Assembly: GCA_963816905.1 (NCBI GenBank)
Contig: CAWFMQ010000014.1
Span: 172,715-236,714, forward strand
DNA length: 64,000 nt
From: an uncultured Chloroflexia bacterium
Lineage (GTDB): Bacteria; Chloroflexota; Limnocylindria; Limnocylindrales; CSP1-4
Reading direction: 5' to 3'
Translations under genes and position numbers: made by a program
Notes under the pieces: model-generated
The model's input: the letters and a program-made list of their open reading frames with translations, nothing else
What the model was told of the DNA's origin: nothing
Databases searched by the model: none
In this document: positions 1 to 64,000 of the stretch, in pieces
How positions within the stretch are numbered: the first letter of the stretch is position 1
How the letters are laid out: every line of letters starts with the position of its first letter

Positions 1-8
1 GTCGACCC

Positions 9-767
9 ATGACCCTGTTCGTGAGCGCGCTGGCGACCGCAATGCTGATTGCGGCATGCGGCGGGTCCGCGACGCCCACGCCGGTGCCCACGCTGTCGCC
101 GACCGTGGCGGCGGCGACTCCGGCCCCGGTCATCACTGCCGCACCGGAAACCCCTGCCCCGGCGACGACCGCGCCGTCGGCTCCGGCTGAGACGATTCCG
201 CCCGCCACGGGTGGGCTGCCGACCCTCCCGGTCGAGAGCCTGCCGCCCATTCCGTCGTACAGCCTGCCGCCCATTCCGTCGTTCAGCTTCACGCCGGACA
301 CGGCACTCGAGGCGATGTTCCCCAAGACGATCCAGGGCCAGCCGGTGAAGGTCCAGTCGCTGCACGCGAGCGACATCGCCGACTCACTCGGCCAGAACCC
401 CGAACAGAAGGCGCTCACCGAGGCGTTCCTGGCGTCCCTGGGCAAGACCATCAACGACGTCACGATCGCGATCGGACAGGTCAGCCTGGAGAGCGGTCCC
501 GAGACCATCACGGCCACCCGGGTCGCCGGAGCGGATGCCAGTGCGCTGCTGCAGGGGGCGATCCAGTTGACCGTGCAGGAGCAGACGAACTCGAGCGACT
601 ACGCCACCGCGACGGTGAACGTCGGGGGCAAGAACGTCACAACGATGACCAACACGAAGGATTCGACCGCGAACGTCGAGTACTTCTACTCGTACGGCGA
701 CACGGTCTTCGAGGTCAGCACGAGCGACCCGGCCATCGCGGCGACGCTGCTCGGCTCGCTGCCCTGA
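9..767 (+). CDS. Secreted lipoprotein, hypothetical (Pro/Ala/Thr-rich linker + C-terminal globular domain)
   Basis: N-terminal signal peptide with lipobox LIAAC; low-complexity PT/PA-rich linker; tandem LPPIPS(Y/F)S motif. No family recognised. Confidence 0.55.
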   Translation: MTLFVSALATAMLIAACGGSATPTPVPTLSPTVAAATPAPVITAAPETPAPATTAPSAPAETIPPATGGLPTLPVESLPPIPSYSLPPIPSFSFTPDTALEAMFPKTIQGQPVKVQSLHASDIADSLGQNPEQKALTEAFLASLGKTINDVTIAIGQVSLESGPETITATRVAGADASALLQGAIQLTVQEQTNSSDYATATVNVGGKNVTTMTNTKDSTANVEYFYSYGDTVFEVSTSDPAIAATLLGSLP

Positions 768-830
768 CCGGCCTGAAATAGCCCTGATGGCCCCGGGCGC
801 ACTCGGCTCGCCGAGGGCGCCCGCTCGGGC

Positions 831-2213
831 TCATCCACCGGACAGGCCACCCTCCCGGACGACCCGGTGCACGGCGCGAGCGTACATGGCGACCGCCTCG
901 TCGACATCGGCCTCGGTCATCACCCCTGACGTCCATGCATGGTTGCCGCCGAGGATGTCGAGCCCCTCCACCATCTGCGCCCCCTGCATCAGCCTGAGCA
1001 GCGGCTGGCGAGTGCCTTCGAGCAGGCGCGCCGTCTCGACCGCGTCGGTGAACTCGACCGGATCGTGGAGCGGCGGGAGGTCGTCGCCGTTGACGATCCT
1101 CACGGACGAACGCGTGCCGTAGGCGCAGCCGCGAACCCCGGCCTCCTTCATCACCAGGTTCAACCCCAGCCTGAGCCGGTCGGCCATGTCGGCCGCCCGG
1201 TCCTGCACGGACCCGTCGGCGAGCAGTTGCGTCGCAACGACCCCGACCGCCGCCGACAGCGGATTCCCGCTGTACGTGCCCATGTGGCGAACGCGCCCGT
1301 GGCGGTTCCACTCGGCGTCGTCGCGGAAGGTGATGTCGGACATGACGTCGGCCCTGCCGGCGACGGCGCCGGACGGCACACCGGCGCAGATCGCCTTCGC
1401 GAAGCTCGCCAGGTCCGGCGTGACGCCGTAGTACTCCTGTGCCCCGCCGGGCGCCATGCGAAAGCCCGTGACGACCTCGTCGAAGATGAGCAACGTGCCG
1501 TAGGCGCGGGTCAGGTCGCGGACAGCCTCCAGGTAGCCGGGAGGCACCGGGACCGTCCCGCCGACCGGGCCGTCGGCCTCGAGGATGACGGCCGCGACAT
1601 CGCGAGGGCGGAGCGCGTCCTCCATCGCTGCGAGGTCGTTCAGGGGGACAGCGCGCATCGTCGATGCGAGCGCCCTGGGCACACCGCTGGTGAACGGCTC
1701 GTCGTACGGGGGCAGGTAGCCGATCATGCCGTAGTCGTGCCAGCCGTGGAAATGGCCGTGGATCCGGACGATGACGTCACGGCCCGTGTGGCCGCGCGCG
1801 ACCCGCATGGCGAGCATCGTCGCCTCGGTCCCGCTGAGGACGAAGCGAACCATCTCCGCGCTCGGGACCATCCGAACGATGTTTTCCGCCCACTCGATCT
1901 CCAGCGGCGTGGGCGCCGACGCGTTGGTGACCTGCCCGGCCTGATCCTGGAGCGCTTTCACGATGGCGGGATGCGAATGGCCCAGCATCAGCGCGCCGTG
2001 GCCACAGCACAGGTCGACAAACTCGTTCCCGTCGACATCCCACTTGCGGCATCCGGACGCGTGATCGACATAGACGGGGAAGGGAACGATGCGTCGCAGG
2101 TCGTGGTGGACGCCGGACGGGCTGACGGCACGGGCGCGTTCCCAGAACACCGCCGAGCCCGCGAACCTGGCCCGGTACGCCGAATCGATGCTCATTCCGG
2201 TGTCCACGGCCAT
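831..2213 (-). CDS. Class III PLP-dependent aminotransferase (glutamate-1-semialdehyde 2,1-aminomutase-like)
   Basis: Long intact ORF with motifs typical of AT-III/HemL family (LIFDEVVTGFR, TYSGNPLS). The real start may be an internal Met. Confidence 0.75.
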   Translation of the reverse strand: MAVDTGMSIDSAYRARFAGSAVFWERARAVSPSGVHHDLRRIVPFPVYVDHASGCRKWDVDGNEFVDLCCGHGALMLGHSHPAIVKALQDQAGQVTNASAPTPLEIEWAENIVRMVPSAEMVRFVLSGTEATMLAMRVARGHTGRDVIVRIHGHFHGWHDYGMIGYLPPYDEPFTSGVPRALASTMRAVPLNDLAAMEDALRPRDVAAVILEADGPVGGTVPVPPGYLEAVRDLTRAYGTLLIFDEVVTGFRMAPGGAQEYYGVTPDLASFAKAICAGVPSGAVAGRADVMSDITFRDDAEWNRHGRVRHMGTYSGNPLSAAVGVVATQLLADGSVQDRAADMADRLRLGLNLVMKEAGVRGCAYGTRSSVRIVNGDDLPPLHDPVEFTDAVETARLLEGTRQPLLRLMQGAQMVEGLDILGGNHAWTSGVMTEADVDEAVAMYARAVHRVVREGGLSGG

Positions 2214-2966
2214 CGTTTCTCCCGATCCGTCGGCGGTTGGCGTCAGTTGCGCGGCCGTCGAGCCCAGGCGGGAATCGGCGACGCGCCACAGCCTACGGCG
2301 CAGCTGCGTTTCGCGCGCGGCGGAGGGCGCGCCAGGCGGTCAGGGAAGGCGCCCGAAGTCGCCCGCCGACGACGCAGCTGCCGGCGCACGCGGCTGCGCC
2401 GCGGGCTGGTCCTGCCCGCTCCTCGTCACGCCCGTTCGGCACGCGTCGCGGCCGCTCGCAGACGACTCGCCGCGGCCGGGCAGGCGCTTCGCGCCGCGCG
2501 ATGCGGCGAGGCTCGCGACCGGTGCCGGTGTGCTGGGAGGTGCGAGTGGGCCGGCCACACGCCTGACGCGGGCGAAGGGATCGCGGGCGTGGCGGCGAGC
2601 CGAGTTGTATCTCAAATCGGACGCCATTGGCCTACTACAACGCCTGGCGGGTTCCGGATTGTCACAGATCGGCGGCTCGATGCCGGATTGAGCAGAAGTA
2701 GCGCCACCGACGCGATTCTTCCGGACGCACGCAGCCGAAATGTGGCAAACCGGCCGGCGCGGGTGGCCCTCACGCATGTTCACAAGCCCCAGGCGCTCGG
2801 AACGACCGACGCGAGGGTGCCCGCGAGGGCCGGCGGAGCACTGGCGGGTGCAACTCGCACGTCCGCTGCACAAGGAGCGCCGACCGGCGACTTCGCCGGA
2901 CAGGGCGCCGAGCGTGCGACCCGCATCGCGTCACCGGGAGCATGATGGGGAGAAACGGAGGTTCCC

Positions 2967-3816
2967 ATGCCCGAACCGCGAATCCTGGTGACCGGTCTCA
3001 TGTTCGGCGAGTCGCCGCGGTGGCACGAGGACCGCCTGTGGTTCTGCAACTGGGGCAGGCAGGAGGTCGTTGCCGTCGACCTCGACGGCAGGAGTGAGGT
3101 CGTCCTCCGCGTGCCGACCACGATTCCGTTCTCGCATCGACTGGCTGCCCGATGGTCGCCTGCTCGTCGTCTCGGGGCGAGAGGGACTGCTGCTGCGGCA
3201 GGAGCCCGATGGGTCGCTCGCCACGCACGCCGACCTCAGCGCGATCGACCACGGTTTCAACGAGATCGTGGTGGACGGCCGCGGCAACGCCTACGTCAAC
3301 GGCGGCGGCTTCGACCTGATGGCCGGCGAGGCGTTCGCTCCCGGCATCATCGCCCTCGTCACGCCCGACGGCTGCGCGCGACAGGTGGCCGATGGCATCG
3401 CCTTCCCGAATGGCATGGCCGTGACCGGCGACAACTCGACGCTGATCATCGCCGAGTCGTACGGCCGGCGGCTGACAGCGTTCGACATCGCCGCGGACGG
3501 CGGCCTGTCGAACCGCCGTGTCTGGGCCGACCTCGGTGATGGCTATCCGGATGGCATCTGCATCGACGCGGAGGACGCCGTCTGGTACGCGGACGTCCCC
3601 AACATGCGCTGCGTGCGGGTCGGTGAAGGCGGAGACGTGCTGCAGACGGTCAACCTGGACCGCGGGTGCTTCGCGTGCATGCTCGGCGGCCCGGACGGGA
3701 CGACGCTGTTCATGATGGCGGCCGAGTGGCACGGTGCCGCAAAGATGGCCGAGGCGGAACCGACAGGCCAGGTGTTGACGATCGAGGCGCCATGGCCGCA
3801 CGCTGGTTGGCCGTGA
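2967..3816 (+). CDS. SMP-30/gluconolactonase/LRE family protein (apparent +1 frameshift near 3140)
   Basis: RBS GGAGAAACGGAGG before ATG 2967. N-terminus is in frame 0, the remainder in frame 1 (ORF 3070..3816). Family motifs: IAFPNGMAV, GYPDGICID. Confidence 0.7.
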
Positions 3817-4040
3817 GACGTGGAGTTCGGCACTCGTCGGGGCGAGCGAGGGGCCCGGCGGCGAACGCCGCGCGCGTGACAGGCGACGAACTCCGCGCCG
3901 ACTGCCGCCGATGGCGGATCAGCCGCACATGGGGCGCTTCCCGCTCGATCTGGCGAACCGCGACGTGTGCGGGCCGCCACCGGGCAGCGTCCGACGTGGT
4001 AGGTTTCGTTTGCACGGGATCCGAGGATCCCGCGGCCCGG

Positions 4041-4116
4041 GCGGGAGTAGCTCAGTTGGCAGAGCGTCAGCCTTCCAAGCTGAATGTCGCGAGTTCGAAC
4101 CTCGTCTCCCGCTCCA
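4041..4116 (+). tRNA. tRNA-Gly (anticodon UCC)
   Basis: Manual cloverleaf fold: acceptor GCGGGAG/CTCCCGC, D-arm GCTC/GAGC, anticodon loop CTTCCAA, T-arm with TTCGAAC loop, discriminator U plus encoded CCA. Confidence 0.85.
4070..4116 (+). repeat. 47-bp direct repeat (attL-like) = 3' half of tRNA-Gly
   Basis: Identical 47-mer GCCTTCCAAGCTGAATGTCGCGAGTTCGAACCTCGTCTCCCGCTCCA occurs again at 15310-15356. Confidence 0.8.
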
Positions 4117-4289
4117 ATTCTCGTTTTGTGCTCGTGGCGACACGATAACTGCGTCGCGCCTGCATCGGATGGAGCGGCGAATGTGCCCCATCCGGGTGCT
4201 ACAACGCTTCGTCAAGCCCAGCTCAGTTGGGACCGCGGTTGCACCAGGCGACCGCCCGGGGGACCCGTCGCATGGGTGCAAAAGCGAGC

Positions 4290-4900
4290 TACGCCGCCGC
4301 AGAGGCTCAGCCTGCATCGGCCAGCCCGGCAGGAACATGGGCACGCGTGCGGCGTAAGCGCCGTAAGGCGCTCCCGAAGTAGTCGGTCAGGAGCCGCTCT
4401 TCGGCCCGCGACCGAGCCACGAACGCGGGGTGTAGCGCCAGCCACCAGAACCGGTCGGTCCGACCACGTCAACTTCGTCGACGACTCGGCGACGGCTGCC
4501 GACACGCGCCCCGAGGTCCAATGGCCGGGATTTCTGGCGGTGGTTGGCCGCGCAGATGAACCGCACGGTAGCCGCTCACGCACGGCGCCCCGCGAAGTAC
4601 GGCGCCCACAGCCCGATCTCGACGCCGAACGCGGTGTGCCCGAGGAGCATGGTCCGGTTGAGCCGGACCGGAGACCGAACCAGCCGTAGCCCAACGAGGG
4701 GAACAGGACGACGAGCGGTAGCGCGGCCGTCGCGATGCCGAACACCGTGCCTGTCGGGAAGCTCGGTCGCCCATTCCCGCGACGCGGAAGCAGCAGGAAT
4801 GCCTGCGTGAGGATGATGCCCGTGCCGTAGTGCGTGAGGAGACCCAGCCCGAGCTCACCGCGCCGCGCCGGTTCGCTCCTGATGTCATCGTGGCTCCCCC
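4290..4900 (-). pseudogene. Possible ICMT/PEMT-family membrane methyltransferase remnant (multiple frame changes)
   Basis: Minus-strand fragments ...RTDRFWWLALHPAFVARSRAEERLLTDYFGS / AYGAYAARVPMFLPGW resemble the C-terminal EE..L...FG..Y..Y...V.R motif of isoprenylcysteine carboxyl methyltransferase-like proteins. The fragments lie in different frames. Confidence 0.25.
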
Positions 4901-5783
4901 GGCCGCGCCCCAGGTCGGCGGCCCAGCGGCCGATCATGTCCGGGCCGAGACGGTCGGAGGAGAAGGCGGTCCCACCGAGTCGACTGGCGGCCACCATGGC
5001 GACGTCCATGGTGATGGTCGCCAGCACGCCCGCGGGAGCCCCGGCCGGGACACGGATCGAGCGGCTGTCACGGACGCGAATTGCCCGGCCATTATCCGTC
5101 GCCGCCGCGGGCTCTCGGAGGCGGATATGACCAGAGACCATGCTGAAGGCGGTCGCACCGGAAGCTACTGGAGCCGATGTCATCGGCCTCGCCCGGATCG
5201 CCCCATGACCGTGAAGCAGCGACAGCGACAGGTCCGAATGGCTCTGCGCTGGCCACGGATGCGACGACGTGTGGCCGAACCACCAGACGGACGGGCATCG
5301 GGATGGCTGCGGCGAGCAACGGTCGCGGAGGCGGATGATGCGGTCATGGCGTTCGCGGGGGCGACAGCGGCGTCTCCCGACTGGCGCCTCGGGCTGTGGC
5401 TGGGCAGCGCAGGGTTGCTCGGCGGGGCCATCGGGTGCGACTCCAGCCTCGGCTGCCTGAGCGTCGGCTGCGGCGCGGGCTTGGAGCGCTGGCGGTGTGC
5501 CTGGCGATCGGGTACCTCGACGCAGCGATCGTCAGATAATGAACCCGCATGTTCGCGCGCACCGACGCAGGCGCGGGCCCTCGGGACGCGGAACCACTGC
5601 GGGAGGGCTGCAGGCGAGCGTCCTCGTTCCGGACGATGGCTCGAACGTTCGTATGGGCTCGCGCTTGACGAGCACCAGACCAGCCGGCTCGCCGATCACC
5701 AGCCGACCTGCTGTTCGGCCCGTCGCATCAGGGCCGTCTGCATCTGTCATATCTCAGCGCGCGTTGAGACAGTTCGCACTGAG

Positions 5784-6534
5784 ATGTTGCTCGTCCTCAC
5801 CCCGCTGCTCTTCGGCCTGTCGTTCCTCTCGGGAATGATGGGCCTCGGGGTCGCCTTCGTCGCGATCCCGGTCCTGGGCCTCTTCGGCTACGACCTCAAG
5901 GACGTCATCCAGCCCTGGGCGCTGCTGCTCAACGGCCTGACCGCGATCAGCAGCGCGGTCGTCTTCTGGCGGGCCGGGATGGTCGATCGGCGCGGGCGCG
6001 GCACTGCTCGTGGTCATCACGACGATCGGCGCGCCACTCGGCGTCTGGCTCCTCAGCTTCGCCTCGACCACGCTCGTGTGGTGGCTGTACGTGGGGGTGC
6101 TCGTCTTCCTCGCGGTCCGGATGCTGCTGCCCAAGCGAAAGGCCAGCGAGGACCTCGCGACGATCACCGACAAGGCTCGGCTCGAGGCGGGGGCGGCGGC
6201 CGTGCCCATCTCGGTCTTCGCGGGCTTCCTGGGCGTGGGGCCCGGGTTCCTCCTCATGCCGACGCTGACGCTCGTGGGCTACTCGGCGCGTCTCGCGGCC
6301 GCGACCAACTCGGTGGCGGTGATCCTGCCCTCGTTCTCCGCCTTCGCCGGCCACCTCGGGACCGCCACGTTCGACTGGCTGACCGTGATCGTGACCTCGA
6401 TCGCGGCGGTCATCGGCGCCTGGCTCGGCGCCCGTTTCACGGCCGGACGAGTCAAGAGCGCAACGCTCTCGCGGATCTTCGCCGTCGCGCTCATCATCCT
6501 CGCGCTGCAGCGCGCCTGGATCCTCCTCTCGTGA
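5784..6534 (+). CDS. Sulfite exporter TauE/SafE family membrane protein (frameshift near 5985)
   Basis: ATG 5784 (MLLVLTPLLFGLSFLSGMMGLG...) in frame 0 continues in ORF 6010..6534 (frame 1). Multi-TM DUF81/TauE pattern with two Gly-rich half-domains. Confidence 0.7.
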
Positions 6535-7016
6535 GCACGCCCACCGAATCCGGAACGCGGCTGGTCCGGACGACGCACGAGGTGCACCCGGTGAACCTGC
6601 TCGATGCCGCGAGCGCCCCCGGCGAGCGCACCCGCGTCCACGGCGTTCTCTGGGACGGCGTCCTCAACGCCACGCCCGAGGACACGCTCGACGGCCCGTT
6701 GCCGATCGAAGCGCTGCTGGCGGCACTGGCCGGCTGTGTCATCCGCACCCTCCGCTCCGTGACCGACGCGGCGCACGTCCGCTTCGAGCACGTGCAGTTG
6801 CATGTCGCCGCCGAGCGATCCGACGATCCGCCGGCCATCACCCGCATCCGCCTCGACATCGCCGCCGACACCGAGGTCGCGGTCGAGGAGGCCCGCCGCC
6901 TGGTCGAGCTCGCCCTTCACAACGGCACGATCACCCGCACCGTGGCGCGCGGGACCTCGCTCGACGTTCACCTTGCACTCAACGGCACGCCCACGGAGGT
7001 GACCTATGCCGACTGA
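6531..7016 (+). CDS. OsmC/Ohr family protein
   Basis: GTG 6531 overlaps the tauE stop. ~160 aa with OsmC signature ...ALLAALAGCVIRTL.... Confidence 0.65.
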   Translation: MSTPTESGTRLVRTTHEVHPVNLLDAASAPGERTRVHGVLWDGVLNATPEDTLDGPLPIEALLAALAGCVIRTLRSVTDAAHVRFEHVQLHVAAERSDDPPAITRIRLDIAADTEVAVEEARRLVELALHNGTITRTVARGTSLDVHLALNGTPTEVTYAD

Positions 7017-7335
7017 ACTGATCGTCATCCCTCAGCTGCGGATGGATCTGCCGGCGCCCCGGGTCGACGACGCCGTCGCCGCGGCGGCGCTCATCGCCGA
7101 CCGGACGCGCGCGGGCATCCTGCGCATGCTGCGCGACGGGCCGCACTGCGTGTGCGAGCTGGCCGCCGCCCTGGGCGAGCGACAGAACAACGTCTCGATG
7201 CACCTGGCGCGACTTCGCGAGGCCGGCCTGGTGCGCCAGGTCCGGCACGAGGGCGACGCTCGCCGGGTCTACTACGAGCGCGACGAGGCGGCCCTGGCGG
7301 CGGCCGGCCGCGCCATCGCCGAGGTGCTCGCATGA
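7006..7335 (+). CDS. ArsR/SmtB family transcriptional regulator
   Basis: 109 aa. HTH ...ILRMLRDGPHCVCELAAALGERQNNVSMHLARLREAGLV... with a CVC metal-site motif. ATG overlaps the osmC stop. Confidence 0.8.
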   Translation: MPTELIVIPQLRMDLPAPRVDDAVAAAALIADRTRAGILRMLRDGPHCVCELAAALGERQNNVSMHLARLREAGLVRQVRHEGDARRVYYERDEAALAAAGRAIAEVLA

Positions 7336-8398
7336 CGACGCTCGCGGTCCGCCGGGCGCACGTGCCTCTGCCGCTCGTCGTCGGCGCGCCGTCGGCGTCT
7401 GGCTCATCGCCTGGATCCTCAACGCGCCGCTGGCGGACTGGGCCGCCTTCACCGCCCTGGGGCTTGAGCGCGGCAGCCACCTCGGTGAAGCCGTGGCCTT
7501 CTTCCTGCTCGACGTGCCCAAGGTGCTCCTGCTGCTGCTCGGCATCGTGACCGTCGTTACGCTCATCCGCGGCTTCTTCTCGCCCGAGCGGGTGCGATCG
7601 GCACTCGTGGGCCGGGGGCTCCTGGCGGGGACCTGCGCGGCCGCCTCGTTCGGCGTCGTGACGCCGTTCTGTTCCTGCTCCGCGGTGCCGCTCTTCATCG
7701 GCTTCGTGGAGGCAGGCGTCCCGCTCGGCGTCACCTTCGCGTTCCTCATCAGCAGCCCGATGGTCAACGAGGTCGCGCTGGTGCTGCTGTGGGGCCTCTT
7801 CGGACCCTGGATCGCGCTCACCTACATGGCCGCGGGCCTGGTCGTCGCCGTCGTCGGCGGCCTGGTCATCGGCCGGCTGCACATGGAGCGCTTCGTCGAG
7901 GACTACGTCTGGGCCCTGCAGGGCACCGGCACGGCGACCGTCGAGGTGCAGCTCACCTGGGCGGAGCGGCTCTCCGACGCCTGGCGCTACACGAAGGATC
8001 TTGTGCGGCGGATCGCGCCGTATCTCCTCATCGGGATCGGCATCGGCGCGTTCATCCACGGCTACGTGCCGACGGAGCTCGTGGCCTCGATCGGCGGGCG
8101 GGGCAACCCGCTCGCGGTGCCGCTCGTGGTGCTCATCGCGATCCCGCTCTACTCGAACGCCGCGGGCACCATCCCGATCGTCCAGGCGCTGCTGGCCAAG
8201 GGCATGCCGATGGGCACCACCCTCGCCTTCATGATGGCCATCACGGCCATCAGCCTGCCCGAGTTCATCATCCTGCGCCGCGTCATCAAGAAGCCCCTCA
8301 TGGCGGTCTTCGCGACGGTCGTGACGATCGGGGTCCTGTTCATCGGCTACCTGTTCAACGTCCTCATCCCGCTGACTCGGAAAGGAGTTCCACCGTGA
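7332..8398 (+). CDS. DUF318/ArsP-like permease (TPFCSCS motif); frameshift near 7385
   Basis: ATG 7332 in frame 0 ([13 protein letters not shown]..), then the body in frame 2 (ORF 7493..8398). Conserved TPFCSCS motif as in organoarsenical efflux permease ArsP. Multi-TM. Confidence 0.65.
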
Positions 8399-8634
8399 AG
8401 AAGATCGAGGTCCTCGGACCCGGCTGCAACAACTGCAAGGCGCTTGAGAAGGCGGCCCGCCAGGCGGTGGCGATGGCCGGTGTCGATGCGGAGGTCGTGA
8501 AGGTCACCGACTACCGCGAGATCGCCGCCTACGGCGTCATGCACACGCCCGGCCTCGTCATCGACGGCAAGGTCGTGAGCGCGGGCCGGATCCCGAGCGC
8601 CGGCGACATCGCGGAGTGGCTCTTCGAGGACTGA
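8395..8634 (+). CDS. Thioredoxin-family 'redox-active disulfide protein 2'
   Basis: GTG 8395 preceded by GGAAAGGAG. 79 aa: [18 protein letters not shown]... Canonical partner of DUF318 permeases. Confidence 0.75.
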
Positions 8635-8728
8635 GGCGTCGTCGACGGCCCGGAACCTGCCGTTCGGCAGGTCGGAATCGGGCCAACAGACAAACGGCGG
8701 TTGTACAAACGCGCGTTAGGGTGTCGGC

Positions 8729-9148
8729 ATGGAGCATGACCCGCACGCCGTCACGCACGTCGCCTGCAGCGAGAGCGATCTCGCCGCGCTGCAGGCCATC
8801 GCCGAACCCAATCGGGCCCGGATCATCGAGTTCCTGGGTCATGGCGAGCACTGCGTCTGCGATGTCGGAGGCGCCCTCGCCATGAGCCCGGCACTCGTGT
8901 CGCACCATCTGCGCGTGCTCCGGGCGAACGGCCTGCTCCTCGAGCGGCGCAGCGGGCGCTGGGGGTACTACGCGCTCGACCTCGACCGGCTGGCTCGTCT
9001 GCGTGCCGTGGTCGTCGAGCTGCTCACCCCGACCAGTGCCGCCGCCAGCGCCTGCCTGTGCTCGGATTGCGGCCCCGCGAAGCAGACCGTGGGTACACGC
9101 CGCGATCCGTTCCGGCGGCTGCCGGTGTTCACCGGGACCGCCCGATGA
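8729..9148 (+). CDS. ArsR family transcriptional regulator with Cys-rich C-terminal tail
   Basis: HTH ...RIIEFLGHGEHCVCDVGGALAMSPALVSHHLRVLRANGLL...; C-terminal ...ACLCSDCGP.... Confidence 0.75.
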   Translation: MEHDPHAVTHVACSESDLAALQAIAEPNRARIIEFLGHGEHCVCDVGGALAMSPALVSHHLRVLRANGLLLERRSGRWGYYALDLDRLARLRAVVVELLTPTSAAASACLCSDCGPAKQTVGTRRDPFRRLPVFTGTAR

Positions 9149-9501
9149 GCTGCCCGGTCCTGGTGGTCGGGTTGCCATCGCCGGCGGGCTGCCCGTCCGC
9201 CCAGACCTGGCGCACCGCGGCCGAGACGCTCGAGAGCCGCCTCCTCGCGCGCTTCGGGCCTGCCGTCAACTTCGAGTACGCCGAGCTGTTCAGCCCCGAC
9301 ATGGTCGGCCATCCCGACGTCGAGGCGTGGGTGGCGGCGGGCGAGGCGATGCCGCCGATCGTCGTCATCGACGGTGTCCGTCGCTTCGCCGGCGGCAAGC
9401 TGCTCTTCTCGGCCATCGAGCGCGCCGTCGCCGAGATCCTGGCGCGGCAACCGGTGTCCCTCGGAGCCGACGCTGGATCTGCGGGTGCGAGCCGTGGGTG
9501 A
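9145..9501 (+). CDS. ArsD-like protein lacking the Cys12-Cys13 metalloid-binding pair
   Basis: ATG 9145 overlaps the arsR stop. C-terminal half ...AWVAAGEAMPPIVVIDGVRRFAGGKL... parallels the ArsD thioredoxin-like fold (..LPLLLLDGETVMAG..). The N-terminus has only a single Cys (PAGCPS). Confidence 0.4.
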   Translation: MSCPVLVVGLPSPAGCPSAQTWRTAAETLESRLLARFGPAVNFEYAELFSPDMVGHPDVEAWVAAGEAMPPIVVIDGVRRFAGGKLLFSAIERAVAEILARQPVSLGADAGSAGASRG

Positions 9502-9570
9502 GGTCACCGATGGCCGGTCGCACCCCACCGATCCCTTCGAGCGGGGCTCGTGCTGCCCACCGGGTCAGTG
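9500..9570 (+). pseudogene. ArsD N-terminal fragment (DPFERGSCCPPGQCGPVFE)
   Basis: Short stretch in frame 2 carrying the vicinal-Cys CCxxGxCG motif of ArsD. It diverges after ~25 aa. No start codon. Confidence 0.4.
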
Positions 9571-9749
9571 CGGCCCGGTGTTCGAGACATCGCTCCTCGA
9601 ACTCCTGGTCAGGGGCGTTCGCCGGCGCCTCGATCGCCGGCGGGACGCTGCGAGCGCTGGTCCTGCCAGGCGCCCGCTGACCGACGTTTCGGAATTCACC
9701 CCGCCGTCGGTGCCGACACCGGCATCGCGGACAGCAAAGGATGTGCCGC

Positions 9750-10106
9750 ATGACTGACCAAGTCCCGGGCCGGGCGGCTCCCGATGTGGAACTCTTCGAC
9801 CCGCCGCTGTGCTGCCCGACCGGGCTGTGCGGTCCCGTGCTCGACACCACGCTCGTCGATCTCGGCGAGGCGTGCATCACGCTCCAGGCCGAGGGCCATA
9901 CCGTCGTCCGCCACATGATGACCGCCGAGCCGCAGGCCTTCATGCGCAACCGCGACGTCTTCGAGCTCATCCGGGCGCGCCAGCTCGACGTGCTGCCGAT
10001 CACCGTCGTCCGGGGCGTGGTCGTCAAGACCGACGCCTACCCCAGCCTCGACGAGCTCCGCGACGCGCTCGAGCCACCCCGTCGACGCCGCCGCACCCGC
10101 GCATAA
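9750..10106 (+). CDS. arsD: Arsenical resistance metallochaperone/repressor ArsD
   Basis: RBS AAAGGA 8 nt before ATG 9750. ...ELFDPPLCCPTGLCGPVLDTTLVDL... matches ArsD (FDPAMCCSTGVCG) over its full ~115 aa length. Confidence 0.75.
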   Translation: MTDQVPGRAAPDVELFDPPLCCPTGLCGPVLDTTLVDLGEACITLQAEGHTVVRHMMTAEPQAFMRNRDVFELIRARQLDVLPITVVRGVVVKTDAYPSLDELRDALEPPRRRRRTRA

Positions 10107-10128
10107 CCGGCCCCCGAAAGGATCCCTC

Positions 10129-12000
10129 GTGACCAAGTTCCTGTTCTTCTCCGGTAAAGGCGGCGTCGGCAAGACGACCATGGCCTGCGCGACCGCAGTG
10201 GCCGAGGCCGACGCGGGTCGACGCGTGCTGATCGTCACCACCGATCCGGCGTCGAATCTCGCCGACGTCTTCGAGCAGCCGATCGGCCACGCGATCACCG
10301 CCATCGAACGGCGTGCCCAACCTCTGGGCGATGGAGATCGATCCCGACAAAGCGACCGCCGAGTACACCGATCGGACGCTCGCGCCCATCCGGGCGTGTT
10401 CCCCCCGCAGATCGTGCGCGTCATGGAGGAGCAGCTCGCCTCGCCCTGCACCGCGGAGGTGGCCGCCTTCGATCGATTCGCGGACTTCATCGACCCGGGC
10501 GCCCTCGACGTTGCGTCCGACCCGCGACCTTCGACCTCGTGATCTTCGACACGGCACCGACCGGGCACACCGTCCGGCTGCTGGAGCTGCCCGAGGCGTG
10601 GTCGAAGAGCATCTCGGAGGCCGAGGCGGGCAGCGGGCCAGACGTGCATCGGCCCGGCGGCGGCCATCGCCGACGCCAAGGCAAGTACGAGCGGGCACTC
10701 GCGGCGCTCCGCGACCAGGAGCGCGAACGCGCTTCGCGTTCGTGCTCCAGCCCGAGGCGACCGCGATCGCCGAGACCAAGCGAGCCGGCGCCGAGCTGGC
10801 CCGGCTGGGCATCGTGACCACCGAGCTGATCGTCAACGGGATCCTGCCGGCCGAGGAGGCGGATCGACGCCCTTCTTCGCGCTCGCGGATCGCGATGCAG
10901 GAGCGCTACCTCGCGCGAGATCGCGCCGGCAGCTGCCCGTGCCCACCCGCCGCGTCCCGCTGCTCGACGGCGAGGTGCGCGGCATCGCCCGGCTGCGGGC
11001 CTGGCGCCGCTCCTCGCCGATGCCCAGCGCCGCCGGCCCGGTCTTCGGCCGCGGTCGATCGCGGCGCCTCGGACGGCGCACCCACGACACGGCCGCCGCG
11101 ATCGCGACCCTGCGGCCGGCGGCCGGACCGCGGACGGTCTTCTTCGCCGGCAAGGGCGGCGTCGGCAAGACGGCGGTCTCCTGCGCCACCGCGGTCTGGT
11201 CGGCCGGCCAGGGCTACCGGACCCTGCTCGTCACGACGGATCCCGCGGCGCACATCGGCGAGGTCCTGGGCGAAGTCGTCGAGACCGAGCCGACGCCGGT
11301 CGCATGGCGTCGACGGCCTCTGGGCGGCGCGCGTCGATGCCAAGGCCGCGGCGATCGCCTACACCGACCGGATCATCGCCGACGCCGTCGCGCGCGGCCG
11401 CAGCCCGCAGTCGATCGCGGCGATGCGCGAGGAGCTCGACTCCCCGTGCACCGAGGAGATGGCGGCGTTCGACCAGTTCATCGAGCTCGCCAGCCGGCAC
11501 ACCTTCGACGTGACGATCTTCGACACGGCACCGACCGGCCACACGATGCGCCTGCTCGAGCTCCCGATCGACTGGAGCCGCCAGCTCGACGTCAAGGTCT
11601 TCGCGTCGGTCGACGGCGATGCGGCCGACGACGTCGCCAAGGCCCGCTTCGCGGGCGTCATCGACATGATGCGCGACCCCGCGCGGAGCACCTTCGCCTT
11701 CGTCATGTACCCGGAGGCGACCCCGATCGTCGAGGCCAGCCGCGCGATCGACGAGCTCGCCTCGCTCGGCATCCCGCTCGGGCTCGTCGTCGCGAACATG
11801 GTCCTGCCCGAGGAGGCCTGCCGGACACCGTTCGCGCGGGCCCGTCGGCAGATGCAGCAGGCGCTACCTCGGCGACATCGAGGGACGCTTCACGGCGCCC
11901 GTCCTCGAGGTGCCGCTCCTCGACGGCGAGGTCATCGGCCTCGAGCGGACTCAGCGAGCCCTCTTCGCCGCCGGCCATGGGCCTGGTCGCGGTTCCCGCA
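10129..12000 (+). pseudogene. arsA: Arsenite-translocating ATPase ArsA (two-domain), many frameshifts
   Basis: N-half FFSGKGGVGKTT ... DTAPTGHT; second half FFAGKGGVGKTA ... FDTAPTGHTMRLLELP. Both halves are split over all three frames (ORFs 10129.., 10313.., 10539.., 10939.., 11910..). Confidence 0.8.
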
Positions 12001-12897
12001 TAGCCGGAGGCACCGATGCTTCAACAGCAACCCACGATCCGGCGGCTCGCCGCCGCCAGCCAGGCCGCCGAGATCGATGCCTCGCGGCCGGCGCGACCTT
12101 CGGGCCGAGCCTCGCGCGACCCCGGAGTTCGTCCGCCTCTGCTCCGGCGTCGGCGCGCGCTGGGAGCGGATCCGGTCGCCCAGGCCGCGATCAGCGCATA
12201 CGAGGCGAGAAGCAGGAGGACTACCGGGTCGAGGCGGCGATGAACCTGCTCGAGCCAGGAGCGAGAGCGACCGGCCGAGCTCGGCTGCTCAACGCGCGAT
12301 GTATCGCCGTGCCCTCCGTGGTGGCCTACGTCGCGGCCCACGGCCGCGTTCGGGGACCTCTGCCGCGAGACGTCGGCGGTCATCAGCGGCCTGATCGGGA
12401 TCGACTTCGCCGCCAACAGCCGCTCCGGCGGCTGCTGCGGCGGTGAGGGAGGACACCATGCTCAGCACCGAGACTCCACGAGGCGGCCGTCGAGTTCGGC
12501 CGCGCTCTCCGCCAGGCGCCCGCCGTGTCTCGCCTACCGCGCGGCCGAGGCGGCGCTCGACGCGGATCCCGGTCGCCCAGGCCCTGATGGCGGACCTGCG
12601 CCGACCAGCAGGCGTTCATCGCGGCCCAGCAGCGCGGCGAGACGCCGGGCCCGAGCGCAGATCGAGGCCCTGCGGCTGGTGCCAGGCGGACGTCCGGGCG
12701 AACGAGACGATCATGGCCCACCTGCGGGCCACCAACGACGTGAAGGCCTTCCTGCCGACGGTCGCCACCGAGGTCAGCCGGGCGCTCGGCACCGACTACG
12801 CGAGGCTCATCGCTCCGACGAGCTGCTGAAGACCGACGCGGTGGACCGCGCCGAAAGGAGGTAGCGAATCCGGGTCCATGACGAGCGGATGATCCCG

Positions 12898-14150
<1,253 letters not shown>

Positions 14151-14303
14151 GCCGTGCGGCGCACGTCGGCCTTCGTCCGCCCATCACCCGAGCCAGCGCA
14201 TCGCGGCGCTCGACAGGTCCTCTTTCGGTGTAGGCGATCCCGCCGTTAGCGAGGGCGGAGGGGGTCGAGCGAGGGGGCCGCGGGGAGGCGATCGAAGGGC
14301 AGC

Positions 14304-14606
14304 ATGCGGGCAGCCGCCACCGCGAAGCGGGAGAACGGCTACCGCGAGTACAGCGACAGGGACCTCGCCCTGCTCCGGCTCGTGGTCAGCCTGCGTCGCA
14401 TCCGCCTCGGTCCCGAGGATGCCGGCCGCCTTGCGCGACTGTGCCTCGAACGCGGCGCCGTCGATGTCGACCTCGCACCGCTCCTCGCCGACCAGCGCGC
14501 GGCCATCGCCCGCCAGCGGCAGGACCTCGACCGCCTGGAGGACGAGCTCCTCGATCTCGAACTCACCATGTCTGCCGCGGGTCGCGCGGCCAGGGAGGGT
14601 AGGCCA
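14304..14606 (+). CDS. MerR-family regulator remnant (lacks N-terminal HTH helix), read in-frame into arsC
   Basis: ...NGYREYSDRDLALLRLVVSLRRIRLGPEDAGRL + coiled-coil matches the MerR effector/dimerisation region. No HTH was found in the frames checked upstream. No stop before the ArsC Met. Confidence 0.35.
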
Positions 14607-15071
14607 ATGTCCGACGCGCCGATCCACGTACTTTTCGTCTGCACGGGTAACTCGGCTCGCAGCCAGATCGCCGAGGCGCTCCTCGCTTACATCGGCGGCT
14701 CCGACTTCGAGGTCCGTTCCGCCGGAACCGAGCCGAGGGGAGTGGACCCGTACACGGTGCGCGTGCTCGGTGAGATGGGCATCGACTGGTCGCGGGCTAC
14801 CAGCAAGCCGATCGGCGACTTCCTCGGCGAGCAATTCGATTACGTGATCACCGTCTGCGACCGCGCACGCCAGACGTGCCCGGTGTTCCCTGGGTCGGAG
14901 AACTCGCTCCACTGGGGTCTGCCCGATCCTGCCGAGGTCGAGGGCAGCGATGAGGAGATGCTTGCCGCCTTCCGGACAACCCGCATGGCGCTGACGCAGC
15001 GGCTCCGTCCGTTCATCGAGGTCTCCCTCCGCGCGGCCGGCCGCACCCACCGTTCGGTGCTGGCCGGCTGA
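14607..15071 (+). CDS. arsC: Arsenate reductase, LMW-PTPase family (thioredoxin-coupled ArsC)
   Basis: RBS GGGAGGG 8 nt upstream of ATG 14607. HVLFVCTGNSARSQIAEALL (CX5R P-loop) ... DYVITVCD. Confidence 0.8.
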   Translation: MSDAPIHVLFVCTGNSARSQIAEALLAYIGGSDFEVRSAGTEPRGVDPYTVRVLGEMGIDWSRATSKPIGDFLGEQFDYVITVCDRARQTCPVFPGSENSLHWGLPDPAEVEGSDEEMLAAFRTTRMALTQRLRPFIEVSLRAAGRTHRSVLAG

Positions 15072-15309
15072 GAAGCGCACACTCGTGAGGTGCGCGCGCC
15101 CGATCGCTGAAGGGGCGAGCGAGCCAAGGCCATCCAGTGCGGCTTATGGTCGATGGCGATCGGGCTGGGCTGATGACTGATCGCGGGTGACGGCGACCCC
15201 ACTCATGGTGAACTACCAGAAGACGGCACGGGGGCCCCGCGAAGACACGATAACTGGACACGTTTCGCGCGGCTCTCGGAGCACGCTGCTGCTGCGCTCA
15301 GACGTCGCG

Positions 15310-15356
15310 GCCTTCCAAGCTGAATGTCGCGAGTTCGAACCTCGTCTCCCGCTCCA
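15310..15356 (+). repeat. 47-bp direct repeat (attR-like), partial tRNA-Gly 3' half
   Basis: Exact copy of 4070-4116. The upstream sequence cannot form the 5' half of a tRNA (no GCGGGAG acceptor strand). Confidence 0.8.
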
Positions 15357-15619
15357 CCCCCTGCGTTATTCACGTGGGAACGTCCTTGGCCGCTTCGTGC
15401 TCGCGCCGGGCGTGAGCGGTGCGCGTGGTTTCCCACGCAAATACAACAGGGGGCCGCTCCACTCCTCCCCGATCGTCCCGGCTGAATGCCGCGTCGGGAC
15501 GGGCCGCCCGTTGTCGCAAGGCCGCATCCGCCGCCCCGTCGGTGATCAGAGGCGGCGGAGACGTGACCCGGGAGTCCCCGCCCTGCGGAGACTGGGCGGG
15601 TCCGGTGCCCTGGCGAACC

Positions 15620-16741
15620 CTATTTGAACTGGTACGAGACCGGGATCTTTGTCTGGAAGAGCAGCCTGGTCTGGTTGGCGTTCCACATCTGAATGCGGAT
15701 CTGGTCCACCTTCACGGTTCCGTCGCTGATCGTGAACCAACCGCTGGCTGAACCGGTGCCCACCGGGTAGAGTGGCGATGGGTGTGCGGCATAGTTCGGG
15801 GTCAGCGCGCCACTCGTGAAGGGGCGCGCGAAGATGCGCACGCCGCCGGCGACGTTCGTCGTGTAGCTCATGACGAGCGTGACGCGGTCACCGAACTTGA
15901 GGATGTTCGGATTCGCCGGCCTGAGGGTGATGGAGTTCACGACGTTGGTCGGCGCCCTGAACTGGTAGGTGACCGGGACGACCGCCTGGAAGAGCAGCCT
16001 CGTCTGGTTCGCGTTCCACATCTGGAACCGGACCCCCGTCACGGTCGGCGCGCCACTGGTGATGGTGAACCATCCGCTGCCGGTCCCGGTGCCGACCGGA
16101 TAGAGCGGCGAGCCGGAAGCGGCATAGCTGGGGGTCAGGGAGCCACCGGTGAGAGGGCGCGCGAAGATGCGTACGCCGGCCGCCAGTGTTGTCGTGTAGT
16201 TGAACGAGACCGCGACCCGCTGGTTCCGCTTCAGCACGTTCGGCGTCGCCGTCAGCCCGATGTGGCTGATGACGTTCTTCGTGGCGCTCGTGAACTGGTA
16301 GTGGACCGGAATGAAGGCCTCGAAGAGGAGCGTTGTCTGGTTGGCGTCCAACACCTGGAAGCGGATCTGATCCACCGTCACGTTGCCGGTGGTGATCGTG
16401 AAGTTCCCACTTCCGACACCGGTCCCGACGGGATAGAGCGGCGAACCCGAAGCGGCGTAGCTGGGGGTGAGCGCGCCTCCCGTGAAGGGCCGCGCGAAGA
16501 TCCGCACTCCTCCGGCCTCACTGGTGGTGTAGCTGAAGGAGATGGTGATGCTGTCGTTGTCCTGGAGGATGTTCGGGGTGCGAGGTGCCAGCGAGATCTG
16601 CGTCACCAGGTGATCGGCCGAGATCGCAGGGCCCACCGCCGGCCCCGGGGCCGCAAAGGCCGCCGCGGGCACCGAGGCCGGCAGCATTAACGCCACGAGC
16701 AGAAGCGCGCTCGAGATCCAACGAAGAGTTGTTCTCTTCAT
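15620..16741 (-). CDS. Secreted protein with three tandem ~112-aa repeats (uncharacterised beta-rich domain)
   Basis: ATG at 16741 with GGGAGGA upstream. Signal peptide MKRTTLRWISSALLLVALMLPASVPAAAFA. Three repeats (...GGVRIFARP(F/L)TGG(A/S)LTP(S/N)YAA..SPLYPVGTG..) are also visible as ~336-bp DNA repeats. Confidence 0.6.
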   Translation of the reverse strand: MKRTTLRWISSALLLVALMLPASVPAAAFAAPGPAVGPAISADHLVTQISLAPRTPNILQDNDSITISFSYTTSEAGGVRIFARPFTGGALTPSYAASGSPLYPVGTGVGSGNFTITTGNVTVDQIRFQVLDANQTTLLFEAFIPVHYQFTSATKNVISHIGLTATPNVLKRNQRVAVSFNYTTTLAAGVRIFARPLTGGSLTPSYAASGSPLYPVGTGTGSGWFTITSGAPTVTGVRFQMWNANQTRLLFQAVVPVTYQFRAPTNVVNSITLRPANPNILKFGDRVTLVMSYTTNVAGGVRIFARPFTSGALTPNYAAHPSPLYPVGTGSASGWFTISDGTVKVDQIRIQMWNANQTRLLFQTKIPVSYQFK

Positions 16742-16899
16742 CCCCACAGCCCCATCCTCCCTGAGCAGACCAGTGCTCACTCCGCCATTGGGTCGGCCTC
16801 GATATTGGCCCTATGCGACCTTCGAGGCGACCACATGCAAACCCAGCGGTGGGAACCCATCGGGCTCCCGTGCCTTCCCCCCGCCTGGAGGCGCCCAGT

Positions 16900-17600
16900 A
16901 TGGAGGCTGCGTCGTCGAATAGATAGCGCGAAGGTGGACAATTCGGCCGACACGGACGCGCGCAGTGGCGTCCATCGTTCGGACGTCGAGAGCAGGCCCT
17001 CGCCCGGGGTGCGCGTCACCGCGACGATCGATGGGGCCTTCCCACCGCTCACGGATCCCCCGGTGCGTCACGGGCCCGCGCGGCGATCGACCCGGTCGAA
17101 GAAGAGCCCCGACTCCGCTTCGCCCCGTCCGGGCCGCGTCTCCCTCCCGCGCCAGGCAATGACCGAGCTCGACCGTCGCGAGCGGCAGGAGCCGGGATCC
17201 CCCCGCCGAACGGAATGAGCCAATCGCCCGTACCCGGGACTCGTGGACATGCACGGGTCCGGCGTCAAGGTCCAGGGTCGGGCTGCCGGTCGCGCTGATC
17301 GCGATCCCCGCAGAGCCGCCGTCGGCGAACGCGACCGCGAACACCAGCCTCGCGTCGGTGCCGCCCGGGACCGTAGCAGGTAGCGGACACCGAGCGCCTT
17401 GCCGAGTCCACCGCCCGGCTGATACGCGATGGCGGTCAGGCGCGGATCCCCTGCCAGCTCCACCAACCGCACGAGCGCGAACGTGAGCAGGCCCAGCCAG
17501 TCGGGGTGCTGGGCGGCCTGCTTGCTCTGGTCGAGCTGCTGTCCGGCCAGCTCGACCTCCTTCTCCCGCTCGCGAGGGCGCCATGGAGGAGCTGGTTGCC
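16900..17600 (-). CDS. Hypothetical protein, apparently frameshifted
   Basis: Protein-like stretches across two minus frames (..DWLGLLTFALVRLVELAGDPRLTAIAYQPGGG.. / ..ARLVFAVAFADGGSAGIAISATGSPTLDLDAGPVHVHESRV..). No family assigned. Confidence 0.2.
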
Positions 17601-18219
17601 CGATCGGGGGCTGCCGCCGCCTGGTTGGTGACGCCGTTGGCCGCCTGGCCGAGCACGAGGTCAGCGCATTCGCGAGCTGATCGACGCGGGCGGCCGGCTC
17701 ACGGCAGTGCCCGCAACCCGCTGATGGGCCGGTCGATGGAACGCCATGTGAAACGGGGCGCGACGGTTCCGGCGGGTGACGTCCCACGAGGCGGTGAGCC
17801 GAAGTTCGGACGGGAGCAGCCGTTGCCACGGGGCGTCGGCTGGTGCCGGGCCGAAGCCAACCCGGTACCTGCACCTTCGCCATGCCCGCCAGGTTCATGG
17901 CACGCTCCTTGAGGCGAGGGAGTTGCCGCTGTCGCTGATTCGCCCCGGGGGGGAGCCACCCGTCCGGGGACCGCTGTCAGACCTCGCCACGGACCCCTCC
18001 GCGGGGGTGACGAGGACTGACCGGGGCCAAGCTACTCGTTACGTCGGCCGACTGCAAGACATGTTGTGCCGGCCGGAGGGTGCGCGTCTCGAACGTGGTC
18101 CGTTCCCGGCGTGACCGTGAGGAGACGCTGACGCCTCGTTCGTCGGTCGGGACGGGAAGGCACGAAGATGACGTGCGCCCTTGCCAGCGCCGTGCGCACG
18201 CATATGATCCGCTCGCCAG

Positions 18220-20151
18220 ATGGTCAGGCGCACTCGGTCCATGGTTCTCTCGGCGGCGGTTCTCCTCGTCGCCGCCGCCTGTACGGCATCGCCACCGGTG
18301 GCGACTCCCGCCGCGACCGCGGCAGCCACATCGGGTTCGACGAGTGCCGCCACCGGCATCACGTCGCCGCCCACGCCTGCCGCCCTGAGCCCGGCCCCCT
18401 CGACGTTCCCGTCGCCTGCGGCTTCCTCGCCGATCGAGTCCCCGGCGCCGGCCTCGCCCGCACCGTCGGCGCCCGGGTTCGTACCGGGACCGGGCTGGCA
18501 GTCAGTCCTGGCGCAGATCGGATCGGATGGGACCGTCTCGAAGGCGGCCGCGGTCCAGGCGTTCTCGCTGGCATTCGGACCGCTCCCCGACGTCACGCCG
18601 CCGAGCGGCGCTCCCGGTTCGGTCCGCTCCGGCACGCTGGCGCTCCGCCTGCTGGTCAGCTTCTGGGACCAGCTGACAGCCGGGCAGCGGAGCGCCGCGA
18701 TCGCGCTCATCCCCGAGTTGGGCGGGCTCGGCAATACGGCGACGACGCCGGCCCTGGTCGCGGCGCCGGCGGTTGTCCGGCACGCCGGCGTGCCCGCCAC
18801 GAACGTGCCGCCCATGGCCCCGAAGCGGAGCAACGCCTTCTACACGCAGCTGGCCCAGCAGATGTTCGCCGAGATCGGCGCACACCTGACGACGCCTCTC
18901 TCGATCGGGCTGACGCTCGACGCCCACGTCGGTTCGGTGCAGCTCGCGAGTTCGGGCATGGAGACCGGCGTCTACAACGCCGCCGGCGGCATCACCGGCA
19001 AGCCGTCGAAATGCGTGATCGTGGTGTCTCCGCTCGGCGACGCTGCGAGCGACGCGGACGTGAACGCGATGATGGCCCACGAGACCTGGCACTGCTACGA
19101 GGGCGCGGTCATCGGCCTGGCGCGGTATTGGAGCCAGAACCCGGCTCCCTGGATCATGGAGGGTGAGGCCGACTGGATCGGCGCGACTCTCTTTCCGGAT
19201 GCGCCGACGAACCAGGGCGGCTGGCCCGACTACATCGAGAAGCCCGGCGCGATGCTGTTCACGCGCGCCTACTCGGCGCTCGGTTTCTACGCGCAGCTGG
19301 CCGCGGCCGGGATCGACCCGTGGGGCAAGCTCGTGCCGATCCTCGAGGCAACGAGCAACGCGGCGGCCTTTGTGGCTGCCGGTGCCGACGCCGATCCGTT
19401 CCTGGACTCGTGGGCATCCAGCTACCTGCGGGACCCGACGCGGGGAGCGCCGTGGGAGATCACCGGTCCGGCGGCACCCGGCGACACGGTCCGCGCCACG
19501 CCCACGGTCATCCAGCTCTCCAACGGCGGCTCGGCCCACGAGTCCGCGGCGCCGTACACCAACCTGATCGCGGTTCTGGGGTCGTCGCCGGACGTCATGA
19601 CCGCGACGTTCTCCGGGCATACCCGCGTCTCGGATGGTGCCGGCCACGACTACCTCGTCGGTGGGTCCGCCGCGTTCTGCCTCTTGAACACCGGCTGCGT
19701 GTGTCCCGGGGCTTCCGCGGAGCCTCCGCCGCTGCCGCTCGAGGGCGGAGCCGTGGCGCTGGCGGTCACGGGCGGGACGGGGGGTGCCGACGGAACCCTG
19801 GCCGGCATCTCATTTGCGGACTTCTGCTCGCCCATGACGGGAACATGGGTGGGCACGTGGCGCAACGACAACGGGCGGGCCCACGGCGACCTGACCGCCA
19901 CGTTCGTCCAGAAGGGCACTACCTTCTCCGGCACCGGCGAGGTCACGGGGAACACCTGCGTACGGCATGCGAACCTGACCGGCACCATCAACGGGGTCAA
20001 TATCACGTTCGGGTTCGCATCGGCCGCACGGCCAGTGACGTTCACCGGGGTCCTGAACAGGTCATCGATGTCGGGCACCTGGGAGGCGGTCGCCTGCGGC
20101 ACCGTGCAGGTCACGCTGACTGGGACATGGGAGTCGACGAAACAGAAGTAG
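18220..20151 (+). CDS. Lipoprotein, putative zinc metallopeptidase (HExxH)
   Basis: Signal peptide + lipobox (LVAAAC); long Pro/Ala/Ser linker; HETWH motif (MMAHETWHCYEG). 643-aa intact ORF. Confidence 0.55.
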   Translation: MVRRTRSMVLSAAVLLVAAACTASPPVATPAATAAATSGSTSAATGITSPPTPAALSPAPSTFPSPAASSPIESPAPASPAPSAPGFVPGPGWQSVLAQIGSDGTVSKAAAVQAFSLAFGPLPDVTPPSGAPGSVRSGTLALRLLVSFWDQLTAGQRSAAIALIPELGGLGNTATTPALVAAPAVVRHAGVPATNVPPMAPKRSNAFYTQLAQQMFAEIGAHLTTPLSIGLTLDAHVGSVQLASSGMETGVYNAAGGITGKPSKCVIVVSPLGDAASDADVNAMMAHETWHCYEGAVIGLARYWSQNPAPWIMEGEADWIGATLFPDAPTNQGGWPDYIEKPGAMLFTRAYSALGFYAQLAAAGIDPWGKLVPILEATSNAAAFVAAGADADPFLDSWASSYLRDPTRGAPWEITGPAAPGDTVRATPTVIQLSNGGSAHESAAPYTNLIAVLGSSPDVMTATFSGHTRVSDGAGHDYLVGGSAAFCLLNTGCVCPGASAEPPPLPLEGGAVALAVTGGTGGADGTLAGISFADFCSPMTGTWVGTWRNDNGRAHGDLTATFVQKGTTFSGTGEVTGNTCVRHANLTGTINGVNITFGFASAARPVTFTGVLNRSSMSGTWEAVACGTVQVTLTGTWESTKQK

Positions 20152-20393
20152 GGCGCAGGTCGACGCCGGGAGGGCGGGCCACCGACTCGGGTCCGTGTGG
20201 CCTCGGGCCGCGGACGAGGGCTGGTCCCGGCCGCCGCGCCGCAACTCATCCGTGGACGCCCGCGGGTTTCGGGTTTCGAAGACGCGCAGGGACGGCAATG
20301 GGAGGCTGATCGGGAACCGACACGACCGCAGGCGGGATCTTCGCGCTCGGTACCAGCGAGGTTCGCGCCCAAGACAGGTAAGATCCCCGGCAG

Positions 20394-20750
20394 ATGACGC
20401 AATTCGCGAACGGCCACGACATCGATCCCCAGGTGGCGCCGAGCGGCCCGGGCTGCGTCGAGTGCCTCGCCTCCGGTGGATGGTGGTTCCACCTGCGCCG
20501 TTGCGCGCTGTGCGGCCATATCGGGTGCTGCGACGCCTCCCCTTCGCAGCATGCGAGTCACCATGCATCCGATTCGCGGCATCCGGTCATCCAGAGCTAC
20601 GAGCCCGGAGAGGAATGGTTCTGGGACTACGCTGCGGAGGAGGAGGTCGAGGGACCGGCCCTCGCCCCGCCACGCCATCACCCGCTCGACCAGCCCACTC
20701 CCGGACCGGCCGGACACGTGCCGCGGAACTGGCAGCGATTGCTGCACTGA
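20394..20750 (+). CDS. UBP-type zinc-finger domain protein
   Basis: CVECLASGGWWFHLRRCALCGHIGCCDASPSQHASHHASDSRHP...EPGEEWFWDY: typical zf-UBP small protein of actinobacteria. Confidence 0.7.
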   Translation: MTQFANGHDIDPQVAPSGPGCVECLASGGWWFHLRRCALCGHIGCCDASPSQHASHHASDSRHPVIQSYEPGEEWFWDYAAEEEVEGPALAPPRHHPLDQPTPGPAGHVPRNWQRLLH

Positions 20751-21115
20751 CACGCCCGCGTGCGCGGGCGGACTTGACCGGAGGCCCGCGAACGCGGTTC
20801 GAACGGGCGTTGTCATCGAATGCCTCCTCAGGGCATGCGCTCGGGCGCCGGCCCGCTGACGGCGACCTCACCGCTCTGGATCAGCCCGATCTGTGCCAGG
20901 TCGTCCGGAGAGAGCCGGAACTCGGCCGCCGGAGCAGTCTGGCGAAGCTGCTGCGGCGGCTCGCCTGGGACTACCTGGTCGTGAGCCGCACCGATGGTGG
21001 GTTCAGCCCGGCGGCACGTGAACTGCTGCGACGCGTCCTGGCACCGCTCGAGAGCAGCGGCCTGGCGGCTGGGGGGCATGCGCCGGTCGGCTGATCGCGT
21101 CGCGCCATCCGGCCG

Positions 21116-21559
21116 TCACGCGGCGAGCGGCTCCGTAGGCGTGACCAGCACGATCGAGATGGGTCGGTCCGTCCGGGCCTGGTATCCCTCGTACCGGTGG
21201 TGGTTGTTCTCGTTGGCGAGCCGCCAGAGGCATGGATAGTCGGGATTCGCCGCTTCGACGACGCGGGCGCGGCCGGCGGCGCGGCGACGCGCGACCTGCA
21301 GTTCCACCTCCGGCGAGGCCGTGATGTTGAGCAGCCACCCCGGCGGTCGAGGGAGGCCGGCGTTCGAAGCCACGAGAACGTAGTCGGCACCGTCGCGCAC
21401 GTAGGTCAGCGCCGACGTCCGGACCTTGCCGGTGCGTCGGCCGGTCGTGCGGAGGAGGAGCGTCGGAACGCCGACGAGCCGGTGGCCGATCCGTCCGCCG
21501 GTTCGTTCATAGACGGCCTGGTGCATGCGGAGGAATCCGTCCTGGAGCCGCGACTGCAT
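21116..21559 (-). CDS. Deazaflavin (F420)-dependent nitroreductase family protein (DDN/PNPOx-like)
   Basis: ...GVPTLLLRTTGRRTGKVRTSALTYVRDGADYVLVASNAGLPRPPGWLLNI... matches the DDN family. The start may alternatively be at 21613. Confidence 0.75.
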   Translation of the reverse strand: MQSRLQDGFLRMHQAVYERTGGRIGHRLVGVPTLLLRTTGRRTGKVRTSALTYVRDGADYVLVASNAGLPRPPGWLLNITASPEVELQVARRRAAGRARVVEAANPDYPCLWRLANENNHHRYEGYQARTDRPISIVLVTPTEPLAA

Positions 21560-21958
21560 CGCTTGGAGGTTGCTCACCCGGGCAGTGTGACCGGCCCGTT
21601 CACGGGCGTCCACCGGTGTAGGCTTCCGGCAGGCGGCTCGAGCCCGTCGTGCTCGTTTTCCGGATCGCCGGCGGTCCGTGACCTGCCGGCCCCGCGGAGG
21701 CAGGCGCGCACGTCCGGCAATTCGTCACGCCGCCGGGAGCACCGCCAAGAAGGTCAACCCTGAGAATGTCCGGATCTGCCGGCACACCTCGACGCCATCG
21801 CGCCCCGGCAGCATGAGAGCGAGGATGACGGCGTCGGGTGCTCCGCGCGCACCAGCGCCAGCCGGTCCGGCCGTGCGGGCCGAGAAGCGCCGTGTCCCGC
21901 CGCAGGCCGCGCGAACGCTGCTCGACCCAGGGGGGCCTACACGATCTCGCCTGAAATT

Positions 21959-22294
21959 TCAGCCGGATGGCAGCGCAGCACGAACGGCCGCCGCGATTGC
22001 CGGCAGATCGCGCTCGACCGTGGTCTTGAGCACCGCCAGGTCGACCTTCGCGTAGTCATGGACGATCCGATTGCGCATCCCTCGGAGCGCGGCCCAGGGG
22101 ACCGACCCGATGGCGGCCGCGGTTTCTGGCGAAAGCCGCCTGGCGCACTCCGCCACCTGCGTGATCCGCATGATCACCGCGTCGACGGTTTCGGGCACCG
22201 ACGTCCAGTCGGCTCCGCGGCGCGACGCATACGCGACCGCCGTCTCCGCGTGGATGACGATCTGGCCGAGCAGGTCGCGGTCGCGCTCATCCAT
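21959..22294 (-). CDS. hepT: HepT-like toxin (DUF86, RX4HXY motif)
   Basis: 111 aa; RNRIVHDY motif. The ATG overlaps the upstream MntA stop. Confidence 0.8.
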   Translation of the reverse strand: MDERDRDLLGQIVIHAETAVAYASRRGADWTSVPETVDAVIMRITQVAECARRLSPETAAAIGSVPWAALRGMRNRIVHDYAKVDLAVLKTTVERDLPAIAAAVRAALPSG

Positions 22295-23141
22295 AGATCA
22301 CCACGCCCTCCTGCTCGGCTCGTTCCCGGATGTCCGGACGGAGCGTCGTCGGCTCCACGACGTCGACGTCGCGGTCGAACAGCGCTTCCAGTGCGCGGCG
22401 AAGGTCCGTCTCTGACGTGAGCGATCGCTCGACTCCGGGCCGGTGCTCGACGAGCACGTCGATATCGGAGTCGGCGCGAAGGTCTTCGCGAACGGCTGAT
22501 CCGAATACCGTCACGCGGTTCAGCCCGAACCGGCGCACCAGGTCATGGAGTCGTCGCTGCGACGGCCGCGGAATGTCCGGGTTGAGGTGTCCGAGCCGGC
22601 GCGCGGAGGGGGAGCCATGCCGCACGCGATCCGGAAACGACCGCATGACCCGGCCCTTGTGTACCTGGGTCTTCTCGGCTCGTTCGCGAAAGGACGGGTC
22701 GTCGAGGAGGCGGTCCCGGAGCTCGTCGTGGTCGATGAGGAACACATTCGGCGCGCCCGCCGAGAAGCGCCGCAGGGCACGCCGGAGAGTGACAAGGTCC
22801 CGGGGCTCTGCAGTCCAGGTCGTCACGACGAGCCAGCCGGCCTGGTCACGGCCCGCGAACTCGACGGCCGGGCTCGCACACAGGACGGTCCGGATGACCT
22901 GGTCGAGCGGCTTCCGATTCGCCGCGAGCACGAGAAGCGCCTCCACCACGGCTCCCTCGGCCAATCGGTACCGCCGATCCTCGCGACGCACCGCCCCCTC
23001 CTCGATGAGCAGCCCGAGTGCACGCTGCGCGCTCGACACCTCGACTTCCAGCGCGTGTGCGACGTCGCTGAGCGAAACCGCGCCCAACTGTTCGAGGGCG
23101 AGTGACGCGAGGCCGGCGACCTCGGAGCGAAGGAGGCTCAT
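22287..23141 (-). CDS. mntA: MntA-like nucleotidyltransferase antitoxin with ~180-aa N-terminal wHTH extension
   Basis: C-terminal ...RVTVFGSAVREDLRADSDIDVLVEH (GS-x9-DxD NTase motif). The N-terminal 180 aa carry an HTH-like stretch. Single uninterrupted ORF. Confidence 0.7.
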   Translation of the reverse strand: MSLLRSEVAGLASLALEQLGAVSLSDVAHALEVEVSSAQRALGLLIEEGAVRREDRRYRLAEGAVVEALLVLAANRKPLDQVIRTVLCASPAVEFAGRDQAGWLVVTTWTAEPRDLVTLRRALRRFSAGAPNVFLIDHDELRDRLLDDPSFRERAEKTQVHKGRVMRSFPDRVRHGSPSARRLGHLNPDIPRPSQRRLHDLVRRFGLNRVTVFGSAVREDLRADSDIDVLVEHRPGVERSLTSETDLRRALEALFDRDVDVVEPTTLRPDIRERAEQEGVVIYG

Positions 23142-23207
23142 GCAGCGATGTTACGCTCGTAGCATAGAACTGTGCGCGGCGACGCCGCCGCGAGGCGCGA
23201 CGACCGA

Positions 23208-24161
23208 TCAGCCCCGGAAGCGCACCTCGAACCGCTCCGCCTCGTCGGTCAGCCAGGCCAGATCGTCGGCGCCCAGATCCAGGTCCGCCGCTCGAACGTT
23301 CTCCTCGAGCTGCTCGATCGTGCGCGCCCCCGGGATCGCCACGACGTTCGGGTGCGAGAGCAGCCACGCAAGTGCGACCTGCGCCCTGGTTGCTCCATGC
23401 GTCTCTGCAACCTCGGTGACCGCCGCGACCAGCGGCCGGGCCAGCCTGCGCCCGCGCTCCCGGTAGAGCGGGTTCATGCGCCGCACGGGGCCCGCAGCCG
23501 CCCGTCGGTCGGCCGAACCGCGATCCGGTTCGGACGCCAGCAAGCCCTGGCCGAGCGGGCTGTAGGCGACGATCAACCGGCCGCGCTCGCCGGCATAGGG
23601 CACCAGCTCCCAGCGAGGTGCGGGGCTGGCCAGGCTGAACCGCACCTGGTTGGCAATGACGGGGAGGCGCAGCGCCAGCTCGGCCGCGCGCCACCGGGAC
23701 AGCGAATGGTTGCTCACGCCGACACGCACGACGGTTCCGCTCTCGACCAGTGGCCGCAGGGCGGCCATCGTGCGCCGCGGCGACACGAACGGATTTGCCC
23801 AGTGGACGTAGTAGAGGTCGAGCGGATGCCCGCCGAGGCGCCGCACGCTTCCCTCGGCCTGGCGCTGGACCATCGGGCCGGTGGGCATGACCGGAATGAA
23901 CTTCGTGGCCACGGTCAGCTCCGAGCGCTGCTCGGCCCCCAGCTGCCCCACCACATCGCCGACGATCTGCTCCGATCGGCCGAAGGCGTAGACCTCGGCC
24001 GTGTCGATCAGCGTAACGCCGAGCTCGACGGCCCGACGAACGAGCGCAGGCGCCATCTCTCGCGCGTAGTCGTCGCCGTAGCCCCACCCGCCGGGTCCGA
24101 ACTGCGCGGTCCCGAGCCCGATGACGGAGACCCGGAGGCCGTCGACCTGGACGTGGCGCAT
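23208..24161 (-). CDS. Aldo/keto reductase
   Basis: ...VIGLGTAQFG...DTAEVYAFGRSEQIVG... AKR family motifs. Met at 24161. Confidence 0.8.
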   Translation of the reverse strand: MRHVQVDGLRVSVIGLGTAQFGPGGWGYGDDYAREMAPALVRRAVELGVTLIDTAEVYAFGRSEQIVGDVVGQLGAEQRSELTVATKFIPVMPTGPMVQRQAEGSVRRLGGHPLDLYYVHWANPFVSPRRTMAALRPLVESGTVVRVGVSNHSLSRWRAAELALRLPVIANQVRFSLASPAPRWELVPYAGERGRLIVAYSPLGQGLLASEPDRGSADRRAAAGPVRRMNPLYRERGRRLARPLVAAVTEVAETHGATRAQVALAWLLSHPNVVAIPGARTIEQLEENVRAADLDLGADDLAWLTDEAERFEVRFRG

Positions 24162-24277
24162 GGCGGCATGGTCCCACACCGACCCGGGGCGCGTGGGCTC
24201 GTTCCGCCTCGCCGCAGCCGACCCCGACCGCGCCGCAGGCACCCCTTCCGGTTGACGGCACCCCGACAATCGGCAGC

Positions 24278-24688
24278 GTGGATGCCGGGGACCGAAGGCG
24301 TCGGACTGTCACCGATCTGCTGGAGTCGGCGCGCGGCTGCATCGATCGCCTCACGCCGGCCGCCGCCCTCGCGGCCATGTCGACTGCCGGCGCGCTGCTG
24401 GTCGACACGCGGTGTGCCGAGAACCTCCGCGAGCAGGGCACGATCCCGGGATCCGTCCACGTGCCGCTGTCGGTCCTGTACTGGCGTCTCGACCCCGCGT
24501 CCGGCCACGACGATCCGCGCCTCTCGGACCCGGACCGCATGGTCGTGCTCATCTGCGCCCACGGATACAGCTCGAGCCTTGCCGCGGCGACGCTGCGGGA
24601 CCTCGGCTTCTCGCGGGCGACGGATGTCATCGGCGGCTTCGAGGCCTGGGTCGCGGGAGGCCTGCCGGTCGAGCCGTGGGGCGGCTGA
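24278..24688 (+). CDS. Rhodanese-domain protein
   Basis: Single rhodanese domain with catalytic Cys loop (VVLICAHGYSS). Confidence 0.7.
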   Translation: MDAGDRRRRTVTDLLESARGCIDRLTPAAALAAMSTAGALLVDTRCAENLREQGTIPGSVHVPLSVLYWRLDPASGHDDPRLSDPDRMVVLICAHGYSSSLAAATLRDLGFSRATDVIGGFEAWVAGGLPVEPWGG

Positions 24689-24764
24689 CCGCTGGGCGGT
24701 CCGGCCAGTGACGCCAGGACCGGATCGACTCGTCGCCGGCGTAGATGGACCGCAGCCAGGTCCG

Positions 24765-25413
24765 TCAGTCGCGGGGCAGCTCGATCAAGCCTCGCTCGAT
24801 CGCCCGCGTGACGGCCGAGGTCCGGTCGGTCACGCCGAGCTTCTCGAAGATGTGGGCGAGGTGGGTCTTGATGGTCGCCTCGCTGATACGCAGCGCGTGC
24901 GCGATCTCCTTGTTGGACGCGCCGCGGGCGACCAGCGCGACGACCTCGAGCTCGCGCCCCGACAGCGCCTCGGCCCCTGTGCCCGGACGAGGCGCCAGCG
25001 CGGTGCATGAGGCGAGCGGCGACCGAGGGAGCAAGGGGTGCACCGCCGGCGACGACGCTGCGCGCCGCGGCGAACAACGTCTCGCGCGGCGCGTCCTTCA
25101 GCATGTACCCGGCTGCTCCGGCCTCGACCGCCCGCAGGATCTGGGCGTCTGAGTCGTAGGTCGTCAACACGAGGACGGGCGGTGGGTCGGGCAGCCGCCG
25201 GATGCGGGCGATCGCTTCCACGCCATCGAGGACCGGCATCTGCAGGTCCATCAGCACGAGATCGGGTCGGGTCGCCAGCACCTGCTCGATGGCCTGCGCA
25301 CCGTCGGCGGCCTCGCCCACGACCGCGAAGCCGGCGTCGGTCTCGAACATGCCACGGAGGCCGGTTCGGACGACGGGGTGATCGTCGACGATGAGGAGGC
25401 GGATGACGGTCAT
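24765..25413 (-). CDS. NarL/FixJ-family response regulator (receiver + LuxR HTH); frameshift in linker near 25000
   Basis: Receiver MTVIRLLIVDDHPVVR...DLQMP (frame of 25413). LuxR HTH ...LSGRELEVVALVARGASNKEIAHALRISEATIKTHL... (ORF 24765..25043). Confidence 0.75.
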
Positions 25414-26723
25414 CGCGCAACCAGCTCCGGCGTGGGCTCAGGCGCCGGGGCGGGCGCGGGCAGGCTGACCGCGATCGTGGTGCCCTCGCCGGGCGCGCTC
25501 TCCACCGCCACGCTGCCGCCGAGCGCCTCGGCTCGCTCGCGCATGCCGAGCAGGCCGAGACCGCCCGCAGGACCCGGCGCGAGCGCGGTCGGGTCGAAGC
25601 CGCGACCGTCATCGGCCACGTCGAGGGTGACCTCGCCGGGGAAGTACGAGAGCGTGACGGTGACGTGGCTGGCCGCCGCGTGGCGGCGGACATTGGCGAG
25701 CGCCTCCTGCGTCGCGCGCAGGAGCGTGACTTCCACGTCGGGGTGGAGGGTGCGCACGGTCCCTGTGACGGTGACATCGGTGGGCGGCCCGTCCTGGGCG
25801 GCGGCCGCGGCGACCCGCTCGATCGCGCCCGGGAGCCCGCCACCGGCGAGCGCGTCGGGTCGCAGCGCCCAGGCCAGGCCGCGCGCCTCGGCCAGGCTGC
25901 TACGGGCCACACCTTCCGCTTCCTGCACGTGGTGCCGCGCCCGCGACGGATCGGTATCGAGCGAGACGTCGGCAGCCTCGAGGTGGGCGACCACGCTCGC
26001 GAAACCCTGGGCGAGCGTGTCATGGATCTCGCGCGCCAGGCGGCCGCGCTCCTCCTGGACGCCTTCTTCGCGTTCGGCCGCAGCCAGCTGGCGGCGCGTC
26101 CGCTCGAGCTCGTCGATGAGCCGCCGGCGCTCCAGGCTCTGCCGCGCGATCGCCCCGATCCAGAGCGACATCGCGAACCCGAAGGCGATCTGGACGAGGT
26201 CCGAGGCGATGTGCGGCGCGGCGTCGGCGAGCTGCCAATCGTAGAGATTGAGCTCGGAGAGCGTGAGCGCGATCGCGAGGCCGATACGCTCCCACGACCA
26301 CGGCCGAGCGCCTGGCATAGAGCAGGAAGAAGATCTGCGGGTAGAGCGAGAACTCGAGGTAGCGCGAAGTACGGATTCAGCTGGAGCAGGATCCCGAAAC
26401 AGAGCGTGACCGCCGCCGCATACGGCACGGCGTAGTCGAACCACCAGCCCCACTGCCGGGGATGGCGCATGAACATCGCGACGTACAGGACGAGCAGCAG
26501 GCCCGCGAGGGCGACGGCGACGACCATCGCCTCGACCGTCATGCTCCAGGAGATGCAGCGCGAGCGCTGTCGCGACGACGATCGTCGCGATGTTCCAGAC
26601 GTGCCACAGCGGGAGGCTGCGCACCCATACGTCGGACGGCGCCGCGGTCGCCGTCGCATTACCAGCGGCGGCGACACCAGCGGGTATGTTGGACGGTGCG
26701 GGCGCCATGCTCATCCGCGTCAT
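25410..26723 (-). CDS. Sensor histidine kinase (HisKA_3/NarX-DesK type)
   Basis: N-terminal TM region; H-box ...LAREIHDTLAQGFASVVAHLEAA...; HATPase_c G-boxes. 4-nt overlap with the response-regulator start. Confidence 0.8.
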   Translation of the reverse strand: MTRMSMAPAPSNIPAGVAAAGNATATAAPSDVWVRSLPLWHVWNIATIVVATALALHLLEHDGRGDGRRRRPRGPAARPVRRDVHAPSPAVGLVVRLRRAVCGGGHALFRDPAPAESVLRATSSSRSTRRSSSCSMPGARPWSWERIGLAIALTLSELNLYDWQLADAAPHIASDLVQIAFGFAMSLWIGAIARQSLERRRLIDELERTRRQLAAAEREEGVQEERGRLAREIHDTLAQGFASVVAHLEAADVSLDTDPSRARHHVQEAEGVARSSLAEARGLAWALRPDALAGGGLPGAIERVAAAAAQDGPPTDVTVTGTVRTLHPDVEVTLLRATQEALANVRRHAAASHVTVTLSYFPGEVTLDVADDGRGFDPTALAPGPAGGLGLLGMRERAEALGGSVAVESAPGEGTTIAVSLPAPAPAPEPTPELVAR

Positions 26724-26739
26724 CGTAGACTCGCGCGAC

Positions 26740-27552
26740 CTACGCGAACTGCGTTCCGACGAACCGCCGGTAGATGAGGAGCGCGGCGACGCCGGAGGCG
26801 ATGCCCCAGCCGACGACCCAGGCGAGGTCGACGATCGGCTGCACCGGGATCGGCAGTCCGGTCATCGACTGCGCGAGCATGGACAGGTGGTACGTGGGGG
26901 TGAACTCGGCGACCTGGCGGACCGACGGACGGGAGATCGTCGAACGTCCATGAAGACGCCGGCGGTGAGCGAAAGCGGCATCAGGATGAGGAGATTCACC
27001 GCACCGGCGCTCCCGGGGCGAACCAGGAAGCCGACGAGGAAGCCGATCGGCGCGAGCACGAGCGAGCCGACGAGGAGGAGTGCCCGCGGTGGCGAGCCAC
27101 TGTCTCGAGCGGCAGCCGGGCACCGGTCGCTAGCGCCCTCGATCCCGAGCAGGACCATGATCGCGGTGGAGGCGACGAGCACGAAGGCGAGCTTCGCGAC
27201 GAGGTACACCGCGGCCGGCATCGGGGTGACGCGGGCGAGCCGCAGGTCGCCCCGCGCCCGCTCGTCGGCGATCGTATGGCCGATTCCGGAGAGGGAGACG
27301 CTGAGCACGCCGAAGATGCTGAAGACGACGATGAGGTAGCCGCCCACGGTGCCACCGCCGGGCACGGGCTCCGGCGGCCCGCGAGATGCCGATGATCGGT
27401 AGAAGAACAGCGGCAGGGCGATGGCCGCCATCGCGAAGTCGGGTGCGCGGAGGTGGCGGCGCAGCTCGGCGGCAGCCTGGAGCGCGAAGGGCCGCAGGCG
27501 TGGGCGGTCGACGCCCGGGTCGGGCCGGGGTCGTAAGCGTCAGGGTGTTCAT
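26740..27552 (-). pseudogene. ABC-2 type transporter permease (two frameshifts)
   Basis: TM-rich segments across three minus frames (ORFs 26740..27123, 26862..27431, 27130..27666). ATG overlaps the upstream ATPase stop (ATGA). Confidence 0.55.
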
Positions 27553-28470
27553 GACTCGGTCTCCTGCACGAGGTCGAGGAACGCCGTCTCGAGCGCCCGC
27601 TCTTCGACGGTGACCTCCTCGACTGGGTTGCTCCGTTGAACAGCCGCCCCAGGACCGCCTCGGCATCGACGGCCACGATCTCGAGGCGCGACCCGGTTCG
27701 CTCGACGCGGACCACGCCGGGCCATGCCGCGACGATCGGCCGGGTCGAGGTCGGCCCGCACGTGGATCGTCTTGCCGCCGGCCTGTGCCTTGACCTGCGG
27801 CGGGGTGCCGTCGCGCACGATCGGCCGTGGTTGATGACCACGATGCGGGTGGCGAGCGCGTCGGCTTCCTCGAGCAGATGGGTGGCGAACAGGACCGTGG
27901 TGCCCTGCGCGGCGAGGTCGGTGACGACGTCCCAGAAGCGGCGCCGGCTCTCGACGTCGAGGCCGGTGGTGGGCTCGTCGAGGACGACGAGCTCGGGATC
28001 GCCGCAGAGCGCGAGGGCGAAGAACAGGCGCTGGCGCTGGCCGCCCGAGAGCTTGCCGGCGCGGCGACCCTCGAGGCCCGTCGAGCCCCGCCGCGGCGAT
28101 CACCTCGGCGGCGCGCCGGGGATGCGGGTAGTAGCTGGCGAAGAGCTCCACGAGCTCGGCGACCGTGAGCATCGGGGGAACGCCGGACTCCTGGAGCATC
28201 GCGCCCACCGGGCGCGCGCCTGCGGGTGCTCGGGCGGCAGCCCCAGCAGCCGGACCGTGCCGGCGGTAGGCGCGGCGCAGACCCAGGATGAGCGAGAGCG
28301 CCGTCGTCTTCCCGGCGCCGTTGGGGCCGAGGATCGCCGTGATCTCCCCGGGCCGGACGACGAGGTCGACGCCGCGGAGCGCCTCGACCGCGCCGTAGCG
28401 CTTGGTGACGCCGCGCAGCTCGACGACCGGGGTCGGGGTGAGGGTGAACGCTGGAACCGCGTCAAACTGT
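27549..28470 (-). pseudogene. ABC transporter ATP-binding protein (frameshifted)
   Basis: Walker A ...GPNGAGKTT..., signature/Walker B region and C-terminus ...[19 protein letters not shown]... lie in different frames. No clean start codon. Confidence 0.6.
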
Positions 28471-28836
28471 GCGAAACCTGGCTGGCGATGCGATGGTCAC
28501 GAGGGTTGTCTCCGAGCTGCCGGTGTTCTGCTTCCGGACCTGCTCGCAGTGTCCGTCGCGGCGCAGGCGCGGACCATCGGTCGCCCATCCACGCCGGGGT
28601 CGGATGATCGGACGATGGGGTCCCCCATTCGGGGGATACGGGACGACGCCTCGCTCACATCGTGGCCGCCTCGGGCACCGTCGCTCGACCGCGCGACGGC
28701 CATGAAGGCGGCAGGGGCGTTCCCCGCCGAGGGTGTCATGGACAAGCGCTCATCGCGGCACCCTCCTCCGTTGGCGGACCGCGATGGCGAGTCGGACGGC
28801 CGTTGGCCGTTTGCGGGCGAGCAGGTAGTCGACTTC

Positions 28837-29466
28837 TCAGCGAAGTCCGTAGCCGAAGCGGGCGGCCGCGACGCGAAGCGCGATATCGAGACCGCGATGG
28901 GAGAGCGGCGTGTTGAATGTGGGATGCGACGGCAGGGCGTCCTCGCTGCGCTCGTAGAGCACCACGTTCGTGTCGGGCTCGCCCGCCATGCAGGAGCGGT
29001 AGGCGAGGCCGGCGACGTCCCGGTAGGCCTCGTGGATCGCCCGCGACCAGGCCTGACTGACCGAATGCGGTCCCGTGGCGAGCGCCTGGCTGCCGCCGGC
29101 CCGGGTCGGCCACGAGCCCCGCAGATCGAGCAGCACAAGCGGCGCGTCGATGCGGAATGCACAGAGGTACGGCTCGTCGATCCAGCGGTCGATGAGGCGC
29201 GTTCGTGAGAAGACCTCGGCGAGACATCCCGGCGCCTGGAGTCCCGCGTACAGGATCCTGCGATCGGCACACTCGCCCGTCGGCAGCGGGTGATGGTCGA
29301 ACCTGCCCGCTGCAACTGGGCCGTACGAACGAAACGAGGACCAGGTCGCGGGATGGGGCCCGGCCATGGCATAGACGCGCCACAGGATCGATCCGACGTC
29401 GAGGAGCACCGTCTCGTCACCCAGCGCCGGCAAGGGCTCCCGGGGACGGCGGGGTAGACGTACCAC
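28837..29466 (-). CDS. RES-domain toxin
   Basis: ...GRFDHHPLPTGECADRRILYAGLQAPGCLAEVF... carries the R-E-S signature. GTG start directly after the antitoxin stop. Confidence 0.6.
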   Translation of the reverse strand: MVRLPRRPREPLPALGDETVLLDVGSILWRVYAMAGPHPATWSSFRSYGPVAAGRFDHHPLPTGECADRRILYAGLQAPGCLAEVFSRTRLIDRWIDEPYLCAFRIDAPLVLLDLRGSWPTRAGGSQALATGPHSVSQAWSRAIHEAYRDVAGLAYRSCMAGEPDTNVVLYERSEDALPSHPTFNTPLSHRGLDIALRVAAARFGYGLR

Positions 29467-29469
29467 GAC

Positions 29470-30087
29470 TCAGAGATCCGCGGCGACGGCTCGGACGGCG
29501 CCGATGTCTCCTCCACTCGCGAGCCAGTCAATCGGCGAAAGGCTCGTGCCACCGGTCTGCAGCTCCGGATCCGGCAGCGCGAGCCAGTTCCAGACCGCCA
29601 CCGGATGCAGCGCATCGCGGATCAACGGAAGGACCCTGGCAAGCCCGCGGATCTGCTCGTGCTCGCTGAATTGCCGGCGCGGCAGGAGCCACGCATCGTC
29701 CTCGCGGATGCCGAACAGCGTCCGCGCGCGGAGCCGCTGGCGAACCCGCGACGGGTCCACGCCCAGAAGCCTCGCAGCCTCTTCGACCGTGAGCGACGTT
29801 AGACGCAGTCCCTCGAACGTCGCACGGGTCTCGGCGGCGACATCTGGCACGCGATCGGCGAGCGCGTGCATCACCAGCCCGCCACCTTCCAGTAGTTCGA
29901 TTGTCGGGACATCGAACGATGTCGGAACCGGCTCGTTCTGCCTCGCCTCGCCGATCGCCTCCCCGAGCGCGTCGAACACGGACTCAATCGGAACCCCGTG
30001 CCTCGACGCCGCCGATCGCAGCGTGTCCACGACTTCCCTGGCCGCTGCACGCGCGGCCGAGTGTTGTCCCTGCGGGTAGGCTCTCAT
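29470..30087 (-). CDS. Xre-family antitoxin with DUF2384 (RES toxin partner, MbcA/ParS-like)
   Basis: HTH ...LTVEEAARLLGVDPSRVRQRL...; C-terminal W/P-rich DUF2384-like region. Start assigned to Met at 30087. Confidence 0.55.
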   Translation of the reverse strand: MRAYPQGQHSAARAAAREVVDTLRSAASRHGVPIESVFDALGEAIGEARQNEPVPTSFDVPTIELLEGGGLVMHALADRVPDVAAETRATFEGLRLTSLTVEEAARLLGVDPSRVRQRLRARTLFGIREDDAWLLPRRQFSEHEQIRGLARVLPLIRDALHPVAVWNWLALPDPELQTGGTSLSPIDWLASGGDIGAVRAVAADL

Positions 30088-30467
30088 GGCCCCAGAGTCC
30101 GACTCCGGCCGTCTTCCCGACGAGCGTGTCACCAGAACAACTCCCGTACCATCCTGATCAGGAGACCACGGTAGTCCATCGTCTGGTGCCATGTCAAGCC
30201 GGCAACGGCGAGACAGCCGGCAACGGCGAGACTGTGTTGGTCGGCGACGTCGTCGACTTGGCACGGCTGCAGGGCATACTGTCGCAGGTCGGCGAACTCG
30301 GCCCGGTGCCGTCGCTCGTGAGCCGGATGGATCCCGTCCCATCTGGCCGGCCGAACCCGGCCCCGCGACGGGGCACAAACGAGAAGGGCCCCGGAGGTCG
30401 CGCAACGCCGTGATGCCGGGTGAGGTCGGAGCAACGTGATGCCACGTCGGGCAGGAGGGACGAGCGA

Positions 30468-31374
30468 GTGACGAACCAGTCGACCCCCGTGGTGCGCAGG
30501 CACGGCAACTCCTACGACATCTTCATCCTCGTCCTGACCATCATGTCGCTGGCGATCATGGTGCTCCTGCTGCTGCCCCTCGCCCCCGCGGAACTCGACA
30601 CGCTCAGGGTGTACGACAACCTCATCTGCTTCATCTTCATCGGGGACTTCCTCCTGTCCCTCTCCGGTTCGCACCCGCGCAGCGAGTACTTCATCCGGCG
30701 CCGTGGCTGGATCGACATCCTGGGATCGATCCCCAGCCTGGGCATCATCCCGGCCTTCGGGCTCCTGCGCCTCTTCCGGCTCTTCCGGCTCGCCCGCATC
30801 TCCCGCATGCTGCGCGGCCAGCGGAAGAAGGAGCTGATCAGCGACATCATCCACAACCGCAGCCAGTACGCGACGTTCATCACACTGCTGCTGGCCATGA
30901 TCGTGCTGGTGAGCTTCGAGCCTGCTCGTGCTGCAGTTCGAGAGCCGCGCGCCGAATGCGAACATCCTCACCGGCGGCGAGGCGCTGTGGTGGTCGGTCG
31001 TGACCATCACGACGGTGGGCTATGGCGACTTCTATCCGGTCACGGATCTCGGCCGGCTTGTCGCCGTCTTCGTGATGTTCGCGGGCGTCGGCATCATCGG
31101 CGCGCTGGCGAGTATCCTCGCCAGCCTGCTGGTCTCACCGGCGCCGGCGGACGAGCCCGAAGAGGCGGCCGGGGACGAGCCAGCGGCAGGCGCGGCCACG
31201 GCCGGCCAGGCGATGGTGACGGACGGTGGGGCGCAACTCGTCCCCGGCGGCATCGACACGGAACTGGCTCGGACACGCGCGGAGATGGCGCAGACCCGGG
31301 CGGAGATGGCGGAGCTGCGTCGCCAGATCGCAGCAGTGGCGGTGCCGGCGGCAAGCCAACAACAGGGATCGTGA
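30468..31374 (+). CDS. Voltage-gated-like K+ channel (ion_trans, S4 + TVGYGD filter); frameshift near 30915
   Basis: GTG 30468 with GGAGGG RBS. S4 LRLFRLFRLARISRMLRG in frame 0; pore ...WWSVVTITTVGYGDFYP... in frame 1 (ORF 30928..31374). Confidence 0.7.
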
Positions 31375-31638
31375 TCCGGGGGCTGTCCGCCTACGAGACC
31401 GGATGGGCCCAGCGTTTCCATGTGCCGATCCGGACGAACGGGCTCCGAGCCGCCGGTGAGCTCACCGCCCCGGCTGCCGCGTCGATCCAGCGGCGCGAGC
31501 GCCGCCACCTCGTACAGCACCAGGGGACGGGCCCCGTCGTCGGCGCGACCCACATGGTGATCCGGACTGGCGTTACATGAGACGCGGCCCGGGCACGGCC
31601 ACCGCGCCCGGGCAGGGCTCCACTGGGGCGATCAGACC

Positions 31639-32211
31639 TCAGGCGTCCACGTGGCGCCGCAACCGGACGAGGTAGACGAGTGCGACGGCGGCAAACGCCA
31701 ACTGGACCATCACCATCAGGCTGTCCAGGTCGACTCCCTGGTCATTCGGGTCCGGGCTGATCATCCACGGCGCGGTGGCGCCCATGGCGAGGTGGAAGTT
31801 GAGGCTCATGAAGGCGCCGACGATGGCCGTGAGAGCCATGATCCCCAGGAGCAGGCTTCGCTGGTTCAGGCTCATTCGCGACCAGCGCACGAGCCACACG
31901 AGGGCGGTGGCGATGAGTGTCACGCCCACGCACACTTCTCCGATCATCACGAGGTAACCGAACATCTGGGCGTTCGGGATCACGAACCCGTCGATGAAAT
32001 CCTTGTACCAGCCGGTCTGGTCCTGCGTCGAGTCGGACAGGGTCCCGGCCAGCGTGCCCGGGAAGTTGTCGGCCAGGATCTTGGAGAGGCCCGACATGAG
32101 CCACTCGTAGCCCAGGAACAGCTGGACGGCGAGGAATCCTGCCAGCAGCGGTCTGGTATCTGCAGTCGCAGCGGGACCGGCGACGCGAGGAATGCCGATC
32201 GCAACGTTCAT
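31639..32211 (-). CDS. DoxX-family membrane protein
   Basis: Four TM helices with a DoxX-like pattern. Start at internal Met (MNVAIGIP...). Confidence 0.5.
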   Translation of the reverse strand: MNVAIGIPRVAGPAATADTRPLLAGFLAVQLFLGYEWLMSGLSKILADNFPGTLAGTLSDSTQDQTGWYKDFIDGFVIPNAQMFGYLVMIGEVCVGVTLIATALVWLVRWSRMSLNQRSLLLGIMALTAIVGAFMSLNFHLAMGATAPWMISPDPNDQGVDLDSLMVMVQLAFAAVALVYLVRLRRHVDA

Positions 32212-32442
32212 GACGAGAACCTCCCACATTCCCGGGCTCGACGAGGGCCAGGTTGCACTCGGTTGGGGTCTCAGCGGCGTACGGATTCGTGAAACCGCTC
32301 GGGAGCGTAGACGGAGTGCTGTGGCAATGCGAGTGCCAATCGGATCATTCGCGGCGGTCGCCGGGCCAGGGCGACGGCGCATCGGCGACCGCTGTGCCGC
32401 CCAGGACAGGTCAATCGCTGCTTGCCCGCCCTCGAGCCGCGT

Positions 32443-32823
32443 TCACGTGGTGCCATCGGCCGGTGGCCGGCCGGCCTGCATGGTCTCCGCCGGTGCGGAA
32501 CCTGGTGCGGCGGTGGCCTTCGCCCCACGGTAGCGCGCCTCGAAATTGTCGATCAAACGTCGCCGCTCGCGCATCACCGCGGCCCACTCGTCGAGAGCCG
32601 CCCAACCCGCCTCGGTGAGGATGTAGTCGCGGCGCTGTGGTCCCGTCGGCTCGGACGACCAGGTCGAGGCGACCTCGCCGACCGCCTCGAGGTCACGCAA
32701 GGTTTTGTAGACCTGCCCGACGTCCACGTCCTCGCCGCTGACACCCATCTCCTGCAGCTGGCCAATGAGGCCGTAGCCGTGCGCCGATCCCTCGGCAAGT
32801 AGCGCCAGCACGAAGGGCTCCAT
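32443..32823 (-). CDS. PadR family transcriptional regulator
   Basis: ...FVLALLAEGSAHGYGLIGQLQEMG...GQVYKTLRDLEAVGEV... PadR wHTH. Confidence 0.7.
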   Translation of the reverse strand: MEPFVLALLAEGSAHGYGLIGQLQEMGVSGEDVDVGQVYKTLRDLEAVGEVASTWSSEPTGPQRRDYILTEAGWAALDEWAAVMRERRRLIDNFEARYRGAKATAAPGSAPAETMQAGRPPADGTT

Positions 32824-33219
32824 CCAGCGGCGGCGTCCGCCGAGCGGCGCCCAGCCGCGATGCCTCGGCAGGCCGTCGGATTCGGGTCCGGAAGCCGGAA
32901 CGGTCGGACCGCCGACCCGAGGCCCGCCGGGTTCCCCTTCGCCATTCATATGCCGCGAGCTTATGGGCTGGGCGCGGATCTGTCGAACGAATTCGGAGGA
33001 CGGCCGCGTCGGCGGCCCGCCCGGGGCACCGGTCGAAACCGGCCACCGGCTATCGTTCGGCTCGACCGTGCAATCCCTCGTTGCTGTTTGCGATCTTCGT
33101 GGCCGTGGTGATGGCGACGATCGCCGGGCCCTCGACCCTCCCAGGTCGTTGGTTCACCAGATGACCCCCATACTCCGGCGCAGGAGCCATACGGACCTTT
33201 GGTCGGCCACGGCGGTCGG

Positions 33220-34404
33220 TCACACCCCAGGTGAGGTCCTCAGCCGGTAGGCGAAGAGCGCGATCGGCCGGTAGAGCACGTGGGCGAACTTGCCGAACGG
33301 GACCAGGATCACGAGCGCCATCGCCACCGCGACGTGTACCAGGAATACCGGGTAGCCCCAGGCCGGAGCGTCCGGCAGGTAGAGCCCGAGTTCCAGGACG
33401 AACCCGGTTACGCCGGCGACCCACAGCAGGCCCAGGAAGGACCAGTCCGAGACCGTCGACCGCGCCGATGAGCGGTCGCTGTGGCGCATCCGCCGCCAGG
33501 CCAGGATCGTCGTGCCGTAGACGAGCGCCAGGCCGGCGATCGTCCCCAGCAGGCGGACCGGGTACCAGATCGGCACCGCGGTTCCCGTCGGCTTGATTCC
33601 GGCGATCTCCAGCCCGTAATCGAGGAGCGTCGCGGCGAGCAGTCCCAGGAAACCCCACATCGTGACCGCGTGGATGAACCAGCGGCGGAGGTAGAGCGGC
33701 CGATCCTCGACCGCGTCCGTACACTCCTCGCGGAAGCGGGTCTGAGCAAGGGACTCGCGCCCGATCGAATACCAGGCGGCGTCGGCAAGGCGCCGGGCGG
33801 TTGTGCGTCGCGGCCGTGCGGCCGGCGCCTCCCCCGACGCACTCGCGGTGCCGCCGCGCCCCCGGAACATCCGCCGCGTCATCTCGACGAGGCCGGCGAT
33901 CGCGGCGATCGCGAGCACGATCAGCACGATGAGGCCCAGGTTGTGGATGAATCCCGACGGAATGAAGTCGAACAGCGCCAATGTGGAGCCATCCGTCGGA
34001 CCGCGGACCGAGTACATGAATCCGGCGAGTACCGCGATCAGCGCGGTGATGAAGATGCCGGCGAAGATCCGCGAGCTGCCGAGGAACCGTGCCAGTCGCG
34101 TTCGGTCGTAGCTGGCGACGGCGTAGCGACGCGCGGCGGCCATGAAGTCCCCGGGGTCCGCGTGCGTCGGACAGGCGTCCGAACACTCGCCGCAGCCGTA
34201 GCAGAGCCACAGCTCCGGGCTCGAGAGCAGCTGCTCCTTCATGCCAAGCTGCGCATACCGGAACATCCGGCGCGGGAACGCGCTCCCATCGGTCGAGAGC
34301 GGGCAGATCGCGGAGCACACGCCGCAGTTGAAACAGGCCGAGATGTCGCTCGCCCCGTAGTGCCTGAGGTCCGTGAGAAGGTTGCTGTCGACCTGCGCGG
34401 TCAT
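33220..34404 (-). CDS. QmoC/HdrE-like membrane subunit (N-terminal 2x[4Fe-4S] HdrC-like + C-terminal NarI/HdrE-like TM domain)
   Basis: CFNCGVCSAICP ... CYGCGECSDACP, followed by ~5 TM helices with conserved His. 4-nt overlap with the upstream small ORF. Confidence 0.7.
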   Translation of the reverse strand: MTAQVDSNLLTDLRHYGASDISACFNCGVCSAICPLSTDGSAFPRRMFRYAQLGMKEQLLSSPELWLCYGCGECSDACPTHADPGDFMAAARRYAVASYDRTRLARFLGSSRIFAGIFITALIAVLAGFMYSVRGPTDGSTLALFDFIPSGFIHNLGLIVLIVLAIAAIAGLVEMTRRMFRGRGGTASASGEAPAARPRRTTARRLADAAWYSIGRESLAQTRFREECTDAVEDRPLYLRRWFIHAVTMWGFLGLLAATLLDYGLEIAGIKPTGTAVPIWYPVRLLGTIAGLALVYGTTILAWRRMRHSDRSSARSTVSDWSFLGLLWVAGVTGFVLELGLYLPDAPAWGYPVFLVHVAVAMALVILVPFGKFAHVLYRPIALFAYRLRTSPGV

Positions 34405-34655
34405 GCGGTGGGGTCCTTTCGCTCCAGCGCCGCGTACCGGAAATAGCCTTCGTCGTTGGCGCCCTTCAACTCGTGGAGATACCCGTACCGGCGCATGCCC
34501 ATCACCCAGAAGACGACCTCGTGGGTCGGTCGGCCGAGTTCGGCAGCGATCTCCGGGACGGTCCGGGCGCCACCCTCGAGGAACCGGAGGATCCGCGCGT
34601 GCATGAGCGGCTCCTCCCGGATGACCTCACGCGGGTCCCTGTTGACGACGCTCAT
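34401..34655 (-). CDS. Small (84 aa) hypothetical protein, translationally coupled within the hdr operon
   Basis: ATG with GGAGG RBS. ATGA overlap with the hdrA stop and with the qmoC-like start. Possible wHTH-like fold; no family recognised. Confidence 0.4.
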   Translation of the reverse strand: MSVVNRDPREVIREEPLMHARILRFLEGGARTVPEIAAELGRPTHEVVFWVMGMRRYGYLHELKGANDEGYFRYAALERKDPTA

Positions 34656-36493
34656 GCCACTGCCTCCGGGACCAGGCTCACCTTGCGGACCGTGTTCTTG
34701 ACGCTGTGCGAATTCCCGGGCTCGTGCGGGGAGGTCGGGAGGGGGGCCTGCCCCCCTCCAGCCAACTTGTCGATCATCGCGGTGATCTGGGCGCTGGTGT
34801 AGCCCAGCAGGTCGATCGCGTCCTCCGGACACACCGGGACGCAACCGCCGCACCCCTTGCAGCCGGCAGCGGCGATGGACGCGATATCGCGGCCGTTCAG
34901 CCACAGCTTCTCGATGGCGCCGTACGGGCAGGCGTCGACGCACTTCCCGCACCATGTGCAGGCATCTGGGTCGACGATCGCCACGAGCGGATCGAGCTCG
35001 GCCGTGCCCTTCTTGAGGACGGCGGCGCTCTGGGTGACCGCCGCAAGGCCGGAAGCAATCGCCTCCGTCGAGTTCTTGGGTCCCTGGCAGGTCCCGGCGA
35101 TCAGCACGCCTTCCACCATCGTCTCGACCGGGCGCAGCTTGGGATGGATCTCGCTGTAGAACCCGTCCGTGCCGAGCGGCAGCTTGAGGAGGCCCGTGAG
35201 CCCCTCGTTCTTCCGCGGCACCATCCCCGTGACCAGTACGACCAGATCCGCCGGGATCGCGAGCTCTTCCCCGCCGGTCAGGAGGTCCTTGACGGTGACC
35301 ACCAGGCGTCCGGCAGCGTCCCTGGCGACCGCAGGGGGCGCGTCGTCCGGGTACTTCACGTAGACGGCACCGCGCTTCCGCGACTCCGTGTACAACAGCT
35401 CGAACTTGCCGTAGGTGCGGACGTCGCGCGCGAGGTGGTACTGGTGGACCTTCGCATCCAGGTCGGCGACCTTGATCGACGCGTGTGCCGTGGCGGCACA
35501 GCAGTAGCGCGAGCAATACTCGTTGGAGCCCGGTTCGCCCGCCGGTTGCCGGCTGCCGACGCAGTAGATGTAGACGACGTTGCGGACGGGCTTCCCGCGG
35601 TAGCGGAGCGAACCGCTCGAACCGTCGACAAGCTCCTTGAACTCGGGCAGGGTCACGACACCGTCGATGCCGTAGCCGAACTCGCCGTCCGCCGGCTGGT
35701 AGGTGTCGAAGCCGGTGGCCACGACCACCGAACCGACCTCGACCTGGACCGTCTCGGGCGTCCCGCCGTCGATCCGGATGCCGGCGGTGTAGTTGCCGAA
35801 GCTGCCGGACCTGCTGACGACCTCGGCGCTGGTGAAGACCGTAACGCGCGGGCGCCTGGCGATCTCGTCCTGCAGCCTCGCCACGAGCGCATGGCCGTCC
35901 TTGCCGTTGGGATACATTTCGCCGAACCCGCCGACCCAGCCGCCGAGTGCCTGCTCGCGTTCGACCAGGAAGACCTCGAGCCCGATGTCGGCGAGTCCGA
36001 CCGCAGCCCGCATGCCCGCGATGCCGCCACCGATGACGAGCGTCCGCGGGGTGGTCTTGACTTCGATCGGCTCAAGCGGGGTCGTCAGCCGCGTCCGCGC
36101 GATCCCGGCCTTCAGCAGGCAGATGGCTTTGCCTGTTGCGCCGGGACCGTCGTCCGTATGGGCCCAGGAGCACTGCTCCCGCACGTTGACCTGCGTGTAC
36201 TCGAACGGGTTGAGCCCGGCCCGCTTGGCCGCGCCGCGGAACGTGTGGACGTGCAGCTTGGGCGAGCACGAGGCGACGACGAGCCCGTCGAGCCCCTGCT
36301 CCTCGATGTCCGAGACGATCTGCTGCTGCCCGGCGTCGGAGCAGGCGAACATGGTCGACCGGGTGACCACGACGTCGGGGTTGTCGCTGACGGCGGCCAC
36401 GACCTCGTCGACATCCACGTAGTCGGAGATGTTGCCGCCGCAGTGGCAGACGTAGACGCCGATCCGGCGTTCGCCGGTGGGTTGCTCGGTCAT
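34652..36493 (-). CDS. hdrA: Heterodisulfide reductase subunit A-like flavoprotein (HdrA/QmoA-B family), full length
   Basis: N-terminal Cys domain IGVYVCHCGGNI...VNVREQCSWAH; FAD fold LVIGGGIAGMRAA; ...CSRYCC...; C-terminal CTWCGKCVDACP/CKGCGGCVPVCP ferredoxin. Start ATG 36493 overlaps the upstream stop (ATGA). Confidence 0.85.
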   Translation of the reverse strand: MTEQPTGERRIGVYVCHCGGNISDYVDVDEVVAAVSDNPDVVVTRSTMFACSDAGQQQIVSDIEEQGLDGLVVASCSPKLHVHTFRGAAKRAGLNPFEYTQVNVREQCSWAHTDDGPGATGKAICLLKAGIARTRLTTPLEPIEVKTTPRTLVIGGGIAGMRAAVGLADIGLEVFLVEREQALGGWVGGFGEMYPNGKDGHALVARLQDEIARRPRVTVFTSAEVVSRSGSFGNYTAGIRIDGGTPETVQVEVGSVVVATGFDTYQPADGEFGYGIDGVVTLPEFKELVDGSSGSLRYRGKPVRNVVYIYCVGSRQPAGEPGSNEYCSRYCCAATAHASIKVADLDAKVHQYHLARDVRTYGKFELLYTESRKRGAVYVKYPDDAPPAVARDAAGRLVVTVKDLLTGGEELAIPADLVVLVTGMVPRKNEGLTGLLKLPLGTDGFYSEIHPKLRPVETMVEGVLIAGTCQGPKNSTEAIASGLAAVTQSAAVLKKGTAELDPLVAIVDPDACTWCGKCVDACPYGAIEKLWLNGRDIASIAAAGCKGCGGCVPVCPEDAIDLLGYTSAQITAMIDKLAGGGQAPLPTSPHEPGNSHSVKNTVRKVSLVPEAVA

Positions 36494-39196
36494 GCCGGCA
36501 CCTTCAGCCCTTCCAGGTGTGCTGCCGCCCCCGCGACCGCCGCACCCGCGTGGAGGATCGAGTCGGTGATGTCTCGCGCGCCCGCCGCAGCACCGGCCAC
36601 GAACACGCCGGGAATGCTGGTTCGGCCGGGACTCAGGTCCTCGTCGGGTTCGCCGACGTAGCCGTACTCGTCCGGGGCCAGGGCGTTCAACGGGAAGAGG
36701 CCTTCGGCGTCGTGGTTCGGCTGGACGCCGACCGCCAGGACGACCAGGTCGTACTCGGCGTCGACGAGCGCCCCGCCTCCCTCGATGTCCTCGTAGCGCA
36801 GGACGAGGTTGCCGTCGTCCTTCTCGGTGACCTTTGCGACGCGCCCCTTGATGTAGTTGGCGCCCATGGACTTCGCGCCCTCGTAGAACTCGTCGTAGCG
36901 CTTGCCGGCCGCCCGGATGTCCATGTGGTGGACGGTGACGTCGGCGAGCGGCAGGGCGCCCATGATCAGCTGGTTCTGCTTCACGGAGTACATGCAGCAG
37001 AACTTGGAGCAGAGCGGGTTGTCCACGGTTTCGTCGCGTGAGCCGGTGCACATCACGTAGGCGATGCGCTCGGGCACCTTGCCGTCGCCGGGCCGCAGGA
37101 CGGTGTTGAAGGGCCGGGTCGGCGCCAGCAGGCGGTCCATCTGCATGCCGGTGATGACGTTCTTGTATGTCCCGAACCCGTACTGCGGCTTGAGGTCCGC
37201 ATTGAAGAGCTTGAAGCCGGTGGCCACGACCACCGCGCCGACCTGGACGTCGAACTCGTGTTCCCGCATCCGCAGGTCGATGGCGTAGGCCGGGCACGCG
37301 GTGATGCACTGCCCGCACTCGGAGCAGACGCCGCAGTCCAGGCAGCGCCCGGCACCCGCCAGTGCCTCCTCCTCTGTCATCGGCGGCTCGAGCTCGAGGA
37401 AGCCGGCCGGGCTGCCGACCACGGCCGCCGCGATGGCGGCCGGTCCATCGACGTGCGTGTAGGTCGTCTGCCGCGCCAGCACCTTCTGCTTGTCCGCAAT
37501 CGGCAGCGGGAGGTCGAACCCCGTCAGGGCCTCGCCGCGGAGCCAGCGGTCGAGCATGAACGCCGCTCGGCGCCCCTGGCCGACGGCCTGCGCGATGTCC
37601 GACGCACCCGTGACGACATCGCCCGCCGCAAACACCTCCGCCACCTCGGTCTGCAGCGTCCCGCGATCGACCCTGATCGTGGAGTTGCCGTTGACCTTGA
37701 GCCGCCCGGCGAACGCGACCGTGTCGGGCGTCATGCCGATCGCGACGATCACGGCGTCGCAGTCGATGACGAACTCGCTGTTGGGGATCGGTTCGGGCCG
37801 CCGACGGCCGGAGGCGTCGGGCCGGCCGAGACGCATGCGGGCGCACCGGAGGCCGGTCACGCGACCCGTCGGCCCCGCCGACGACCTCGACCGGGGCGAC
37901 CAGGAACTCGAAACGGACGCCCTCCAGCTCGGCGTCGTGGACCTCGGGGCCGTGCGCCGGCATCTCCTCGCGACCGCGGCGATAGGCCACTCGCGTTTCC
38001 CGGCGCACCGAGCCGGAGTGCGGTCCGCGCCGCGTCCATGGCGACGTTGCCGCCACCGACGACGACAACGCGCTTCCCTGCCAGGTCGGCGGGCCGGTCG
38101 AGCTTGACCGCGCGGAGGAACTCGAGGCCGGACAGGACGCCGGCGCGCTCCTCGCCCGGGACGCCGAGGCTCGTCGAAAGCGGAGTGCCGGTCGCCAGCA
38201 GGACCGCGTCGTAGCCCGCGGCGCGCAGGTCTTCGACATCCTCGACCGGGCGTCCGTGGCGATCTCCACGCCGAGCGCCGTGACGTTCGCGATGTCCTGC
38301 GCCACGACTTCCGGTGGCAGGCGGTAGCCCGGAATGGCGAGGCGGAGGAATCCACCCGGCTCCGACGCCGACTCAAAGATCTTGACCCTGTATCCCTTGC
38401 GCGCCATCTGCCAGGCGGCGGTCAGCCCGGTCGGGCCGGAGCCCACCACGGCCACCGACTTCCCGTTCAGGGGCGGCGGCTCGATGCCGGGCCCGTCTGC
38501 TCCCGCGTAATGCCGGTCCGCGACGAACCGCTTCAGGCGGCGGATCGGCAGCGTGCCCTCGAGGCTGCCCCGCGTGCACTCGCTCTCGCACGGCGCGTAG
38601 CAGGCACGACCCAGCGTGCCGACGAGCGGCGTCGCATCCAGCACCAGCTGGAACGCCTTCTCGTATTCCCCGCTGCGGATCAGCGAGACGTACCCGTGGG
38701 CCCTGATGCCCGCCGGGCAGGTGAAGCTGCACGGCGATTTCCCGTCACGCTCGATGACCGCCTTCTTGGGCACTGCCTGCGGGAACGCGATGTACGCCGC
38801 CCGGCGGGCCACCAGGTCCGCGTTGAACTGGTCCGGCACCGCGACCGTGCAGGCCTGCTCACACAGCTGGCAGCCGGTGCAGGCCGCCTCGTCCACGTAG
38901 CGCGGCTTCTGGCGCACGGTGGCGTGGAACCGGCCGTCCCCGTCGGGCGTGATCCCACGGACCTCGCTGTAGGTGAGCGCCGTGATGTTCGGGTGGTGAA
39001 TGGTGCCCGCCATCTTCGGCGTGGAGATGCAGCTGGCGCAGTCCAGGGTCGGGAAGACCTTGCTGAGCAGGATCATCTTCCCGCCCACGCTGGCTTCCTT
39101 CTCCACGAGCAGCACCTTGTAGCCCATGTCGCCGAGCTTCAGCGCGGACTCCATGCCGCCGATTCCGGCGCCGACGACCAGGACGTCGTACTCCAT
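36490..39196 (-). CDS. HdrA-like protein whose ferredoxin-insert region carries a GltD/NfnB-like NAD(P)H-binding module; >=3 frameshifts
   Basis: HdrA N-part (MEYDVLVVGAGIGG...FPTLDCASCIS...HPNI...CTGCQLCEQAC...YIAFPQAVP) runs directly into a GltD-like module (CPAGI...LIRSGEYEKAF...GRACYAPCESECTRG...VAVVGSGPTGLTAA...VAYRRGREEMPA...AAGDVVTGASDIAQAVGQGRRAA). The HdrA C-part follows (CLDCGVCSECGQCITACP...VVVATGF...CTGSRDE...CSKFCC...). The pieces are spread over three frames. Confidence 0.65.
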
Positions 39197-39199
39197 CGC

Positions 39200-39643
39200 T
39201 CAACTCACTTCGGACGGCCCGAGCTGGGCCAGCGCGTCCGAGAACTGCTGCATGTGCCGGGTGAACTGCTCGGCGCAGACGGAACAGATGGCGGCCATCC
39301 GCACGCGTGACGGCGCATGGCCGCGTTCCTTGAGCAGCGCCTGCGACTCGGCCATGATTCGGGAGGCGCGGTGGGCGCAGTCCGGGAGATAGGCGCATTC
39401 GTCGCCGTCCGAGGCGACGAACACGCCGTCGAACCCACGCTCGATGGCGCGCAGGATCCAGGCCGGCTTGATGCCGCTGGTGCAGGGCAGCCCGATGACC
39501 ACGACGCCGGGCGAGTAGTGCATGTGGGCACTTCCCGCAAGGTCGATGCCGGGGTCCGAGATGTTGTTGGTGGAGAAGACCAGGATCCTCGGGGCGGATC
39601 CCGACCCTCGCTCCGGCGCCACGGGGACGGCGAGCGCGCTCAT
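39200..39643 (-). CDS. mvhD: MvhD/FlpD-like protein (methyl-viologen-reducing hydrogenase delta subunit family)
   Basis: ILVFSTNNISDPGIDLAGS...VVVIGLPCTSGIKPAWILRAIERGFDGVFVASDGDECAY. RBS AGGAG. Stop overlaps the downstream start. Confidence 0.8.
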   Translation of the reverse strand: MSALAVPVAPERGSGSAPRILVFSTNNISDPGIDLAGSAHMHYSPGVVVIGLPCTSGIKPAWILRAIERGFDGVFVASDGDECAYLPDCAHRASRIMAESQALLKERGHAPSRVRMAAICSVCAEQFTRHMQQFSDALAQLGPSEVS

Positions 39644-39731
39644 CGGGTCATGGCTCCTGACTGCGTGTCGTTGGGAGAAATGGGCGGAGGCCGTTGGTGG
39701 CGGCGCTCCGCCCGGGGGTCGTATCCGGTGG

Positions 39732-39995
39732 CTACTTCCCGCGGCGGACGAACACGCGGTCGTAGCCCTCAGCCTGGAGGGAGCCGAGGAACGCGTGGCC
39801 GACCTTCGCGGACCAGGCGCCGATGTCCGTCTTGGTGACGGGATCGGTTGACCAGATCTCGATGACAGAGCCGATGGGCACGGTGCCCATGCCCTTCTTG
39901 GCCTCGAGCAGCGGGCCGGGGCAGGCGGCGCCGCGCGCGTCGATGACCTTGGCGACGACGATGGTCTCGAGCTCGGGTGCGGTTGCGATTGCCAT
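39732..39995 (-). CDS. tusA: TusA-family sulfurtransferase (CPxP motif)
   Basis: 87 aa; ...IDARGAACPGPLLEAKKGMG... Confidence 0.8.
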   Translation of the reverse strand: MAIATAPELETIVVAKVIDARGAACPGPLLEAKKGMGTVPIGSVIEIWSTDPVTKTDIGAWSAKVGHAFLGSLQAEGYDRVFVRRGK

Positions 39996-40013
39996 TGCGG
40001 TCTCCTTTGGGGT

Positions 40014-40376
40014 TCAGTAGGTAAGGACGTTGGTGGCCGAGGTGACCTCGGCGACAAAGCGGCCGGCGGCGACGATCTCCGCGCCCTCGATGAGCGCGTC
40101 CGCGCCGATTTCGCGGCTCTTGAGACACGGCGAGCACACGAGCAACTTCCCGCCGAGTTCGCGGAAGTCGCCGAACAGCCTGGCCAGCGGCGGGAACCCG
40201 GCGGCCTCGACCATCTCGATGGTGCCGGCGCGGGCGAGGAGGACACCGTCCGCCTGGAGGCCGACGACGACCTCGACGTCCGAGGCCAGTGCGGCGGCGG
40301 CCATCACGAACGGGATCGTCACGTGCTCCGGGTGGTCCGGGCCGTGCGTGACCATGAATACGAGCTTCTCTGCCAT
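40014..40376 (-). CDS. DsrE/DsrF-like family protein (DsrE3-type)
   Basis: MAEKLVFMVTHGPDHPEHVTIPFVMAAAA...LLVCSPCLKSREI...; ~120 aa. Confidence 0.75.
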   Translation of the reverse strand: MAEKLVFMVTHGPDHPEHVTIPFVMAAAALASDVEVVVGLQADGVLLARAGTIEMVEAAGFPPLARLFGDFRELGGKLLVCSPCLKSREIGADALIEGAEIVAAGRFVAEVTSATNVLTY

Positions 40377-40408
40377 GAATGTGTCCGTCTCCGGGTGCGA
40401 ATGACCGA

Positions 40409-40819
40409 TCAGATGAAGAGGAGCTGGCCGTCGTCGGCACTCAGGAAGAACGTCGCGACACCGCTGACGCCGTCCACGACCGGATCCAGCTGGGACGGTT
40501 CGAGCTTCAGCAGGTCCATCGAAGCCGAGCAGGCCTGGATGTTCACCTCGCCGAGTTCCTTGACCTGCCGGAACGTGTCCAGCCACTGGAGGGCGGCCGG
40601 GACCTTCTGGTCGACGAGCTGCCGGTCGGCGGGTCCCGCCTCCGCGGAAAGGCCACGGGCGTGGCCGGCGCGATCGGTTCGGAACGCGTCGAGTGCCCAG
40701 AACTGGAGCAGGACGTTGACCGGCTTGCCCAGTGCCGCGGCGCCGGCGGCGAGGATCGCGGCGGCCTGGAGCTTGTCGTCGGTGCCGGAGAAGAGAACGA
40801 GCGAGAGCGTGTCTGACAC
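40409..40819 (-). CDS. DsrE/TusD-like family protein
   Basis: 136 aa; ...LSLVLFSGTDDKLQAAAILAAGAAALG...IQACSASMDL... DsrE-fold pattern. Confidence 0.6.
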   Translation of the reverse strand: MSDTLSLVLFSGTDDKLQAAAILAAGAAALGKPVNVLLQFWALDAFRTDRAGHARGLSAEAGPADRQLVDQKVPAALQWLDTFRQVKELGEVNIQACSASMDLLKLEPSQLDPVVDGVSGVATFFLSADDGQLLFI

Positions 40820-40828
40820 GGGGCGGCC

Positions 40829-41188
40829 TCAGCTATGAACGGCGGTGGGTTGTGGTGGGGCGCTGCATGCGGCGGCCAGGTCGCCGAGCCGCGAGATCTG
40901 GCGGAGGAGGACCTGCCGCATCAGCTCGCAGGCATCGACGACGCCGCCGTCGGTCAGCTGGTAGCGGACCTCGCGCCCGGTGCGGACGGCCTCGACGAGC
41001 CCCGCCGCACGAAGCGCCGCCAGGTGGCGCGACGCGGCCGGCTGCGGGATCTCGAGGTGATCGGCGAGCCGGCCGACCTCCCACGGTCCGTCCGCGAGGA
41101 GGTGCACCATCTCGAGCCGGCGCGGATTGGCGAGGGCCATCAGGACGGCGGCCTGCAGGGCGTAGATGTCGTCCACGGGTCGGAACAC
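40829..41188 (-). CDS. ArsR/SmtB family transcriptional regulator (first gene of hdr/tusA operon)
   Basis: ...NPRRLEMVHLLADGPWEVGRLADHLEIPQPAASRHLAALRAAGLVE... Confidence 0.7.
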   Translation of the reverse strand: MFRPVDDIYALQAAVLMALANPRRLEMVHLLADGPWEVGRLADHLEIPQPAASRHLAALRAAGLVEAVRTGREVRYQLTDGGVVDACELMRQVLLRQISRLGDLAAACSAPPQPTAVHS

Positions 41189-41236
41189 GTGCGGCTCCCC
41201 GGCAATTCGGCGCGCGACGTCGCAGCGATCGAGGGC

Positions 41237-41729
41237 TCAGAGCTCGACGCGCGCCGCGTGGTCCAACGCGACCACGAGGCCCTCGGCCGCGCTTCTCGTC
41301 GAGGTTGTGCTCGAGGATCGGGATGTAGAGCGATTCCTCGCGCAGGTGGACCTTGAGGATCGAGTACAGGCGATACAGGACCCGGGTAAGCTCGATCAAT
41401 TCGGCGCCCGGCGCGCCGGGTTTCACCAGGCGGTCCGACAGGTCGCCGAGTTGCGCAATGAGCCTTCGGATCTCGGCGTGCTCCCGCTCCATCGGTGCCA
41501 TCGCGAGCCGGCAGGACAGCAACCGGTCCAACTCGGGATGCACGGCCGCCTCGACCGCTTCCATGTGCGGCAGGAGCGTCGTAACGAGGAACTCGTGCTC
41601 CGATGCGACCTTTGCCGCGAGATCCTCTCGAGGCAGGTCGCCAACTGCGTCTGCGAGCCGGCGCAGCTCCTCCACGTGGGCCATCAACCGCTCACGATGC
41701 TCTGTCGAAACCTGGGTCAGAGTCGGCAT
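41237..41729 (-). CDS. Hemerythrin-like (HHE cation-binding) domain protein; apparent frameshift near the C-terminus
   Basis: ...LLPHMEAVEAAVHPEL...MEREHAEIRRL...LYRLYSILKVHLREESLYIPILEHNL... The terminal ~18 aa lie in another frame. Confidence 0.55.
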
Positions 41730-42043
41730 GGCCGAGCCTCCTGTCGTGATCGCGAGGCGAGCCGTTCGCCGTCGCGAGCTTGGTCGTACATGGCGGCAGC
41801 TGTCATAGTTGCGATGCTGCTATATGCCTCCGGACACTATACCCCAGATGTCAACGCCTGACATAGGTGTCTCCGCGCCGCGGGCACGCCCGGCGTCATC
41901 GAGCGGCACGCTGGGCTGGGCGCGTGCTCGCGATCGATCGAGAGCCCGCCGCGATCGCTGCCGCGGAGGCAACGACCCCATCTCACCGCCTTCGCCGCTT
42001 GAGTCTGCGGCTCAAGCGGCGGTTGCAGATGCAGCCGGCAGCT

Positions 42044-43156
42044 CTATCCAGACGGTCGCACCACCCTCGGGCTGATTCTCGCCCCGACTCGCCCGCCGTG
42101 CGCCTCGACGAGTGCCCGCACGATCGACAGGCCAAGCCCGCTCGTTCCCGTCCGTCGATCCCGCGACGGATCGGCCTGGTAGAGGCGATCGAACACCCTC
42201 GGCAGGTCCTCCGGCGCGATGCCGCTGCCAGAGTCGTCGACGGCGATCCGGACGCGAGATCCGAGCCGGTGCGCGGTGATACCCACTCGGCCGCCGCGCG
42301 GGGTGTGCCGCAGGGCATTGTCCGTCAGGGCCGCCAGGACCTGCCGGAGTCGGTCGGGATCAGCGTCGACGACGCAGCCGGGCTCGATGTCGGCCGATAT
42401 CCGGATCTCCTCCGCCATCGCCCGCGCCTCGAACGCCGCAACGTCAGCGTCGGCCATCTCGGCGACATCGACCGGTTGGCGCTGGAGTAGCAACTCGCCC
42501 GCCTCGGCGAGACTGATCGTCCGCAGCTCGTCGACGATCCGGCTGAGCAGCTGCGTTTGTTCCCGGATCGTTCGCATGTATCGCACGTCCGGCGCGAAGA
42601 TCCCCTCCTCGATCGCCGCTGCCGTGCCCTCGATGACGGTGAGCGGCGTACGCAACTCGTGCGCAGCGTCCTGCATGAACCGGCGGCGCTGTGCGTCGGC
42701 CCGTTGCAGGTCGGCGGCCATCTCGTCGAACGACCGCCCGACTTCGCCGAACTCATCGCCCCGATCACCGAGCCCAGACCGACGGCTGAGTTGGCCCAAT
42801 GCCACCGCGCGCGAGGCGTGGGCGAGCTGGGTGAGGGGCCGCGCCATCCGATTGGCAGCGAAGAAGCCGACCAACGAGGCGGCGAGCGCGGCCGCCAGCG
42901 CCAGCCCGATGAGCGTCACGGTGGTGTCCTGCTGCACCTGGGCGGCGTGGATGCCTGCCCCCGGTCCGGGACCGGGGCCGTTCCCTCGCCCCTGGCCAGG
43001 TCCGCGTCCGCTGGGTACCGGGGCCTGGCTGGCCGTCTCCGACTCCAGCAGCGCGAAGCCCCTGCCGACGATCTGCGGCGTCCCGATCGAAACGACCGCG
43101 GCGGTAGCGAGCGCGACGGCAGCGAAGCCCAGGGCGATCTTGACGCGGAGGCTCAC
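42044..43156 (-). CDS. Sensor histidine kinase (HAMP-HisKA-HATPase_c)
   Basis: Two TM helices; HELRTPL H-box; G1/G2 boxes. GTG start overlaps the response-regulator stop. Confidence 0.8.
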   Translation of the reverse strand: MSLRVKIALGFAAVALATAAVVSIGTPQIVGRGFALLESETASQAPVPSGRGPGQGRGNGPGPGPGAGIHAAQVQQDTTVTLIGLALAAALAASLVGFFAANRMARPLTQLAHASRAVALGQLSRRSGLGDRGDEFGEVGRSFDEMAADLQRADAQRRRFMQDAAHELRTPLTVIEGTAAAIEEGIFAPDVRYMRTIREQTQLLSRIVDELRTISLAEAGELLLQRQPVDVAEMADADVAAFEARAMAEEIRISADIEPGCVVDADPDRLRQVLAALTDNALRHTPRGGRVGITAHRLGSRVRIAVDDSGSGIAPEDLPRVFDRLYQADPSRDRRTGTSGLGLSIVRALVEAHGGRVGARISPRVVRPSG

Positions 43157-43848
43157 GTGCCGTCCGTGGCTCGGGACGCGCGGTATCCGACGCCGCGCAC
43201 CGTCTCGATGTATGCGCCACCGTCCGGCCGCGGACCGAGCTTCGCCCGCATGTTCTTCACATGGCTGTCGATCGTACGGTCGAGCGATTCGAACGATTGC
43301 CCGAACAACTGCTCGCCGATCTGCTCGCGCGTCCACGCACGGCCAGGTTGCGCGACGAGGGTCGCCAGGAGATCGAACTCTGTCCGGGTGAGGGGCAGGA
43401 TCTCGCTGCCGCGTCGCGTCTCGCGGGCAATCGGATCGACCACGAGGTCGAAGTGGGTCAGCACGGCGTCGACGACCGGTCGCTCGAGCCGTCGCAGCAC
43501 AGCCCCCACTCTTGCGACGAGCTCGCGCGGTTCGAACGGCTTGGTGACGTAGTCGTCGGCGCCGAGCTCGAGCCCGGCGACTCGATCGATGACATCGTCT
43601 CGCGCCGTGAGCAGGATCACCGGGACCACCGATCCGGCCGAGCGAAGTGCTCGCAGCACATCGAAACCGGACCGTCGAGGAAGCATGACGTCGAGGACGA
43701 GCAGGTCGGGGTGGGCCCCCTGGGCGACGGCGATTGCCGCGTCGCCGTCTGCGGCGGTGAGCACCTCGTACCCCTCGCGCTCGAGGTAACCGCGCACGAA
43801 CTCGACGATGTGCGGCTCGTCGTCCACGACGAGGATCCGGGCATGCAT
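43153..43848 (-). CDS. OmpR-family response regulator
   Basis: MHARILVVDDEPHIVEFV... receiver + winged-helix ...YIETVRGVGYR... Confidence 0.85.
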   Translation of the reverse strand: MHARILVVDDEPHIVEFVRGYLEREGYEVLTAADGDAAIAVAQGAHPDLLVLDVMLPRRSGFDVLRALRSAGSVVPVILLTARDDVIDRVAGLELGADDYVTKPFEPRELVARVGAVLRRLERPVVDAVLTHFDLVVDPIARETRRGSEILPLTRTEFDLLATLVAQPGRAWTREQIGEQLFGQSFESLDRTIDSHVKNMRAKLGPRPDGGAYIETVRGVGYRASRATDGT

Positions 43849-43921
43849 TGGCTCAGCATAGGCGGACGGCCGGACCCGCAGAGGCCCGACCGTCCGACCA
43901 GATGTGACGGTTCGCGTTGGA

Positions 43922-44449
43922 TCAGTGATGCGCGGGTCCGTGCGGTCCGGTGCCGTCGCAGTCGCCGGGTCCGGGGCCGCCGGTACCGGCGCCGGATCCA
44001 TCACGGGCCCGCGTCCTGTCGCGGTTGGCCGAGGCGCCCTGTGGGCCGGCGCCGACGGCAGCGCCCTGCATGCCACTGGGCGCCGTGCTCGATACCGCCG
44101 TCTGAGCGCGGGACTGGAGCTGCGTCCGCAGTTGCGCCGCCTGCGCGTCGGTGAGCGCGCCGTTTGCGACGCGCGCCTGGATGCGGCTGGTCCACTGCGT
44201 GACGAGCGCGTCGACAACCTTCTGGACCGCGACCTTCTGGCGCGCGGCGATCTGGGCGAGGCTCAGGTTCTCGTGGCGAAGCTCGCGGATCTGGGCGTCG
44301 CTCAGGCCGAGGACGGAGGCGACTGTCCCGCCCGACGTCGCGCTCGGCGAGGACGTGGGAGCGGCCGTGGGGCTCGCGGCGGCGACCGACGCGGCGAAGA
44401 GGAGGGAACCCAATACGGTGCCGCCGATCGCGGCCATCATCCTGCGCAT
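43922..44449 (-). CDS. Secreted hypothetical protein upstream of the two-component system
   Basis: Signal peptide MRRMMAAIGGTVLGSLLFAASVAAASP; Gln/Ala-rich helical region; Gly-rich C-terminus. Confidence 0.45.
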   Translation of the reverse strand: MRRMMAAIGGTVLGSLLFAASVAAASPTAAPTSSPSATSGGTVASVLGLSDAQIRELRHENLSLAQIAARQKVAVQKVVDALVTQWTSRIQARVANGALTDAQAAQLRTQLQSRAQTAVSSTAPSGMQGAAVGAGPQGASANRDRTRARDGSGAGTGGPGPGDCDGTGPHGPAHH

Positions 44450-44713
44450 TCGCAGTTCTCCTGTACGGCCCTTGCGGGCTGGATTGCCCGGCTGGGAAAG
44501 CAGCCGGGTTCTGAGGGCCCGAGCATCGGATCGGCGAATGGACGGGTCATGGAGTCGGCGGACAGGTTGCATGAAGTCGCCCGGGGTCGAGCCGCTCCCC
44601 CACCAGGGGCGCCCGGTACCCCGGAACCGGGCCGCCGTTGTCAGCTACTTGCGCAACCATGCAAGGACATGCTACGCTCCCTGCGCCGCGGGATCGGCCC
44701 GCGGATGGACAGG

Positions 44714-45094
44714 ATGAAGGTGGGGATGAGCCACTCGAACAGTCGGGACCCTGAGCAATACCGACTCCACGCTGAGGTATGCAGAGTCCTGACAGACCCC
44801 AAGCGGTTGATGCTCCTCGAGATCCTGCGCGACGGCGAGCGGTCGGTCGGCGAGCTCGCGAACGAGCTGGGCAGCACACTCGCCAACACGAGCCAGCACC
44901 TGGGCGTCATGCGATCCGCCGGGCTCGTAGAAACGCGCCGGAACGGAACGACCATCGTCTACCGGCTCGCGGAGCCCGAGATCGTCGAGGCCTGCGACGT
45001 CATCCATCGCATCGTCGACCGTCGCCTGGCGACGCGAACCGGAGCCCGCCGGCGGTTCGAGCCGGCCGTGTCAGCCGGCAGCACACCGAGGTGA
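44714..45094 (+). CDS. ArsR family transcriptional regulator
   Basis: ...LTDPKRLMLLEILRDGERSVGELANELGSTLANTSQHLGVMRSAGLVE... Confidence 0.75.
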   Translation: MKVGMSHSNSRDPEQYRLHAEVCRVLTDPKRLMLLEILRDGERSVGELANELGSTLANTSQHLGVMRSAGLVETRRNGTTIVYRLAEPEIVEACDVIHRIVDRRLATRTGARRRFEPAVSAGSTPR

Positions 45095-45096
45095 CC

Positions 45097-45502
45097 ATGT
45101 CCAGCGCCACCCAGTACGCATTCGGAACTCGAGTCCGCGGATCCATCGGGGATCTGCGTCCACGTGTCGAGGCAGCCCTGAAGGTCGAGGGCTTCGGCGT
45201 CCTCACCGAGATCGACGTTCAGGCGACGATGAAGGCGAAGCTCGGCGTCGATCGGGCGCCGTATCTCATCCTCGGCGCCTGCAACCCGTTGCTCGCCCAC
45301 CGGGCGCTCGAAGCCGACCCATCGGTGGGCGTGCTCCTTCCCTGCAACGTCGTCGTCCGGGAGGACGGCCCCGACACGATCGTCGAGGCCATGGATCCGG
45401 TAGCCGCCCTCGGAATCGTCGAATTCACCGAAGATCGAGCCAATTGCGCGCGAGGCCCGCGAGCGCCTCGAGCGCGTCATCAGCAGACTGGAGTCCAGGT
45501 GA
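45097..45502 (+). CDS. DUF302 domain protein (frameshift near 45432)
   Basis: RBS GAGGTG; ...EGFGVLTEIDVQATMKAKLG...YLILGACNP...LLPCNVVV.... The true C-terminus ...IEPIAREARERLERVISRLESR lies in another frame. Confidence 0.6.
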
Positions 45503-45777
45503 TGAGTCTCAATCCCTCGTCGAAGCCCGCGTCCGGGCACCGCGTCATCATGTTTTCGACGCCAACGTGCCCTTGGTGCAACCGGGCCAAGGGCTATCTC
45601 CGGAGCCGCAGCATCCCGTTCCGCGACGTGGACGTGAGCCGTGACCCGGTGGCCGCCCGCGACCTGGTCCGACGGACGGGCCAGATGGGCGTACCCGTCA
45701 TCGAGATCGACGGACGGCCGATCGTCGGCTTCGACCAGCCGCGCATCGACGCGGCACTCGGTTTGCATCTGAACTGA
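45502..45777 (+). CDS. Glutaredoxin-like protein (CPWC active site)
   Basis: ...HRVIMFSTPTCPWCNRAKGYL...VPVIEIDG...; TGATG overlap with the DUF302 stop. Confidence 0.7.
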   Translation: MSLNPSSKPASGHRVIMFSTPTCPWCNRAKGYLRSRSIPFRDVDVSRDPVAARDLVRRTGQMGVPVIEIDGRPIVGFDQPRIDAALGLHLN

Positions 45778-45790
45778 CAGGAGAAGGGTC

Positions 45791-46090
45791 ATGTCCAACC
45801 AGGTCCAACCGCTCGGCAGCCGGGTCCTCGTACGCCTCCTGCCGGAAGAGAGCGTGACCAAATCCGGGCTCTACCTCCCAGACACCGCGAAAAGAGAAGC
45901 CGCAGCGCGGTGAGGTCGTGGCGATCGGCGACGAAACGACAACGATCAAGGTCGGCGTCGGAGACAAAGTCCTGTTTCCCGAATACACGGGAACCGAGGT
46001 CCGGATCGAGGGCGAGGATCACCTGATCATCGATGGCACGGAGCTGCTGGCCACTCTCCGGGACGCCCCGGTTGCCGTTGCCGTCGTCTG
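45791..46090 (+). CDS. groES: Co-chaperonin GroES (frameshift in an A-run at ~45893)
   Basis: MSNQVQPLGSRVLVRLLPEESVTKSGLYLPDTAK then a +1 shift, ...EKPQRGEVVAIGD...EYTGTEV.... The indel sits in an AAAA homopolymer. No groEL follows. Confidence 0.65.
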
Positions 46091-46865
46091 ACCTACCGCG
46101 GCGCGTTTCAATGGCACCCTGCCCGACACCTTTCGGCGGGCCCCTCCGGTTATGCACATCAGGCTGGTAGGCTCGCCGGTGATCGACTCCGACTACTGGA
46201 CCCGCCTTGCGTCATTCGAGATCGAGCACTGGTCGGATCACGAGGAGGACACTCGGACTGCGCTCGGGGAACCGCACTACTTCCACCTGGTCGAACTCGT
46301 CGCTCGGCGTGTGACGCTCGACTGATTTGCCCACCGAGGTGACGCCCTCCTGGCAGGCACGCGCGGACCGAACGACTCGACCTGATGGCGGCCGATCGAA
46401 TGGCCTGTTTGGCGCTCCACCCGAGCCGGATCGACGTCAGCGCAGCCAGCGCGACCGGCCGCGGCGCGATCGGGTTCGGTGACTGCGGCCAGGCGGTTCC
46501 TCGCCAGCGAGCCGCGGCCTCTTGGTTTGCAGGACAGGCCAGATGGCTCTGGCCTCCGCGACGAGATGGGACACGTACACTCCGCTGGAGAGCACCAGGA
46601 AGGCGCTCACGAGGCGGACCCACGTGGCCCATTCGTCGCGGCCCAGGGCGCCGAGCGATCGGCGGCGGCGCCGTCGGCAGCGGCGCCAGTGGTTCCGGCT
46701 TGACGTGCACGCCTCCCGCCGATCAACCGCGTCACCCGGCGATCCCCGGCCCCGCGTGGACGCGGGTGCCACCGGACCTCGGCGCCCAGCGCGCGGTCGT
46801 GGACCCGAGAGCCGCGGACAGCTCGGCTCGCCCAGTGAAAAGGGCGGGCCGGCTATGCTGCCCGC

Positions 46866-48000
46866 GTGCCCTTCGGACTGATCAGCATCACGCCCGACCC
46901 GATCATCTTCGAGATCCCCGGCACCTTCGTCCGGATCGGCTGGTACGGCCTTGGCTACGTCGTGGCCGTCGCCGTGATGATGTGGGTGAGCCAGCGGGAG
47001 GCCGTATGGCGCGGCGTGGACCCGGGCCACATCCTGAACGCGCTGATCATCGTGGCCGCGTGCGCCATCGTCGGGGCTCGGCTGTACCACGTCATCGACC
47101 AGTCGGGCTACTACAGCCAGAACCTCCCCGCGATCGTGCTGCCCCCATACAGCGGCCTTGCCCTCTACGGCGGCATCGCGGGCGCGCATCGTCGGCATCC
47201 TGATCTACACGCGGCGCCACACCATATCGCTCCAGCTGGCGCTCGACATCTGCGTGCCGGGCACCCTGTTCGCCCAGGGCATCGCCCGGTGGGGCAACTT
47301 CTTCAACCAGGAGCTGTACGGCCCGCCGACGAACCTTCCCTGGGGCATCACCATCGGCTGCGACCATCGGGTCGCGCCGTACTACTGCCCCGGCGATCCC
47401 AACCTGGCCGCCGGCGCGGCCGCCTACCCGGTCGACACGACGGGATTCCACCCGCTGTTCTTCTACGAGTCGGCGCTGGACATCCTTGGTGGCTTCGTGG
47501 CCCTCTGGCTGTCCCGCCGCCACATCGACCGCCTCCGCGACGGCGACCTCGCCTCGTTCTGGCTGATCTGGTACGGCTCGGTCAGGTTCATGCTCGAGAC
47601 CTTCCGCTTCGACTACGACTGGAAGCTGCTGGGCATCATGCCCACTGCCATGGCGATCGGCTTGCTCGTGGTGGCGTTCGGGATCATATCGATCATCTGG
47701 CGCCATCGCTCCCCGCGGCCGATCGAGCCGGAGAGCGGTGAGCGTGAGGCTGACGGTAGGCCAGCATTGCACGACATGCCCGAGCCGGACGATCCCAACA
47801 AGGCGCCTCGGCTAACAACGGAGCCAGCCGACAGTGGCGCAAACGTCACGCTCGCCTCGCGCGCAGCCGCGCCGATAACCGCTGCCCCGGTGCTCTGGTG
47901 GGAGGTTGCATGCTTGCTCAAATGTGCGCATGGCTTCATCTGTACGGGCCGTTGGTTGCCTGTTGCCGGGACCGATTGGATCTATGGAGAACTGGCATGA
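46866..48000 (+). CDS. lgt: Prolipoprotein diacylglyceryl transferase Lgt (1-nt indel near 47185)
   Basis: N-part ORF 46866.. (GWYGLGYVVAV...), continuing in ORF 47158..48000 (...GIARWGNFFNQELYG...). Indel in a GCGCGC run. Long C-terminal tail. Confidence 0.8.
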
Positions 48001-48064
48001 GTTGATGCTTCCAACGCGGCGCGCGCCCGTCTGCGTGCCCCGAACCTGAAGGGAGCAACGAGTC

Positions 48065-48160
48065 TTGGCGAGAGAGACCTCAACAGTGCTGCTCAAGGGC
48101 GACGGGCTCCCGTTCGTCGCCCCGACCGGCACCGGACATTCGTTCGCCCTGGACGCACCC
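48065..48160 (+). pseudogene. OsmC-family gene 5' fragment (paralog of 62457..)
   Basis: ...TVLLKGDGLPFVAPTGTGHSFALDAP matches the N-terminus of the OsmC at 62457, then diverges. The ~130 bp upstream are ~78% identical to 62320-62455. Confidence 0.4.
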
Positions 48161-48357
48161 TGTACCAGCTCTACGCCTTTTCGAGATCCACCTCGCAGAG
48201 GAGAGTTGTACGCGCCTCAGGGGTACCGGTACTTTCGGCCCCCATGCGGTGTGCACCGGCACCGTGTCTGCAGGCGGCCGGCCTCGCGGCGCTCGGGCTA
48301 CCATCTCGGCACGGTGAGGCTGATCCGCGGTAGACCTCGACAGCGCGCCGGGCCTGC

Positions 48358-49207
48358 ATGCCGCTGACGGCGGGCGGCGACCTTGCGCTCCTGCTCGTGA
48401 GCGGGTTCGCCGGCCTGCTGGGGGCTCTCGGCGGCGTCGGGGGAGGCCTGCTCGTGGTGCCGGCGCTCACCCTGCTGTTCGGTGTCGACATCCGCCTGGC
48501 AGCGGGCGCCAGCATCGTGGCCGTCATCGCGACCAGTTCGGGCGCTGCCGCGGCCTACATCCGCGACGGCCTGGCGAACCTGCGGATCGGCATGTTCCTC
48601 GAAGTTGGCGACGACCACCGGCGCTGTGGTGGGCGCGCTCGTCGCGGGGTTCGTGGCATCCGAAATGCTGTTCCTGGTCCTCGGGATCATCCTGTTCGCC
48701 TCCGCCGGCATGCAGCTGCTGCGCCTGGCGGAGGATGCGCCCCCCGCGGACGACACCGCGGCCATGCACTCGCGACTGCAGCTTGGCGGGGAGTACTACA
48801 GCGTGCGGCTGCAGCGGTTCGTCCGCTACGTCGCCCGACGCGTCCCGCTCGGGTTCGCGCTGATGTGGGTCGCCGGCCTGGTCTCGGGCCTGATCGGGAT
48901 CGGGTCGGGCGCGCTCAAGGTCGTCGCCATGGACGCAGCCATGGGCCTGCCGATGAAGGTGAGTTCGGCGACCAGCAACTTCATGATCGGCGTGACCGCG
49001 GCCGCCTCGGCCGGGATCTACCTCGCGAGAGGGGACGTGGACGCGCGGATCACCGTCCCGGTGGCGCTCGGCGTGCTGGCCGGCGCGGTCGCGGGCGCCC
49101 GGTTGCTGCCGCGCATCTCCGGCCGCGCGGTGCGCCTGATCTTCATCCCCATCCTGCTGGTGATCGGGGTGGAGACGGTCCTGCGGGGCCTCGGGGTCGG
49201 GATATGA
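48358..49207 (+). CDS. Sulfite exporter TauE/SafE family protein (1-nt indel near 48600)
   Basis: ORF 48358.. N-part + ORF 48482..49207; DUF81 two-half-domain TM pattern. Confidence 0.75.
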
Positions 49208-49563
49208 GCGAGCGGCGCTTCGAGCTGGCCGTCAGCGTGGTGCTCATCGCCGGAGTTGCGGCCAGTGCCATCCTCATGGGGATCGGCTTCCTGGCGTCCT
49301 TCCTCGTGGGCTGGGGCGGCTCGCTGAGCGGAGCGCCTCCGCAACCGTTGGACGCGACGTCGTTCACGGACCTCGCGGACGGGCTGCGCGACCTGCGGCC
49401 GATCGCGATCGCCCAGGCCGGCCTCCTGCTGCTCATCGTCACACCCGTCGCCCGCGTCGCCATCGCGGTCGTGGGCTTCGCCCTCCAGCGCGATCGCGTG
49501 TATGTCGCGATCGCCCTCGCCGTCCTCGCGGTCCTGCTCACCTCGCTGCTCGCGGTCCGCTGA
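49204..49563 (+). CDS. DUF1634 family membrane protein (TauE partner)
   Basis: ATGA overlap with the tauE stop; 119 aa, 3-4 TM helices. Confidence 0.6.
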   Translation: MSERRFELAVSVVLIAGVAASAILMGIGFLASFLVGWGGSLSGAPPQPLDATSFTDLADGLRDLRPIAIAQAGLLLLIVTPVARVAIAVVGFALQRDRVYVAIALAVLAVLLTSLLAVR

Positions 49564-49829
49564 CCCGGAGTCCACAATCAGACCGTGCCCTCCGGGTCCA
49601 TCTTCACAGGATCGGGCACTGCAGGCGGGAGGCCGGCCATGGCCAACGAGACACCGACGGCGCAGGTGGTGAACGGCCAGGCCGGCGACCTGGTGCTCGT
49701 CGCACACCGGGGCGATCGTTCGGTGCTGCTCGCCATGGACCTGCCGCACGAGAAGGCCGACCGGCTCGCCGGCTTCGCGCTGTACCGCACGCCGCCGGGG
49801 AAGCGGACGGGGCCGCTTGCCGCTCCGGC

Positions 49830-50444
49830 CTACGCTCGCCGCCTCGCGACCAGGAGCGCATCGATCGGACCCCGCTCGGGAGGCGTGACGCGCCTGGCGA
49901 TCTCGGCGCGCTCGACCTCGAAATCGGGGTCGGCGTCGAGGAGGTCGCGGCCGATCTCCGCCGCGGTGAACAGCACGTCGGGGTCGCGCGGCCCGCCCTC
50001 GCCCTCGTCGAGGTTCGAGCGATCGTGGCCGACGACGACCAGGCGACCACCCGGCGCGACGGCTCCTGCCGCCCCCGCGTAGATCGGCCGACGGTCCGTG
50101 TCCGTCGGCAGGTGCAGGTAGACGATCGCCACAAGGTCAAAGGCCCGCTCCGGCGGCGCCCAGGAGAACAGGTCGGCTTCCACCCAGCGGACCTGCACTC
50201 CGGCGGCCTCGGCCTGCTTCCGCGCGTTGTCCAGTCCTACCGGTGACCAGTCGACGGCGGTGACGTCCCAGCCCCTCGCGGCGAGCCAGACGGCGTTGGT
50301 CCCGCTCCCGGATGCCAGCTCAAGCGCCCGCCCCGGAGTCAGGGCGGACACGGCGTCCGCCAATGCCGGGTTGGGCCCGGCACCCTCGAAGTCGCCGTCG
50401 CGGTGCCGCTCGTCCCACGCGAGGCGTCGTTCGTCCGGCGACAT
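49830..50444 (-). CDS. Class I SAM-dependent methyltransferase
   Basis: ...LELASGSGTNAVWLAARGWDVTAVDWS... motif I + post-I acidic residue. Confidence 0.7.
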   Translation of the reverse strand: MSPDERRLAWDERHRDGDFEGAGPNPALADAVSALTPGRALELASGSGTNAVWLAARGWDVTAVDWSPVGLDNARKQAEAAGVQVRWVEADLFSWAPPERAFDLVAIVYLHLPTDTDRRPIYAGAAGAVAPGGRLVVVGHDRSNLDEGEGGPRDPDVLFTAAEIGRDLLDADPDFEVERAEIARRVTPPERGPIDALLVARRRA

Positions 50445-50791
50445 CACGCGGAACCCCGCGCCACCGGCCGGCCGCTGCGGATCCAGGCGCTCGTGCCGCC
50501 CCTGACCGACGCCACGTCCTCGAAGCCCCTGGCGGCGAGGAATTCCGTGGCGGAGAGGCTGCGGCTGCCGGACTCGCAGATGACGGCAATGCGCTCGCCG
50601 ACCGGCAGGTTGCCGACCCGGCGCGGCAGCTGGTTCAGCGGCACGTGGAGTGCGGCGGGGACGTGGCCTCGCAGGTACTCCCAGTCCTCGCGGACGTCGA
50701 GGACCGTCACATTCCGATCTCGCAGCAGACCGTCCAATTCGTCGACGCTGATCTCCGGCACGGATCGGCGCATGAAGGAAAACAACGGCAT
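50444..50791 (-). CDS. Rhodanese-domain protein
   Basis: 115 aa; ...TVLDVREDWEY...IAVICESGSRS... catalytic Cys loop. Stop overlaps the methyltransferase start. Confidence 0.75.
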   Translation of the reverse strand: MPLFSFMRRSVPEISVDELDGLLRDRNVTVLDVREDWEYLRGHVPAALHVPLNQLPRRVGNLPVGERIAVICESGSRSLSATEFLAARGFEDVASVRGGTSAWIRSGRPVARGSA

Positions 50792-50814
50792 TGACACCTC
50801 CTTGTGGTGGTGGG

Positions 50815-51645
50815 TCACACGACCTGCAGCGCAAGGTACCCCGCGAGCGTCAGCACGACCAGCGCGAACCCGCGCCCCAGCGTTGCGGCCGGCAGGCGGG
50901 TCGAGAAGGTACCGCCGATCAGCCCTCCGGCGATCGCGCCCAGCGTGAAGAGCACGGTGATCGCAGGGTCGATCGACGCGCCCGTGCCCAGGTGACCCAG
51001 GAGCGCCGTTCCGCTGTTGATCGCGATGATCGGTAGGGATGTGCCGATCGCCTTCGACATCGGCAAGCGGAGGACGACCACGAGCGCCGGGACGATGAGA
51101 AAACCGCCGCCGACGCCGAAGAACCCGGTGAGGAGGCCCACGCCGACCGCCGTCACGATGAACGGGCCGAAGTCGACGATCGGGCACGCCGTCGGCAGCA
51201 TCGAGCGGAGGCGAGCCCGCATTGAGTGGAATGGCAGCGACGTCGTCGGAAGGAACTCGAGCTCGGCCACCTGTCGTTCGGCGGTGCGCTCCTGGAGCCG
51301 CGCCCGGCGCCAGGTCGCGATGGCCGCCACGACCATCAGGACGACGAAGGCCGCGAGCAGCTCGCTCGGCGGCACCTCGCGATTGAGGTACCCGCCGATC
51401 GCGGTGCCTGCGATCCCCACGACGCCGAACAGCAGGGCGCGCTGCCACAGCACGTTTCCGCGGCGGGCATGCGGTAGCGTCGCCCACGCCGCGCTGATCC
51501 CGACGACGATCAGCGACATCGTGGTCGCCTCCCGGGCGGGGACGCCGAGGACGCCGACGAGCAGCGGCACGGTCAGGATGGAGCCGCCACCACCGACCAG
51601 CCCGAGCGACAGGCCGACCAGCCCCCCGAGGACGATGGAGATCAC
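50815..51645 (-). CDS. Sulfite exporter TauE/SafE family protein (intact)
   Basis: 276 aa; duplicated Gly-rich TM half-domains (GGGGSILTVPLL.. / GVGGGFLIVPAL..). Confidence 0.8.
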   Translation of the reverse strand: MISIVLGGLVGLSLGLVGGGGSILTVPLLVGVLGVPAREATTMSLIVVGISAAWATLPHARRGNVLWQRALLFGVVGIAGTAIGGYLNREVPPSELLAAFVVLMVVAAIATWRRARLQERTAERQVAELEFLPTTSLPFHSMRARLRSMLPTACPIVDFGPFIVTAVGVGLLTGFFGVGGGFLIVPALVVVLRLPMSKAIGTSLPIIAINSGTALLGHLGTGASIDPAITVLFTLGAIAGGLIGGTFSTRLPAATLGRGFALVVLTLAGYLALQVV

Positions 51646-51998
51646 GCGGTCGGGCCCGCCGGCCGGGCTTCCGGCCCCGCAACCGGACCGCGCGAGAACC
51701 CGGGCACGTGCTCGCCCGTCATCCGCTCCTGGATGCGGACCGCGATCGCCTCCTCCACCACCGCGTCCGGGTCGCGCAGTCCGCCCATCGTGGCACGCAC
51801 GCCGACGAGGCTCGCGTACAGCGGCGGGCAGGTGGGACAGGATTCCAAATGGCGCTCGACGGTCGAGCGCGTCCGGCCGTCAAGCTCGCCGTCGAGATAC
51901 GCCGAGACGTGACGGCGCGCCTGCCAGCAGCGGATCGGCTGGGCCAGGCTCGCCTGGCGCCGTGCGTCGTCCTTCGCCAGTGCGCTCACGACCATCAT
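51642..51998 (-). CDS. Anti-sigma factor, zf-HC2 type (HxxxCxxC)
   Basis: ...ARRHVSAYLDGELDGRTRSTVERHLESCPTCPP... In the same frame as the sigma-factor C-terminus with no intervening stop. Confidence 0.45.
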   Translation of the reverse strand: MMVVSALAKDDARRQASLAQPIRCWQARRHVSAYLDGELDGRTRSTVERHLESCPTCPPLYASLVGVRATMGGLRDPDAVVEEAIAVRIQERMTGEHVPGFSRGPVAGPEARPAGPTA

Positions 51999-52492
51999 CC
52001 TTCCGCGCCGCAGGCGCTGTTTCGCCGCCGGCAGCCCGATCTCCATCGACGACGGCGATCTCGGCGGCCGTCCAGCCCAGCGCGTCGTGCAGCACGACCG
52101 GCAACCGGTAGATGACCGGGAGCCGCGCCAGCGCATCCTCGAGCTCGTCGCGGAGTTCGGCCCGTTCGAGCACCCGCTCCGGCTGGACCGAGTATTCGTC
52201 GTCCTGCCAGTCGGCCTCGATCGGCGTCGATGTCCAGCTCGTCATGGTGGCGCCGCGACCGGTCGATGATCCGGTTGACAAGGCTGCGCCGCAGCCAGGC
52301 CGGGAGCGCAGCGGGGTCGCGCAGCTGGTCGCGACGCCGCCACGCCCCGATGATCGTCTCCTGGGCGCAGTCCTGCGCGAGATCGGGGTCGGCCAGCAGG
52401 CGAGCGGCCAGCCGGACGAGGCGCGGCAGTTCGCCCGCCAGCCTCGTGCCGAACTCGTCCGCGTCCGCCGGTGGGTTCGTTGCGGCCGTCAC
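51998..52492 (-). pseudogene. ECF (sigma-70 family) sigma factor, two frameshifts
   Basis: Region 2 ...DCAQETIIGAWRRRDQLRD... (ORF 51995..52492); region 4 ...LPVIYRLPVVLHDALGWTAAEIA... (ORF 51880..52281), then ...LPAAKQRLRRGR (ORF 51642..). Confidence 0.65.
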
Positions 52493-52513
52493 TGGCTCTC
52501 TTCCGTCATCGGC

Positions 52514-52726
52514 TCACCTGCCGGCCGGATTCGTGCTGATGCCGAAGACCCGGTACAGCGCGCAGAACCCGACGATGCCGGTCACGAGGGCGATGGCGCC
52601 GACGACCCACGCGAGATAGACGATCGGCGCGGCGACCCAGCCGAATGCGCCGGCGGCAATGAGTACGACGCCGAGAGCGATGCGAGCGATGCGGTCGAGC
52701 GGGCCTTCGTTAGCCTGGAGTTTCAT
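52514..52726 (-). CDS. DUF2892 (YgaP-like) small membrane protein
   Basis: 70 aa: MKLQANEGPLDRIARIALGVVLIAAGAF...IVGFCALYRVFGISTNP. Confidence 0.6.
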   Translation of the reverse strand: MKLQANEGPLDRIARIALGVVLIAAGAFGWVAAPIVYLAWVVGAIALVTGIVGFCALYRVFGISTNPAGR

Positions 52727-52985
52727 TGATGCGTCTCCTGATCGGAGCGGGTCGTTCGCCCGCTTCCATACAGAGGACGAGATCGCCGGGAGAAGCGATA
52801 CATCCATCTTCGCCGACGGCGGGGCAGGGTCGCGACCGTCCCGAACGGCCGCGCGTTCACGCCTGGACTGCACCCGGTGCGGCGGGTGATCGAGCTGCCC
52901 CAGCTCGGTCGCCGGACGGTTTGGGGCGATCGCGCGCTGAACGATGAAGCCGCTCGGCATCCGCGTCAGCGCACCGAAGCGTCCC

Positions 52986-55286
52986 CTATCTGTAGATCAC
53001 GAAGGCGTCGAGGTCCAGGCGAGCGCCCGCGGAGGTGTTGCGCAGCTCGATCGTGTGGGAAGCGCTGGTCGTCCAGCTCGTCGAGAAGAGCACCCGCTTC
53101 CACGTGGCGGAGCTCGAGCGGCAGTTCACCGTCGTACGGTAGACGCCGTCGATGTAGACCTTCACGTTGCCGCGCGACGAGCCCGTCGCGGTCACCCAGG
53201 CGATCGCCCGGCCGGTAAAGGTCGTCCCGGCGCGAGCGCCCGTGCTGGTGGACCAGTGCGTGGCGCCGCCCGAGGCGGACGCGGTGGTCTGCCTGTGCCA
53301 GGTTCCGGTGGTGTAGCGCACCGTGGCGCTGGTGTCATCGCGAATCTGCGGTGTGAACGTCGGGCCGGTGCTCCAGGGGCCGGTGTTGTACGCGTTGTCG
53401 GTCGCACGGGCGCGGAAGCGGTAGGCATGGCCCAGCGAGAGGGACATCGCCTGTCGCTCCCAGCCGTTGACAGCAACGTCCGTCCACGCGCCACCGTCGC
53501 GGCTCTGCTGCAGGTCGTAGTACCAGAGGCCGGAGCCCGAGCCGTCCGTGCCACTCCATCGCAGCAGCGTGGAACCCTTGCCGAGCGTCGAGGGCACGAC
53601 GCCCGCGGGATACGGCGCCCGGGTGATGGTCGGCGGAGTGGTATCGACCGTGAAGCCGATCGAGAGCCTGAGAGCACCCGAGTCGCCCTGGTGTCCGCCG
53701 ATCTCGATCCAGACCGTCTCGCCGGCGTAGGCACCCAGGTTCATCGCCTCGGCCCCACCCGAGCCGGTTTCATCCACGCACGGCCAGGGGTGGTAGCCAC
53801 CGCTGCCGTCTTCCCGGAACGCGTCGAGGACCGTGTCGTAACCGCTGCCGCCGGTGCTCACCGTGAATGACCCGTCGTCCGGCGCGGTGACCTCGTACCA
53901 CACGCTCGCGCGGTCGCTGTCGCAGGCGCCGCTGCTCCAGTCGTCGTCGGTCGCCCCGGACGTGTCCTGGCTGGCGTGGTACGGGTAGTCTCTGACAACC
54001 GTGGCCGTGCCCATGGTGTCGTTTTCCGGCCCGGACCAGGTCACGGTCACCGGGTCGGCCGTTGCCTGAGCAGAGCTGCCGTCGCTGTGCGCCACGAGGG
54101 CCGTATAGGTCCGTGAGGTAGCGGTGCTACTGCTCACCGACGCCGCGCAGGTCGTACCGCTGCCGCAGGTCGTCACGATCAGCCCGTCGCTCCGCCGGAT
54201 CACGACAGCGTACTCGGTGGGCCCGACGTCCCGACTGGCGGTCGCCGTGAGCGTCACCGGGGTGCCCAGGACCACGTTCGTGGCACTCGCCGAGAGGGCG
54301 ACCGACCACGATGGAGCGGCACTGTCGGTCATGCTCCAGCCCTCGAGCGCGTACTGGTTGAGGAAGGCCCACGAGATCTCGACCCAGCCGTTGCGGGCGA
54401 AGCCCCCGCCCCACGAGTTCTCGATCCACACGCCCCAGGCGTCGTACATCGGCGCGAAGACCCCATGCAGGCCGCGCGACGTCGTGCCGGCCGCCGGCAC
54501 GTCGACGTAGGGGTTCGTGTAGCTCGCCGAATTGAAGTTGGGGTAGATGGGAATGACGAGCAGCACCGGCGAGCCGCCGGAGATGACGGCCTGGACGGCG
54601 CTCCTGTAGTCGCCGCCGCCCGCGCCCGAGAACAGCAGGGAGTGGCCGAGGGTCTTGTACGGCGCAGCGGCGGTGCGCTCGGCGGACGTCGGCTGCGAGG
54701 TGTAGTCGTAGTCGCCCTGCGCGTAGTCGCTGCGGTGGGCGATGCCCTGCAATTCCATGATGCCGAAATTCCCCGGGTAGCTCGACCCGCGGTCCTGGCC
54801 CTGCGCGATCTGGGCGTAGAGATACATGGGGGCGAACGTCGCGGTCTCGCCGGTGCCGTGATCACGCAGCCAGTAGCGGTAGTAGTAGCCGCTGGACCAT
54901 GAACCGCACGAGCCGACGGGACCCTGGTTGCCCACCGGCGGCGCCCACTGGCTCAGGTCGACGGACGTCGGGTAGGTCGTGTCCTGGCGAAGTCGGGTCG
55001 CCACGGACGTCGACACGCCCCGGGTGACCCCCGGCGCGAGCTTCGCGCCGAGCGCACGTGCGCCGCCGCCCGTGCCTGCCACGGGCACGCTGCCGTCCAG
55101 CGCCTTCGGAAAGCGTCCCGTCGGCGACGCCGCCGGTCCCGAAGATGGTCCGGCAGCGCCGACCGGGCCGGCCAGCGGCACGGCGAGCGAGACCACCAGG
55201 AGCCAAGCGAGGAGCACCGCCCCGACTCGACCGATGGACGAGGTGAAGGCTCGCCGGCTCGGCGATGTGGGCACTCGCGGTCTCAT
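52986..55286 (-). CDS. Secreted papain-like (C1 family) cysteine peptidase with large C-terminal beta-rich domains
   Basis: Signal peptide; ...QGPVGSCGSWSSGYY... (QxxxGSCW-type catalytic Cys region); 766 aa intact. Confidence 0.65.
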   Translation of the reverse strand: MRPRVPTSPSRRAFTSSIGRVGAVLLAWLLVVSLAVPLAGPVGAAGPSSGPAASPTGRFPKALDGSVPVAGTGGGARALGAKLAPGVTRGVSTSVATRLRQDTTYPTSVDLSQWAPPVGNQGPVGSCGSWSSGYYYRYWLRDHGTGETATFAPMYLYAQIAQGQDRGSSYPGNFGIMELQGIAHRSDYAQGDYDYTSQPTSAERTAAAPYKTLGHSLLFSGAGGGDYRSAVQAVISGGSPVLLVIPIYPNFNSASYTNPYVDVPAAGTTSRGLHGVFAPMYDAWGVWIENSWGGGFARNGWVEISWAFLNQYALEGWSMTDSAAPSWSVALSASATNVVLGTPVTLTATASRDVGPTEYAVVIRRSDGLIVTTCGSGTTCAASVSSSTATSRTYTALVAHSDGSSAQATADPVTVTWSGPENDTMGTATVVRDYPYHASQDTSGATDDDWSSGACDSDRASVWYEVTAPDDGSFTVSTGGSGYDTVLDAFREDGSGGYHPWPCVDETGSGGAEAMNLGAYAGETVWIEIGGHQGDSGALRLSIGFTVDTTPPTITRAPYPAGVVPSTLGKGSTLLRWSGTDGSGSGLWYYDLQQSRDGGAWTDVAVNGWERQAMSLSLGHAYRFRARATDNAYNTGPWSTGPTFTPQIRDDTSATVRYTTGTWHRQTTASASGGATHWSTSTGARAGTTFTGRAIAWVTATGSSRGNVKVYIDGVYRTTVNCRSSSATWKRVLFSTSWTTSASHTIELRNTSAGARLDLDAFVIYR

Positions 55287-55753
55287 CGAACTTCCTTTCG
55301 ATCAACCTGTGCGCGACGTGCCCGTCGAGGCCGGCCCTCGATCCGTGCATCCGCATCGGAGATCGCGGAAATGGCCCACCCTCAGGGCATCGAGCGATTC
55401 GCTACTGCCGGATTGTCGACCGGGTGCGGGTGGCGGGACAGGGGCCCGACAGACTCCGGCCGGCGGTACGATCCGCCGAGTGGACGCTCCGGGCGGACAG
55501 GGTCGTCACCTTCTGACCGGCCGAGGGAGGTCCGGGCGGCATGATCGCCGCCTTCCATGAGCTCACCGAGATCGCGAACAAGGCAGCGCACGACAGCGTT
55601 GCGGGGTCGGTCCGAACCGTCGCTGGCGACGTGCGCGATCCGCTGCCGTTCGCAGCCCGGCGGAGCCGAAAAACCCCGTAGTCCTGCGGTGGCTCGCATG
55701 GCCCCTGACGACCTACGGTGCGGGCATCGGAACGCACAGCAGGAGTCAGGCAC

Positions 55754-56520
55754 ATGCTCGATCTCGCACCCCCGACCGGACCTGGTGCCGCGCGCCGGTC
55801 GACCGTCGACCACGTCGCCACGGCACTCGGCCGGGCGTTCGTGGACGCCATCGTCGCCGGTGACTTCGATCGGCTCGAGGCGCTGTTCGCGCCTGACGTG
55901 CGGTTCCGCGCGATCATCCCCGGCGAAGTACCAGGAGGCCTCGACGGCCGCCGGTGCCCGCGCGATCATCGAGGATTGGTTCGGCGGGACGGACCGCACG
56001 GGAGCTCGCTCGGTTCGACGGTCGACCTGGTCGGCGACCGACTCGCGATCGGATACCGGCTCGAACTGACCGACGACGGCGAGCGGCGCGTCGTGGAGCA
56101 GCACGTCGCGGCGACGGTCGATGGCGCGTCGTTCCGCGACCTCGCCGTCGTCTGCTCCGGCTTTCGGCCGCTCGCCACGGATCGCCGGGGCGCGTCCGCG
56201 ACGCGTGGCACGGACGCCTCGCCGGGCGATGACGACCACGCCGAGGCACCGGCGTTCACGCCGGCCGCCCACCTCGACGCCACCGGCCTCTCCTGCGCGA
56301 CCTTGACCCCGACGATCTCCGCCACGGTCCGTGGGCTCGACTTCGGCGCCGTCCTCGAGATCGTCACCGACGACCCCGAGGCCGAGGAGGGCCTGCGGTC
56401 CTGGACGAGGCTCACCGGCAACGAGCTGCGTCGCGGCCGAGGCCGGACCCGGGTCGGCCCGCCGATTCGGCATTCGTCGATCGCCGCGGGACGCGGCTAC
56501 CACCGGCAGGAAAGGGACCG
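55754..56520 (+). pseudogene. NTF2/SnoaL-like domain fused to a TusA-like domain (two internal frameshifts)
   Basis: RBS AGGAG; ...AFVDAIVAGDFDRLEALFAPDVRF..., shift, ...GARAIIEDWFGG..., shift, ...LAIGYRLELTDDGERRVVEQHVA...; then ...HLDATGLSCATLTPTISATVRGLDFGAVLEIVTDDPEAEEGLRSWTRLTGNEL (TusA fold, degenerate CPxP). Confidence 0.4.
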
Positions 56521-56524
56521 ACTG

Positions 56525-56890
56525 ATGGCCACGCATCATCGTCAACGCCACCCACGGACCGGAGGATCCGGAGCGCGCGACCATGCCGTTCGTCGTCGGG
56601 CAACGTGGCCGCGACGGCCGATCAGGACGCGATCGTGCTCCTCACGATCGACGGCGCCTGGCTCGGCGTGCGCGGACGCGCCGGACGGCGTGGCCCACGC
56701 GGGCCTGCCGGCCCTGCCGCGAGGTGATGTCGCAGTTCGTCGCGAACGGCGGCCGGATCTGGGCGTGCGGCGCGTGCACCAAGCCCCGGGGCATCACGCA
56801 GGATGACCTCGTCGACGGGCGCGACGATCGTGACGGCCGCCCAGGTCGTCGAGCTTCTTGCATCGGGCGCTGCTTCGCTTACCTTCTGAG
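56525..56890 (+). pseudogene. DsrE/DsrF-like family protein, 4-5 frameshifts
   Basis: Pieces IIVNATHGPEDPERATMPFVVG / ADQDAIVLLTIDGAWLGV / VMSQFVANGGRIWACGACTKPRGITQDDLVDG / GATIVTAAQVVELLASGAASLTF spread over three frames. Confidence 0.5.
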
Positions 56891-56893
56891 CCT

Positions 56894-59800
56894 GATGCGA
56901 ACCGTCGGGCTGATCGGTCGCGAGCACGAGATCGAGGGAGCTTCGCGCCGCCGCCGCTGCGGCGCGGCGGCGGCGCGGCGGCCTCGTGCTCGTCGCCGGC
57001 GACGCCGGGATCGGCAAGACGGCGCTCGTCGAGCGGACGCTGGAGCGGTCGCCTGCCGATCGTGCTGCGCGGGGCCGCCCGGGCCTCCGGGGCGGCCCCG
57101 TTCGAGCCGCTCGTGGCAGCGATCCGGTCCCATCCCGGCTGGCCGGCGATCGCCGCCGAGCGTGCTCTCGAGGCCGGCGCCGGCGACCGGCGCGGCCGGG
57201 ATGCCATCTGCTCGCTGTTCGGCGAGCTCGCACCCTCGGGCGGCGCGCGCGCCCGAGCCGGCGCGGCGGTGGCGGGGCCGGCCGCCGACGGCGACCCGGA
57301 CGCGACCCGCGACGCGATGTGCCGGCTCGTCGTCGAGCTCGCCCGGATCGAGCCGCTGGCGATCGTCCTCGACGACCTGCAGCGCGCCGACCACGCGACG
57401 CATCGACGCGCTGCCGATGCTCGCGCGGATCGGCCGCGCGGGAGCCGCTGCTCGTCGTCGGGATCTACCGGACCGACGAGCTGCCGCGCTCGAGCCCGGT
57501 CCGGCGCCTGCGCGTCGAGCTGCGGCGGGACGACCGGCTGCACGAGATCGTCCTCGGTCCCGCTCGACGCCGCGTCGACGGCGGCGCTCGCGGCCCGTAC
57601 CCTCGGCGCCCGACCGGACGACCTCCTGGCGCGACGGCTGTTCGACCGCAGCCAGGGCCTGCCGCTGTTCGTGGAGGAGCTGGCCGCTGCCCTCCTCGCC
57701 GACGAGGCGATCGTGATCGCCGACGGCGTCGCGACGCTCGTCGCGCGACGACCTGCCCATCCCGGAGACATTGCGCGACAGCATCCTGATCCGCGCCGAC
57801 GGCATGGCGCCCGCGGACCGCGAGGCGCTCGCGACGGCCGCGCTCCTCGGCGACGAGGTGGACGCGACGCTCGTGGACGAGCTGGCGGCGGCAACGACGC
57901 CTGGCGACGCGCCGGGGTGGAGCGCGGGATCCTCATCGCCCGCGGAGAGGGCAGCGTCGCCTTCCGGCACGGGCTCGTTCGCGAGGTCCTGCTCGACGAT
58001 CTGCCGTCGCCGAGCGGCGGACCCAGCATCGCCGGATCGCCGAGATCCTCGCGGCCCGCGGCGCGGAGCCGCTCGTCGTGGCCGAGCACTGGCTGCGCGC
58101 CGGCGAGACGCGCGAGGCCGTCGCGTGGCTCCTCCGCGCCGCCGAGGCGTCGTGCCGCGTGCATGCCTATCGGGACGCCGCGAGCGCCTACCGGCGGGCA
58201 CTCGACGAGGATCGAGGCGCGCTCGCCTCGCCGGTCGACGTGCTCGAAGCGTCTTGCGGCGTGCCTCGAGCTCTCCGGAAGTCTCGGGGAGGCGGCGAGG
58301 ACATGGGAGACGGCAGCCGCGGCGCGGGCGGTGGACGGACGGCCCGATCTCGCCGGCGAGGACCAGCGGCGGCGCGCGCGGGTGCTCGAGGTCCAGGGCC
58401 GCTGGCCCAGGGCGATCGAGGCCCGGCTGGCGGCGGTCGCTGAGTTCGAGGCGGCGGGGCTTCCCGCGGAGGCGGCGACGGAACGGCTGGCGGCCGCGGC
58501 CCATCTCCGGTCGGCGGCGGACTTCACCGCGGCGCTCGGGCTGCTCGGACCTCGCGCGCGACCGAGGCCCGCGAGGCGGGTCGGGTGGACCTCGAGGCGC
58601 GGGCGATCGGGCTCGAGGGGAACGTCCTCGCCCGGATGGGCACGGGCCGACGAGGGGCTCCGCGCTGGTCCGCGAGGGCCTGACGCTCGCGCTCGACGGC
58701 GGGCTCACGGCGGCCGCGGCCGAGCTGTTCCAGCGCCTCGCCGACTCCCTGGAGCACGCGGGCAGCTACGATCCGGCGCGGACGGCGTACCTCGAGGGCG
58801 CCGACTACTGCCGGACGCGAGCGATCGAGTCGACGGCGCAGCTCTGCCTGGCCTGCATGTCGGTGGTGCTCTGGCAGACCGGGCGACTGGTCGGAGGCCG
58901 AGCGGACGTCGCGCGAGGTGATCGCCTCAGCGGACGCGACGCAGCACGCGCGCGCCGTCGCGCGAGGGGATCCTGGGGATCGTGGCCGCCCTGCGCGGCA
59001 GCGCCGGCCGGGCGCGGCCACACCTCGAGGCGTCCCTGCAGATCGCCCGGCGGATCGAGCTGACCGCGATGGAGCTCATCTGCGAGCTGGGGCCTCGCCC
59101 TCTGCGACCGCCTCGATGGCGACGAGGCGGGCGCGGTCGAGCGGTGCCGCCGGCTGCTCGCCCGCTGGGAGCGCACCGAGGAGCGCCACTACGTCGTACC
59201 GGCCCTCCGCTGGGCCGCGACCGTGTTCGCCGAGCAGAACGACGCGGAAGGAGGTCCGTGCATGCGCCGATGCGCTGGCACGGATCGCCGCCCAGACGGC
59301 GCAGCCCGAAGCCATCGCGGCGCTGGCCGCGACGCTCGGCGAGGCCGCCTCGCTCGAGGGCGACGCGGACGCCGCGGCCGCGCATTTCGCCGGCGCACTC
59401 GAAGCCATCTCCGTCCGCGACCTGCCCTTCGAGCGCGCGGAGATCGGACGGCGCGCCGGTGTCGCCCTGGTCCGCGTCGGCCGCCGCGACGACGGGCTGG
59501 CGGCGCTCGTCGCGGCCGCCCGCACGGCCCGGCGCCTGGGCGCCACCCCGCTCGGTGTCATGGTCGCGGCGGACATGGCTGCACTCGGCGAGCCGGTCGA
59601 GCGCCGGCTCGGCGCGCGGGAAGCGCGTCGACTCGCCGACCGGGGCCTGACCCACAGGGAGCTCGAGGTCATCCGGCACGTGGCGCACGGCCTGACGAGC
59701 CGGGAGATCGGTCGGGCGCTGTTCATCAGCCCTCGCACCGTCGAGATGCACGTCGGGAGTGCGCTCACCAAGCTCGACTGTCGAACGCGAGCCGAGGCGG

Positions 59801-59937
59801 TCCAGCGGGTCGCCACGCTCGGCCTGCTGACAGCCTGGGCCGAACCTCCGAGGGCACGCCCGCCACGCTGCGCCGGCGGATCCGCGCCGGGCGTCTCGAC
59901 GCTACCAAGGTCCGACGCAATTCGACGGTTACGCTGA
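56894..59937 (+). pseudogene. LAL-family (AAA ATPase + TPR + LuxR HTH) transcriptional regulator, many frameshifts
   Basis: N-terminal MRTVGLIGREHEIEG...LVAGDAGIGKTALVE (Walker A); ...LAIVLDDLQRAD... (Walker B); C-terminal ...LTHRELEVIRHVAHGLTSREIGRALFISPRTVEMHV... The pieces are scattered over ORFs 56858.., 56986.., 57771.., 58918... Confidence 0.65.
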
Positions 59938-60095
59938 GGCTATGGAACGATACCGGGCCGGGTCGCGGCGCCGCTGATCAGGTACCATCGCGCGTCCGTG
60001 CAATCGCTGAGGCGCGCGGTTACCAAAACGACGGGAAGGAGCATTCGAGGGTGGGCGGCGGGGTGGTTGCAGGACGCGCCCGGGCGACGTTCCGA

Positions 60096-60989
60096 ATGTC
60101 CAAAACGCAAGGATCGGCCGCCGGGGCCAACCGCGGCCGCCTCGTCGCCGTACTGGTCCTGAGCCTGTCGATCCTTATCGTCGAGGCCATCGGCGGGATC
60201 GCTGCCAACAGCCTGGCGCTCCTCGCGGATGCGGGCCACATGCTGACGGACGTCGCGGGCGTCGGAATGGCGCTGCTCGCGATCTGGTTCGCCGGGCGGA
60301 GTCCGTCGAACGAACGGACCTACGGCTACCTCCGGCTGGAGATCCTCGCGGCTGTGGCGAACGCGGTGCTCCTGTTCGGGGTCGCGGTCTTCGTCCTGAT
60401 CGAAGCCTGGCGACGGCTGTCCGAGCCCGTCGAGATCGCATCGGGGCTCATGCTTGTCGTGGCACTCGTCGGGCTGGCCGCGAACGCCGCATCACTGTTC
60501 CTGTTGCGCGACGCCCAGCGCGAGAGTCTCAACATGCGCGGCGCGTATCTCGAAGTCATGGGCGACTTCGCCGGATCGGGCGCGGTCATCGTCGCGGCGG
60601 TCGTCATCGGCATCACCGGCTGGATGCCCGCCGATGCCGTCGCGTCCGCGGTCATCGGCCTGCTCATCCTGCCGCGCACGTTCGCGCTCCTGCGCGATGC
60701 GACCGACATTCTCCTGGAGGCGACCCCGAAAGGCGTCGACATGGAGCTCGTCCGGCAGCACATCCTTGACACTCCGGGCGTCGTCGACTGCCACGATCTC
60801 CACGCCTGGACGATCACCTCGGGGATGAATGTCGTGTCGGCGCATGTCCTGCTCGCCGACGGCGCGAATGCAGCGGCCACGCTCGATGCGCTCTGCGCCT
60901 GCCTCGCCGACGACTTCGACATCGAGCACTCGACCTTCCAGCTCGAGACGGCAGATCGGCGCCGGCTCGAGGAACGGAGCCATGCGTAA
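60096..60989 (+). CDS. czcD: Cation diffusion facilitator family transporter (CzcD-like Zn/Co/Cd efflux)
   Basis: ...ANSLALLADAGHMLTDVAG...; six TM helices; ...HDLHAWTITSGMNVVSAHV... C-terminal domain; 297 aa intact. Confidence 0.85.
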   Translation: MSKTQGSAAGANRGRLVAVLVLSLSILIVEAIGGIAANSLALLADAGHMLTDVAGVGMALLAIWFAGRSPSNERTYGYLRLEILAAVANAVLLFGVAVFVLIEAWRRLSEPVEIASGLMLVVALVGLAANAASLFLLRDAQRESLNMRGAYLEVMGDFAGSGAVIVAAVVIGITGWMPADAVASAVIGLLILPRTFALLRDATDILLEATPKGVDMELVRQHILDTPGVVDCHDLHAWTITSGMNVVSAHVLLADGANAAATLDALCACLADDFDIEHSTFQLETADRRRLEERSHA

Positions 60990-60992
60990 CGG

Positions 60993-61714
60993 CTACGGTG
61001 AGGAACGATCACGCCTCGCGCCCCCGGTGACCAGCGGAACCGCATCGCGCCCGGCGCCGGAGGACGGAGTCGCCAGATCGTGATGTCGCGTGAGAGCATG
61101 CGGGTCTTCGCCTGTGTGATCGCACGGATTCACATGGATCAGTGCCGTGTCGAGGCGGCGGACCTCGTGAAGGAGACTGTGCCGGACCTCCTCGGCGATG
61201 CGGTGGCACTGCGCGACGGTCCGACCAACTCGCCAGATGAGATCGACGATGCGGCGCTGATCGGCCACCGGCGGCATCCGTACCTCGACGTCAAGTAGGG
61301 CCGTCGGATTCACCCGTTCCCGTCGACTGCCGATTCCTCTCGATTTCGCCGCTGCGAGTTCCCGGAAAGCCGAATCTGCCACCACGAGACGCAAGAACGC
61401 CAGGAGCATGACAGACGCGTCCACGGTATAAGTCGGGAATTCAGGTGGCAGCAGCCGCCCGTCATACGGCTCCTCGACGACTGCGAACGCTCCCTCCGAG
61501 CCTTGAGTTTGCTCATTACGAGCTGGTTCCTGTGCAGACGATGAAGGTACCGGTACGAAGTCTTGGATCCCGACAGGTCTTCTCGAGCGAAGAGACCGCG
61601 CCCAAAGCTGTACACGCCCGCCTGCGGGTACTGATGTCCCGGATCGACGACTACTCGGTCGATGTCGAGCTCGATCACGTCACCGAGCCGAGTCCATCGC
61701 CAACCGCTATTCAT
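60993..61714 (-). pseudogene. hsdS: Type I restriction-modification specificity subunit (HsdS) fragment, single target-recognition domain, frameshifted
   Basis: N-terminal ...WRWTRLGDVIELD...YPQAGVYSFGRGLFARED... (ORF 61310..61714) and ...VEVRMPPVADQRRIVDLIWRVG... conserved region (ORF 60993..61424). Confidence 0.45.
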
Positions 61715-61722
61715 AGCCAGCC

Positions 61723-61955
61723 TCAGCCAAACGTTCGTCGAGACGCTCTTCTGCCTCCCGTAGGGCAGCCCGCATCATGCGCAACTGCTCGAGTGCCGTG
61801 GCAACGTCGACGACGTCGGCCGCCGAGCCCGTCAGGTACCGTTCGATGTTGAGGCCCCTGGCGTTGACCTCGATCTCGGAGTGCGGCACCGGTCGGACGG
61901 ACACCCCTCCCTGGCCGTCGGGATCGTCCCCAGTCCGGTAAGCCGCAACGATCAC
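61723..61955 (-). pseudogene. Probable type I R-M methylase (HsdM) C-terminal fragment
   Basis: ...GLNIERYLTGSAADVVDVATALEQLRMMRAALREAEERLDERLAEAGYE resembles the HsdM C-terminal tail. No upstream methyltransferase body. Confidence 0.35.
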
Positions 61956-62067
61956 GTCGACGTCCTCGTCGCGTAATCGGTTCTGGTTTCGGCCCTTCGC
62001 GAAGCATTTCGAGCCGTCGACGAAGAGGATCTGGCCGCGGCGCGCGGGAGCCTTCGTCGCCCTATCG

Positions 62068-62183
62068 CGAGATCGCAGCCTACGGCGTCATGCACACACC
62101 CGGCCTGGTCATCGACGGCAAGGCGGTGAGCACGGGGCGGGTCCCAAGCGCCGACGACATCGCGGAGTGGCTGAGCGAATAGG
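62068..62183 (+). pseudogene. C-terminal fragment of a second thioredoxin-like 'redox-active disulfide protein 2' (paralog of 8395..8634)
   Basis: ...[37 protein letters not shown]; ~88% nt identity to 8521-8634. No 5' part. Confidence 0.5.
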
Positions 62184-62456
62184 CAGTGCCGACCGACTCG
62201 GGTCCGGCGGCCGTCCCCGAGCAGGGCCATGCACCCTCCTCGGGCGCGGTGGCCGTCCTCAACCGGCACGCCGGCCCCCCCGGTCCAGTCGATTTGCGCC
62301 CTTGCGCAAGTGCGCGAATAGCCTGATCTACATGGGCCGTTGGTCGCACGTTGTTGGGACCGATTGCACTTATGCAGGACTGCGCATGCGTTGATGCTTT
62401 CCGAGTCGGCGCGGCAGGCCGTGTCCGCGGGCCTGAACTGAAGGGAGTCTTGAACG

Positions 62457-62972
62457 GTGGCGACGAAGACCGCATCAGTGGTGCTGGAGGGGGACGGTCT
62501 TCGATTCGCCGTCGAGACCGGGAGCGGACATACATTCGTGCTCGATGATGCCGCCGGCGATTCGGGAGCACGGCCGGCCGAACTCGTCCCGGCCGCCGTC
62601 GCGGCCTGCACGGCCATGGACGTGATCTCGATCCTGCGCAAGAAGCGCCAGGTCGTGACGCGTTACGAGGTCCGGGCCAGCGGCCAGCAAACCGAAGGCG
62701 CCCACCCGGCCGTGTTCACACGAGTCGACGTCGTCCACGTGATCGACGGCCCCGCCCTCGACATCGGAGCCGTCAGGCGCGCGATCGAGCTGTCGGCAAC
62801 GCGCTATTGCAGCGTCGGCGGCACGCTTGCGACCGGCGTCACCGAGATCCACCACGCGTACCTCGTTCACGATGAGGCCGGGGACGAACGGATGGGCGAG
62901 GTCGTCGTCACCGGTCCGCACGCGGATCCCGAGAAGCTCGGTCAGCGGTCCGCAATGGCTGTCGAGCCATAG
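62457..62972 (+). CDS. OsmC/Ohr family protein
   Basis: GTG 62457 with GAAGGGAG RBS; ...ELVPAAVAACTAMDVISIL... OsmC signature; 171 aa. Confidence 0.75.
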   Translation: MATKTASVVLEGDGLRFAVETGSGHTFVLDDAAGDSGARPAELVPAAVAACTAMDVISILRKKRQVVTRYEVRASGQQTEGAHPAVFTRVDVVHVIDGPALDIGAVRRAIELSATRYCSVGGTLATGVTEIHHAYLVHDEAGDERMGEVVVTGPHADPEKLGQRSAMAVEP

Positions 62973-62979
62973 GCCTGCC

Positions 62980-63555
62980 ATGGCTTCGAAGAAATCGCAT
63001 CGGCGTCGATCGACGGAGCCAGCGCGCCCCTCGACAACCGATCGGCCCGAGTCGATCGGCGGTCGCCGGCACGGAACCCCGCGGCGGCGCCCGTGGGTGA
63101 TCGCGGCGGCGATCGCCGTCGTCGTCGTCGGCGCCATCAGCGTCTGGGCCGTGACATCGCTCGCACCGGGCAAGAGCGGCTCCACCACCTCCGGTACGCC
63201 AAACGGCACCAGCCTTCAGCAGACCGGCGGCCCGGTGACGAACATTTCGGCCGACGAACTGGCGGTGATGCTCACCCACAAGGACTTCACGCTGCTGAAC
63301 GTCAAGACGCCCTACATCGGCGAGATCGACGGGACCGACCTCTACATCCCGTACACCGATCTCGCGGCACGCGCCTCCAGTCTTCCTGCCGACAAGGGCG
63401 CCAAGATCGTCGTCTACTGCAGAAGCGGCGCCGAGAGTGCCATCGCCGCGCAGACGCTGGTCGGCCTCGGGTATGCCAACATCGACAATCTGGACGGTGG
63501 CATGAACGCCTGGCAGGCCGGCGGTCGCTCGCTCGTGCAACGCAACCGCGGGTAG
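62980..63555 (+). CDS. Membrane-anchored single-domain rhodanese
   Basis: N-terminal basic region + TM helix (WVIAAAIAVVVVGAISVWAV); rhodanese domain ...KIVVYCRSGAESAIAAQTL... catalytic Cys. Confidence 0.7.
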   Translation: MASKKSHRRRSTEPARPSTTDRPESIGGRRHGTPRRRPWVIAAAIAVVVVGAISVWAVTSLAPGKSGSTTSGTPNGTSLQQTGGPVTNISADELAVMLTHKDFTLLNVKTPYIGEIDGTDLYIPYTDLAARASSLPADKGAKIVVYCRSGAESAIAAQTLVGLGYANIDNLDGGMNAWQAGGRSLVQRNRG

Positions 63556-63589
63556 CCGCGGCGCCCGGCCAATCTCGGAGGTGTCAACC

Positions 63590-64000
63590 GTGGGCCTGCT
63601 GGCCGCACAGCTCCGCAAGGAGCACGCAAAGCTCATGCCGCACGTGGACGAGCTCCGCGTCATCGCCGACTACGCCGCGGACATCCCTGCGGCGTCCCTG
63701 CGCGATCGGCTGCGGCGTGAGCATGCCTTCCTGACACGCGAGTTCGTCCCGCACATGCAGGTCGAGCACGAGGCGCTCTACCCGGCCCTGGGGGACTTCC
63801 CGTCGCACCAGGACAGCGCGTCTCCGATGTCGGACGCTCATCTCGAGATCGCGACCCTGATCGATGCCCTGGGCGGACACACCCACGGTTCGGACGCGAG
63901 CCTGGTACCGGAATGGGTCCTGGAGGCTCGCCGCACGCTGTACCAGCTCTACGCGCTCCTGAAGATCCACCTCGCGGAAGAGGAGCTCAACGCGCCCCGG
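63590..64000 (+). CDS. Hemerythrin-like HHE domain protein (3' partial at window end)
   Basis: GTG 63590 with GGAGG RBS; ...FVPHMQVEHEALYPAL...LYQLYALLKIHLAEEE...; paralog of 41237..41729. Confidence 0.55.
   Translation, partial: MGLLAAQLRKEHAKLMPHVDELRVIADYAADIPAASLRDRLRREHAFLTREFVPHMQVEHEALYPALGDFPSHQDSASPMSDAHLEIATLIDALGGHTHGSDASLVPEWVLEARRTLYQLYALLKIHLAEEELNAPR

What the first reader, a model, noticed from the sequence alone, without database searches (positions are those of the whole stretch)
44714..52726. Dense sulfur-trafficking and redox neighbourhood under ArsR-type and ECF/zf-HC2 control
Over 20 kb this window encodes:
- three TauE/SafE sulfite-exporter paralogs with DUF1634, at 5784, 48358 and 50815;
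- three single-domain rhodaneses at 24278, 50444 and 62980, one membrane-anchored;
- DUF2892, the YgaP-like rhodanese-associated membrane module;
- DUF302 with a CPWC glutaredoxin-like protein;
- a SAM methyltransferase;
- OsmC at 6531 and 62457, plus a 5' fragment at 48065;
- two hemerythrins;
- at least five ArsR-family regulators;
- an ECF sigma factor with a Cys/His zinc anti-sigma factor, redox-sensing type.

This argues for a coordinated sulfite/persulfide-handling regulon surrounding the Hdr-like complex.
Basis: inference. Interest (0 to 1): 0.55.

Follow-up and report, generated by a model that had tools for sequence, protein, structure and literature searches.

The report
Conserved sulfur-stress island, two redox switches
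This stretch of a soil Chloroflexota (Limnocylindria-type) genome carries a conserved cluster of sulfur/thiol-handling genes that appears to be switched by a two-cysteine ArsR repressor with a shared operator and by an unusual sigma factor fused to its own zinc anti-sigma domain; it is a new variant of known systems rather than a new kind of biology.

Summary
The listed genes are real, with four corrections:
- Only one of the three TauE genes has a DUF1634 partner.
- There are four clear ArsR genes, two of them arsenic-type (CVC motif).
- The genes span about 58 kb, not 20 kb.
- Many look broken only because of 1-nt assembly indels.

The region is not a chance cluster. The same families recur around the same core in at least eight related metagenomic contigs.

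Two control elements were found.
1. An operator-like box, CTTGCGCAA-N4-GCAA, overlaps the -35 of the promoter of the 2-Cys ArsR at 44714. It recurs before OsmC-rhodanese at 62294 and, degenerate, before TauE2. In relatives all 0-1-mismatch copies are intergenic.
2. The "ECF sigma plus zf-HC2 anti-sigma" is one soluble 282-aa polypeptide. A DUF2892 membrane-protein gene always precedes it, and a conserved TGTATCC-N16-CGTCC promoter drives it. In this genome that operon also carries TauE, a rhodanese and a TehB/thiol-type methyltransferase. About 10% of listed homologues have that methyltransferase fused on.

The inducing signal (persulfide/sulfite versus general thiol stress) is inferred. Verdict: interpretation partly supported; new variant of known kinds; moderate interest.

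The parts
44648..44664 (+). ArsR-box CTTGCGCAACCATGCAA. It overlaps the -35 (TTGCGC, 44649-44654) of a sigma-70-like promoter whose -10 (TACGCT) lies at 44673-44678 after an 18-nt spacer. It is shared with the divergent hyp-RR-HK operon.
   Evidence: Zero-mismatch hit. The same box lies upstream of every ArsR_44714 orthologue: L001, L002, L005, L008 and L010.
44714..45094 (+). ArsR-family repressor with two invariant cysteines: HAEVC in helix 1 and EAC-D in helix 5.
   Evidence: Pfam HTH_5 E=6e-11. NCBIfam HTH_metalloreg 83.6 bits, above the cut-off of 55. BigR equivalog 61 bits, below the cut-off of 155. Both Cys are invariant in 18 homologues of 60-100% identity. Closest solved structures are Rv0081 and BigR.
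45097..45502 (+). DUF302 protein. An assembly frameshift lies near 45420.
   Evidence: Pfam DUF302 E=8e-24. The C-terminus continues in the next frame. The gene is intact, at 135 aa, in L005.
45502..45777 (+). Glutaredoxin-like protein with a CPWC site (YruB family).
   Evidence: Pfam Glutaredoxin E=2e-16. NCBIfam GlrX_YruB 88.8 bits against a cut-off of 88.55.
45791..46091 (+). GroES (Cpn10) paralogue. A 1-nt insertion in an A-run lies near 45893. It is a conserved member of the ArsR operon.
   Evidence: Cpn10 profile positions 2-33 and 30-92 fall in adjacent frames. Insertion site located. Intact in L005 and L008 in the same operon position.
46152..46325 (+). Remnant of a second TehB-like methyltransferase: N-terminal 18 aa joined to the C-terminal 39 aa.
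   Evidence: Matches both ends of the L002 methyltransferase at 8567-9215. L005 has 467 extra nt at the junction 46204/46205.
47906..47922 (-). Degenerate ArsR-box TTTGAGCAAGCATGCAA. It is probably a relic of the ancestral divergent arsR|tauE intergenic region.
   Evidence: Two-mismatch hit. The spacer GCAT is the same as in the L008 arsR|tauE box.
48065..48172 (+). OsmC 5' remnant of about 36 codons.
   Evidence: tblastn gives 47% identity to OsmC_62457 residues 1-36, E=7e-7. No OsmC-like continuation appears in any frame.
48358..49207 (+). TauE/SafE-family anion exporter (TauE2). A 1-nt insertion lies near 48600.
   Evidence: TauE profile positions 1-71 and 72-236 fall in adjacent frames. 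Site located.
49204..49563 (+). DUF1634 membrane protein. Its start overlaps the end of TauE2.
   Evidence: Pfam DUF1634 E=3e-22. The TauE-DUF1634 pair recurs in L005, L008, L009 and L012.
49830..50447 (-). SAM-dependent methyltransferase of the TehB / halide-thiol methyltransferase type. It is the last gene of the sigma operon.
   Evidence: Methyltransf_25 E=2e-15, with weak TehB and TPMT hits. Nearest solved structures are Slr1183, TehB, halide methyltransferase and thiol methyltransferase 1. It is 63% identical to the methyltransferase domain fused to the sigma/ZAS protein P0023.
50444..50818 (-). Single-domain rhodanese with the active-site loop CESGSR.
   Evidence: Pfam Rhodanese E=4e-17. 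A 61% identical orthologue lies next to TauE in L002.
50815..51645 (-). TauE/SafE-family anion exporter (TauE3). It overlaps the upstream gene by 4 nt.
   Evidence: Pfam TauE 152 bits over profile positions 2-237. Orthologues of 64-69% identity are present in L001 and L002.
51642..52492 (-). Single-chain soluble ECF sigma factor fused to a ZAS anti-sigma domain, with the motif C-x25-H-x3-C-x2-C. Two assembly frameshifts lie near 52055 and 52245.
   Evidence: Sigma70_r2, r4_2 and zf-HC2 fall in three frames. The reconstruction is 97% identical to the intact 282-aa P0001. All of the top 120 homologues are fusions. C188, H214, C218 and C221 are invariant. No TM segment is present.
52514..52726 (-). 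DUF2892 / YgaP-like two-helix membrane protein with a GFC(P/A)LY motif. It is the invariant upstream partner of the sigma fusion.
   Evidence: Pfam YgaP-like_TM E=5e-17. It lies directly upstream of the fusion gene in L005-L012, and also in distant homologues L013 (52% identity) and L015 (39% identity).
52775..52802 (-). ECF-type promoter TGTATCG-N16-CGTCC, about 48 nt upstream of the DUF2892 start codon.
   Evidence: Single occurrence in the window against 0.01 expected. The same motif lies at the same position in L005-L010, L012 and L013. Variants occur in L011 and L015.
62294..62317 (.). Double, near-palindromic ArsR-box TTGCGCCCTTGCGCAAGTGCGCGA upstream of OsmC_62457.
   Evidence: Zero-mismatch and 1-mismatch hits on the two strands. 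The same site is in L005. OsmC lies directly downstream of the ArsR orthologue in L002 and inside the ArsR operon in L008.
62457..64000 (+). Distal part of the same putative regulon: OsmC (62457-62972), membrane-anchored rhodanese (63097-63555), and hemerythrin (63581 onward, running off the window).
   Evidence: Pfam OsmC, Rhodanese and Hemerythrin. In L005 this series continues with a pirin and a Lactamase_B+rhodanese (persulfide-dioxygenase-type) gene.

Best explanation
The focal 8 kb holds two thiol-switch-controlled stress units. They belong to a lineage-wide sulfur/thiol-handling supercluster in an uncultured Limnocylindria-type Chloroflexota bacterium.

**Unit 1 (+ strand)**
- A sigma-70-type promoter is overlapped by the box CTTGCGCAA-N4-GCAA.
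- It drives arsR(2-Cys)-DUF302-grx(CPWC)-groES, followed by a decayed methyltransferase.
- The same box precedes OsmC-rhodanese-hemerythrin 17 kb away. In degenerate form it also precedes TauE2-DUF1634.
- Inferred mechanism: the dimeric ArsR sits on the -35/spacer and represses. Oxidation or persulfidation of its invariant helix-1/helix-5 cysteine pair releases it.

**Unit 2 (- strand)**
- A conserved TGTATCG-N16-CGTCC promoter drives DUF2892-sigma/ZAS-TauE3-rhodanese-methyltransferase as one translationally coupled operon.
- The sigma factor carries its own RsrA/RshA/RslA-like zinc anti-sigma domain in cis.
- Inferred mechanism: the Zn-bound ZAS domain folds back on sigma2/sigma4 and keeps the protein off RNA polymerase. 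Attack on the Zn-thiolates by a thiol-reactive sulfur (or other chalcogen/oxidant) species opens it.
- The freed sigma factor then amplifies its own operon. It thereby makes an anion exporter, a sulfurtransferase and a small-nucleophile methyltransferase that remove the inducer.
- The DUF2892 membrane protein is an obligate partner of unknown role, either signal input or membrane tether.

**Shown versus inferred**
- Shown: gene identities, the fusion, the motifs and their positions, and conservation.
- Inferred: which protein binds which motif, the signal, the substrates, and the cis-inhibition.
For: **Gene identities and source**
- Gene identities.
- Frameshifts are assembly errors.
- Source lineage: uncultured Chloroflexia / Candidatus Limnocylindrales.

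**Synteny**
- L008 has ArsR-DUF302-Grx-Cpn10-Rhd-MTase-OsmC-PEMT divergent from TauE-DUF1634-DUF2892-sigma/ZAS, next to HK-RR and DrsE2-TusA-DrsE2-ArsR.
- L012 and L011 place the module beside the HdrA/MvhD/HdrC-NarI cluster.
- L002 has TauE-Rhd-(Lactamase_B+Rhd) and ArsR-OsmC.

**ArsR-box**
- 5 hits against 0.68 expected in the window.
- All 0-1-mismatch copies in 260 kb of related loci are intergenic.
- Every ArsR_44714 orthologue has one upstream.
- The box overlaps the -35 with a -10 17-18 nt downstream.
- Two Cys are invariant in the ArsR family.

**Sigma/ZAS fusion**
- 2140 hits. The top 120 all carry r2+r4_2+zf-HC2 in 262-296 aa, or about 485 aa with a methyltransferase.
- The Zn-ligand set is invariant, and there is no TM segment.
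- The sigma part is nearest to Mtb SigE/SigH. The ZAS part is nearest to RslA.
- The promoter motif occurs once per locus at a fixed distance, even in a 52% identity homologue.
- DUF2892 is always directly upstream, including in contexts without sulfur genes.
- The methyltransferase is orthologous to the fused domain at 63% identity.

**Precedent**
- Persulfide-sensing ArsR repressors and TauE/PDO regulons (PMC7315123, PMC12423496).
- ZAS redox switches (PMC8999054).
Against: - No experiment or expression data exists. Assignment of the box to ArsR_44714, rather than another factor, rests on position only.
- The ArsR cysteines are not at the BigR/SqrR positions, and the BigR equivalog score is far below cut-off. 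Persulfide sensing is therefore by analogy only.
- The gene set (Trx, TrxR, Grx, OsmC, GroES) fits a general disulfide or peroxide stress response as well as it fits sulfur trafficking.
- The window itself has no persulfide dioxygenase or SQR.
- The AlphaFold model of the fusion is mediocre (pLDDT 68.5, pTM 0.46). It does not establish the folded-back, cis-inhibited state.
- Distant DUF2892-sigma/ZAS modules sit among unrelated genes. The sulfur link of the sigma factor may therefore be lineage-specific.
- The 2-mismatch boxes at 47906 and 41443 could be chance.
Confidence: 0.6

Rival explanations
1. This is a general cytoplasmic thiol-oxidative (disulfide/peroxide/electrophile) stress regulon of the SigR-RsrA / SigH-RshA type. 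Its adjacency to sulfur-trafficking genes is incidental or secondary.
For: - The sigma part is most similar to Mtb SigE/SigH and S. coelicolor SigR.
- The ZAS motif has RsrA spacing.
- Box-controlled genes include thioredoxin, thioredoxin reductase, glutaredoxin, OsmC and GroES. These are classic disulfide-stress effectors.
- Distant DUF2892-sigma/ZAS modules lack sulfur neighbours.
Against: - The units repeatedly include TauE exporters and rhodaneses. They abut DsrE/TusA, the HdrA-MvhD complex and persulfide-dioxygenase-rhodanese fusions in several genomes.
- A methyltransferase of the small-nucleophile (tellurite/halide/thiol) type is fused to the sigma factor in about 10% of the listed homologues. 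This is not a feature of SigR/SigH regulons.
Confidence: 0.25
2. This is a metalloid/chalcogen oxyanion (arsenite, selenite, tellurite) detoxification island. ArsR-type sensors control reductive and methylating enzymes together with anion exporters.
For: - The window has a full ars island: two CVC-type ArsRs, ArsP, ArsD, ArsA and MerR-ArsC.
- The methyltransferases give weak TehB/TPMT hits.
- TelA genes lie near the module in L007 and L010.
- Rhodanese and glutaredoxin can reduce selenite (established biochemistry, my own knowledge).
Against: - ArsR_44714 lacks the CVC/metalloid site and its cysteines are elsewhere.
- TehB equivalog scores are far below cut-off: 35-39 bits against 218-303.
- The ars genes are 30 kb away, have their own regulators, and carry no ArsR-box.
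Confidence: 0.1
3. There is no functional unit. The cluster is a chance accumulation of common small redox genes in a gene-dense high-GC genome, made to look odd by assembly errors.
For: - The paralogues are only 33-43% identical, so they are not recent duplications.
- Unrelated genes (lgt, a C1-like peptidase, a CDF transporter) are interspersed.
- Gene order is reshuffled between relatives.
Against: - The same families recur around the same core in at least eight contigs with different gene orders.
- Two motifs have shuffle expectations of 0.01 and 0.68 and occupy conserved promoter positions.
- A Rosetta-stone fusion joins the sigma factor and the methyltransferase.
Confidence: 0.04

Closest known systems
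Persulfide-sensing ArsR-family repressors and their regulons (BigR of Xylella/Acinetobacter, SqrR of Rhodobacter, sHdrR/SoxR of Hyphomicrobium denitrificans)
   Same: - A small ArsR/SmtB winged-helix repressor with a dithiol pair, one Cys in helix 5.
- It is autoregulated.
- It sits beside rhodanese, TauE-type exporters, persulfide dioxygenase (in relatives), TusA/DsrE and an Hdr-like complex (PMC7315123, PMC12423496).
   Different: - The first Cys lies in helix 1 (HAEVC), not at the BigR C42 / SqrR C41 position. The BigR Cys column is Glu here.
- The BigR equivalog score is 61 bits against a cut-off of 155.
- The operator differs (CTTGCGCAA-N4-GCAA).
- The operon cargo is DUF302-Grx-GroES(-Rhd-MTase-OsmC) rather than blh/PDO-YeeE.
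SigR-RsrA (Streptomyces) / SigH-RshA, SigE-RseA, SigL-RslA (Mycobacterium) redox-sensing ECF sigma / ZAS anti-sigma pairs
   Same: - A two-domain ECF sigma nearest to SigE/SigH.
- A soluble ZAS with H-x3-C-x2-C plus an upstream Cys at RsrA spacing.
- An autoregulatory ECF promoter.
- Thiol-redox effector genes nearby.
   Different: - Sigma and anti-sigma are one polypeptide joined by a linker of about 12 residues.
- A DUF2892 membrane-protein gene is an obligate upstream partner.
- The operon cargo is TauE-rhodanese-methyltransferase.
ECF sigma factors with fused C-terminal anti-sigma-like extensions (ECF48/52/53, e.g. SCO4117) and the uncharacterised soluble-ZAS groups ECF270/ECF271
   Same: - A C-terminal zinc-finger anti-sigma domain is fused to the ECF core.
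- ECF271's model member comes from a Chloroflexi MAG, and some ECF270 members carry a fused soluble extension (PMC8999054).
   Different: - ECF48/52/53 extensions contain 1-2 TM helices and large extracytoplasmic domains, and are actinobacterial. This protein has no TM segment.
- Whether it belongs to ECF270/271 could not be tested.
- No published description of the DUF2892 partner or the methyltransferase fusion was found.
E. coli YgaV-YgaP (ArsR regulator plus rhodanese with a C-terminal DUF2892 membrane domain)
   Same: An ArsR-type regulator, a rhodanese domain and a YgaP-like TM module occur together (YgaV 3cuo is a hit).
   Different: - Rhodanese and the DUF2892 module are separate genes here.
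- DUF2892 is coupled to a sigma factor, not to the ArsR gene.
TehB / halide-thiol methyltransferases (TehB, plant HOL/TMT1, Slr1183)
   Same: Same class I SAM-methyltransferase subgroup by sequence. The association with chalcogen-stress genes is also shared.
   Different: - All equivalog scores are below cut-off.
- The substrate is unknown.
- Uniquely, it occurs as a C-terminal domain of a sigma/anti-sigma fusion in some relatives.

Membership tests
BigR/SqrR-type persulfide-sensing ArsR repressor | ArsR/SmtB winged-helix DNA-binding domain | tested here: met
   Pfam HTH_5 E=6e-11. NCBIfam HTH_metalloreg 83.6 bits, above the cut-off of 55.
BigR/SqrR-type persulfide-sensing ArsR repressor | Sensing cysteine pair at the BigR C42 / C108 (SqrR C41 / C107) positions | tested here: not met
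   In the alignment to BigR 3pqj, the BigR 'lmlvCtl' Cys column is Glu in the query. The query Cys lies 11 residues earlier (aevC). The second Cys lies about 7 residues before the BigR C-terminal Cys region. A different Cys pair is invariant in the family.
BigR/SqrR-type persulfide-sensing ArsR repressor | Score above the curated BigR equivalog threshold | tested here: not met
   NF040642 scores 61.2 bits against a cut-off of 155.
BigR/SqrR-type persulfide-sensing ArsR repressor | Derepression by sulfane sulfur (tetrasulfide/disulfide bridge formation) | not testable with these tools
   Needs protein chemistry.
ZAS (zinc-binding anti-sigma) domain, RsrA/RshA/RslA type | zf-HC2 domain with H-x3-C-x2-C | tested here: met
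   Pfam zf-HC2 42.6 bits, above the cut-off of 22.2. H214, C218 and C221 are invariant in 108 sequences. Nearest solved structure is RslA 3hug_B.
ZAS (zinc-binding anti-sigma) domain, RsrA/RshA/RslA type | Fourth ligand / redox Cys about 26 residues before the His (RsrA C11-H37 spacing; RsrA numbering from my own knowledge) | tested here: met
   The sequence IRCWQARRHVSAYLDGELDGRTRSTVERH places Cys at -26 from His. C188 is invariant. The same spacing holds in the L013 and L015 homologues.
ZAS (zinc-binding anti-sigma) domain, RsrA/RshA/RslA type | Separate polypeptide that binds its sigma in trans | tested here: not met
   No stop or start codon lies between region 4 and the ZAS domain. An intact 282-aa fusion, P0001, and 119 others exist.
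ECF sigma factor (group 4 sigma-70) | Only sigma2 and sigma4 domains; score above the ECF superfamily threshold | tested here: met
   Sigma70_r2 and r4_2. TIGR02937 scores 67.6 bits, above the cut-off of 42.9.
ECF48/52/53 fused membrane anti-sigma extensions | Transmembrane helix/helices after the zinc finger | tested here: not met
   The maximum Kyte-Doolittle 19-residue window is 1.12, and no window reaches 1.6.
ECF270/ECF271 (soluble ZAS-regulated ECFs) | Phylogenetic placement in the ECF Hub group | not testable with these tools
TauE/SafE sulfite/sulfonate exporter family | Full-length match to PF01925 above threshold | tested here: met
   TauE3 scores 152 bits. TauE2 scores 40+97 bits in two frames. 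TauE_5784 scores 105 bits. The cut-off is 32.6.
TauE/SafE sulfite/sulfonate exporter family | Sulfite or sulfoacetate export | not testable with these tools
   No NCBIfam equivalog hit. The substrate needs transport assays.
YgaP (rhodanese fused to a DUF2892 membrane domain) | Rhodanese and YgaP-like TM in one protein | tested here: not met
   DUF2892 is a stand-alone 70-aa protein. The rhodaneses are separate genes.
TehB tellurite-resistance methyltransferase | Score above the TehB equivalog thresholds | tested here: not met
   Scores are 34-39 bits against cut-offs of 218-303. Only the generic class I methyltransferase domain is above threshold.
sHdr (sulfur-oxidising heterodisulfide-reductase-like) system | HdrB-type CCG-domain subunit and lipoate-binding protein alongside HdrA/HdrC | tested here: not met
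   The Pfam scan of 33220-41188 found HdrA-like flavoproteins, MvhD/FlpD, a GltD-like domain and an HdrC+NarI-like membrane protein. It found no CCG domain and no LbpA. The architecture is Qmo-like.

The most novel reading that the evidence does not exclude
DUF2892-sigma/ZAS, sometimes with a fused methyltransferase, is a previously uncharacterised, self-contained ECF signalling module.
- A soluble sigma factor carries its redox-reactive zinc anti-sigma domain in cis.
- It is obligatorily co-translated with a tiny Cys-bearing YgaP-like membrane protein.
- It fires from its own TGTATCC-N16-CGTCC promoter.
- In some lineages it is physically joined to a small-nucleophile methyltransferase. That enzyme either destroys the inducer or serves as the ligand-sensing domain.

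This would be a one-polypeptide sigma/anti-sigma/effector switch for reactive sulfur or other chalcogen species. It is conserved down to 39% identity and well beyond the sulfur island.
Probability: 0.35. Interest if true: 0.65.

Novelty: new variant of a known kind. Interest (0 to 1): 0.45.

Why it matters
- Limnocylindria are abundant, uncultured soil and freshwater Chloroflexota. Their sulfur and redox physiology is essentially unknown.
- The work turns a loose list of gene names into concrete, testable parts:
  - a defined operator and its candidate 2-Cys ArsR repressor with a new cysteine topology;
  - a defined ECF promoter;
  - a single-chain sigma/anti-sigma protein with an invariant membrane partner.
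- If the cis-inhibited sigma/ZAS model holds, it offers a minimal, portable redox-responsive transcription switch. It would also assign a first function to stand-alone DUF2892 proteins.
- The link to TauE, rhodanese, DsrE/TusA and a Qmo-like HdrA complex suggests how these organisms couple sulfur trafficking to stress control.
- The result also warns that apparent pseudogenes in this long-read-style assembly are mostly indel errors.

Tried and rejected
1. A generic palindrome search in 14 upstream regions gave only GC-rich dyads with nothing shared. The real box was found only after comparing orthologous promoters.
2. Pseudogenisation as the explanation for split genes was rejected. Profile coordinates are contiguous across frames, the indels are mostly 1-nt insertions, and L005 breaks different genes. 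Exceptions that appear to be real decay are the OsmC remnant, the internally deleted methyltransferase and the Trx_3 remnant.
3. A hidden stop or start codon between sigma and anti-sigma was rejected.
4. The ECF promoter motif was sought upstream of other neighbourhood operons. None was found.
5. The ArsR_40829-type operator (TATGCGCA-N2-TGCGCATA) was sought in the window. It is absent; the only 3-mismatch hit is inside a gene.
6. The AlphaFold model of the fusion was too uncertain between domains to show cis-inhibition. No fold search was run on it.
7. RNAalifold on six leaders gave weak support (-1.5 kcal/mol), although single-sequence folds agree.
8. The consensus promoter/terminator scan was uninformative in this high-GC DNA.
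9. Looking up the exact source contig through P0270 failed.
10. The ECF classification supplement is not held.
11. Rfam found only a tRNA-Gly.

Full report
**Source and sequence quality**

The window is 68-76% G+C. ORF lists are therefore noisy, so I trained a codon log-odds model and ran a six-frame path.

Many genes change frame once or more inside an otherwise continuous coding signal. Pfam scans of all three frames show that the pieces abut exactly in profile coordinates:
- LGT: profile positions 1-93 and 94-240.
- TauE: 1-71 and 72-236.
- Cpn10: 2-33 and 30-92.
- ArsA: five pieces.
- Aldehyde dehydrogenase: three pieces.

At the junctions the sequence shows mostly single extra bases, for example AAA to AAAA in groES and G to GG in tauE2.

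A contig that is 94-95% identical over 42036-64000 (L005) has GroES and DUF302 intact but TauE3 and the histidine kinase split. The frameshifts are therefore assembly indel errors, not gene decay.

The closest genomes are uncultured Chloroflexia MAGs. Homologues are named Candidatus Limnocylindrales.

**What is in 44714-52726**

On the plus strand:
- arsR, 44714-45094.
- DUF302, 45097-45502.
- A CPWC glutaredoxin of the YruB family, 45502-45777.
- groES, 45791-46091.
- A 57-codon ORF that is the fused N- and C-terminal ends of a TehB-like methyltransferase. L005 has 467 more bases at the junction.
- lgt, 46866-48000.
- A 36-codon OsmC remnant, 48065-48172.
- tauE2, 48358-49207.
- DUF1634, 49204-49563.

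On the minus strand there is a series with 4-nt overlaps:
- DUF2892, 52726-52514.
- Sigma/ZAS, 52492-51642.
- tauE3, 51645-50815.
- Rhodanese, 50818-50444.
- Methyltransferase, 50447-49830.

Only one TauE has DUF1634. Only four proteins match the ArsR HTH model.

ArsR_7006 and ArsR_8729 carry the CVC arsenite motif. They lie in an ars island with ArsP, Trx_3, ArsD, ArsA and MerR-ArsC.

The "Hdr-like complex" (33220-39643) consists of:
- Two HdrA-like flavoproteins, one with a GltD-like part.
- MvhD/FlpD.
- A small wHTH.
- An HdrC+NarI-type membrane protein.

No CCG/HdrB domain was found. The complex is Qmo-like rather than sHdr.

**The sigma factor and anti-sigma are one protein**

Region 2, region 4 and zf-HC2 lie in three frames of one continuous coding run, with no stop or start codon between region 4 and the zinc finger.

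My reconstruction is 97% identical to an intact 282-aa database protein. All of the best 120 of 2140 hits have Sigma70_r2 + r4_2 + zf-HC2 in 262-296 residues. Nine listed proteins carry an additional C-terminal TehB/TPMT-type methyltransferase, giving about 485 aa.

That fused domain is 63% identical to the window's separate methyltransferase. This is a Rosetta-stone link.

Further properties of the fusion:
- The ligand set C188/H214/C218/C221 is invariant, and the Cys-to-His spacing equals that of RsrA.
- There is no hydrophobic segment.
- The sigma part is nearest to Mtb SigE/SigH. The ZAS part is nearest to RslA.
- At 50% clustering there are 50 representatives at E<=1e-30, including about 25 full-length fusions at 33-52% identity.
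- An AlphaFold model has confident sigma2 and sigma4 but an uncertain domain arrangement: pLDDT 68.5 and pTM 0.46.

**An invariant partner and promoter**

A 65-74-aa YgaP-like_TM/DUF2892 gene lies immediately upstream of the fusion gene in every context examined. That covers the window, L005-L012, and the distant L013 (52% identity) and L015 (39% identity), which have no sulfur genes nearby.

About 48 nt upstream of its start codon lies TGTATC(C/G)-N16-CGTCC:
- It occurs once in the window against 0.01 expected.
- It occurs once in each of L005-L010, L012 and L013.
- GGTATCC and TGTACAC variants occur in L011 and L015.

It is found nowhere else in 260 kb. The evidence therefore supports autoregulation, and control of whatever is co-transcribed. 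In this genome that is TauE3, rhodanese and the methyltransferase.

**A shared ArsR-type operator**

Aligning promoters of ArsR_44714 orthologues revealed CTTGCGCAA-N4-GCAA, often within TACTTGCGCAAGTA.

In the window it occurs:
- Perfectly at 44648, overlapping a -35 TTGCGC with a -10 TACGCT 18 nt downstream.
- As a 24-bp near-palindrome at 62294-62317, before OsmC_62457.
- With two mismatches at 47906, before the OsmC remnant/TauE2, and at 41443, inside the hemerythrin gene.

That is five hits against 0.68 expected, and no shuffle reaches five.

In related loci all 0-1-mismatch copies are intergenic. They precede:
- ArsR operons (six of six).
- OsmC.
- TauE.
- Rhodanese-methyltransferase-OsmC-PEMT.
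- Thioredoxin-DUF2892-sigma/ZAS.
- One hyp-hyp-RR-HK operon.

The ArsR family has two invariant cysteines, in helix 1 and helix 5. These are not at the BigR/SqrR positions. The BigR equivalog threshold is not met.

The Hdr-associated ArsR_40829 type has a different palindrome in L008 and L012. That palindrome is absent from the window.

**Conserved neighbourhood**

- L008 shows the compact form. ArsR-DUF302-Grx-Cpn10-Rhd-MTase-OsmC-PEMT is divergent from TauE-DUF1634-DUF2892-sigma/ZAS. It is flanked by HK-RR, by DrsE2-TusA-DrsE2-ArsR, and by the HdrC/NarI gene.
- L011 and L012 put the module next to the full HdrA/MvhD cluster.
- L002 has TauE-Rhd-(Lactamase_B+Rhd) and ArsR-OsmC.
- L001 and L010 have ArsR-TrxR-TauE.
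- L005 shows a pirin and a Lactamase_B+rhodanese gene just past the window's right end.

**Interpretation**

The most economical reading is a sulfur/thiol-stress supercluster with at least two thiol-based switches.

The first switch is a 2-Cys ArsR repressor occluding sigma-70-type promoters of several small operons. This is inferred from motif position and autoregulation.

The second switch is a cis-inhibited ECF sigma whose zinc anti-sigma domain is opened by thiol-reactive species. This is inferred from ZAS precedent (PMC8999054). It would amplify its own operon and with it an exporter, a sulfurtransferase and a small-nucleophile methyltransferase.

Persulfide or sulfite as the signal is favoured by the rhodanese/TauE/PDO/DsrE/TusA company and by precedent (PMC7315123, PMC12423496). 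General disulfide stress remains a serious rival. Metalloid detoxification is a weaker one.

**Comparison with known systems and novelty**

Each part has a known relative:
- BigR/SqrR/sHdrR regulons.
- SigR-RsrA type switches.
- Fused-ZAS ECFs (ECF48/52/53).
- The uncharacterised soluble-ZAS groups ECF270/271, one of which is typified by a Chloroflexi MAG.

What differs:
- The cysteine topology and operator of the ArsR.
- The soluble single-chain sigma/ZAS.
- Its obligate DUF2892 partner.
- The methyltransferase fusion.

I found no paper connecting DUF2892 with sigma factors. I rate this a new variant of known kinds, of moderate interest.

Noticed in passing
window, many sites (e.g. 45420, 45893, 47165, 48600, 52055, 52245, 5984, 10073-11816, 12972-14109, 36490-39196, 57051-59245): Single-base indels, mostly insertions, split otherwise intact genes. 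A 94-95% identical contig breaks different genes. The assembly is therefore error-prone (long-read style), and gene calls here need frameshift-aware handling.
   Followed up: yes
window 46152-46325; L005 15997-16463: A second TehB-like methyltransferase between groES and lgt has lost 467 internal bases in the window. It is complete in L005 and L002. This looks like a real deletion, though an assembly collapse is possible.
   Followed up: partly
window 62057-62179: A C-terminal remnant of a Thioredoxin_3 gene, 83% identical to residues 38-78 of the copy at 8395-8634. It lies in a low-coding stretch (60990-62450) between the CDF transporter and OsmC. This suggests a decayed ArsP/Trx_3 pair.
   Followed up: partly
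window 52727-52790 (-) and the equivalent leaders in L006-L012: The leader between the ECF -10 element and the DUF2892 start folds into a hairpin. Its outer stem pairs UCCU(C/U)(C/U/G)G with the Shine-Dalgarno region. Matching changes occur between loci: UCCUUGG/CCAAGGA, UCCUCCG/CGGAGGA and UCCUCUG/CAGGAGA. The 5' arm overlaps the -10 element, so it may be present only in read-through transcripts. It could therefore silence translation from upstream transcription. Single folds give z-scores of -0.8 to -3.6, and RNAalifold support is weak.
   Followed up: partly
L008 12790-12830, L012 12520-12560 (upstream of ArsR_40829-type genes): A perfect 8-2-8 palindrome, TATGCGCA-CC-TGCGCATA, precedes the DsrE/TusA-associated ArsR in two relatives. 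It is not in the window, where that ArsR follows a hemerythrin gene instead.
   Followed up: partly
window 33220-41188 (-): The 'Hdr-like' cluster comprises ArsR, DrsE_2, DsrE, TusA, MvhD/FlpD, an HdrA-GltD fusion, HdrA, a small wHTH and an HdrC+NarI-type membrane protein. It has no CCG/HdrB domain and no lipoate-binding protein. It resembles QmoABC coupled to TusA/DsrE rather than the sHdr system.
   Followed up: partly
window 4041-4116 and 4669-15071: A tRNA-Gly(TCC) lies just upstream of a block holding DUF2938, TauE-OsmC-ArsR(CVC), ArsP-Trx_3, ArsR(CVC), ArsD, ArsA, an aldehyde dehydrogenase and MerR-ArsC. This may be an arsenic-resistance island inserted at a tRNA gene.
   Followed up: no
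window 21959-23141 (-) and 28837-30030 (-): Two toxin-antitoxin-like pairs are present: HepT-like RNase with a nucleotidyltransferase (MNT-type), and a RES-domain protein with an Rv2175c/Xre-like wHTH partner.
   Followed up: no
window 55754-56456 and 57051-59937 (+): A protein with a SnoaL-like N-terminus and a TusA-like C-terminal domain (25 bits, below the Pfam cut-off) is followed by a large AAA_16/LuxR-type regulator. That regulator is broken into about ten frames by indels.
   Followed up: no
window 15620-16747 (-): A secreted protein is built of three tandem repeats of about 120 aa (…GVRIFARP(F/L)TGG(A/S)LTPSYAASGSPLYPVGTG…) with no Pfam match.
   Followed up: no
L005 1-1864 (beyond the window's right end): In the near-identical contig, the OsmC-rhodanese-hemerythrin series continues with a pirin and a 483-aa Lactamase_B+rhodanese (persulfide-dioxygenase-type) gene. 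The sulfide-oxidising enzyme missing from the window probably lies just outside it.
   Followed up: partly
L007 7001-8461; proteins P0010, P0016-18, P0023, P0043, P0066, P0076, P0089: These are triple fusions of sigma, ZAS and a TehB-like methyltransferase in one polypeptide of about 485 aa. L007 also has a TelA gene about 2 kb upstream of the fusion.
   Followed up: partly
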